Below, one piece after another: positions 1 through 32,000 of a DNA stretch of 32,000 nucleotides. Each line of letters begins with the position of its first letter. Positions within the stretch are counted from its first letter, which is position 1. The notes under the pieces were generated by a model. It searched no databases. It had not been told where the DNA came from and saw nothing but the letters and a program-made list of their open reading frames with translations. The translations under genes and the position numbers were made by a program. Source of the stretch: Candidatus Paracaedimonas acanthamoebae (GTDB lineage Bacteria > Pseudomonadota > Alphaproteobacteria > Caedimonadales > Caedimonadaceae); NCBI GenBank assembly GCA_000743035.1, contig CP008936.1, forward strand, positions 570,001 to 602,000, in the 5' to 3' direction.

Positions 1-911
1 CCAGCCTGGTGGGATTGAGGTGTTGCTGGTTGTTGTAAAAGGCGCTCAATAATCTGAGAATTTCTTTTTAAATAAGCTTGAGAACCACTGATAATATTGC
101 TGAATATCTGAAAAACTCCGTTAATTGCTTGGGCATCTCCATGCATTTGAAGAAAACGATAAATTGCCCACTGAGTAGAGGTTAAAGATTGATGATAGAT
201 AGGTAGAAAAAAACCAGGCATAATTTCAAGCCCTGGCCCCCGCCAGTAATGAAAAAGTTTATTTGCAGCCGTGACTTCGCACATCCCATCAAGAATTCCT
301 AAAACAGGAATATCGCTGCGTGCTTGCCCAGTCGTATAGGTGTGTCTGAGCTCATTTAAATTGTAGATGAGGCCTGCTACATACATGCTTGCAACGAATG
401 CCGTATTCAATGGCTCATCTGACAAATTGTGTTGGAAAATCGTGTAAATTGCCCCTACCTTTAAAGCAGCATTGATAAGGCTTTGAGTTTGTCTTAAAAA
501 AGCGCGTGTTAGTCGAATATTTTCTTGGGCAGCGCGTTCAACTTTTTCTGACTGTTGTAACGCCATTTTTCCTTTTTTGTGTCCTCTGCCTGTCGAAATG
601 TGTTGAGCTTTTGCAACCGATTCACCATACCATTCCAGGCAGTAACGACCCAGAGTCATAAGGCTTGAAGTGAGATAATAGGTGCTTAGCACATTTATAG
701 CATCTGGAATATCGTCATTCTCAGTCAGCGAAGATGCTGCATAGGAGGTACCAAGTGCGACCAGTCCATACCCAAGGCGTTTAATTTCTCGAGTCCAGTT
801 TCTAGAACTTTTTTCTATTTTTGTTTCATCTAAAATTTCTTGATGAGAAGCTTTTGTGAGAGGGTTAAAACAAAATGCTATCATTAAAAGAAAGGGAAAT
901 ATTTTTTGCAT
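1..911 (-). CDS. hypothetical exported/membrane protein, C-terminus beyond window edge
   Basis: Hand translation of the minus strand from ATG 911..909 (MQKIFPFLLMIAFCFNPLTKASHQEILDE...) appeared to stay open to position 1, about 303 codons. It is missing from the ORF track presumably because it runs off the edge. It has a signal-peptide-like N-terminus and several hydrophobic stretches. No family recognised. Confidence 0.55.
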   Translation of the reverse strand, partial: MQKIFPFLLMIAFCFNPLTKASHQEILDETKIEKSSRNWTREIKRLGYGLVALGTSYAASSLTENDDIPDAINVLSTYYLTSSLMTLGRYCLEWYGESVAKAQHISTGRGHKKGKMALQQSEKVERAAQENIRLTRAFLRQTQSLINAALKVGAIYTIFQHNLSDEPLNTAFVASMYVAGLIYNLNELRHTYTTGQARSDIPVLGILDGMCEVTAANKLFHYWRGPGLEIMPGFFLPIYHQSLTSTQWAIYRFLQMHGDAQAINGVFQIFSNIISGSQAYLKRNSQIIERLLQQPATPQSHQA

Positions 912-1076
912 GGAAGTAATGCCTTGTTTGAAATTTGAAGAAATTTAAAATATAAGTGCTAATTAGTCAATAAATTTTTCAAAAATTACCAGCAAATGAA
1001 AAAATATTGTCTTTAACACCTTCTTTATGGGCAAAAAACAACGAGGCGCTTCTGGAGCAGCAACAAAAATTTAAGC

Positions 1077-1406
1077 TTATTTCTTTAAGACACCTTCTTT
1101 AAGGATATGTGAGGCACGAAATGAAATGGTTTTACGCGGCGTAATCATCACTTCTTTGCCTGTTTTTGGATTGCGTCCGATACGATTATTTTTTTGACGG
1201 ACATTAAAGCTTCCAAAGGACGAAAGCTTAAGCTCGCCGTCTTCAACAAGGCCCACAATCATTTGCTCAAGGATCTGTTCGAGGAGCTCCATGGAACGGT
1301 GGCGTGGGAAGCCCACATTTTCTGCAATGGCTTCACTAATCTCAGCGCGTGTAAGAGTTTTTTCTGGCATCCTTCTCTTCTCCCAATAGTTATTTTGATA
1401 ACTCAT
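1077..1406 (-). CDS. ihfA: integration host factor subunit alpha (HU/IHF family)
   Basis: LTRAEISEAI..VGF....LKLSSFGSFNVRQKNNRIGRNPKTGKEVMITPRKTISFRAS matches the IHF-alpha pattern of alphaproteobacteria. The true start may be the internal ATG at 1370 (MPEKTLTRAE). Confidence 0.85.
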   Translation of the reverse strand: MSYQNNYWEKRRMPEKTLTRAEISEAIAENVGFPRHRSMELLEQILEQMIVGLVEDGELKLSSFGSFNVRQKNNRIGRNPKTGKEVMITPRKTISFRASHILKEGVLKK

Positions 1407-1685
1407 TGTATCTACATGGTATTATAACGTCAAATAGAATCTTAAGTTTTGGCAGATCGTCAAGCTTTTGAAATCTGTTGTCGGGTATTGATTGCGAATG
1501 AGATTGATGACGCCATCCAAGAACGTCTACTGATTCCTTGGCACGCTCTTTCTAATTTGTAAAATCTTACAGGTATTTCCTAAGCTAAAAAGCCTGTGCA
1601 AGAATGAGCATTAGTTTTATGCAAATTTATTGATTAATAATTTGATTTTTAACGATTAATTTCCTCTCTTTTAAGTTGAATTTTC

Positions 1686-1714
1686 TTGATTTTTGTACGC
1701 GTTTATGGTAGTCT
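1686..1714 (+). promoter_or_regulatory. putative sigma70-type promoter TTGATT-N17-TAGTCT at head of module A
   Basis: The same hexamers and the same 17-nt spacing recur at 22331-22359 (TTGATA-N17-TAGTCT). The surrounding sequence is conserved between the two copies. Confidence 0.4.
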
Positions 1715-2075
1715 TGTAAGTAGATGGTAAGAGATGAAAATGACTTCCTTGTCGGTCTTTAAAAAAGTCCACAATCCTCTTCAAAAAATTCTCTAAATCC
1801 GTCCATTAAAAATAAAACTTGAGTCTAAAAACTCATTTAAGACCAATGAACGCTCTTTTTGAGCGAATGCCCTTTCTTTGCCGGGTGAAAAGTCAGAGGG
1901 TGGGCACGGAAAAGGAGAGGGGTTGGTGGAGGATAAAGAGGATTGAAAAGTTTTGGTTTGTTATTCCCAGCCTCTCTCTTGTTATCCCTGCGACCCAGGC
2001 TACGCCAAAGGCTTCTCCGAGGTGAGAGGCGGGGGGCCAGGTAGGTCCAAAAAGGATCGGATGGTGGTGGGAGTA

Positions 2076-2119
2076 ATCTTTCGGTCTCTTGAGATCCTTG
2101 GGACAAGCCTGAGAATGAC
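2076..2119 (+). repeat. palindromic repeat unit (ATCTTTCGGTC.CTTGAGAT-hairpin-GAC), degenerate stem
   Basis: ATCTTTCGGTCTCTTGAGATCCTTGGGACAAGCCTGAGAATGAC aligns with the units at 2202, 22866 and 23141. Confidence 0.7.
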
Positions 2120-2201
2120 AATCTAAGAAACCTGTCGCTGGTCATCCCGCGAAGGCGGGGGCCGAGGAAATGCTGAAGGGAAACGATTGGTGACATGATA
2201 G

Positions 2202-2245
2202 ATCTTTCGGTCGCTTGAGATCCTTGGGACAAGCCCAAGGATGAC
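2202..2245 (+). repeat. palindromic repeat unit, intact 9-bp stem ATCCTTGGG/CCCAAGGAT with loop ACAAG
   Basis: ATCTTTCGGTCGCTTGAGATCCTTGGGACAAGCCCAAGGATGAC lies 126 nt after the previous unit. A related GTCATCC-CCCGC-GAAG-GCGGG hairpin lies between them at 2141-2163. Confidence 0.75.
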
Positions 2246-2371
2246 GAGCCTAGAAGCACTCAAGACTTATTGGCGAGGATTATTGGAAATGAAAACAAAT
2301 AAAGAAAGGATCAAGAATTGTTGGGAAATAAAAGATTAAAACTAATGAGCTTGAGGCCTACCACCCACAAG

Positions 2372-2433
2372 GTCATCCTTGGGCTTGTCCCAAGGATCTC
2401 AGGCCACCTGAAAGCGTAAATAGGTGCCATGAG
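2372..2433 (-). repeat. palindromic repeat unit, inverted orientation, long form
   Basis: GTCATCCTTGGGCTTGTCCCAAGGATCTCAGGCCACCTGAAAGCGTAAATAGGTGCCATGAG is the near-twin of 23018-23079, with compensatory stem changes. Confidence 0.75.
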
Positions 2434-2761
2434 AGAGAAAAAGAAAATAAATAAAGAAAGGAAGAAATAACAAAAATTCTCACAAGGTTTAAGCCTTATT
2501 GAGAACAACTTAAGAAGCAAGGGAGGAGGATTTAAATGAAGAGGAACTAACCCTTGATCCTTAAGAAAAAAAAGGAAGTCTTGTGTTCGGAAAGAAGAAG
2601 AGGAACTCATGATTTCATCAAGGTGAACAAAACAAAAGAAAGAGAAAAAAAATGATGTAGGGAACTAAGAAGAGCAACACGAGTTATGTGGTTTATGGTC
2701 CAGTAACTCAATAAAACAAGATAAAGAACAAATAATTTAAATAAATTAAACAGGAGGTTAC

Positions 2762-3970
2762 ATGAAAAATTATTTAAAAAGATTAGGGAACGTATGGCCA
2801 AAAATAACGGGTCGAAAGAACAATGAACAAAAGGCAAGCAGCGTTGGTAAGATGATTGCCTTAAATCAAGTGGGCCGCCCTCAATGGACGCCCCGACAGT
2901 ATGAAGCGCTCACAGCCGAGGGATATCAAAAGAATATCATCGTCTATCGGGCGGTGAGTTTGATTGCCCGCGGGGCGGCCAGTGTGCCTTGGCGACTTTA
3001 TAAACATCATGAAGAGCTCTTGAGCCATCCCCTCTTGACGCTCTTGCATCACCCAAGCCCGCGACAGGGAGGGTCAGCCTTTATTGAAGCCGTACTGTCG
3101 TATCTGCTCTTAGCCGGTAACAGTTATATTGAAATTGTGTCAGATATGAAAGGTAAGCCGGCAGAGCTCTATCCTTTAAGACCTGATCGCGTGCAGATTA
3201 TTCCTGGTGCATCAGGTGTGCCACAAGCTTTTGAATATACTGTTAACGGGGTAAGGCGGCAATTGAATGTCGACCCCACAACTGGATGGTCGCATGTGCT
3301 GCACTTAAAGTTGTTTCATCCCCTCAATGATTGGTATGGGATGAGTCCCATTGAAGCAGCAGCATGTTCCATTGATCAACACAATACTGTGGCAAGCCAT
3401 AATCTTGCCTTGCTGCAAAATGGAGGACGCCCGTCCGGTGCCCTCATGGTAGGGCGGAATGATCGGTCATTAAACCTCACGGATGAGCAGCGGCAAGAAT
3501 TGCGCGAGGATGTTCGCGCGCTTTATCAAGGCAATGATAATGCCGGGCGCATTTTGGTCTTAGAGGGCGACTTTGAATGGCAAGAGATGGGACTTTCGCC
3601 AAAAGATCTTGACTTTATTGAAGGCAAAAGTATGACGGCACGTGAGATTGCTCAGGCCTATGGGGTGCCGCCAATGCTGGTGGGGGTGAGAGGTGATGCC
3701 ACTTTTTCCAATTATCGCGAGGCGCGCTTTCATCTGTGGGAAGACACCATCTTGCCTTTATTGGATTATTTGACCGATGAGCTCAATCGATGGTTAGCGC
3801 CTCAGTTTGAGCCAGGGTTACGCTTAGCTCATGATGTCGATCGCATTCCAGCTTTGGCCCAACGACGAGAAGATGCGTGGTCTAAAATTGCCAATGCTTC
3901 TTTCCTCACCATGAATGAGAAACGTCATGCCGTGGGGTATGTTCCCATTTCAAATGGCGACCAGCTTTAA
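2762..3970 (+). CDS. phage portal protein, HK97 family (RcGTA g3-like)
   Basis: 402-aa ORF preceded by AGGAGG 6 nt upstream. Its size and sequence character fit HK97-type portals, and an HK97-type prohead protease follows directly in GTA/HK97 gene order. Confidence 0.85.
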   Translation: MKNYLKRLGNVWPKITGRKNNEQKASSVGKMIALNQVGRPQWTPRQYEALTAEGYQKNIIVYRAVSLIARGAASVPWRLYKHHEELLSHPLLTLLHHPSPRQGGSAFIEAVLSYLLLAGNSYIEIVSDMKGKPAELYPLRPDRVQIIPGASGVPQAFEYTVNGVRRQLNVDPTTGWSHVLHLKLFHPLNDWYGMSPIEAAACSIDQHNTVASHNLALLQNGGRPSGALMVGRNDRSLNLTDEQRQELREDVRALYQGNDNAGRILVLEGDFEWQEMGLSPKDLDFIEGKSMTAREIAQAYGVPPMLVGVRGDATFSNYREARFHLWEDTILPLLDYLTDELNRWLAPQFEPGLRLAHDVDRIPALAQRREDAWSKIANASFLTMNEKRHAVGYVPISNGDQL

Positions 3971-3995
3971 GATCGAATAAGGAAAGGAAGAACCC

Positions 3996-4535
3996 ATGAG
4001 ACTCAATAAAATTTCTTATCCGATTGAAGTGAAATTTCTTGCGGAAGAGGGCGTTTTTGAAGGCTATGCCAGTGTGTTTGAGCATCTGGATGATCATGGA
4101 GATCGTGTGTTGAAAGGCGCCTTCATCGATTCTTTGCAGCAATGGTGGCAGTCAGGTCAGGCGCCAAAAATGCTCTGGCAGCATGACCCAAGCCAACCAA
4201 TTGGCGTGTGGGAATCTTTGGAAGAAGATGGCTATGGATTGCGGGTGAAAGGTCGATTGTTGCTCGATATTCAGCGAGGTCGGGAAGCCTATACCCTCAT
4301 GAAGGCAGGCGTTTTGGATAGCTTATCTATTGGCTATCGCGTGCTTGAGGCACGGCCAAGTCATAAATCTGGTGAGCGACTTCTCAGCAAGCTTGAGCTG
4401 CATGAAATCTCGCTCGTGACCTTTCCGGCAAATAATCGGGCAAAGATTACTCAAGTGAAGAATCTGTTTAGCCAAGACGTTGATGTGATTCAGCGAATCT
4501 ATGCTCTAGTGTCGTTGTTGAAGGAGTGGAATTAG
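3996..4535 (+). CDS. HK97-family prohead (maturation) protease (RcGTA g4-like)
   Basis: 179 aa. The N-terminal motif FEGYASVFEHLDDHGDRVLKGAF is typical of Peptidase_U35/S78 prohead proteases. The gene starts 25 nt after the portal. Confidence 0.85.
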   Translation: MRLNKISYPIEVKFLAEEGVFEGYASVFEHLDDHGDRVLKGAFIDSLQQWWQSGQAPKMLWQHDPSQPIGVWESLEEDGYGLRVKGRLLLDIQRGREAYTLMKAGVLDSLSIGYRVLEARPSHKSGERLLSKLELHEISLVTFPANNRAKITQVKNLFSQDVDVIQRIYALVSLLKEWN

Positions 4536-4634
4536 GGGAGAACAGTTATGCAGATATTCATGAAAATTTTTGGGAAATCCCCTAACATTAAACAGCATTT
4601 TAAGACAATAAACTTTCTGATCATCGGATCATTT

Positions 4635-4663
4635 TTGACATGCTTTATGAACTTTAGTATAAT
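4635..4663 (+). promoter_or_regulatory. consensus sigma70 promoter TTGACA-N17-TATAAT for the toxin-antitoxin cassette
   Basis: TTGACA is at 4635-4640, followed by a 17-nt spacer and TATAAT at 4658-4663. A perfect 10-bp palindrome CTTAGCTAAG (4673-4682) lies between the -10 box and the start, partly overlapping the AAGG RBS (4682-4685). The antitoxin ATG is at 4692. Confidence 0.6.
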
Positions 4664-4691
4664 TAAACTAAACTTAGCTAAGGTTAAAAAT

Positions 4692-4931
4692 ATGAAGCTC
4701 GTCAATATTCATGAAACCAAGACACATCTTTCACATCTGCTTGAAGAAGTTGCGCAAGGAGAAGACATCATTATTTGTAAAGCTGGACACCCGATAGCGC
4801 GGCTTGTCGCCTATCAAAACTTGCCTAAAGAGAGGATCCCCGGCTATTGGCAGGGGAAAGTGGAGATAGCTGAAGATTTTGATGTGCTGCCTTCCTCTGT
4901 TCTTGCTGCCTTTAAGGGAAAAAGTGAGTGA
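4692..4931 (+). CDS. type II antitoxin, Phd/YefM (prevent-host-death) family
   Basis: MKLVNIHETKTHLSHLLEEVAQGEDIIICKAGHPIARLV is a typical Phd/YefM N-terminus, about 79 aa. I trimmed the ORF-track start (4548) to the ATG behind the promoter and RBS. The stop overlaps the toxin start (GTGA). Confidence 0.8.
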   Translation: MKLVNIHETKTHLSHLLEEVAQGEDIIICKAGHPIARLVAYQNLPKERIPGYWQGKVEIAEDFDVLPSSVLAAFKGKSE

Positions 4932-5305
4932 AAGTTCTCTTAGATACTCATATCCTTTTATGGTGGTTGGGGGACCCTCATCAGCTTCTTGAGAAAGAGA
5001 TGAGTCTTATAAAAGAACCCCGCAATACAATTTATGTCAGTAGTGTCAGTGCATGGGAAATTTCCATCAAAAAAGCCCTTGGGAAACTTAAAGCTCCTGA
5101 TAATTTGGAAGAAGCCATTCGGGCAAGCGAATTTCAGGTTTTGCCGATGACAATGGCGCATGCATGCGGGATTGAAAAGCTTCCCAATCACCATGATGAT
5201 CCATTTGACCGGATGCTGATTTTTCAGACATTATGTGAGGGACTCACGTTGCTAACGCGCGATCAGAGAATAAAGGAATATGGTGTAAGAGTCTATAAAA
5301 GTTAG
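4928..5305 (+). CDS. vapC: type II toxin, PIN-domain VapC family ribonuclease
   Basis: 125 aa with a GTG start. The N-terminal LLDTHILLW carries the conserved acidic residue, the C-terminal HHDDPFDRMLIFQ motif is typical of PIN toxins, and the gene is translationally coupled to the antitoxin. Confidence 0.8.
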   Translation: MKVLLDTHILLWWLGDPHQLLEKEMSLIKEPRNTIYVSSVSAWEISIKKALGKLKAPDNLEEAIRASEFQVLPMTMAHACGIEKLPNHHDDPFDRMLIFQTLCEGLTLLTRDQRIKEYGVRVYKS

Positions 5306-5317
5306 CGTAAGTGAGAT

Positions 5318-5454
5318 TTTAAGCTACATGAACTCTCCTCGTGGCTTTTCCAGCGAATGCGCGAGCAAAGATCTTGCAGGTAAAGAACTTGTTTAACTAA
5401 GACTACGATATTATTCAACGAATGTATGCCTTGATGTCGTTGCTGAGAGATTGA
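5318..5454 (+). pseudogene. decayed second copy of the prohead-protease 3' end
   Basis: Hand alignment to 4392-4535 gives roughly 72% identity (37 mismatches and 1 gap over about 135 columns). The fragment has a 1-nt deletion, an in-frame TAA where the intact gene has CAA, and a stop two codons earlier. A Shine-Dalgarno-like box plus ATG follows it, as after the intact gene. Confidence 0.7.
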
Positions 5455-5686
5455 ACAGGTGGAGATGAAAGAGAGAAAGAATAAAGTTTTATTTTGTTGT
5501 GTTGAGGTCTTAAAAAATAAAGTGTTTTATTCTTATTCTGTATCATTAGTTAAGAGAGAGGATTTGTGTGAAACCCTGAGGTGTTATCGTTAAGTCGACG
5601 TCTTCTCTCTTTAAGGAGATTAAGATGTTTGCTTAATGGGTTCCTCTTATCAGAGCTGCATCCTCTCTCTTGAATGCTTTTCAATA

Positions 5687-5974
5687 TTATTTATTTTTAT
5701 CTTTAGGGAAATATTTGTTAATTGTGCTCTTGACTGAGTTTCCAAGCTCCTTATACATATCTTTGCGGAGTTCTGCTGCCTCATTCTCACTAATCCCGCT
5801 TGTTTTAAGGCAACGTTCATAGGACCCGATGTTTTCTTCATTACTAATATGTGTAAAACATTCCACATGTTTTGCACGTTGTTCAACAGTGGGCTTGTTA
5901 TCACTTGCCTGGAGGGACGCACTCCCAAAGCCAATTGTTGTGACACATAATAAATAACTTAGTTTAGTCTTCAT
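5687..5974 (-). CDS. small secreted hypothetical protein (paralog 1)
   Basis: Start set at the internal ATG, which has an AGAGGA RBS. The signal peptide is MKTKLSYLLCVTTIGFGSASLQA|SD. Its signal-peptide region is paralogous to 6424..6711. Confidence 0.6.
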   Translation of the reverse strand: MKTKLSYLLCVTTIGFGSASLQASDNKPTVEQRAKHVECFTHISNEENIGSYERCLKTSGISENEAAELRKDMYKELGNSVKSTINKYFPKDKNK

Positions 5975-6002
5975 TTTTTGATTCCTCTTGTTCGTTTGAT
6001 AT

Positions 6003-6020
6003 ATGGGGACCATTCCCCAT
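6003..6020 (-). promoter_or_regulatory. inverted repeat ATGGGGA-CCAT-TCCCCAT about 37 nt upstream of the paralog 1 start
   Basis: It has 7-bp arms. A related palindrome occupies the equivalent position upstream of paralog 2. Confidence 0.45.
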
Positions 6021-6352
6021 TGCTAAAATTGTACACATATTGATTTAACAAACGGTAAAAAGGCCTATTTTAAGTTGAAGTACACCTGCTTATATGGGCA
6101 ACTACAAGAATATAGTTCATCTTGTTGAAAGACATTTTGGGTTTTAAGTGGCTGTGGTTTGATTTATAAAAAATTATTTTCAGATTTTACATCAAATTAA
6201 GTAGAAGACCTTTCTTTCTTTCCGACAACGCCTCTATTAACACCCATCTTCAAGGAATCAACAAGTCAAGCAAAGTTGATGACTTGGGAATAAGGTGATC
6301 TAGGAAAGGATATCACGGCTTATATCTTCAGGGTGATTATTGAGAGATAAAA

Positions 6353-6400
6353 AAGAAAGAATAAACATTTTCTTTAAAATTAGAGAGTTTATTCTTTCTT
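6353..6400 (-). terminator. rho-independent terminator downstream of paralog 2
   Basis: A perfect 14-bp stem AAGAAAGAATAAAC/GTTTATTCTTTCTT with a 20-nt loop is followed by a T-run on the minus strand, 23 nt after the stop. A weaker relative lies at 5477-5534. Confidence 0.6.
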
Positions 6401-6423
6401 CATAAGGTTAAATATTTTGAGAT

Positions 6424-6711
6424 TTATTTTGACGTCTTATTTGTTATAAAGTCTTTAATTGCTGCTACTTGTGCTTTCCCAGATGCTTTGACGCAATCAA
6501 GGGGATATTTCGCGAGTTGAAGCTCGTATTGTTGCTCTTGAACCTCATCACGGCTCGTATGTGATAAATCTTTTTTCTGCTGTAAATCTTGTATTTCGAG
6601 CATTGTTTCACGGGAGCATTTTGGTGAAGAGTCAGAAGCATTAGCTACTCCACTAAACAAGCCTAAAGTTGTCACACCTATTAAATAAGTTAGTTGAATT
6701 TTCTTAAGCAT
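6424..6711 (-). CDS. small secreted hypothetical protein (paralog 2)
   Basis: Start set at the internal ATG, which has an AAAGGA RBS. The signal peptide is MLKKIQLTYLIGVTTLGLFSGVANA|SD. The mature part has diverged from paralog 1. Confidence 0.6.
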   Translation of the reverse strand: MLKKIQLTYLIGVTTLGLFSGVANASDSSPKCSRETMLEIQDLQQKKDLSHTSRDEVQEQQYELQLAKYPLDCVKASGKAQVAAIKDFITNKTSK

Positions 6712-6733
6712 TATAGTTTCCTTTTGTTGAGTA

Positions 6734-6758
6734 AAAGATGGGACCAATTCCCATCTTT
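6734..6758 (-). promoter_or_regulatory. inverted repeat AAAGATGGGA-CCAAT-TCCCATCTTT about 35 nt upstream of the paralog 2 start
   Basis: It has perfect 10-bp arms. The core ATGGGA..TCCCAT is shared with 6003-6020. Confidence 0.5.
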
Positions 6759-6803
6759 AAAGGATACTTTGAACTCAATTAAAAATTAGTAAACAATTGA
6801 AAA

Positions 6804-7343
6804 TTAATATTTTTTTAAGAAATTTTTGAATTTCTGAGAAATTTCCCACAAAAGGAAAGTTAAAAGATATCCCAAAGTTCCTGAGGCAAATGAGACAATG
6901 AATACGCCTAAAATATAAGGTTTTCCTAAGGTCAAAGCCCAAGATATAAAATGTTCAAAAAAGGTCATGAGATGAGCTATTTCTAATTTAAATTCTGGCA
7001 ATGTGAGAAGTTGAGGGGCTTCGTTAAGAACAAAAAGGCCGACCTTATAAAGAAAGTAATTAATGGGGATGAAGGTAAAAGGATTATTGATCCATGTGAG
7101 TGCAACAGCAACAGGTAGGTTGGTTTTAAAATAAACGCAGAGCAAAGAGGCCCACAAGATTTGCAATGGGATGGGTAAAAAGTTCACAAAAAGCCCAATA
7201 GCAACACCACCTGCAACGTTATGTCGGTTAAGTTGACCAAGTTCTTTGAAAGAGAAGCGTTGGCAGTTTTTTGTTTTTAGTAAAGTATGCTTCCTAAACC
7301 ATTTTGCATTGGACACCCATTTTTGAAAAGATGTATGAATCAT
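6804..7343 (-). CDS. DUF2062-family membrane protein
   Basis: 179 aa. GGVAIGLFVNFLPIPLQILWASLLCVYFKTNLPVAVALTWINNPFTFIPINYFLYKVG resembles the DUF2062 core, recalled from memory. Confidence 0.6.
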   Translation of the reverse strand: MIHTSFQKWVSNAKWFRKHTLLKTKNCQRFSFKELGQLNRHNVAGGVAIGLFVNFLPIPLQILWASLLCVYFKTNLPVAVALTWINNPFTFIPINYFLYKVGLFVLNEAPQLLTLPEFKLEIAHLMTFFEHFISWALTLGKPYILGVFIVSFASGTLGYLLTFLLWEISQKFKNFLKKY

Positions 7344-7501
7344 TAAATGTTCTTCATTTTTTTAAAGTTATATTTTCACATAATAGCCTAGAGATTATTA
7401 TAGGTAAGAGTCGTTTCTGTTTTCTTAATAATTTAGCTGCGTTAAGGAAGGTTTTACGATTTTTAGGGTATCGTTGTTTTATCAAAGAAAAGGAATTTGA
7501 G

Positions 7502-8371
7502 ATGAAAACAACGAAAATCGTGTTAGCACTAGCGTCGACACTTGTATTAACTCAAAGCGTCTTGGCCTCAGACATAGGATTAATGACACCTTCTGAGCAT
7601 TTGAAAGTAATATTTGAAAAAGGCGCAGACAACAGTAAGAAGCCTAAAGATATTCCTCAAATTCTAGAGGATTTTAAAGGAAAGCACACGAAAGAAGAAA
7701 CACAAGCTCTTTGTAAAGAAATTAAAGATTCAAGTTTTTATGCAAAAGCTCAAAAAGCTGGCGTAGGGATACTTAAGAATAGAGCGATGGTGACTTGGTG
7801 TGAGGGGGCGACGTTTGAAAGAGCAAAGCTCGGAAAAATTGTTCAAAAAGAAAAAGCACCAGAAGTAAAGCGTGAAATAGTCAAGCTTAAGCCTGTTAAC
7901 CTTGGTGAAAAAGGGCAGAGTGTTGAAGGTGAACAGCAACAATTGGATCAGGCCGAAAAAATAATATCAGAAAATTTAGTCGCTTTGAAACAAGATAAAC
8001 ACTTAACTATTGAGCAGCAGAAGAAAACAGAAGCGCTTACAATTCGCCTAGAGGAGGCAAAGAAAATATTAAAAGAATCTCAAGAACATTATGATAATTT
8101 ATCTGTTGCGATTGTGAGTCTGCGGGAAGATTTAAAGCATTTTAGTTTTCGACATTTTAAACCAAAAGCACATGAAAAAAGCACACCTGAAGTATATTTA
8201 GATGCTCTAAATCAATCTTTGACTAAAGAACATGAGCATATTCTTGATTCACAGTCAAAAGACCAATTAACACAGGCAACGAAGTTACTCAAACAAGCGA
8301 ATGAGAATTTAGCAAATGCCCGTAAAGATTTGGAAGCTATCAACAGAGAGATGCTGGAATTAACACATTAA
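7502..8371 (+). CDS. secreted coiled-coil hypothetical protein
   Basis: I trimmed the ORF-track start to the ATG giving signal peptide MKTTKIVLALASTLVLTQSVLA|SD. The C-terminal half is rich in K/E/Q heptad-like sequence. No family recognised. Confidence 0.6.
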   Translation: MKTTKIVLALASTLVLTQSVLASDIGLMTPSEHLKVIFEKGADNSKKPKDIPQILEDFKGKHTKEETQALCKEIKDSSFYAKAQKAGVGILKNRAMVTWCEGATFERAKLGKIVQKEKAPEVKREIVKLKPVNLGEKGQSVEGEQQQLDQAEKIISENLVALKQDKHLTIEQQKKTEALTIRLEEAKKILKESQEHYDNLSVAIVSLREDLKHFSFRHFKPKAHEKSTPEVYLDALNQSLTKEHEHILDSQSKDQLTQATKLLKQANENLANARKDLEAINREMLELTH

Positions 8372-8399
8372 TAACATTTTATTCTGTTCATAAAAAAGG

Positions 8400-8427
8400 A
8401 GAGATGAGGGACATCAACCTCATCTCT
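8400..8427 (+). terminator. hairpin terminator after the coiled-coil gene
   Basis: A 10-bp stem AGAGATGAGG/CCTCATCTCT with an 8-nt loop starts 29 nt after the stop. The T-tract that follows is weak. Confidence 0.5.
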
Positions 8428-8548
8428 TGACATTTTAGTCCTGCATTTCGTCTCATTAAGAAAGCTTCAAGCATACAGTTGCCTTTTTTGTTTGATTTGG
8501 GATCAAAATTCAATGATAATAAATTATATTAACAGAAAGGGTATAATA

Positions 8549-9115
8549 GTGGAGCGATGCGTATGGGCGGTAAAGACGTCTTATGAACAGGACTATCACG
8601 ATGATGAATGGGGAGTGCCTCAGCATGATGACCGAATTCTTTATGAATTTCTCATTCTTGAAATGGCGCAGGCTGGCTTAAACTGGCGAACGATTTTACA
8701 AAAACGGGAAAATTATCGCAAAGCCTATCATGGATTCGATCCTTTAAAGGTTGTAAGCTTTGGAGCGCAAGAAGTTGAGCAGATGCTTTTGGATCCTGGC
8801 CTTATTCGTAATCGAGCAAAAATTGAGGCGTCAATTATTGCGGCAAGCATTTTCCTCGAAATTCAAAAGGAACATAGCAGTTTTTCAACGTATCTTTGGA
8901 ATTTTGTTGATGGAAAACCCATCCATAATCATTGGGCATCCTTGAGTGAGGTTCCTGTTACGACACCTTTGTCAGAACAGCTCAGCAAAGATTTAAAGAA
9001 ACGCGGTATAAAGTTTTTTGGGCCAACCACAGCGTATGCTTTTTTGCAGGCAATTGGGGTGGTCAATGATCATGTCGTGACGTGTTTTCGTCACCAAGAG
9101 CTTATGAAGTTATAG
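8549..9115 (+). CDS. tag: DNA-3-methyladenine glycosylase I
   Basis: [57 protein letters not shown] is collinear with E. coli Tag (MERCGW...YHDNEWGVP). I chose the GTG at 8549, which has a GAAAGG RBS. In-frame ATG codons further upstream (8513) and a TTG codon at the ORF-track start (8492) are alternatives. Confidence 0.85.
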
Positions 9116-10502
9116 GGCCGATCATCGACGCTGGTTGGACCCAAGAGTTAAACTGCTCCGCAGTCAGATAACCAAGGCTGAGGGCGGCATCTTTGAGCGT
9201 CGTTCCTTCATAATGAGCTTTTTTGGCAATCTGCGCGGCTTTATCATATCCAATATGCGGATTCAGGGCGGTGACTAACATCAAAGACTCATACAGAAGT
9301 TTATGAATGCGATCTTCATTTGCTTGAATGCCATCAACACAATGGTCAACAAAACTATGGCAGGCATCATTGAGCAATTGAATCGATTGCAAAATGTTAT
9401 AGATGATAACGGGTTTAAATACATTCAGCTCAAAATGTCCGTTTGAACCTGCAATGGTGATGGTAGTGTGATTGCCCATCACTTGCGCACACACCATCGT
9501 GAGAGCTTCGCATTGAGTTGGGTTAACTTTGCCGGGCATGATAGAAGATCCAGGCTCATTCTCAGGCAAGCTGAGCTCACCAAAACCACAGCGAGGACCA
9601 GAGGCTAAGAAACGAATATCATTGGCAATTTTCATGAGGGCAATGGCAAGCGTGTTTAAAGCGCCTGACATCTCAACGAGGGCATCATGGCTGGCTAATG
9701 CCTCAAACTTATTGGTAGCCGTAATGAAGGGAAGGCCTGTTAAGGCAGCAACTTCTTCGGCAAATTTTTGAGGAAAAGTGGGAGGACAGTTTAGACCCGT
9801 CCCCACAGCAGTACCCCCTTGAGCTAGTTCGTAAAGGCTGGGAAGCGCGCGCTTGATTCTTTCGATGCTTTTTTGAATTTGAGCTGTATAGCCTGAAAAT
9901 TCTTGGCCTAGAGTAAGAGGGGTGGCATCTTGAAGATGCGTGCGACCAATTTTAATGATGTCTTTAAACTGAACCGATTTATTCTTAAAGCTGAGAAAAA
10001 GCTTTTCTAAAGAGGGTAAAAGCATGTGATGAATCTCAAGCACCGCAGCAATATGCATAATCGTCGGAAAACTATCGTTTGATGATTGGCTGCAGTTGAC
10101 ATGATCATTGGGATGAACCGGTGTTTTGTTCCCAATCATCCCGCCCAAAAGCTCAATCGCGCGGTTGGCAATGACTTCATTGGCGTTCATGTTGGTTTGG
10201 GTTCCTGAGCCGGTTTGCCACACAACAAGAGGAAAATGGTCATTCCATTGACCTTCCATGACTTCTGTGGCGGCTTTAATAATCGCCTCAGCAATTGTTT
10301 TCTCAAGCTTGCCTAGACGCATGTTGACGGCAGCTGCGGCCCTTTTTTGTAGGCCAAAAGCACGGATAACAGGAAGCGGCATACGCTCGGTACCAATCTT
10401 AAAATTTTGAAATGATCGTTGTGTTTGCGCGCCCCAATAACGTGACGCCTCAACTTCGATAGAACCAAAGGAGTCAGTTTCGGTGCGTGTTTTTGAGGAC
10501 AT
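9102..10502 (-). CDS. fumC: class II fumarate hydratase
   Basis: 466 aa with the [16 protein letters not shown] signature and a typical FumC N-terminus. Its 3' end overlaps the convergent tag gene by 14 nt. Confidence 0.95.
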
Positions 10503-10597
10503 GAAAGCTTCCTTGCATAAAAATTATAGATCGATATTATCATATGTATTTAAAGGAAAACAGTTTGTTATCTAAAGGAAATAAGCGAGAGTTCTTG

Positions 10598-10633
10598 CTA
10601 AAGATTAGAAGGTTAAATCCTTCTAGTCTTTAG
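10598..10633 (-). terminator. 15-bp stem hairpin just downstream of the small F-box gene
   Basis: CTAAAGATTAGAAGG-TTAAAT-CCTTCTAGTCTTTAG has one mismatch. There is no clear T-tract, so terminator function is tentative. Confidence 0.35.
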
Positions 10634-10650
10634 CTTTCCTAAGCAGATTT

Positions 10651-11058
10651 TTAGAAATTACCATCGACAATTTGTTGTGCGTGATGTTTAGCTTCTTTAA
10701 ATTCTTTTTTGCTAACTAGGTTAGGAACAGGGTTAGCGGTCATCGCCGCAACTTTATGTGCGAGAGCTTCGACTTCACCAAAATCAAATTCCATCTTTCG
10801 ACAAAATGTATAAAGATCTTTACCTTTGTGGTTCTTATTCAACTTACCCACAGGACTATTTTTATCACACGCAAGACGATGAAATTCCCGGGAAACTTCT
10901 AGTCTATTTCCAAGTTGGCTTGGGGTCAGAAAACTAAAAACTTCAAGCGTCATTTCATCTGGTAAACCACTCGCAGAGGTTACGGCATATGAAGATAGCG
11001 TAAAGGGATTAAGAAGGGGTAGAAGATTGGTCATAAGCATTAAGCTTTTGATTTTCAT
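10651..11058 (-). CDS. small F-box-like protein with signal-peptide-like N-terminus
   Basis: LPDEMTLEVFSFLTPSQLGNRLEVSREFHRLACD fits the F-box consensus (LPdEil..I.s.L....L.....VsK.w..L). The N-terminus is the hydrophobic MKIKSLMLMTNLLPLLNPFTLSSYAVTSA. Confidence 0.65.
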   Translation of the reverse strand: MKIKSLMLMTNLLPLLNPFTLSSYAVTSASGLPDEMTLEVFSFLTPSQLGNRLEVSREFHRLACDKNSPVGKLNKNHKGKDLYTFCRKMEFDFGEVEALAHKVAAMTANPVPNLVSKKEFKEAKHHAQQIVDGNF

Positions 11059-11179
11059 ATAAAACTCCTTTGAAAATTAAAAAGTAGAACTTTAAGTAAG
11101 TTCATTATAATTTACCCTGCTTACGCTTAAAAATAAGTTAAAGGTTTGTATTTATATTTTTTACTGAGAAAATAGTTTT

Positions 11180-11632
11180 ATGGATGCACAAGAATTTTCA
11201 TTTTTCCAAATTGCCTTCCAAGAAGCACAGCAAGCTGCTATTGCAGACGATGTGCCTGTGGGCGCTGTAATTGTCTTGGAAGGGCAGATTATTGCGCGCT
11301 CAGGCAATCGTGTTGAGCGCAACCATGATCCTACAGCTCATGCCGAAATTCTAGTCATCCGTGAAGCAGCAGCACTTCTTAAAACACCGCGTTTAGTAGG
11401 ATGTGATCTTTATGTGACCCTGGAGCCGTGTGCGATGTGCGCTCAAGCAATGGCGCATGCACGCATTAGATGTCTTTATTATGGAGCTTATGATCCTAAA
11501 GGAGGCGGGGTTGAGCATGGTTCACAAGTATTTTCTCAAAAGACGTGTCATCATCGTCCCAAAGTGACTGGAGGACTTCGGGAACAAGAATGTGGCCAGC
11601 TTTTGAAGGAATTTTTTCAGGCACGCCGGTAA
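11180..11632 (+). CDS. tadA: tRNA adenosine(34) deaminase
   Basis: 150 aa with the CDA zinc motifs HAE (HAEILVIREA) and PCAMC. Confidence 0.9.
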   Translation: MDAQEFSFFQIAFQEAQQAAIADDVPVGAVIVLEGQIIARSGNRVERNHDPTAHAEILVIREAAALLKTPRLVGCDLYVTLEPCAMCAQAMAHARIRCLYYGAYDPKGGGVEHGSQVFSQKTCHHRPKVTGGLREQECGQLLKEFFQARR

Positions 11633-11710
11633 GATGTTGGAAATTTCTTTTTAAGCTTTCGGCCTATACGTGTGTGAGGTAGGGAGTACAAAAAAGAATT
11701 TAGTCATTTA

Positions 11711-12388
11711 TTAAAAAGTAAGAGTGCCACTATGTAGTTGAATTGTGCGATCCATTCGTTTTGCAAGCTCTGGGTTATGTGTGGCAATCAGCGCAGCCAT
11801 TTTATGTTTGCGCACAAGCCCAACAAGCTCATTGAAAACAAGCTCAGCCGTTGCTTCATCAAGATTCCCAGTAGGTTCATCAGCTAACAGAATTTTCGGT
11901 TGATTAGCAACAGCTCGTAAAATAGCCACGCGTTGTTGTTCTCCGCCTGAGAGGCGAGAAGGGCGGTGAGTTGCGCGGTTTCCAAGATTAAAGCTTTGAA
12001 GCAGGCGATTGGCATGGATCTCGGCTTCATTTGTTGAGCATCCCGCAATGAGTTGAGGCAACATAATATTTTCGAGCGCATTAAATTCTGGTAAGAGATG
12101 GTGGAATTGATAAACATAACCAATCATGCTGAGCCGTAAAGCAGTTCTCTCGCGATCATTCATCTTTCCGCAGGCATTACCTGCAATATAAACCTCGCCC
12201 TTTGAAGGAAATTCAAGTAACCCAGCTAATTGAAGCAACGTTGATTTTCCAGAGCCAGATGACCCCACAAGGGCGATAATTTCGCCGGCATTAAGGCTAA
12301 GATTAACATCGTTAAGAACGTTTAATCTTTGATCACCTTGAATAAAAGTGCGTTGGACATTTCTAAGCTCAAGAACAGGATTACTCAT
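11711..12388 (-). CDS. lolD: lipoprotein-releasing ABC transporter ATP-binding protein
   Basis: Walker A GSSGSGKST, ABC signature LSGGEQQRVAILRA, Walker B ILLADEPT. The start ATG at 12388 overlaps the upstream permease stop (ATGAGTAA). The ORF-track start at 12412 is an in-frame upstream alternative. Confidence 0.85.
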   Translation of the reverse strand: MSNPVLELRNVQRTFIQGDQRLNVLNDVNLSLNAGEIIALVGSSGSGKSTLLQLAGLLEFPSKGEVYIAGNACGKMNDRERTALRLSMIGYVYQFHHLLPEFNALENIMLPQLIAGCSTNEAEIHANRLLQSFNLGNRATHRPSRLSGGEQQRVAILRAVANQPKILLADEPTGNLDEATAELVFNELVGLVRKHKMAALIATHNPELAKRMDRTIQLHSGTLTF

Positions 12389-13628
12389 AACGAAGGGCCT
12401 CCACAGGATCAAGGCGGGCGGCTCGCCAAGAAGGATATAATGACGCTAGGAAAACAAGCAGTAAAGCAATAGAGACCACTGTTATAACTTCATAAGGATC
12501 AACCTTTGAAGGGAGTTTCGTGAGAAAGTACACCTCAGCACTAAAAAGTTGAGTTCCAGAAAGATTTTCAAGCCACTGCCGAATGGATTCAATATTCGAT
12601 GTAATTAATAGGCCAAGTAAGCTTCCTGTTGCTGTTCCAATGATCCCGATTAAAGAGCCTGCGAAAAAGAAAATGCGCATAATCATGCTTTGACTTGCGC
12701 CCATGGTTCGTAGGATAGCAATATCGTGAGTTTTATCCTTCACCAGCATAATCATGCTCGAGATAATGTTAAAAGCGGCGACAAGAACGATAAGTGTTAG
12801 AATGGTAAACATTACATTGCGCTCAACTTGAAGAGCAGTTGTAAAGCTCGAGTTTGCGCGTTGCCAATCAATAACACGAACGCTAGGGCCTAAATTCTGA
12901 TTAAGGAGGCGGCTTATATATGTTGCTTGATCGGGATGATGAAGAAACACTTCAATGCCATTGACCGCCTCAGGAAGACGAAAGAAGTTTTGAGCTGCTT
13001 CAAGAGGAATGAACACAACACTACCATCATACTCTTTCATACCGACATCAAAAATAGCAACGACCTGAAAGCGGCGAATGCGTGGGACGGTTCCAAACGC
13101 TGTGCTTGTCCCCTCAGGTGCAACAAGAGATAAGCTATCACCAGGGAAGAGATGATATTTTTCGGCGAGCCTCTTGCCTATAATAATGGCATTTTCCTGG
13201 TCAAAATGATCAAGCGTCCCATGAGTGATATGATCTGACACAAGTTTACGATCAAGAAGATCTTTAAGGCGGAGTCCATGCACGAGGGCGCCAGACGCCA
13301 TGCCTTTATTGGTAATCATGACTTGAGACTCAATCATTGGTGTCGCAGTAGCAACTTCAGGAATATTCTTAAGTTCGGTCACAAGATGGTCAAAATTCTT
13401 GAGGCCTTCACGATAAACAGAAGCGACACCAATGTGTCCATTAAATCCTAAGATCCGATTGAAAAGATCCTCGCGAAAACCATTCATCACAGACATCACA
13501 ATAATAAGTGTGGCAACGCCCAGCGTGATCCCCAAGAAAGAAAAACCTGCAATAACAGAGAGAAAACCTTCTTTTCGGCTAGGCTTTAAATAGCGCAGAG
13601 CAACTTTCAGAACAAAGGTATTTGCCAT
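12381..13628 (-). CDS. lipoprotein-releasing system permease, LolC/LolE family
   Basis: 415 aa with MacB/FtsX-type topology and the N-terminal ALRYLKPSRKEGFLSVIAGFSFLGITLGVATLIIVMSVMNGF typical of LolC/E. It is translationally coupled to lolD. Confidence 0.9.
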   Translation of the reverse strand: MANTFVLKVALRYLKPSRKEGFLSVIAGFSFLGITLGVATLIIVMSVMNGFREDLFNRILGFNGHIGVASVYREGLKNFDHLVTELKNIPEVATATPMIESQVMITNKGMASGALVHGLRLKDLLDRKLVSDHITHGTLDHFDQENAIIIGKRLAEKYHLFPGDSLSLVAPEGTSTAFGTVPRIRRFQVVAIFDVGMKEYDGSVVFIPLEAAQNFFRLPEAVNGIEVFLHHPDQATYISRLLNQNLGPSVRVIDWQRANSSFTTALQVERNVMFTILTLIVLVAAFNIISSMIMLVKDKTHDIAILRTMGASQSMIMRIFFFAGSLIGIIGTATGSLLGLLITSNIESIRQWLENLSGTQLFSAEVYFLTKLPSKVDPYEVITVVSIALLLVFLASLYPSWRAARLDPVEALRYE

Positions 13629-13630
13629 TC

Positions 13631-14932
13631 TTAATGACTCAATTGTTGCACGAGGTAGGAAAGCGCGGAATCAATTGAGAGTTCTTGCATTTCTCCTGTG
13701 CGACGATTTTTAAGCTCAATAAGGCCTTTTTTAAGACCTTTTGGACCGACCCGTAATTGCCAAGGAGCCCCCATTAAATCCATTGTCGCGAACTTCGCGC
13801 CAGGTCGTTCTTCACGATCATCATATAGAACACTTATCCCTTGATTTTGTAGGGTTTCATAAAGATGGCTACAAGTCTTTGTTGTCGCTTCATCATCGGT
13901 ACGAATGCTAATAAGCCCAACTTTAAAGGGCGCCACGCCCTCAGGCCATATGATGCCTGCATCGTCATGATTGGCTTCAATGATGGCACCCACAAGGCGA
14001 GAGATACCAATGCCGTAACTGCCCATATGCGGGATAATCATATTGCCTGTGGGGCCGCTAACTTTCATATTAAAAACCTCAGAATATTTCGTGCCAAAAT
14101 AAAAGATATGTCCTACCTCAATGCCACGCGCTTGCTTAAGTTGTGCTTCAGGAACACTACATTCTTTAGGGTTATGGAGGGTTTCTTCGGCAGCATAAAT
14201 ATTCATCAATTGACCCACATCAATGTTCTTGGGATCTTGGAGCAACTTATCAAGTTTTTGATCATAATAAATAAGGCTTTCCCCTGTGGATGCTAAAACG
14301 TGAAATTCTTGCGAGAGATTTCCCCCAATGGCGCCAGGATCAGCCTTGACAGGAATGGCGGTGAGCCCCATGCGAATAAATGACTTTACATAGGATTCAA
14401 GCATGAGTTGATAAGAGCGAAGTGCGCCTTCATAATCAATATCAAAAGAATAACAATCTTTCATTAAGAATTCGCGGCCTCGCATCACCCCAAAACGGGG
14501 GCGGATTTCATCGCGGAATTTCCATTGGATCTGGTAAAGCATTTTCGGAAGATCGCGATAGCTTTTTATATGATGAGCTGCAATGTCGGTGATGGCTTCT
14601 TCGGCAGTTGGTGTGTAAAGGATTTCGCGTTCATGACGATCTTTAAAGCGAAGCATTTCTTGACCATAAGCATCATAGCGACCAGACTGCCGCCAAAGAT
14701 CTGCGGATTGAATGGTCGGGAGAATGACTTCTTGCGCACCGGCGCGATCTTGTTCTTCACGGACAATGCGTTGAATGTTCTCTAAGACACGCGTTGCCAT
14801 TGGTAGCCATGCATAAATCCCAGCACTTGTTTGATAAATCATTCCAGCGCGCAGCATAAGGCGGTGCGAGACAATTTGAGCTTCTGAAGGCGTTTCCTTC
14901 AGGGTGGGCATAAAATATTGAGAAAGAAACAT
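13631..14932 (-). CDS. proS: proline--tRNA ligase (short form lacking the large editing insertion)
   Basis: 433 aa. The N-terminus [27 protein letters not shown] and class II motifs ([21 protein letters not shown]) are present. Confidence 0.95.
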
Positions 14933-15311
14933 TTATTTACTCTTGTGTGGTTCTATTTCCGGGCGTAATTCTCGCAGATTCTCATCCAAACGCAAAGAGG
15001 AAATTTTTGATAGTAAAAGTGAGACAGAAGTGTAAAAACTTAAATTTTAAGCTATAAAAAAATAATATAAGAAAGTAGGTCTAAAACAATATCAAATATA
15101 AAAATAATTTTAATCCTTAATTTTTTAATATCAAAAAAATTTATTTATTTTTCTATTATATATTTAAATCTATTAATTTTATATATAAATTTATAAATAA
15201 TAGAAGCATTAGATAGATTGATTTATTGTTGGTATGGTTTCTTTTAAGCTTTTAAAGGCCAATCTTGATGTCCTCAATGCCCTGCATAAGCACCTTAACC
15301 TAAATAAACAG

Positions 15312-16577
15312 TTAATCGACTTCTTCCATTAAATTATCATTTCTTTCAGTTCTTAATAGCTGGCTTATTTCAGAAGAATTGAAGATTATTCCATTAATGG
15401 AAGTTAGGTTTGGTAAGCTTGCGATGACAGATGGGATATGTGAAAAAGTATTATGCCGGTAATGAATGTCAGTTAAGGATATAAGGTTAGATAAATCGTC
15501 TGGTAAGCTTTTAAGGTTACATAAACTCACATCCAAGACTCTTAAATTCCTAAGCTTAAATATAACCGGAGGGCATTCACCTTGAAGAAAAAAATTTCCA
15601 TTTAAACCTAAAGCCGTAAGATTATTTAAAGCAGATAAACCATCTGATAAAGTTAAAAGGCGGCAACTTGATAACCTAAGAGTTTTTAAACTGGTTATTC
15701 TAGTAACAACCTCGGGTAATAACTGATTGGCGAGCGTATTAAGGCTTAAATCTAAAAATTCAAGATTCGTAAGATATGATAAAGAGAAAGGTAAATAAGA
15801 ACAATCACTAAACCTAAGGTTAAGAGATTTTAGACGTGGTAAATTAAAAAAAATATCAGGTAATGAGGTAAGAAATTGGCTGTTGCACTTAAAAACTTCA
15901 AGATTAGTGAGGCTTGAAAGTCCTTCAGGTAAAGCCATAAGAGAATTTCCCTTAAGCGATAATTTTTTCAGTGAGGTTAACATTAAAATAAACTGAGGAA
16001 ACTTTGTAAGCTTAAAATTTTTGATATTAAGTTTTGTAAGATAAGATGAATAAGAAGAATATAAAGGAAAATCAAGTTCTTTTCCTATAGAAGTTGTCTC
16101 AAAGTAAAGCTCTTGAAGAGAACAAAAGTCTAAAACAGATGTTGGGAATTTGTTAACATTTTTTTCCTGGCCTGCTTTAGAAAATTCAAGGATTTGACAA
16201 CGGATTTTTACTTTACTGCGGCAGTTTAGAGCGAAGTACATAATTTTATCTTCAGTAAGATATTTCCAAATATTTGCCCAAATTTCGGGAGGTAGAATCG
16301 AATAATATTCTAAATCTTGTTCTTCTTGGAGTAAGGCACTTTTGTTAGTACCTGGAACTTTTTCCATTAAACTTTGTTCTGTTGTCCTATGGGGGACTTG
16401 GTGATGAAAAAAAGCTTTCGTTTTTATTAATAAATTATAAGCTTCTTCCAACTTTTTTCGTAAATTAAAGCAGTAATATCTTTTATTATCTTCTTGCTTT
16501 TCTCTAAAGCTATCCGAAGCCTCAAGTTGGTTAAAACCAAGACAGAGAAATAAGAAAAGAGTAAATTTTGACAGCAT
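15312..16577 (-). CDS. leucine-rich-repeat protein with N-terminal signal peptide and F-box-like motif
   Basis: The signal peptide is MLSKFTLFLFLCLGFNQLEA|SD. ILPPEIWANIWKYLTEDKIMYFALNCRS is F-box-like. At least 8 LRRs follow (LTSLKKLSLKGNSLMALPEGLSSLTNLEVF..., LxxLxLxxNxL). The gene is visibly AT-richer than its neighbours. Confidence 0.7.
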   Translation of the reverse strand: MLSKFTLFLFLCLGFNQLEASDSFREKQEDNKRYYCFNLRKKLEEAYNLLIKTKAFFHHQVPHRTTEQSLMEKVPGTNKSALLQEEQDLEYYSILPPEIWANIWKYLTEDKIMYFALNCRSKVKIRCQILEFSKAGQEKNVNKFPTSVLDFCSLQELYFETTSIGKELDFPLYSSYSSYLTKLNIKNFKLTKFPQFILMLTSLKKLSLKGNSLMALPEGLSSLTNLEVFKCNSQFLTSLPDIFFNLPRLKSLNLRFSDCSYLPFSLSYLTNLEFLDLSLNTLANQLLPEVVTRITSLKTLRLSSCRLLTLSDGLSALNNLTALGLNGNFFLQGECPPVIFKLRNLRVLDVSLCNLKSLPDDLSNLISLTDIHYRHNTFSHIPSVIASLPNLTSINGIIFNSSEISQLLRTERNDNLMEEVD

Positions 16578-16660
16578 TGAAATTAAAATTTACTTTTGAA
16601 GTAACCCATAACTGTAAAAGAACTTGTTTATATCATTTCCCTGATAGTCAGTAAAGATTT

Positions 16661-17968
16661 TTAGGATTGCCACACTTTATAGGGACGTACCATATTTGCT
16701 TCTAGCATTAATGCTGTCAGGGCCCATACAAGGGCATCGACGCGGTCGGGCGAGGTCGTCATGCCGGGTAGGAATTTACACATCTGATCTTCAAGAAGTT
16801 TGAGGCCTTGGCGCGCATGGTGAACTTTCCCTTGTTCATAAAAAGCAGCGATAGGTTCTGCTCGTATATATTTTCCCCTGCTTGCATGAACCCCTTGATA
16901 GCTGATGTGAGGATCAAGCGACCTTAGAAGGCTTTCAACTAGATCGCCTCCTTGATTGACTTCAGCCACAATACGATCAGCTTTCCAGCGATGGTAAGCT
17001 TCACATGCGATCTTGCCCCAGGTCGTTGCAGGATAACGACCACTTAAATCTTCAAGAACATAAGCATGATGATCTTTTCCTAAATCAACAACAATGATAC
17101 CAGTTTCATCGCTTTCGTCATGATGGGTGACAGCTGGATCGATTCCAATGATGACTCGTTTAAGAGGAGAAGGCTCAGCTTCGCGATATTGATCAAGCAA
17201 AGCAGGCGGCCACAATGCACTTTCTCGTGCCTCAATAATTTCGCCTAAAAGCTCTTGGGCTCCTAAGCGTGTTCCTGCAAAACTCTTTTGCATTGTTTCA
17301 ATAAAAAGAGAGGAAAGATTCGCTTGGTTCTCAAAAGTTGTCCCACGTGTGAGCACGATTTCTTGCCCAGCTTGCGCGACAAGTTGTTGAAGCAAAGGCA
17401 ATGGGCGCGGTGTTGTGGTGATTACCATTCTAGGGTGAGAGCCAAGTCGGAGCGCAAAATGGATCTGTTGCCATACTTTTTCCATTTCACGAAATTTAGC
17501 AAACTCATCAATCCAGGCATGATCAAATTGAGGCCCTCGGAGTTGATCATAATTTTCAGCACTATACGCTGTCGCAATCGCGCCATTTTTCCATGTTAAA
17601 CGCCGCTTTGAAGGTTCATAGTGAGGACGGTCATCAGGGGGGTGAATTGCTAAAAGTCCACTTTCACCTTCAACCATAATGTCGCGGACATCTTCTTGAG
17701 TATCGCCGATAAGAGCAATGCGACGCGCTTGGTTGGTTTTAACCCAATGTCGGATGGTTTCAGCGCCCGTACGGGTTTTCCCAAAACCGCGGCCAGCGAG
17801 AACGAGCCAAATGCGCCAGTCACCTTCAGGAATTTTTTGACTCGGTCGAGCGTGGAAATGCCAATCATAATTTTCTAAGTTTTCAGGGGCGAGGGTGAGC
17901 GTTCCTTTCATTAAAAAAGGCTGACTTTGAGAGGGAACAGAGTGAGGATAAGAAGAGTATTTTTCCAT
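16661..17968 (-). CDS. phage/GTA terminase large subunit (RcGTA g2-like)
   Basis: 435 aa with the Walker-A-like WLVLAGRGFGKTRTGAE near the N-terminus and an RNaseH-like C-terminal nuclease half (IGIDPAVTHHDESDETGIIVV). Its size matches GTA-type TerL. Confidence 0.8.
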   Translation of the reverse strand: MEKYSSYPHSVPSQSQPFLMKGTLTLAPENLENYDWHFHARPSQKIPEGDWRIWLVLAGRGFGKTRTGAETIRHWVKTNQARRIALIGDTQEDVRDIMVEGESGLLAIHPPDDRPHYEPSKRRLTWKNGAIATAYSAENYDQLRGPQFDHAWIDEFAKFREMEKVWQQIHFALRLGSHPRMVITTTPRPLPLLQQLVAQAGQEIVLTRGTTFENQANLSSLFIETMQKSFAGTRLGAQELLGEIIEARESALWPPALLDQYREAEPSPLKRVIIGIDPAVTHHDESDETGIIVVDLGKDHHAYVLEDLSGRYPATTWGKIACEAYHRWKADRIVAEVNQGGDLVESLLRSLDPHISYQGVHASRGKYIRAEPIAAFYEQGKVHHARQGLKLLEDQMCKFLPGMTTSPDRVDALVWALTALMLEANMVRPYKVWQS

Positions 17969-18271
17969 TCTTTTAGTATAGCAAAAATCTGTTCCTTTTT
18001 CAAGAAAATAGTGGAAAAATCAAAGTTAAACTTAAAAAATAATTACGTAAAATTAAAGAGTTAGTTGATGTTTAATTGCCTCATTGTTGAAGAATTTTAA
18101 CTTCCTATAATCAATACTTTCCTTGCCAAATACTCTGAGGCGAGTACTTTTTATGTTCATCAAAACTTAATTTAATTGAGAGAAATAGCTGTAAGCTAAG
18201 GCAATAAAATCTCAAAAATACAAGTAAGGATATAATTATTATTTTATTATAAATAGGAAAAAATAATATTT

Positions 18272-18685
18272 TTAATTTATTGTTCTTGCCTGATAAGGAC
18301 TGTCAAGAGAAAAAGCGGGAATTGTGACCTCAATTTCTTCACCAATATTATTGATCATGACGTAATACCCATGCATCACACCAGAAGGCGTTGAGAGGGG
18401 GGCTGAGCTTGTATATTCAAGAGCATCACCTGGCTTAAGGGTGGGTTGTTGTCCAATAATCCCGTCTCCTTCAATTAATTGCTTATGACCATGCGCATCT
18501 AAAATTTCCCAATGGCGGCGTTTAAGTTGGACTTCATGGGGACTTAAATTCTCAATGCGGATTTGGTAAGCCCAGAGATATTGGCTTTGCTCATGTGAAG
18601 ATTCTTCTTCAATAAAAAATGGTGTCGCTGAAACGCGAATAGCGTGCGTGATTTCGCTATAAGTCTTTGTATTTAGGGAATCCAT
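18272..18685 (-). CDS. apaG: ApaG domain protein
   Basis: YLWAYQIRIENLSPHEVQLKRRHWEILDAHG...GDGIIGQQPTLKPGDALEYTSSAPLSTPSGVMHGYY matches the ApaG fold signature. I preferred the ATG at 18685 over the TTG at 18697. Confidence 0.85.
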   Translation of the reverse strand: MDSLNTKTYSEITHAIRVSATPFFIEEESSHEQSQYLWAYQIRIENLSPHEVQLKRRHWEILDAHGHKQLIEGDGIIGQQPTLKPGDALEYTSSAPLSTPSGVMHGYYVMINNIGEEIEVTIPAFSLDSPYQARTIN

Positions 18686-19061
18686 TCTTCCAGCCAAGTT
18701 TGTTGTTATGTATTAAAGTCTATCGAGGAAATTCTGAAAGGAAAAGAAATAGTTTAGGTCTCAAGGCATTTTGTTATTGAAGTGCTTGATAAATTAGATT
18801 TGATCTAATTGCTTCCATTTCTTCAAGTCCTTTTAGATTCTTTGAGGAGCATTCAAGAGTATAGATACTTTTACTAAAAGTAAGAGGAGGGGTTGCCTCA
18901 AATAACTCTAACCTAGGTATTTCGAATCTAGCAGAAATATGGAAGAGGCTGGTCTTCCAATATAAAGGTTATTTGGCGGTCAATTACGATTTTCGTGAAA
19001 ATGAAGTTGAAATATGTTATGACACATGTGTAAAACTATGGGATCAAAAGATGGTAAAGGT

Positions 19062-19469
19062 ATGCTAAGGCATTTATACTCAACGTATGTTTATATGGAT
19101 GATACGGATTCTGGAGGGTATGTTTATCACGCGAACTATCTAAAATTTGCTGAAAGAGCACGAACAGAAATGCTGCGAGATCAAGGTATTGATCAGCGGT
19201 TTCTTCAACAAAGTAAGAACATGTTTTTTGTTGTGCGAGAATGTAAAATCGATTATCTGTTGCCGGCACGGCTTGACGATTTTTTAGAAATTCAAACAGA
19301 AATTTATGAAACAACCGGCGCACGCCTTATCATAGGGCAAAAAATTTTAAAAGATCATATGGAAATTGTAAATTTATTGATAACGCTTGTTTTGGTGAGT
19401 GAAGGGGGACGCCCCTTAAGGATTCCCGCTTTCTTGAGAGAAACTTTAAGCGGAATGGCAACGAATTAA
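19062..19469 (+). CDS. ybgC: tol-pal-associated acyl-CoA thioesterase (4HBT family)
   Basis: YVYMDDTDSGGYVYHANYLKFAERARTEMLR is the YbgC/4HBT motif, and the gene sits immediately upstream of tolQ. The ORF-track start at 19026 is an alternative. Confidence 0.85.
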   Translation: MLRHLYSTYVYMDDTDSGGYVYHANYLKFAERARTEMLRDQGIDQRFLQQSKNMFFVVRECKIDYLLPARLDDFLEIQTEIYETTGARLIIGQKILKDHMEIVNLLITLVLVSEGGRPLRIPAFLRETLSGMATN

Positions 19470-19488
19470 AGGATTAAGGAACTATATT

Positions 19489-20217
19489 ATGGACAATACA
19501 GCAATTGACGCTACAACCATTGGAAAATCAGTCGCCACCACAGATCTTTCTGCTTGGGGCCTCTTTATTAATGCAGATCTTGTTGTACAGCTTGTCATGC
19601 TTTCATTAATTGTAGCATCAATTTGGTGCTGGACAATTATTTTTTCAAAAGTGATGCGACTTAGAACTTTACAGAATTTGGCTGAAAAATTTGAAGAAGC
19701 CTTTTGGTCGGGTGGTTCACTTGACAGTCTCTATGATCGTGTCGGGACGCGCCCAACAGATCCTCTTGCGAGCATTTTTGCTGCGGCCATGAAAGAATGG
19801 CGCCGTTCTTTAAAAGGAAAACCCGCGACCCGAGAAGCTAAAGCCATGCTCCAACAGCGGGTTGAGCGCATTATGCATGTTACTGTTGATCGTGAAATGG
19901 ATCAGCTCGAGCGGCATCTTCCCTTCTTAGCCTCTGTAGGTTCAACGGCGCCTTTCGTTGGCTTATTTGGGACTGTTTGGGGAATTATGCATAGCTTTCA
20001 AGGTATCGCAAGCTCACAAAGTACGAATCTTGCAGTTGTGGCGCCTGGTATTGCAGAAGCTCTTTTTGCCACAGCTATTGGCCTTGTGGCTGCTATCCCC
20101 GCTGTATTAGCGTATAATAAAATTTCAACTGAGCTTGGCCGTTATGGTATGCGTCTGGATTCTTTTGCAAGCGAGTTTGCTGCCATTATCTCGCGTCAGC
20201 TAGAGGAGGTTGAATAA
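19489..20217 (+). CDS. tolQ: Tol-Pal system protein TolQ (MotA/TolQ/ExbB family)
   Basis: 242 aa with three TM segments and the motif LASVGSTAPFVGLFGTVWGIM. tolR follows. Confidence 0.9.
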   Translation: MDNTAIDATTIGKSVATTDLSAWGLFINADLVVQLVMLSLIVASIWCWTIIFSKVMRLRTLQNLAEKFEEAFWSGGSLDSLYDRVGTRPTDPLASIFAAAMKEWRRSLKGKPATREAKAMLQQRVERIMHVTVDREMDQLERHLPFLASVGSTAPFVGLFGTVWGIMHSFQGIASSQSTNLAVVAPGIAEALFATAIGLVAAIPAVLAYNKISTELGRYGMRLDSFASEFAAIISRQLEEVE

Positions 20218-20706
20218 ATGGCAGGTGATCTTCAAGCCTCTGCTTTCTTAGGAAAGCGTAAAACTCGGAACCGGCAGACACTCAGCGGCCTTAAAAGCGA
20301 AATTAATGTGACGCCTATGGTTGATGTCATGTTGGTGCTTTTAGTTATTTTTATGGTGACAGCACCCTTGATGACGGTTGGAGTCCCTCTTGATCTCCCA
20401 AAGACAAAAGCAGCTGCAATCAATGAAAAAACAGAGCCTTTGACTATTTCAGTGACGGCTGATAACAAGATTTATATCCAAGAGACTGAAGTGAAGCTAG
20501 AGACCTTAGTACCTCAACTCCAAGCAATTACTTCGGCAAAACCGGATACGCGCATTTTTGTTCGAGGAGATCAAAAAATTGCTTATGGCTTTATCATGCA
20601 AGTCATGGGCACGCTAAGTGCTGCTGGATTTGATAAGATCGCGCTTATGGCAGAGCTTCCTCAAGGAAATCCAGAGGTAAAAGCAAAAGGCAAGAACCCT
20701 AAATAA
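20218..20706 (+). CDS. tolR: Tol-Pal system protein TolR (ExbD/TolR family)
   Basis: [23 protein letters not shown] is the ExbD/TolR TM motif. The start abuts the tolQ stop. Confidence 0.9.
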
Positions 20707-20722
20707 AGTTGAGAGCCGATCA

Positions 20723-21571
20723 ATGATGCAGAAACCTTTACTCTATTCTTTATTGCTGCATCTTTTTTTATTCATATTGTTTATCTTTGGGCTTCCAAAT
20801 TGGCGTAAAAGCAACCCGGATTTGCTTTTACCTATCCCTATTGATGTGGTTGAAATTGGATCTAAGACGCAGGCGCCTAAGCCAACACTTCACCCCAAAA
20901 AAGAAGAAACTAAGAAAGACGAGCCTAAAAAAGAACCTCCTAAAAAGGAAGAGCCAAAGCATCAACCAAAACCTGAAAATAAGCCAACGCCGGAGCCAGA
21001 AAAGCCTAAGCCAGAGCCAAAAGCTGAACCCATTGCGCCGGCACCAAAGGCAAAGCCTAAGCCACCCACACCCCCTAAAAAGGCTCAAGAGAAGAAGGCA
21101 CCTGAAAAGAAGCCAGAAAAGAAAAAGGTTAATGCGTTTGATTCAGTGCTTAAGAATCTTGAAGAAATTGAGAAAACAGTGCCTGATGCCATTAAGGATG
21201 CTAAAAGCGACGATAATGCTCCTGACCAACAAGTGGGAGAAATTGGAGATACGTTAACGGTTAGTGAGATAGATGCTCTTAGAAAGCACTTTGAAAATTG
21301 TTGGATTGTACCAGCAGGTACGAAAGGAGCGCATGAAATGTCAGTTATCCCCATTAAAATTTATTTCAATATTGATGGATCGGTGGTGGATGCTAAGCCT
21401 GTAGAAACGGTCAAAATGAGCGACCCAGCTTATCGTGCTATTGCTGAAAGTGCTGTGCGATCTGCTAAAGGTCCTCAGTGTAGTCCTGTCCCTGCAAAAT
21501 TATTGTCTCCAGAGAAGTATGAGCAATGGAAAGTTTTGAGCTTCAACTTTCATCCAAAAGATTTGATGTAA
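20723..21571 (+). CDS. tolA: Tol-Pal system protein TolA-like (N-terminal anchor, K/P/E-rich linker, C-terminal TolA/TonB-type domain)
   Basis: The position after tolR, one N-terminal TM, a long KPEPK-type low-complexity linker and a globular C-terminus all fit TolA. Confidence 0.8.
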   Translation: MMQKPLLYSLLLHLFLFILFIFGLPNWRKSNPDLLLPIPIDVVEIGSKTQAPKPTLHPKKEETKKDEPKKEPPKKEEPKHQPKPENKPTPEPEKPKPEPKAEPIAPAPKAKPKPPTPPKKAQEKKAPEKKPEKKKVNAFDSVLKNLEEIEKTVPDAIKDAKSDDNAPDQQVGEIGDTLTVSEIDALRKHFENCWIVPAGTKGAHEMSVIPIKIYFNIDGSVVDAKPVETVKMSDPAYRAIAESAVRSAKGPQCSPVPAKLLSPEKYEQWKVLSFNFHPKDLM

Positions 21572-21782
21572 ACAAAGATTTCAATCCTCTTTTCTTAACG
21601 TCCCTTAGTTAAGTACCTCTTATTTTTTAGGGAATTAACAAAAGTTGTTCTATAAACTACACTATACTTAAGTTTAAATAACAAAATGGACAGAAAAATG
21701 CATTGCAAAACGTGAGGATTACTCTTTTAAGAAAATTTCACGATAGTTCATAAGTAAAAAATGGAGGCTTTACAGTAAAAAA

Positions 21783-22151
21783 ATGATTATTAAAATTGAA
21801 GGCAAAATTTCTGCGTCTGAATTTCATAAAGTTGTTGATATATTATCATCTTATTTTCAAAAGCATGGCGTTGAAGAATTTATAGCAGTCGATATTGATT
21901 TGAAACCATTCCATAAAGAAATACAGTTGCCAATTTCTCTTTCTGGTGAAACAGGGAAAGAGATAAAGTCGTTAGAAATAAGAAGGTCAAAATCAGGCGA
22001 GCTAAAGCTGACAGAAACAACGGTAAATAGTTCTTGGATGACAGTCCCCTTTGGAAGCGTTTCTCCAGGGGAGCTTATGATGCGCCTATGGCCTTTGTAT
22101 CTTGTTGGGTTTGGCTTGTTAATTTTATATTTAATGTGGTTTAAAGCTTAA
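21783..22151 (+). CDS. orphan hypothetical protein with C-terminal TM helix, inserted between tolA and tolB
   Basis: 122-aa ORF with the tail segment LWPLYLVGFGLLILYLMWF. It is AT-rich, the only GGAGG is about 16 nt upstream (poor spacing), and no family was recognised. Confidence 0.4.
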   Translation: MIIKIEGKISASEFHKVVDILSSYFQKHGVEEFIAVDIDLKPFHKEIQLPISLSGETGKEIKSLEIRRSKSGELKLTETTVNSSWMTVPFGSVSPGELMMRLWPLYLVGFGLLILYLMWFKA

Positions 22152-22330
22152 TAGTAAATTGGCTAACTTTTTTACTAAGTCTCATATTTTTAGCCTTTAT
22201 CAAACAAGGAGCTTTTTTGTAATGAAAAGATTTTTTAGGAAGTTATTAGTATAAGGGGGGCTTCCCTCACTTTCTTTCATAATATTTTTTTGAATAACTC
22301 AAAAATATTTGAAATTTGCGCAAAATTCTC

Positions 22331-22359
22331 TTGATATTTGTAACCTATTGTGGTAGTCT
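22331..22359 (+). promoter_or_regulatory. putative sigma70-type promoter TTGATA-N17-TAGTCT at head of module B
   Basis: Its architecture is identical to 1686-1714. Confidence 0.4.
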
Positions 22360-22852
22360 GATAATAGATGGTCAGAAATGATTTTCTTCCCTTATGAAAC
22401 CTTAAAACAGTCTCATAATTCTTTCAAAAATCCTTTCCGATCGTCTTAATAAAAACAATAATAAGGCAGGGAGTTTAAAACCTAAATTATTAGAGAAAAA
22501 AAGCCTTTGAGCGCTCTTTTTGAGCGAATGCCCTCTCTTTGCCTTTTTTCAAAAGCCAATTTCCGTGGTGAAAAAGAGAAGAAAAAGGAGTGATAAGAAA
22601 GGATTAAGAAGGATTTTCCTTCCAACTGTGGATCCCTGCCTGCGCGAGGATGACAAAGGGAGGGACGTGATGATGACAAACTGGGGAAGGTCTCTAATCA
22701 TGCGTGAGAAGTATGGTGGAAAAGGTCACTATGAAAGGTCCTCACTATGTTTGCGAGGTACTTGGTGAAAGATGAGCCAGTGTGTGAGAGGCAACTTTCC
22801 TTCTGTTATCCTCGCAAAAGCGGGGCTCCAGGAGTGCAGGAAAACAATGAGA

Positions 22853-22909
22853 GGCGATAGGAGAGATCTTTAAGTCGCTTGAGATTCTCTGAACAGGCCC
22901 GAGAATGAC
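22853..22909 (+). repeat. palindromic repeat unit (57-nt form)
   Basis: GGCGATAGGAGAGATCTTTAAGTCGCTTGAGATTCTCTGAACAGGCCCGAGAATGAC is 54/57 identical to 23128-23184. Confidence 0.75.
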
Positions 22910-23017
22910 ACAGGGGGGGATGAAAGGGCTCGTTGGCAAGGATACGGGGGCGGGTGCGAAAGCACTGTCAGGAAAGGGTGTTGGAAAGGAAGTCATAGAA
23001 TAATCATCCTCTCCATC

Positions 23018-23079
23018 GTCATCCCCGGCCTTGTGCCGGGGATCTCAGGCAACCTGAAGGCGTGAATAGATGCCATGAG
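23018..23079 (-). repeat. palindromic repeat unit, inverted orientation, long form
   Basis: GTCATCCCCGGCCTTGTGCCGGGGATCTCAGGCAACCTGAAGGCGTGAATAGATGCCATGAG has a 9-bp stem ATCCCCGGC/GCCGGGGAT with loop CTTGT. Confidence 0.75.
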
Positions 23080-23127
23080 GTCTTCATCATGCGTAATAGG
23101 GATGGTATGAAAGAGAAAAAGCCGCAT

Positions 23128-23184
23128 GGCGATAGGAGAGATCTTTAAGTCGCTTGAGATTCTCGGAACAAGCCCGAGAAGGAC
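23128..23184 (+). repeat. palindromic repeat unit (57-nt form)
   Basis: GGCGATAGGAGAGATCTTTAAGTCGCTTGAGATTCTCGGAACAAGCCCGAGAAGGAC has the stem TTCTCGG/CCGAGAA. Confidence 0.75.
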
Positions 23185-23205
23185 AACATTTAAGGTCTAA
23201 AGTCC

Positions 23206-23237
23206 GTCATCCTTGGGCCAGGGCCTAAGATAATGAG
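23206..23237 (-). repeat. degenerate inverted palindromic unit
   Basis: GTCATCCTTGGGCCAGGGCCTAAGATAATGAG shares the GTCATCC head and the ...ATGAG tail with the long inverted form. Confidence 0.45.
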
Positions 23238-23587
23238 AATGGAAAGATTTGGAGCTTGCGTATGAGAGCTAAGTGAAAATAAAAAAACAAAGAAAGGGAA
23301 AAAATGTTGAGAAATAAAAGGTTAACACCGATGCGATGCAAAAGTATCATCTATATAGGGAGATCTTATAGGGACAAGGATCCAGAGAATGAGGAGATGC
23401 TGAAAGACATTAAGAAGGCTTTTTTCTTAAGACGGGGAAGGAGGTTGCTAGTTTAATGATGAAAGTACTTCTTTCCATTTTTATCCAAAGGTTTTATAGT
23501 GCGCTTTTGAACAAGATAAGTCTTTAAAATTTATATAGAAACGCTTTTGCATAATTAAGGTGTGGTTGCTGAAAAAAGGTCATAATC

Positions 23588-24910
23588 ATGAGGAAAATGA
23601 GGAATTTAGTTACTTTAATTTTAGGTGGTTTTCTTGTCGTAAAGTCCCTTCACGCAGAGCTTGTGATTGATGTGACCTCGGGCCGAGTCGAGCCTATGCC
23701 CATTGCCGTGACAGATTTTTATGGAGCAACACCTCAACTTGCTGCACTTGGGGCTCAAATTACGAAGATTATTAGTGACGACCTTGAAAGTTGTGGGCTC
23801 TTTAGGCCTTTGGATAAAATGTCGTTTATCCAAAGTCCTGCCCAACTTCGAGACCATATCAGGCATGCAGATTGGCGCCTTATTAATACGCAAACACTTG
23901 TGCGTGGTGAAATCAGACAACTCTCCGATGGACGTTTAAGGGTTGAATTCCGTCTCTTTGATGTGATCTCAGAAAAACAAATGGAAGGTCTAGCTTTTCC
24001 TTTTGATCCCAGACTCCAGCGTCGCATTGCTCATAAGATTGCGGATGCCATTTACAAGAGAGTGACGGGAGATGAAGGATATTTTGATACACGCATCGTT
24101 TATGTATCGCAAACAGGGCCTTTAACAAATGCACGCAGACGATTGGCAATTATGGATCAAGATGGGGCAAACGCGAGGCTTCTTAGCACAGGGGATACAA
24201 GCGTTTTGACACCGCGTTTTTCACCTGATGGACAGGAAATTGCGTATTTAGAGTTTGCGCGTCAACGAAATATGGCACCTCATGTTTATCGTATGCAGCT
24301 TTCAACACTTCAGCGTCAGCTTGTGGGAAATTTTAAAGGAATGACATTTGCACCTCATTATTCGCCTGATGGAAAAAATGTGGTGATGAGTTTTTCTGCG
24401 GGAGGACGAACCTCTCTTTATAAAATGAATATTCTTACGCGAACAGTTCAACGTTTAACAGATGGCCCTCTGATCGACACCTCACCATGTTATTCGCCTG
24501 ATGGTACGAAAATTGTTTTTAACTCCGATCGTGGTGGAAAACCTCAACTTTATATCATGTCTGCGAATGGCGGAGATGCTCAACGAATTAGTTTTGGTCA
24601 TGGGCGCTATATGACACCTGTATGGTCACCGCGAGGAGATTTAATTGCTTTTACGAAACAGCATGCCGGTAATTTTTACATCGGAGTGATACGTCCTGAT
24701 GGAACAGGAGAGCGCTTAATTGCACAGGGTTATGTGGTTGAAGATCCGTGCTGGTCCCCTAATGGGCGTGTGATCATGTTTACACGGATGGAACGTTCTG
24801 GAAAATCAAAGATTTATACAGTGGATATTACAGGGTATAATGAAAGGATATTGCCTACACCTGCAGGAATAGATGCTCGAGGGCCTTCTTGGTCTCCCCC
24901 CTTGAATTAA
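23588..24910 (+). CDS. tolB: Tol-Pal system beta-propeller protein TolB
   Basis: 440 aa with a signal peptide and repeated SPDG/PD40 motifs (FSPDGQEIAY, YSPDGKNVVM, YSPDGTKIVF, WSPRGDLIAF, WSPNGRVIMF). Confidence 0.95.
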   Translation: MRKMRNLVTLILGGFLVVKSLHAELVIDVTSGRVEPMPIAVTDFYGATPQLAALGAQITKIISDDLESCGLFRPLDKMSFIQSPAQLRDHIRHADWRLINTQTLVRGEIRQLSDGRLRVEFRLFDVISEKQMEGLAFPFDPRLQRRIAHKIADAIYKRVTGDEGYFDTRIVYVSQTGPLTNARRRLAIMDQDGANARLLSTGDTSVLTPRFSPDGQEIAYLEFARQRNMAPHVYRMQLSTLQRQLVGNFKGMTFAPHYSPDGKNVVMSFSAGGRTSLYKMNILTRTVQRLTDGPLIDTSPCYSPDGTKIVFNSDRGGKPQLYIMSANGGDAQRISFGHGRYMTPVWSPRGDLIAFTKQHAGNFYIGVIRPDGTGERLIAQGYVVEDPCWSPNGRVIMFTRMERSGKSKIYTVDITGYNERILPTPAGIDARGPSWSPPLN

Positions 24911-25023
24911 CATAATTTTTAGGTTATACTTACTTTACGTTGAGGTCAAATTGTAATATTGTGTGGAAAATTTTAAAATTTTCTGCAAAAATCTAAACAC
25001 CCTTAAAAAGGACAAAGAGGACA

Positions 25024-25491
25024 ATGAAAAAAGTATTAGCCGCTCTCGGCACAACACTTCTTCTCGCAGCTTGTGATACTTGCTGTGAAGACAAAGCTGC
25101 TACTGGTGGTTTTGATATCAATAGTGAAGCAACACCAGGTTCAGCTGCTGAATTCCATCAAGTTATTGGCGATACAGTACACTTTGGTTTTGATAAGCAT
25201 AACTTAACGACTGAAGGACAAACTGTACTTCATAAGCAAGCTGATTGGCTTAAGAAGTGGCCACAAACAAACGTTGTTGTAGAAGGTCATTGTGACATTC
25301 GCGGAACAACTGAATACAACATGGCTCTCGGTGAACGTCGTGCTCATGAAGTCAAGAAGTTCTTGGTTGGTCAAGGCATTGATACAAAGCGCGTAGAGAC
25401 TGTTAGCTACGGTAAAGAACACCCAGTTGCACAAGGTACAACTGAAGCAGATCACGCTAAGAACCGTCGCGGTGTGACAGTTCTTCGCTAG
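25024..25491 (+). CDS. pal: peptidoglycan-associated lipoprotein Pal (OmpA-like)
   Basis: Lipobox LLLAAC and an OmpA C-terminal domain (VVVEGHCDIRGTTEYNMALGERRA...KNRRGV). It follows tolB. Confidence 0.9.
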   Translation: MKKVLAALGTTLLLAACDTCCEDKAATGGFDINSEATPGSAAEFHQVIGDTVHFGFDKHNLTTEGQTVLHKQADWLKKWPQTNVVVEGHCDIRGTTEYNMALGERRAHEVKKFLVGQGIDTKRVETVSYGKEHPVAQGTTEADHAKNRRGVTVLR

Positions 25492-25512
25492 TTGCGACTT
25501 CTTTTTGCAAAT

Positions 25513-25546
25513 AAAATAGCCGGCCAGAAGCCGGCTATTTTTTTTG
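25513..25546 (+). terminator. rho-independent terminator of tolB-pal
   Basis: An 11-12 bp stem AAAATAGCCGG(C)/(G)CCGGCTATTTT is followed by a T-run, 22 nt after the pal stop. Confidence 0.85.
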
Positions 25547-25744
25547 TTCTCTTTCTTGCTTACCAAGACATATTTTTTAAGAAAGCATAATCTCAAACTT
25601 GTAATGATTGGGCTTATTTGTACGAGCATAGCTTTCTAATGGCTTTGAAAAAGGTTAACAAGTGCTTCATTGAAGACGAAAATAACTTGTAATATACATT
25701 GTTGTTAAACAAAGTGTGATTACTTAAAAAGAAAATTTAACTTC

Positions 25745-25792
25745 TAATAAAATTAAAAAAGGAGCTAGAAATGATTTTTCCAAGCTCCTTTT
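25745..25792 (-). terminator. rho-independent terminator of thrS-infC
   Basis: A 10-bp stem AAAAGGAGCT/AGCTCCTTTT with a 16-nt loop is followed on the minus strand by TTTTTTAATTTT, about 22 nt after the infC stop. Confidence 0.7.
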
Positions 25793-25813
25793 AGGTATTA
25801 ATAAAAAATAGGC

Positions 25814-26383
25814 TTACTGTTTTGGAGCTAGCACCATAATCATTTGTTTACCTTCAAGCTTAGGATGTTGCTCAATTTTAACTTCCTCACCAAATTCTAT
25901 GCATACTCTCTTAAGAATATCCATACCGATATCTTGGTGATCCATTTCACGACCGCGGAAGCGTAAGGTAACTTTGACTTTATCTCCTTCTTCAATAAAT
26001 CTTTTCATGTTTCGAAGCTTGGTCTGATAATCATGCTCTTCAATCATAGGGCGAAGTTTGACTTCTTTAACCTCAATGATCTTTTGCTTTTTACGTTCTT
26101 GAGCTTTCTTTTTCTGGGCTTCGTATTTAAACTTACCATAGTTTAAGATTTTGCAGACAGGTGGGTCCACATTCGGAGAAATTTCCACAAGATCAAGGCC
26201 AGCTTCAGCTGCCATGTCAAGTGCTTCTCTGACATTTACAATGCCAACCATGTTGCCATTTTCATCGATTAATCTAATTTTTGGGGTCCTGATTGCTTCA
26301 TTGACACGATGGCTTTCAGACGTTGGGCCTTTCGTTGGGCCAAAAGGTCTATTGATGGTTGTATCTCCTTTTTTTAAAATCAT
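25814..26383 (-). CDS. infC: translation initiation factor IF-3
   Basis: [63 protein letters not shown] is the canonical IF3 sequence. The gene lies 17 nt downstream of thrS. The start codon is ambiguous (see finding). Confidence 0.9.
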
Positions 26384-26400
26384 AATTTACTCTCACCCTT

Positions 26401-28314
26401 TTAAGCAGGTGGTTGTGCTTCTGCTCTTAGTTTAGCAATTGCATCTTCAAGTGCAAGTATTTCTTGCATTTCACCGCCTAAACGACGAATCGCCACTGTG
26501 CGTTCTTGTGCTTCTCGTTTACCAACAACAAAGATATAAGGGACTTTAGCAAGACTCAACTCACGAATTTTATAATTAATTTTTTCATTTCTTAGATCCG
26601 TTTCAACACGTAAATCATAAGACTTAAGCAACTCAGAAATTTCATGTGCATAATCATGGCTCTCATCTGTAATGGTTGCAACAGCTATTTGTGTCGGAGC
26701 CAACCAAAGAGGGAATTTTCCGGCATAATGTTCAATAAGGACGCCAATAAAGCGCTCTAAAGACCCTAAAATAGCTCGATGTAACATGACAGGGTGGTGT
26801 TTTTGACCATCTTCACCCACATATGAGGCCTCAAGACGCTGAGGAAGCACAAAATCAACTTGGAATGTTCCACACTGCCATTCACGACCAATAGCATCTC
26901 GAAGACAAAATTCTAATTTAGGGCCATAAAAAGCACCTTCTCCAGGGTTGAGGATAAATTCAAGACCTGTTTCTAAAGCTGCTTCTCGTAAAGCTTGTTC
27001 TGCTTGGTCCCATACTTCATCTGAGCCAGCCCGCTTTTCGGGGCGATCCGAGAATTTTACAAATACGTGTTCAAACCCTAAATCCTTATAAACACGTTGT
27101 AATAATTGGCAGAAGGTCTTAGTTTCTGATGTAATTTGTTCAGGTGTGCAAAAAATATGCGCATCATCTTGCACAAAAGCCCGTACGCGCATAATGCCGT
27201 GCAGGGATCCTGAGGGTTCATTGCGATGACATGATCCAAATTCAGCCATTCTTAAAGGTAAATCGCGGTAACTTTTGATACCTTGGCGAAAAATTTGGAT
27301 ATGGCAGGGACAATTCATAGGCTTGACCACCATAACTTTTGTTTCATCATCATGCGACGTAAACATGTTTTCACGGAATTTTTCCCAGTGACCTGAGGCC
27401 TCCCATAAGGAACGATCCACCATAATGGGCGTATTTACTTCAACATAGCCGCTTTGCTTAATAAGGCGACGAATATAGTTCTGGAGAGTTTGATAAATTT
27501 CCCATCCTTTGGGATGCCAAAAGACAGAGCCAGGTGCTTCCTCATGAAGATGGAAGAGATCCATTTCACGGCCAAGCTTACGATGGTCCCGCTTTTCAGC
27601 TTCTTCTAACTGATGGAGGTAATCTTTCAATTGTTGCTCTGTGGCCCAAGCTGTTCCATAAATACGTTGAAGCATGGGGTTACGGTGATCTCCACGCCAG
27701 TATGCGCCAGCAAGCTTCATCAATTTAAAAGCTTTACCAATACGAGCGGTGGAAGGAAGGTGAGGACCTCGGCAAAGATCAAGGAACTTTCCTTGTTTAT
27801 AAAGGGTCACTTCTTCGTCTTGTGGAAGATCTGAAATAATCTCAGCCTTAAAATGTTCACCAATTGATTTAAAATAGGCAATAGCGTCATCTCGTTGCCA
27901 AACTTGACGTTCAATAGCCTCATCCCGATCTACAATCTCAGCCATTCTTTTCTCGAGTTGCTCAAGATCAGCTGGCGTGAAAGATTCTGCGCGGTAGATA
28001 TCGTAGTAAAAACCATTATCAATGGCAGGGCCAATTGTAATTTGGGCTTCAGGATAAAGTTCTTTAATTGCTTCCGCTAATAGATGCGCGACATCATGGC
28101 GAAGGATTTCAAGCGCTTCGGGTTGTTGACGAGTAATGATTTCAATCTTTGCATCGGCTGTGATGGGACGGTTAAGATCCCAAAGGTCTTCATTTACCCT
28201 AACGACAATTGCTTCTTTTGCAAGCCGAGGGCCAATGCTACTTGCAATCTCATGACCTGTAACTTCTTTTTCATAAGAACGAGAAGAACCATCAGGCAGT
28301 GTTATTAAAACCAT
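26401..28314 (-). CDS. thrS: threonine--tRNA ligase
   Basis: 637 aa with a TGS N-terminus ([10 protein letters not shown]), an editing domain, and class II core motifs ([26 protein letters not shown]). Confidence 0.95.
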
Positions 28315-28547
28315 TTTAACCTCTTAAAAACTGTGTCTTGGAATTTACAGAAGGAGCCCTCAAGGTGCAAGCACAAGTTATTTCTTTTATTTAAGATTTT
28401 TGCTAAACTGTTACTTGGATGTAAATATCCAAAAATTATGTAGGAGAAAGATTATGATCCAGATTCAACCAATTAGCTTTCGATTTAGTCACTTTATATC
28501 AAAAACAAATGATCAAAAAGTTAAACGATATAAAATGGAGCCTAAAA

Positions 28548-29549
28548 ATGTTATTAAATATCAAGAGAAATCAATTAAATAAACGTCATCTAAGAATTCT
28601 TCTTATTTCTGTTCTTATTCTTCTTTTTCCTAATTTATCATTTTCCCACTCTGAAATTCCTTTGATTGCCATCACTCAAATCGTTGCGCACCCTGCCATT
28701 GATGCTATTCGTGAAGGAGCTTCAAAGGCTTTAGAAGAAGCTGGCCTTAAGAAAGAAAAAGATTTTAAGTGGATCTATAAAAACGCTCAAGGGAATCAAT
28801 CAATTAATATTCAAATTGCTCAAAAATTAATTGGCATGAGACCGAAGGTTATCTTAGCCATTTCAACGCCAAGTGCTCAAGCGATCATGGCCAATATGAA
28901 AAGTGAGGGGATACCGCTTGTCTTTGGGGCTGTTTCAGATCCTGTTAAATCTAAAGTGGTGTCAACTTTAGAAAAAAACGCGGGAACAGTCACAGGTGTT
29001 AGTGACGCACCACCTCTTACAGCCCAAATTCTTCTTATTCAAACAATGGTTCCTCATCTCAAGAATTTAGGGGTTCTTTATAATCCTAGTGAAATAAATT
29101 CAGTCAATACCCTCAATACCTTAAAACATCACTTGGTTGGTAAAGGAATAAACTTGATCGCAGCGCCTGTCGTTAACTCTTCTATTCTCTTGGGAGCGGC
29201 TCAGAAGCTCGTGGGGCAGGTTGATGCCATTTATATCCCTCAAGATAATATGATTATCTCCGCCATAGAGGCGCTTATTCGGCTCCAAGCTCAACATAAA
29301 CTTCCTATTTTTACGAGTGATCAAGGCTCTGTTCAACAAGGTGCTTTAGCATGTGTTGGAATAAATTATTTCGAATCTGGTAAAGTTGCCGGAGAAATGA
29401 TTTTAAAAATTTTAAATGGGGAGAAGGCGGGTTCTATCCCAACCCATTTTCCAAATAGCGTCGAAGTTTACCTTAATATGAAGGTGCTTCATAAATTAGG
29501 GTTAAAGTTACCAAAGTTTGAGAAGCTGAGAGTCATCCCCCTGACTTAG
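28548..29549 (+). CDS. ABC transporter substrate-binding protein (ABC_sub_bind/PF04392-like), orphan
   Basis: I trimmed the start to MLLNIKRNQLNKRHLRILLISVLILLFPNLSFS (signal peptide). IAITQIVAHPAIDAIREG...VDAIYIPQDNMI resembles the PF04392 family. No permease or ATPase gene is adjacent. Confidence 0.65.
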   Translation: MLLNIKRNQLNKRHLRILLISVLILLFPNLSFSHSEIPLIAITQIVAHPAIDAIREGASKALEEAGLKKEKDFKWIYKNAQGNQSINIQIAQKLIGMRPKVILAISTPSAQAIMANMKSEGIPLVFGAVSDPVKSKVVSTLEKNAGTVTGVSDAPPLTAQILLIQTMVPHLKNLGVLYNPSEINSVNTLNTLKHHLVGKGINLIAAPVVNSSILLGAAQKLVGQVDAIYIPQDNMIISAIEALIRLQAQHKLPIFTSDQGSVQQGALACVGINYFESGKVAGEMILKILNGEKAGSIPTHFPNSVEVYLNMKVLHKLGLKLPKFEKLRVIPLT

Positions 29550-29629
29550 CTCTAAGGAATGGGGCCTTTTTTACTAGCCACATCGATGAAAACTGATTAT
29601 GAGGGTAAGGAAAACAATAGGAGTGCAGA

Positions 29630-31160
29630 GTGAAGCCGCCGTTCTATATTACAACCCCGATTTATTATGTGAATGATGTACCTCATATTGGTCATGCGTA
29701 TACGACAATTGCATCAGATATGATGGCCCGCTTTGCAAGAATGGAAGGCCGAGAGGTCTTATTCTTAACAGGAACGGATGAACATGGCCAAAAAATCCAA
29801 AAAGCAGCGCAAGCAGGAGGGACAGATCCTAAAGCTTTTGTGGATCAGGTTTCTGAGAGGTTTAGACAATTAACACCGTTATTTCATTTATCCAATGACC
29901 AATTCATCCGAACGACAGAAGAACGCCATATACAGTCAGCCCAGGCTTTATGGGCCAAAATGAAAGAGCGAGGATTCATTTATAAAGGAGGATATGCAGG
30001 ATGGTATGCTGTCCGGGATGAAGCTTTTTATGCGGAGTCTGAACTTATTAATGGCAAAGCGCCAACAGGAGCAGATGTCGAGTGGGTAGAAGAGCCCAGC
30101 TATTTCTTTAAACTTTCTTCTTTTCAAGAGCCTTTGCTTGCATTCTATCGGGATAATCCTCATTTTATTGGGCCAGAAACGCGACGGAATGAAGTTATTC
30201 GATTTGTGGAAGGAGGTCTCAATGATCTTTCCATTTCACGTTCTTCCTTTAAGTGGGGAGTCCCCGTGCCGGATGATCCAGACCATGTCATGTATGTGTG
30301 GGTTGATGCGCTTGCAAACTATATTACAGCTCTTGGGTATCCAGATGAAAATGCGGCTGATTTTAAAAAATTTTGGCCAGAAGCCCTCCATATTATTGGA
30401 AAAGATATTCTTCGTTTTCATGCCATTTATTGGCCTGCCTTTTTGATGGCCGCTGGTTTAACACCTCCAAAGCGCCTTTATGCACATGGATGGTGGACCA
30501 ATGAAGGACAAAAAAATCTCAAAATCTGTGGGCAATACAATCGATCCTGTTGAGCTTGTGGAAACTTATGGGGTGGACCAAGTACGTTATTTCCTTTTGC
30601 GTGAGGTGCCTTTTGGCCAGGATGGAGATTTCTCCCGCACCGCTCTTGAGCAGCGTATTAATTCCGATCTTGCAAATGATTTTGGAAATTTAGCGCAACG
30701 CGTTCTTTCATTTGTTTATAAGAATGCTGACGCAAAAGTACCAACACCATCTTCTTTTACCGAGCAAGATGAGATGCTTTTAAAGGCTGCACAAGAGCTG
30801 TTGCCACGCTTGTGTGAGAATTTTGAAAAACAAGCACTTCACCGCATGATTGAAGCGATTTGGGAGCTTGTGGGAGCGGCTAACCGATATGTAGATGCTG
30901 AGCAGCCTTGGGCTTTAAAGAAATCAGACACTGTGCGGATGGCGACAGTTCTTTATGTTCTCTTAGAGGTTTTGCGGCATTTGGCATTTTATGTGGCTCC
31001 CATCATACCGCAGACATCTGAAAGATTGCTGGCATTACTCGGTATTTCAGAGGCAAGCATTTCGTTTAAAGATTTAATTGAAAAGAAGCTTCAAAGTGGT
31101 GTGCAATTGCCGCAACCAGAAGGATTATTCCCCCGGATTGAAAAGGAGCGCAAAGAATGA
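29630..31160 (+). pseudogene. metG: methionine--tRNA ligase, interrupted as sequenced by a 1-nt frameshift in an A7 run
   Basis: The N-terminal ORF 29630..30553 (GTG start, HIGH motif VPHIGHAYT) and the C-terminal ORF 30480..31160 ([12 protein letters not shown]..., anticodon-binding domain) are both MetRS. Removing one A from 30510-30516 fuses them into about 509 aa. Confidence 0.85.
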
Positions 31161-31903
31161 ATCAAAAAAATGAGAAATTGATTGTTGCAAACTGGAAAAT
31201 GAATGGGACACTAGAATTTTCTAGGGATTTAGCTGCTGATCTTGCTGAAAAGTGGCATACAAGTTCATCTTCTCATCAAATTGTTGTATGCCCGCCGTTT
31301 CCTTATCTATCAATTACCTTAAATCGTTTATTTGGAACAAAAATAGCGTGTGGGGGGCAAGATTGCTCGAGACATGAAAAGGGGGCTTATACAGGAGAGG
31401 TTAGCGCTCTTATGCTGAAAGACATTGGGTGCAGTTATGTGATTATTGGGCACTCTGAGCGTAGACAGCATCATCAAGAGATAAACGAGCTTATTCATCA
31501 AAAAGCAGAAATTGCGCTTAAGTCAGGTCTAAAACCAATTATATGTATTGGTGAAACTCTCGCTGATCGAGAAGGGCAAAAGACTTTAAGAATTCTTGAA
31601 GAGCAGCTTCAGGAATCAGTACCTGATAGTGATCAAGAGTTTGCCATTGCTTATGAACCTGTGTGGGCGATTGGCACTGGTAAGACAGCAACGACAGCTG
31701 AAATTTTAGAAGTGCATACTTTTATCCGGGCATGGCTTCAAAAAAACCGTAGGAAAGCTTCAAGTACGCCAATCCTTTATGGAGGATCGGTGACTGAACA
31801 AAATGCACAAGAAATTCTTTCTCTTGAAAATGTCAATGGCGTGCTTGTGGGGGGTGCTAGCCTTAAAGCAGAGACTTTCTGGCAGATTGTGCGAGCAGCC
31901 TAG
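31157..31903 (+). CDS. tpiA: triose-phosphate isomerase
   Basis: 248 aa with the motifs ANWKMNG, IIGHSERR and AYEPVWAIGTG. The start overlaps the metG stop (ATGA). Confidence 0.95.
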   Translation: MNQKNEKLIVANWKMNGTLEFSRDLAADLAEKWHTSSSSHQIVVCPPFPYLSITLNRLFGTKIACGGQDCSRHEKGAYTGEVSALMLKDIGCSYVIIGHSERRQHHQEINELIHQKAEIALKSGLKPIICIGETLADREGQKTLRILEEQLQESVPDSDQEFAIAYEPVWAIGTGKTATTAEILEVHTFIRAWLQKNRRKASSTPILYGGSVTEQNAQEILSLENVNGVLVGGASLKAETFWQIVRAA

Positions 31904-32000
31904 TACTGGGCTCTTTAAATGTGCAAAATAGCCCTAATAGCATTATGATGCTTCATTTGGTCTCAAATTCTTTTGTCTCCGTATTAGGGATAGCTGCAGA

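What the first reader, a model, noticed from the sequence alone, without database searches (positions are those of the whole stretch)
1683..2760. Two collinear copies of a ~1.1-1.25 kb promoter-led, ORF-less module sitting directly upstream of portal and of tolB
1683-2760 and 22328-23587 are the two largest non-coding gaps in the window. They are homologous along their length in the same (+) orientation. (i) Both open with the same promoter-like architecture: TTGATT-N17-TAGTCT at 1686-1714 and TTGATA-N17-TAGTCT at 22331-22359. (ii) An alignable leader of about 130-150 nt follows (GGTAGTCT..TAGATGGT.AGA.ATGA; CTTTAAAA.AGTC.CA.AAT.CT.TTCAAAAA). (iii) A 35-nt block is 33/35 identical (1848-1882 vs 22509-22543). 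(iv) Both share a GGTGAAAA..GAAAAGGAG..GATAA.A.GATT.AA stretch. (v) Both contain arrays of the same palindromic units. (vi) Both share a purine block (2288-2342 vs 23271-23328). B carries about 190 nt extra. The ORFs called inside are low-complexity and are not shared. The conserved 35-nt block is read in different frames by ORFs 1819..2025 and 22520..22768, so conservation is at the DNA/RNA level. Each copy ends at the RBS of a + strand gene that has lost its usual upstream partners: portal without terminase, tolB without tolA. Two hypotheses fit. It could be a family of long structured leaders or ncRNAs. It could also be a non-autonomous mobile or recombinogenic element with an outward promoter that re-drives genes it has cut off. 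I do not recognise it as any described element.
Basis: partly seen in the sequence, partly recalled or inferred. Interest (0 to 1): 0.75.

Follow-up and report, generated by a model that had tools for sequence, protein, structure and literature searches.

The report
Repeated promoter plus structured leader cassette
The two gaps are two copies of an undescribed, multi-copy cassette of Caedibacter-like amoeba symbionts, consisting of a promoter, a ~175-nt folded RNA leader and a hairpin-studded spacer, which sits in front of unrelated genes including gene-transfer-agent head genes.

Summary
Window 1683-2760 and 22328-23587 share a promoter-like site, a ~170-185-nt conserved "head", the same palindromic units and a purine block.

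The head is a family. Twenty distinct copies were found in Caedibacter sp. MAGs and metagenomes, at least 4-5 per genome. All copies keep the promoter geometry.

The head folds into the same helices (P1-P4, plus a P5 hairpin read by eye). 89.6% of cells pair, against 33-42% when partners are slid. Eighteen pairs show double changes. Rfam has no match.

Between species, heads are as conserved as coding DNA (~85%), while spacers evolve fast. The palindromic units occur only downstream of heads in ~285 kb sampled.

Modules end in a dedicated ribosome-binding motif, AUAAACAGGRRG-N7-9-AUG, that starts a cargo ORF. In copy A the cargo is the GTA portal. In relatives of copy B it is a small ORF, which has decayed in this window.

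TolA and terminase are present, and tolB has its own conserved proximal promoter-like site.

Most likely this is a duplicated cis-acting promoter-leader cassette. What the RNA senses or does is unknown.

The parts
1642..1685 (+). A/T-rich upstream region of copy A with a TTGAT box about 45 nt before the -35
   Evidence: Alignment of 20 upstream regions gives the consensus ..AAAAAT-TAT..TTGAT..TTTTG..GAATTTTCTTGA.
1686..1714 (+). Promoter-like site of copy A: -35 TTGATT (1686-1691), 17-nt spacer, TG (1706-1707), -10 TAGTCT (1709-1714)
   Evidence: Sequence read. The geometry CTTGA-N17-TGnTAnnnT is kept in all 20 copies even where the -10 letters differ: TAGCCT, TAATCT, TATGGT.
1716..1882 (+). 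Head RNA domain of copy A, subtype g3. P1 starts at 1721. P2 hairpin is 1749-1756 / 1767-1774. P4 is 1851-1855 / 1861-1865. The pyrimidine tail is 1866-1882.
   Evidence: Covariance-model hit of 42.9 bits, E 3e-7. The MFE fold shows P1, P2 and P4. 84.5% identical to the orthologous head in L009.
1883..1950 (+). P5 region and GGA-rich purine run of copy A
   Evidence: Shared with L016 and L030. P5 hairpins of type GCCUG-GUGAAA-AGGC follow the tail in the other copies.
2063..2255 (+). Two palindromic units in '+' orientation (2063-2120 and 2189-2255)
   Evidence: Repeat families D1-D3. Shared with up to 11 other modules.
2372..2433 (+). Palindromic unit in inverted orientation; 2372-2408 is 95% complementary to 2209-2245
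   Evidence: Inverted repeat I1 and family D4.
2283..2347 (+). Purine block; a partial second copy lies at 2435-2462
   Evidence: Families D5, D6 and D11. Also present 450-900 nt after the head in L018, L004, L016/L030, L026 and L029.
2503..2761 (+). Conserved 3' leader of the GTA subtype, ending in the module ribosome-binding motif AAACAGGAGG at 2748-2757
   Evidence: The blastn match of about 80% to L009 starts at 2503 and runs on into portal. Indels are not multiples of three. Part is shared with L016/L030, L005/L034 and L017. Motif census.
2762..3970 (+). GTA-type portal gene, the cargo of copy A, followed by prohead protease at 3996-4535
   Evidence: Pfam Phage_portal E 3e-88 and Peptidase_S78 E 6e-33.
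20723..21571 (+). TolA-like gene upstream of copy B
   Evidence: TIGR02794 tolA_full, E 8e-12, below the curated cut-off. It follows tolQ and tolR.
21783..22151 (+). 122-aa ORF with no family match, lying between tolA and copy B
   Evidence: No gene is called between tolA and tolB in Caedimonas varicaedens or GCA_041443025.
22254..22277 (+). Terminator-like hairpin with a T-rich tail just upstream of copy B's promoter
   Evidence: Comparable hairpin-plus-T-run sequences precede several other copies.
22331..22359 (+). Promoter-like site of copy B: -35 TTGATA (22331-22336), 17-nt spacer, TG (22351-22352), -10 TAGTCT (22354-22359)
   Evidence: Sequence read; family conservation as for copy A.
22360..22543 (+). 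Head RNA domain of copy B, subtype g1. P1 is 22365-22381 / 22431-22447. P2 is 22392-22400 / 22410-22418. P4 is 22512-22516 / 22522-22526. The tail is 22527-22543.
   Evidence: Covariance-model hit of 90.2 bits, E 2e-17. MFE -39 kcal/mol, z -2.75, showing P1, P2 and P4.
22544..22582 (+). P5 region of copy B (CUUUUUUCA....UGAAAAAG)
   Evidence: Same position as the U-run/A-run extended hairpins of other g1 copies, e.g. UUUUUUCAGGGG...CCCCUGAAAAAA. Pairing was read by eye, not counted.
22853..23185 (+). Three palindromic units: 22853-22910 (+), 23018-23079 (inverted), 23128-23185 (+)
   Evidence: Families D2-D4; shared with 4-10 other modules.
23268..23333 (+). Purine block of copy B
23451..23587 (+). 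tolB-proximal region, not shared with other modules, containing the promoter-like site TTTCCA-N17-TATAGT at 23472-23500
   Evidence: Part or all is alignable at 73-84% to the tolB upstream regions of L038, L039, L042 and L043, while the rest of the spacer is not.
23588..24910 (+). tolB, followed by pal at 25024-25491
   Evidence: Pfam TolB_N, PD40 and OmpA.

Best explanation
Both regions are paralogous copies of a lineage-specific expression cassette of Caedibacter/Paracaedibacter-like Holosporales.

Shown:
- Each copy opens with a conserved sigma-70-type promoter geometry: -35 CTTGA, a 17-nt spacer and an extended -10 TGnTAnnnT. A terminator-like hairpin often lies upstream.
- The P1 helix starts about 7 nt after the -10, within a few nt of the expected start site. 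It opens a 165-185-nt domain that folds into a long-range helix (P1) enclosing a hairpin (P2), then two further hairpins (P3, P4) and a pyrimidine tail. A further hairpin (P5) follows; it was read by eye.
- Downstream lies a purine-rich, C-poor stretch almost free of intrinsic terminators. It carries palindromic units found only in these modules.
- Modules end in a module-specific ribosome-binding motif (AUAAACAGGRRG-N7-9-AUG) that starts a cargo ORF.

Inferred:
- The promoter fires, and the head is the 5' part of the cargo mRNA.
- The head acts in cis on stability or regulated expression. A 5'-terminal helix would shield the RNA from 5'-end-dependent decay, and C-poor, terminator-free sequence would let polymerase cross the long untranslated stretch.
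- Paralogous heads put dispersed genes under common control. The g3 subtype sits in front of both GTA head-gene loci, portal and capsid.

In copy A the cargo is portal and protease. In copy B the original cargo has decayed. That cargo is a small ORF, carrying an FNRWWDL-like motif, which is still present in the closest relative. tolB most likely uses its own proximal promoter.
For: Family and promoter:
- Searches found 20 distinct heads. Five are in Caedibacter sp. 38-128, four in Caedibacter sp. 37-49, and the rest in metagenomes.
- Every copy keeps the promoter geometry even where the -10 letters change.

Structure:
- Independent MFE folds of 11 copies give the same P1, P2 and P4.
- On the model-guided alignment, 89.6% of cells pair against 33-42% when partners are slid. 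Eighteen pairs have changes on both sides (76 cells), and 0 of 500 shuffles reach the covariation score. P2 has 9 of 11 pairs with compensatory changes.

Selection:
- In four orthologous pairs, heads are about 85% identical, as high as the adjacent genes (81-86% nt, 88-96% aa). Spacers are 8-89% alignable.

Transcription through the module:
- 19 of 21 modules have no plus-strand terminator-like site. Of the other two, L012's only hit is the P4 hairpin itself and L028 has a clear terminator near its 3' end.
- Spacers are 61-64% purine and 15.5-15.8% C, against 52% and 18.6% for the window.
- In 17 of 19 loci with readable downstream sequence, the next gene is co-oriented.

Cargo:
- The motif AAACAGGRRG occurs 12 times in about 21 kb of modules and twice in the 32-kb window, one of them at the portal start.
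- It directly precedes portal, capsid, maeB, a 624-aa protein and a small ORF. The codon differences in that ORF's FNRWWDL motif are almost all synonymous.

Units:
- All unit matches in about 285 kb lie 77-1200 nt downstream of a head.
Against: - No transcript data, so the promoter, start site and read-through are all inferred.
- The simple promoter scan does not call the site.
- The strand of the folded molecule is not settled by the pairs themselves. There are 31 G-U cells against 33 A-C cells, and the z-scores are -2.75 (+) and -2.71 (-).
- The alignment used for pair counts was fitted to the model structure.
- Two loci (L004/L021, L008/L027) have no co-oriented gene. L028 and L043 have a terminator before the next large gene. 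tolB and acs have conserved proximal promoter-like sites. So for several neighbours the module is a separate unit.
- Cargo functions are unrelated, and no expression platform was found. Tail-to-ribosome-binding-site pairing is not predicted consistently.
- The family was collected with an exact 21-mer, so P4 invariance is an artefact of ascertainment.
Confidence: 0.55

Rival explanations
1. The head, or the whole ~1-kb module, is a stand-alone non-coding RNA gene family acting in trans. Its position upstream of genes is incidental, with read-through at most.
For: - Multi-copy paralogues with a near-identical promoter are typical of sRNA families.
- Two loci lack a co-oriented downstream gene.
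- L028 and L043 carry a clear terminator at the module's 3' end, before the next gene.
- tolB and acs have their own conserved promoter-like sites.
Against: - No terminator follows the head in any subtype. The only plus-strand terminator-like hit near a head is L012's P4 hairpin itself.
- The candidate closing stem plus U-run seen in copy B is not conserved in L003, L013 or L019.
- A module-specific ribosome-binding motif and cargo ORFs directly follow heads at 50-270 nt in L025, L037, L032 and L021.
Confidence: 0.2
2. It is a non-autonomous mobile or recombinogenic element that spreads through the genome and happens to carry a promoter.
For: - At least 4-5 copies per genome.
- Copy B plus a 122-aa ORF interrupt a tol-pal operon that is contiguous in Caedimonas varicaedens and GCA_041443025.
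- The palindromic units occur in both orientations, and their arrangement differs between orthologous modules.
- L016 and L030 share the head and the upstream gene but have different cargo.
Against: - No inverted or direct repeat links the two ends of either module.
- No transposase lies beside any copy; neighbouring genes are ordinary.
- Head-gene associations are kept between species for portal, capsid, acs and hppA.
- The promoter is at the end far from the gene.
- No match in plasmid, phage or viral collections.
Confidence: 0.15
3. The head is a processive antitermination leader, either a Nus-factor boxA type or a put/EAR-like RNA. It would let polymerase cross the long untranslated, hairpin-rich spacer.
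For: - P4 contains GCTCTTTTTGA, which matches 8 of 10 defined positions of the gamma-proteobacterial boxA consensus GYTCTTTAANA (PMC5725501).
- The element lies close to the promoter.
- Spacers are long, untranslated and C-poor.
Against: - The lineage's own rRNA leader (L029, about 6905-7010) carries a different boxA-like sequence, GGATCTTTGACAAGT, and no head.
- The motif is locked in a hairpin, whereas, from my own knowledge and not checked here, boxA is bound in single-stranded form.
- Short-spacer copies (92-180 nt) have no obvious need for antitermination.
Confidence: 0.07
4. The gaps are merely decayed genes or pseudogene debris with no present function.
For: - Copy B has lost the small ORF that its closest relative L043 still has.
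- L019's copy of that ORF is frameshifted.
- Spacers evolve fast.
Against: - Heads are as conserved as coding DNA between species and show compensatory changes.
- Window ORFs inside the gaps match no family.
- The promoter geometry is preserved in every copy.
Confidence: 0.03

Closest known systems
Structured 5' leaders and cis-regulatory RNAs (riboswitch-like or protein-binding leaders, 5' stabiliser stem-loops such as the ompA leader)
   Same: - Close to the promoter.
- Multi-helix fold supported by covariation.
- Placed between a promoter and a ribosome-binding site.
- The 5'-terminal helix starts within a few nt of the predicted start site.
   Different: - No Rfam family matches.
- Cargo genes are functionally unrelated.
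- No terminator or anti-ribosome-binding-site platform was found.
- The leader can be more than 1 kb long.
- The promoter itself is copied along with the RNA.
REP/BIME clusters of enterobacteria and Rickettsia palindromic elements (RPE)
   Same: - The units are ~45-60-nt imperfect palindromes with compensatory stem variation.
- They occur in both orientations and in clusters.
- Like RPEs, they can be read through in frame. The unit translates as (V/I)GEIFRSLEILGT.PRMT inside ORFs of L003, L004, L019 and a Paracaedimonas acanthamoebae protein.
   Different: - In the DNA sampled they occur only downstream of heads, not genome-wide.
- No sequence comparison with Rickettsia RPEs or REPs was made.
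- No RAYT transposase was seen.
Bartonella Brt family: multi-copy ~200-nt structured RNAs, each upstream of a small regulator gene (recalled from memory, not checked here)
   Same: Several paralogous, highly structured RNAs per genome in an intracellular alphaproteobacterium, each with its own promoter and each placed upstream of a gene.
   Different: - Brt RNAs are recalled to precede one gene family and to end in a terminator.
- Here the cargo is diverse and no terminator follows the head.
rRNA-operon / lambda nut leaders (boxA-boxB antitermination)
   Same: A promoter-proximal RNA containing a GCUCUUU core, followed by long untranslated sequence with long-range inverted repeats.
   Different: - The motif departs from the consensus at two positions and lies in a hairpin.
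- The lineage's own rRNA leader is different.

Membership tests
Any Rfam 15 RNA family | Covariance-model score at or above the family's gathering threshold | tested here: not met
   No match in the window at gathering thresholds. The E-value scans of both gaps give only sub-threshold noise; the best is CsrC at 16.3 bits against a gathering score of 61. In 14 related loci, only tRNA and rRNA genes were found.
boxA / Nus-factor antitermination leader | Match to the boxA consensus (GYTCTTTAANA in gamma-proteobacteria, PMC5725501) and to the boxA of the lineage's own rRNA leader | tested here: inconclusive
   The head has GCTCTTTTTGA, matching 8 of 10 defined positions. The rRNA leader in L029 has GATCTTTGACA, which shares 7 of 11 positions with the head.
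boxA / Nus-factor antitermination leader | boxA accessible as single-stranded RNA (requirement recalled from my own knowledge) | tested here: not met
   The motif forms the 5' arm and loop of P4 (CGCUC-UUUUU-GAGCG) in every fold.
Stand-alone sRNA gene | Intrinsic terminator at the 3' end of the conserved RNA | tested here: not met
   No plus-strand terminator follows the head in any module. The only terminator-like hit near a head is L012's P4 hairpin itself.
Riboswitch | Association with a functionally coherent gene set, plus an expression platform (terminator or ribosome-binding-site sequestration) | tested here: not met
   Cargo comprises portal, capsid, maeB, a small ORF and secreted orphan proteins. 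Tail-to-ribosome-binding-site pairing is predicted in only 1 of 12 folds.
MITE / IS-derived element with outward promoter (e.g. Correia-type) | Terminal inverted repeats and target-site duplication at the element ends | tested here: not met
   The repeat finder lists no inverted or direct repeat joining the ends of either module. The left border fades gradually about 105 nt before the -35.
MITE / IS-derived element with outward promoter | Presence/absence polymorphism at orthologous sites | tested here: inconclusive
   Copy B is absent from the tolA-tolB junction of Caedimonas varicaedens and GCA_041443025. However, four head-gene associations are retained between species.
REP/BIME | Short imperfect palindromes, clustered, in alternating orientation, outside genes | tested here: met
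   Units occur in both orientations within modules. Stem variants ATCCTTGGG, ATCCTCGGG, ATCCCCGGC and ATCCTAGGC each have a matching 3' arm.
REP/BIME | Genome-wide dispersal and a cognate RAYT transposase | not testable with these tools
   Only about 285 kb around heads was available, and within it units occur only downstream of heads. No complete genome could be scanned.
Rickettsia palindromic elements (RPE) | Palindromic element compatible with in-frame translation inside ORFs | tested here: met
   The unit is read as ..GEIFRSLEILGT.PRMT.. in ORFs of L003, L004, L019 and L012, and twice in hypothetical protein IM40_01765 of Ca. Paracaedimonas acanthamoebae.
Rickettsia palindromic elements (RPE) | Sequence homology to described RPE families | not tested
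Integron or CRISPR-like array (leader plus repeats) | Regularly spaced direct repeats, or attC sites with cassettes, next to an integrase or cas genes | tested here: not met
   Units are irregularly spaced and in both orientations. Neighbouring genes are HU, tolA, Lon, Cox11 and the like.

The most novel reading that the evidence does not exclude
The cassette is a self-contained, duplicable expression unit: an insulating terminator, a promoter, a structured leader, private palindromic units and a private ribosome-binding motif. Its RNA domain would be a new regulatory class, either ligand-binding or protein-binding. It would define a dispersed regulon in Caedibacter-like symbionts, tying the two gene-transfer-agent head-gene loci to metabolic and effector-like genes. 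The palindromic units would then be functional RNA parts, such as processing sites formed by inverted unit pairs, rather than selfish insertions.
Probability: 0.2. Interest if true: 0.8.

Novelty: new variant of a known kind. Interest (0 to 1): 0.62.

Why it matters
- It adds a well-supported structured RNA family from a poorly studied group of obligate intracellular bacteria. The family has 20 copies, strong covariation and no Rfam entry.
- It shows a mode of regulatory evolution in which a whole promoter-leader-ribosome-binding-site unit is copied in front of unrelated genes.
- One subtype heads both GTA head-gene loci. This gives a concrete handle on how endosymbionts control gene-transfer-agent genes once the ancestral cluster has been broken up.
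- The exclusive association of RPE/REP-like palindromes with one transcript family, if it holds genome-wide, would be unusual. It could show how such elements choose their targets.

Tried and rejected
- **RNAalifold on a plain MAFFT alignment** found only the invariant P4, because the hairpins were out of register. I therefore built a model from two near-identical copies using a hand-derived structure.
- **Leaderless mini-ORF** starting at the AUG in UAGAUGG. Length and frame are not conserved; L007 and L010 read through (inspection).
- **Strand assignment from wobble pairs.** G-U 31 against A-C 33 is uninformative, as are the z-scores.
- **Terminator made by a closing stem (AAGGCAGGG / CCCUCUCUUUGCC) plus a U-run**, seen in copy B. 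It is not conserved in L003, L013 or L019.
- **Anti-Shine-Dalgarno role of the CCCUCUCUUU tail.** MFE folds pair it with the ribosome-binding site in only one construct.
- **boxA identity with the lineage's rRNA leader.** The sequences differ.
- **CsrA-sponge idea.** The only support is a 16-bit CsrC match, far below the gathering score.
- **Decayed terminase or tolA in the gaps.** ORFs there match no NCBIfam model, and both genes exist elsewhere in the window.
- **Phage, plasmid or viral origin.** No match.
- **Clustering six-frame translations of modules.** Uninformative, because homologous DNA gives similar peptides.
- **The hairpin-mismatch test on units** had too few mismatches and a faulty centre finder.
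- **Exact look-ups** of the window's TolB and of P0122 found nothing.
Full report
**Context**

The window comes from a Caedibacter-like member of the Holosporales. Its TolB is 67% identical to that of Caedimonas varicaedens and 89-93% identical to proteins from unnamed assemblies. The conserved block of the finding occurs in the MAGs Caedibacter sp. 38-128 and 37-49. The window also encodes F-box-like and LRR proteins.

Copy A (1683-2760) lies between a divergently transcribed HU gene and a GTA-type portal-protease pair. Copy B (22328-23587) lies inside a tol-pal cluster. The order there is ybgC, tolQ, tolR, a 282-aa ORF that matches TolA (E 8e-12), a 122-aa orphan ORF, the module, then tolB and pal.

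**Observation**

- The two promoter-like sites are at the stated coordinates. Both have TG one base before the second hexamer.
- The heads align over about 250 nt.
- The 36-nt block is 94% identical. The palindromic units and the purine block are shared.
- A covariance model built from copies in a different genome hits the window exactly twice, at 22360-22543 (90.2 bits) and 1716-1882 (42.9 bits).

**The head is a family with a conserved promoter**

Scans with a 21-mer from the block returned 9 loci in two Caedibacter MAGs, one chance hit in a Bacteroidota MAG, and 27 metagenome loci. These collapse to 20 distinct heads including the two window copies.

All copies keep CTTGA, a 17-nt spacer and TGnTAnnnT. 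This holds even where the -10 letters are replaced, as in TAGCCT, TAATCT and TATGGT. In L013 the local sequence is rearranged but every distance is preserved.

About 105 nt of A/T-rich sequence upstream is also conserved, including a TTGAT box. It is often preceded by a hairpin plus T-run. The generic hexamer scan does not call the promoter, so its activity is inferred from this conservation.

**The head is structured**

Independent MFE folds of 11 copies show the same layout:
- A long-range helix P1 that begins a few nt after the expected start site.
- A hairpin P2 enclosed by P1.
- An A-rich linker, then hairpin P3.
- Hairpin P4 (CGCUC-UUUUU-GAGCG) and a pyrimidine tail, followed by a P5 hairpin.

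On the model-guided alignment of 20 copies:
- 89.6% of cells form standard pairs, against 33-42% when the partners are slid.
- 18 of 42 pairs have changes on both sides (76 cells).
- No shuffle out of 500 reaches the covariation score.
- P2 alone has 9 of 11 pairs with compensatory changes, such as UUAUGAAGA/UCUUCAUAA, UUACUGA/UCAGUAA and UUAUUGG/CCAAUAA.

Caveats:
- The alignment was fitted to the structure.
- P4 is invariant only because the 21-mer used for collection lies in it.
- P5 was read by eye.
- The pairs do not tell the strand. There are 31 G-U cells against 33 A-C cells, and similar z-scores on both strands.
- The plus-strand assignment therefore rests on the promoter, the purine loading and the co-orientation with genes.

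Rfam has no match.

**Selection**

Four orthologous pairs were compared: portal, capsid, acs and hppA. In these, the heads are about 85% identical. That is as high as the neighbouring genes (81-86% nt, 88-96% aa). The spacers are 8-89% alignable.

In copy A, only the head and the last ~260 nt before portal align to L009. The middle shares only reshuffled units. Upstream of tolB, relatives with 90-93% identical TolB share only the units and the proximal ~140 nt.

**What lies downstream**

- Every palindromic-unit match in about 285 kb of window plus loci lies 77-1200 nt downstream of a head. The purine block recurs at 450-900 nt in other modules.
- Spacers are 61-64% purine and 15.5-15.8% C.
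- 19 of 21 modules have no plus-strand terminator-like site. L012's only hit is the P4 hairpin itself, and L028 has a clear terminator near its 3' end.
- A motif AAACAGGRRG, followed 7-9 nt later by AUG, occurs 12 times in modules. It occurs only twice in the window, once at the portal start.
- This motif directly precedes portal (WA, L009, L017), capsid (L034, L030), a 307-aa ORF, maeB, and a 624-aa secreted-looking protein.
- In g1 modules it precedes a small ORF beginning MM(K/E), of 91-104 aa.
- That ORF is real. In its W.Q.FNRWWDL.FG.E.R motif, the codon differences between L003, L004 and L019 are almost all synonymous.
- The ORF runs into a palindromic unit, which is translated as (V/I)GEIFRSLEILGT.PRMT. 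The same peptide appears twice in a hypothetical protein of Ca. Paracaedimonas acanthamoebae. In this respect the units resemble Rickettsia palindromic elements.
- Copy B in the window has neither the motif nor the ORF, so its cargo has decayed. The ORF is frameshifted in L019.

**Relation to the neighbouring genes**

Heads precede unrelated genes: GTA portal and capsid, tolB, acs, H+-pyrophosphatase, maeB-mgtE, a beta-lactamase-like gene and orphan secreted proteins. The next gene is co-oriented in 17 of 19 readable loci.

Several large neighbours probably have their own promoters:
- TTTYCA-N17-TATAGT about 90 nt before tolB is conserved in three relatives.
- L043 has a terminator just upstream of that site.
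- acs has a conserved TTGACC-N17-TATGCT.
- L028 has a strong terminator 130 nt before its neighbour.

The modules are therefore best seen as units with their own cargo, not as drivers of whatever gene follows. For portal, the module's own ribosome-binding motif abuts the gene, so portal is the cargo.

The g3 subtype is found only in front of GTA head-region loci: portal, capsid and the L016 locus.

- TolA is present.
- In Caedimonas varicaedens and GCA_041443025 the order is tolQ-tolR-tolA-tolB-pal, with tolA and tolB adjacent or overlapping. Copy B plus the 122-aa ORF is therefore a lineage-specific insertion.
- The large terminase is at 16661-17968 on the other strand. Detached terminases are already reported for Holosporaceae GTA clusters (PMC9254644).

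**Mechanism**

The best-supported reading is a duplicated cis-acting promoter-leader cassette. What the RNA does is inferred only. Candidates are 5'-end protection, regulated stability, or binding of a common factor.

Ideas tested without support:
- A boxA-type antitermination leader. The motif matches 8 of 10 consensus positions, but it lies in a hairpin and differs from the lineage's own rRNA leader.
- An anti-Shine-Dalgarno tail.
- A terminator-ended sRNA.
- A mobile element with terminal repeats.
- Phage or plasmid origin.

The held literature on Caedibacter and Paracaedibacter genomes does not mention these elements.

**Verdict**

This is a real, non-chance family that is not described in Rfam or in the literature searched. 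The operon-repair story and the gene-loss claims do not.

Noticed in passing
window 16661-17968 (-): A lone large-terminase gene (Terminase_6N/6C) lies 13 kb from portal on the opposite strand, between an LRR protein gene and apaG. No head lies upstream of it.
   Followed up: partly
window 4548-5305 (+): A PhdYefM antitoxin / PIN toxin pair follows the GTA prohead protease directly, where a capsid gene would be expected. The same arrangement is in L009. The capsid sits at a separate locus behind its own g3 head (L005/L034, L030).
   Followed up: partly
window 29630-30553 and 30480-31160 (+): Methionyl-tRNA synthetase appears split into two overlapping ORFs (307 and 226 aa). The relatives L038 and L039 encode one protein of 508-509 aa. 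This could be a frameshift, a pseudogene or a sequencing error.
   Followed up: no
window 5306-6803: A third ORF-poor stretch of about 1.5 kb. Its only ORFs (98-108 aa, minus strand) match no Pfam family. It contains a repeated purine-rich block at 5462-5495 / 6342-6375. The head model does not hit it.
   Followed up: partly
window 21783-22151 (+): A 122-aa orphan ORF with a hydrophobic C-terminus lies between tolA and copy B. No gene is called at that position in Caedimonas varicaedens or GCA_041443025. It contains the window's only other AAACAGGGAA motif, at 21949.
   Followed up: partly
L003 3590-3895; L004 6431-6745; L043 407-682; L019 4252-4578 (L003, L004, L019 coordinates are on the head-oriented strand used in the scripts): A small protein family, MM(K/E)..Y.Q... 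W.Q.FNRWWDL.FG.E.R, of 91-104 aa, is encoded inside g1 modules. Substitutions in the motif are mostly synonymous. The 5.8-billion-protein search found no homologue beyond the query's own cluster and a unit-derived hit.
   Followed up: partly
L016 2241-4534 vs L030 6936-9623 (coordinates on the head-oriented strand used in the scripts): These loci have an identical head, the same upstream 159-aa gene and a nearly identical ribosome-binding region. The cargo differs: a 307-aa orphan plus a 178-aa ORF in L016, and capsid plus a 206-aa ORF matching the one that follows capsid in L005 in L030.
   Followed up: no
L029 6880-7170: The rRNA operon leader of this lineage has TTGACA-N17-TATAAC and a boxA-like GGATCTTTGACAAGT. 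Its promoter spacer contains AGATGGTC, the same 8-mer that starts P1 of the head. This is probably coincidence.
   Followed up: no
window 10651-11058 (-) and 15312-16577 (-): An F-box-like protein and an LRR protein. These are eukaryote-like domains typical of amoeba symbionts.
   Followed up: no
L038, L039, L040, L042, L043 (5' ends): Assemblies of the closest relatives all break 220-960 nt upstream of tolB, inside the repeat-rich module. Short-read assemblies will therefore under-report these cassettes.
   Followed up: no

Follow-up and report, generated by a model that had tools for sequence, protein, structure and literature searches.

A Phd-VapC toxin-antitoxin cassette lodged in the tail of a prohead protease gene, with the displaced original 3' end behind it, in Candidatus Paracaedimonas acanthamoebae

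In the window, that is, the whole 32,000-nt stretch of DNA analyzed here, an intact portal gene is followed by an intact gene for a prohead protease, and the latter by a two-gene toxin-antitoxin (TA) cassette and a second, inactivated copy of the protease 3' end. The copy within the gene is called c1 and the copy downstream of the cassette c2. The features of the locus are as follows:

2762-3970 (+), HK97/GTA-type portal gene, intact; context and left homology arm (PF04860, E = 2.7e-88; TIGR01537)
3996-4535 (+), HK97-family prohead serine protease gene, 179 aa, intact (PF04586, E = 5.7e-33; TIGR01543)
4392-4535 (+), c1, the working last 47 protease codons and stop, of the '..KEWN*' type, as in cassette-bearing genomes
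4536-4691 (+), cassette leader with sigma-70 promoter and AAGG Shine-Dalgarno sequence ahead of the Phd ATG
4692-4931 (+), Phd/YefM-family antitoxin gene, 79 aa (PF02604, 34.9 bits against a gathering score of 29.8; TIGR01552, 32.1 against 20.8)
4928-5305 (+), PIN-domain VapC toxin gene, 125 aa, GTG start (PF01850, 61.6 bits against 23.6)
5306-5317 (+), spacer from the VapC stop to c2; right-hand cassette junction
5318-5454 (+), c2, the displaced, inactivated original protease 3' end, with a frameshift, a TAA and a premature TGA
5465-5546 (no strand), AT-rich palindrome directly after c2 (inverted repeat I3; ssDNA fold z = -2.6)

The repetition of the protease 3' end at 5318-5454, put at about 72% identity in the sequence-only reading, was recovered by MAFFT alignment, by a repeat search (116 nt ungapped, 72%) and by blastn, in which 4393-4521 matched 5319-5446 with 73.6% identity over 129 nt and 1 gap, far above background (E = 2e-16). 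In addition, a profile made from every copy in the related genomes matched at 4391-4540 (E = 1.6e-46) and 5318-5466 (E = 2.2e-37), and the same search found no third copy in the 32-kb window. On translation, c2 proved to be an inactive piece of the protease gene, drawn from its last 47 codons, and the three defects noticed earlier were borne out, namely a 1-nt deletion after 5337, a CAA-to-TAA stop at 5398-5400 and a shortened end, where an early TGA stands in place of the Trp codon that lies two codons from the end; with the frame corrected, c2 reads FKLHELS-LVAFPANARAKILQVKNLFN*DYDIIQRMYALMSLLRD*. No relative carries a full second protease gene. The extent to which c1 and c2 have diverged in the window (pS 0.64, pN 0.19) fits either copies that had already diverged or an in-place duplicate about as old as the split between the window and its TA-free relative L005, and on the question of whether the copies had already diverged at insertion the dN/dS figures are compatible with both answers once saturation is considered.

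Several other identities were considered for the repeat. Single-stranded DNA folds of c1 and c2, on both strands, were no better than those of shuffled sequences (z = 0.0 to +1.1), and an attC-like or other structured recombination site in either copy was rejected on that ground. A known RNA or a tRNA/tmRNA attachment site was also rejected, positions 3900-5700 having no Rfam match and the window no tRNA. The sole Rfam matches were sub-threshold and fell on an AT-rich hairpin at 6348-6405. A possible third remnant near 6200-6350, suggested by repeat D2, gave no match in the profile search, D2 being a shared AT-rich palindrome.

The ~780 bp between c1 and c2 hold an intact Phd-VapC operon with its own promoter, much as the sequence-only reading had described this segment. 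The promoter combines TTGACA (4635-4640) and TATAAT (4658-4663) across a 17-nt spacer and matches the consensus at 12/12 positions. The antitoxin gene comes first, and its stop overlaps the vapC GTG start by 4 nt. VapC residues D6, E44, D94 and D112 are invariant in four lineages (window, L009, L011 and L014), while VapC has no NCBIfam equivalog match. By its domains, operon layout and promoter, the cassette is thus predicted to be a type II TA module composed of a Phd/YefM antitoxin and a VapC (PIN) toxin. It shares gene order, 4-nt overlap, domains, PIN acidic residues and a strong promoter with ordinary chromosomal Phd/YefM-VapC modules, and differs from them only in its position inside a gene tail. 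Both genes are under purifying selection between lineages (dN/dS 0.05-0.13 for phd and 0.06-0.13 for vapC). Furthermore, all TA copies are 614 nt long and their identity parallels that of the genomic backbone, a pattern that points to an old and functional module held by selection.

As to its source, a plasmid or phage origin was rejected because no related element was found on either, the search returning only 75-87 nt stretches of VapC on cyanobacterial plasmids. In a GTDB scan with VapC, the one close relative (85%) came from 'Caedibacter sp. 37-49', where it occupies the same site; the remaining matches were at most 58% identical and from unrelated phyla. The presence of the cassette at other genomic sites was rejected accordingly, as close VapC relatives occur only at the protease site in this clade. 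A metagenome pattern scan added no contigs to those already known.

The locus was compared with labelled contigs (L001 and so on) of the Paracaedimonas/'Caedibacter' group (Holosporales), in which protease homologues are 85-90% identical, with L098 and L100 as outgroups. The protease-c1-Phd-VapC-c2 architecture is also found in L011-13/L018 and in L014. In L009 and L010 the same parts occur, but VapC and c2 are separated by a reverse-strand gene and a second, decayed TA, and L017 carries protease, c1 and Phd before its contig ends ahead of c2. The leader and promoter can be aligned in L009, L011, L014 and L017, and the VapC-to-c2 junction in the window, L011, L014 and the L009 remnant; this shared junction would fit a single origin. 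Altogether, the cassette and one protease-end copy form a discrete unit of 925-932 bp, found in five related lineages. In these relatives the cassette neighbours F-box-like, LRR or TPR effector-type genes. By tblastn, no TA remnants were detected in the TA-free loci L001, L004, L005, L015 and L016; L015 keeps only ~25 nt of cassette-type leader. In TA-free L005, two remnant copies follow cargo of other kinds, which shows that the hotspot is not tied to TA modules, and units consisting of a c copy, its flank and a small gene have been duplicated in tandem.

An empty site, which the sequence-only reading had proposed looking for, was found in L016. This locus corresponds to L011 minus 932 bp, with 0 mismatches over 1104 nt on the left and 1 over 3236 nt on the right. 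Its protease end consists of the left part of c1, a 56-nt core that is identical in c1 and c2, the right part of c2 and the c2 flank, and the junction is an exact crossover between both repeat copies. The direction of the change, deletion as against insertion, is assigned purely by parsimony.

The order in which the two ends came to lie at the locus is revealed by L009. There, c2 and its flank align with the functional protease end and terminator hairpin of TA-free L005 (83.8% over 68 nt, a score reached by 0 of 500 shuffles). L009 c2 ends in the native '..DWSL*' type and is followed by the native terminator, whereas c1 ends in '..DWN*' and runs into the cassette leader. Because L009 c2 keeps the terminator that follows the working protease in cassette-free genomes, c2 is the original 3' end; the differing end types and flanks therefore also mean that the copies differ in kind and not by decay alone. 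In the window, the c2 downstream flank is 76.4% identical over 250 nt to the flanks of the L005 remnants. The palindrome at 5465-5546, which sits between c2 and a convergent gene at 5687-6013 (-) and is conserved behind L005 copies 2 and 3, is probably an old bidirectional terminator.

Near-identical c1/c2 patches occur at genome-specific positions (56 nt in L011, 71 nt at 94% in L009, and 81% over 136 nt in L014), and the window has no identical patches. Such scattering suggests homologous exchange between the copies rather than a fixed core site. In the phylogenies, the window protease body groups with L005 (96% bootstrap) and c1 does not. The best ancestry breakpoint, between affinity to L005 and affinity to L009/L011, falls at 4385-4391, the left edge of the repeat, with a score reached by 4 of 300 permutations. 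In the 145-nt c partition the grouping of window and L005 is lost with weak bootstrap support, and the ancestry switch could mean that the foreign c1 is that of L005 instead of that of the window.

The sequence-only reading had also tied the cassette to the absence of a capsid gene, and here the comparison led to a different view. The 'SD + ATG' motifs that it took for capsid starts behind both copies are present in the sequence. However, what begins with the ATG at 4548 is just the Phd frame extended upstream, across the promoter, and the ATG at 5465 starts an ORF of 43 codons within the AT-rich palindrome. No capsid homology was detected in the window by tblastn, and among 120 matches listed for the L100 capsid as query none was attributable to this clade. 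In the outgroups L098 and L100 the portal-protease-capsid order and the full head gene order are kept, the capsid gene beginning 52-95 nt past the protease stop. By contrast, neither the window nor any close relative has a capsid gene behind the protease or a contiguous RcGTA-like head cluster, and TerL is encoded 12 kb away on the opposite strand. The proposal that the event removed the capsid fails, since cassette-free L001-L008, L015 and L016 lack it too and the indel between L011 and L016 comprises the cassette and nothing else; the break between protease and capsid is clade-wide and separate from the cassette event. The idea that the TA module explains the persistence of portal and protease fares no better, as dN/dS for both genes is 0.02-0.09 in TA-positive and TA-negative pairs alike (0.02-0.04 for the portal against relatives).

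What remains at the locus is the signature of 3'-end displacement, namely an intact gene with an alternative end, a cargo, and an orphaned homologous older fragment. We consider it somewhat probable that this reflects an old insertion, anchored by homology and supplying a protease 3' end of its own, which has since been maintained by selection, patched by gene conversion and left open to loss through repeat recombination. A Phd-VapC operon of ~0.8 kb would have entered the protease tail, bringing along the final ~140 nt of a protease gene and pushing the original 3' end downstream to 5318-5454. Because the reading frame now runs through the incoming copy at 4392-4535, the protease remains intact. 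Homologous pairing within protease sequence most likely served to anchor the insertion, and the other end would then have been joined either illegitimately (homology-facilitated illegitimate recombination) or by one Campbell-type crossover with a circular piece. The event would be old, the cassette having diverged in step with the host genome under purifying selection. The direct repeats would have gone on interacting, with gene conversion patching c2 in some lineages and crossover between the repeats yielding clean deletion of the cassette, while addiction to VapC/Phd may slow the loss of the unit. The alternative of the sequence-only reading in which a TA segment was inserted with flanking protease sequence agrees with the discrete 925-932 bp unit, the L011/L016 pair and the polarity of c2.

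A different history would make the unit a 'CIME-like' stub, all that is left of a site-specific integrative element (prophage, ICE or IME), with c1 as attL, c2 as attR and the TA module as its last cargo; its attP would have carried the replacement protease 3' end, as in phage 21/e14 for icd. Direct repeats bounding a discrete unit, the exact empty site in L016, a supplied 3' end that keeps the gene intact, and left edges of all remnants within a few nt of the same position despite differing neighbours (TA in the window, an F-box-like gene in L005) would all suit such an element. Against this, no integrase or recombinase gene lies in or beside the unit at ~10 independent loci, the identical c1/c2 patches differ in place between genomes and define no single core, plasmids and phages yielded no related element, and close relatives of VapC are confined to this clade and, within it, to this site. 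No recombinase Pfam families were found on neighbours in any related locus, the unit consisting of Phd and VapC only, and the large reverse-strand neighbour genes were rejected as hidden recombinases, giving merely weak F-box-like or PD40 matches. The same attL/attR-like picture would be expected from a site-specific integrase that worked in trans or whose gene was deleted afterwards. On balance, we regard an integrative element as unlikely.

An in-place duplication, in which the TA module landed just 3' of the protease and the tail was then copied to the far side, where c2 decayed, would dispense with a foreign protease. The c1/c2 divergence in the window would allow a duplicate of roughly the age of the window-L005 split, and the tandem units of L005 show that tandem duplication happens at this locus. 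Yet a tandem copy of c and TA would end in TA and not in c, L009 c1 and c2 differ in end type and flank (leader against native terminator), a shared junction with distinct end types speaks against it, and the window protease switches phylogenetic affinity at the repeat edge; this history appears distinctly improbable. The other proposal of the sequence-only reading, a crossover of two diverged GTA or prophage head modules in one genome that deleted everything between them including the capsid gene, has in its favour the bare presence of two diverged protease segments and nothing else. It is already contradicted and hardly credible, as no relative has a second portal or protease, homology ends at ~140 nt with no further trace of a second copy, the capsid is also absent from TA-free genomes and the L016 empty site, and no capsid remnant follows c2.

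Comparable outcomes are known from other systems. Phage 21 and e14 integrate into the 3' end of E. coli icd and leave a displaced icd 3' pseudogene fragment. There, as here, the insertion lies in a coding 3' end, the replacement is diverged and protein-conserving, and a short pseudogene at the far junction is what remains of the old end; they differ in having their own integrase and a defined core, whereas the present locus has no integrase, a two-gene cargo and variable exchange points. Chromosomal integron arrays often carry TA cassettes with their own promoter. They resemble this locus in that the newest cassette lies beside a fixed site with older material distal, and in the ~130 nt repeats between cargo. 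In contrast to integrons, no IntI was seen in the locus, the repeat is coding sequence without attC-like folding (z of at least 0), and the L005 'array' arose partly by tandem duplication.

[quoted passage not shown] In those systems, as here, the gene body is kept, the incoming module combines its own 3' part with a toxin/antidote pair, the old 3' part is shifted downstream as an orphan with residual homology, and later recombination between repeats reshuffles or deletes modules without a dedicated recombinase. The present case differs in that the displaced part is the ordinary C-terminus of a capsid-maturation protease and not a toxin tip, the two 3' versions specify what is in essence one peptide, a cytoplasmic type II TA pair takes the place of a secreted effector and its immunity partner, and the window shows only one true displacement layer.

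A bolder reading, which we hold to be highly doubtful, would treat the last ~140 nt of the protease as a standing capture site, integrase-free and integron-like, with repeated uptake by homology only, newest-first stacking 3' of the protease and repeat-bounded release. Its cargo may include TA modules, F-box effector genes and small secreted-protein genes with a copy of the segment, supplied possibly by GTA-mediated DNA transfer between endosymbiont lineages.

The cassette in the protease tail is a real but fairly ordinary recombination scar, an event of a known kind, and current views of TA systems, GTAs and recombination are not overturned by it. For annotation, the 137-nt c2 fragment should be flagged as a protease pseudogene remnant, and the TA module should not be held responsible for the missing capsid gene. 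The locus provides a clean natural case of a selfish TA module lodged in a conserved gene without breaking it, together with an occupied/empty allele pair in which the module can be lost through recombination between repeats of 56-140 nt. In amoeba-associated Holosporales, the variable hotspot of this locus turns out to be the site directly 3' of the GTA-type protease.

The genes at issue in the window are arranged as follows:
2762-3970, + strand: portal
3996-4535, + strand: HK97-family prohead protease
4692-4931, + strand: Phd antitoxin
4928-5305, + strand: PIN/VapC toxin
16661-17968, - strand: large terminase, T4-type, 12 kb from portal-protease

The final ~140 nt of the protease gene (copy 1) occur a second time immediately past VapC (copy 2). 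This repeat, claimed in a sequence-only reading of the window, was confirmed by a repeat search (4413-4528 vs 5338-5453, ungapped, 72% identity), by blastn (4393-4521 vs 5319-5446, 73.6% over 129 nt with one gap, E = 2e-16) and by a profile from all related-genome copies, which across the whole window matched solely 4391-4540 and 5318-5466. All of the copy 2 defects listed in that reading were likewise seen in translation: a 1-nt deletion, an internal stop (CAA>TAA) and a shortened end, with TGA two codons early. The two genes of the toxin-antitoxin (TA) cassette, which overlap by 4 nt, fill the inter-copy interval together with a sigma-70 promoter (4635-4663, 12/12 consensus match). In several lineages the Phd frame extends without a stop through the 48 codons before the likely start (window 4548-4691; from 8556 in contig L013 and 10552 in L014), so that its products are called as 79 aa or 127 aa by turns. 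Since the promoter lies inside this extension, the transcript made by the cassette itself probably does not yield a translated extension; read-through from the protease could do so.

Protease homologues 85-90% identical were labelled Candidatus Paracaedimonas acanthamoebae and 'Caedibacter sp. 37-49 / 38-128'; the organisms so named are amoeba-associated Holosporales, and the contigs bearing them (L001 to L018) formed the comparison set. The cassette lies directly behind the protease in five lineages (window, L009/L010, L011-13 (= L018), L014 and L017) and is missing from four (L001-4, L005-8, L015 and L016). The portal/protease-body tree grouped the window with L005 (96% bootstrap) and L009 with the pair L011 and L015 (100%); therefore, cassette-bearing and cassette-free states occur within each clade.

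An empty site was found in L016, which comes, like L011, from related bioreactor metagenomes. The two contigs show 0 mismatches in 1104 nt left of the site and 1 in 3236 nt right of it, and L011 carries 932 extra bases. In a three-way alignment, the L016 protease end begins as L011 copy 1, passes through 56 nt that are identical in the two L011 copies, and finishes as copy 2, with the copy 2 downstream flank behind it. It is the exact crossover product of two direct repeats, or formally its reverse. Together with the flank identity, this alignment shows that the cassette plus one repeat is gained or lost as a discrete unit, the rest being untouched. L016 is read as a recent deletion, a polarity drawn from the age of the TA in that lineage.

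The flanks of the two copies show which of them is original. In cassette-free L001 and L005, the protease ends ..DWSL* and is followed by a GC-rich terminator hairpin. Copy 2 of L009 ends ..D*SL* (TGG>TGA) before the same hairpin (83.8% over 68 nt vs L005, a score reached in 0/500 shuffles), and L009 copy 1 ends ..DWN* and continues into the cassette leader. The copy 2 flank of the window is an AT-rich palindrome (5465-5546, fold z = -2.6) that aligns with the flanks of the L005 remnant copies (76.4% over 250 nt, 71.4% over 378 nt). From the hairpin match and the flank homology, the broken downstream copy is the old gene end and the working copy goes with the cassette. As to whether copy 1 arrived with the cassette, at sites where L005 differs from L009 = L011 the window sides with L005 15 times and with L009/L011 twice over 4157-4385, and 5 and 17 times, respectively, over 4391-4534. 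The best breakpoint, 4385 to 4391, is the left edge of the repeat (value reached in 4/300 permutations), and pairwise identities show the same switch there; bootstrap support in the 145-nt copy 1 partition was weak. The foreign copy 1 may be L005's own, because other cargo lies behind the L005 protease, and ancestry changes at the repeat boundary whichever copy 1 is foreign.

From Phd ATG to VapC stop, the TA measures 614 nt in all copies. Its identity tracks that of the backbone (L009-L011, 87.0% vs 87.6%; window vs other genomes, 76-82% vs 80-81%), and dN/dS of Phd and VapC is 0.05-0.13, which marks the cassette as a resident of long standing under selection. The VapC-stop-to-copy-2 junction is alignable in the window, L011, L014 and the decayed second TA of L009, which fits one founding event. 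Window copies 1 and 2 differ by pS 0.64 and pN 0.19, vs pS 0.51-0.70 and pN 0.04-0.11 for functional copies between genomes; copy 2 thus still bears the mark of former coding constraint, with about 0.1 per site of decay added later, values compatible with copies pre-diverged at joining or not. Near-identical copy 1/copy 2 patches are genome-specific and differ in position (L011, 56 nt; L009, 71 nt at 94%; L014, 81% over 136 nt), and are read as probable gene conversion between repeats. No such patch was found in the window.

The interval from the protease to the DUF2062 gene differs in content among L005, L009 and L015 and is therefore the variable part of the region, with the protease tail recurring as its left boundary. 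In TA-free L005, an F-box-like gene and genes for small secreted proteins come before two more protease-end remnants; tandem duplication of a unit of remnant, palindrome and small gene produced the third copy. The order in L009 is intact TA, an inserted 489-aa gene, decayed second TA and copy 2; in L015 all that is left of the cassette is ~25 nt of leader of its type, followed by a different gene. Large neighbouring genes are F-box, LRR or TPR effector-like. In L001 (8620-12005) and L004 (1877-3529), which share an identical protease (P0007; database name Ca. Paracaedimonas acanthamoebae), the protease is followed by a tandem pair of F-box-like genes (544 and 545 aa) in one contig and by a single such gene (550 aa) in the other, a second within-species copy-number polymorphism at this hotspot. 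Behind the protease, the variable region of several genomes encodes one or two members of a protein family with a length of ~100 aa, signal-peptide-like N-termini, one conserved Cys, 18-42% identity and no Pfam match:
window 5687-6013, - strand: family member
window 6424-6747, - strand: family member
L005 10650-10955, - strand: family member
L005 11486-11806, - strand: family member
L009 11222-11575, - strand: family member

The AT-rich palindromes at window 5465-5546 and 6353-6400 (GAAAGAATAAA...TTTATTCTTTC) are related and lie between convergent genes; the latter has perfect 14-nt arms, and the same element follows the protease-end remnants of L005. Rfam matches to a plastid psbA 3'UTR hairpin were sub-threshold and surely chance.

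The sequence-only reading also proposed that the TA event removed the capsid gene and that the TA may explain the persistence of portal and protease; neither claim survived comparison. No capsid gene follows the protease in any close relative examined, with or without TA, and tblastn with an outgroup capsid query gave no match in the window or ten related loci. The next outgroups, L098 and L100, keep the canonical order portal-protease-capsid-connector-head completion, so the protease-capsid break lies at the clade base, independent of the TA indel; the capsid genes may have been relocated or lost. Portal and protease dN/dS (0.02-0.09) is alike in TA-bearing and TA-free pairs, and the TA is thus not needed to account for their persistence. 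George et al. 2022 (PMC9254644) report that Holosporaceae symbionts generally keep their head and portal genes and often encode the terminase at a separate place. The window terminase stands alone near tolQRA-tolB-pal (tol-pal genes 19489-25491), flanked by a very AT-rich (28% GC) LRR effector-like gene (15312-16577, - strand), a position that brings to mind the reported Holosporaceae pattern of GTA clusters near ybgF with terminase apart.

Elsewhere in the window, a stretch of about 1.35 kb directly upstream of the portal (1407-2761) holds no convincing ORF and no detected tandem repeat. It shows unusual strand composition (AT skew 0.29, GC skew 0.22 over 2001-3000), internal repetition (2052-2119 ~ 2189-2247) and short segments that recur in the corresponding region of L014 and L015. 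As relatives carry an LRR gene or small ORFs there, the stretch may represent a decayed gene. In addition, the methionyl-tRNA synthetase gene (29630-31160) is split into overlapping ORFs (29630-30553 and 30480-31160) by a frameshift near 30505-30516, an extra A in an A7 run (..GGACAAAAAAATCTCAAAATCT..) just ahead of the KISKS motif. Either the extra base is a homopolymer sequencing error, or the gene carries a poly(A)-tract frameshift of a sort that endosymbionts tolerate by way of transcriptional slippage.

The proposal that a TA segment was brought in with protease sequence is supported in substance by the L011/L016 unit and the identification of copy 2 as the old end. The best explanation for its arrival is homology-anchored insertion: incoming DNA comprising a protease 3' end, Phd and VapC would pair with the protease gene already present and be joined at its other end immediately before the resident 3' end; the alternative is entry of a circular form by a single crossover inside the shared segment. 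A decayed integrase-driven element, of the kind represented by phage 21/e14 in icd, is a fair but less likely rival. No recombinase gene was found in or near the cassette unit at any locus compared. A fold test detected no attC-like fold in the repeat, no RNA gene is involved at the locus, and the cassette was not found on plasmids or phages; close VapC relatives occur only at the protease-tail site within this clade. Homology-anchored insertion of this sort has the outcome published for T6SS effector-immunity modules under the name 'sequential displacement' and for Rhs tips as 'C-terminal displacement' (PMC5361080). Recombination scars of this kind are already known; the locus adds a new example in which the cargo is a standard TA module.
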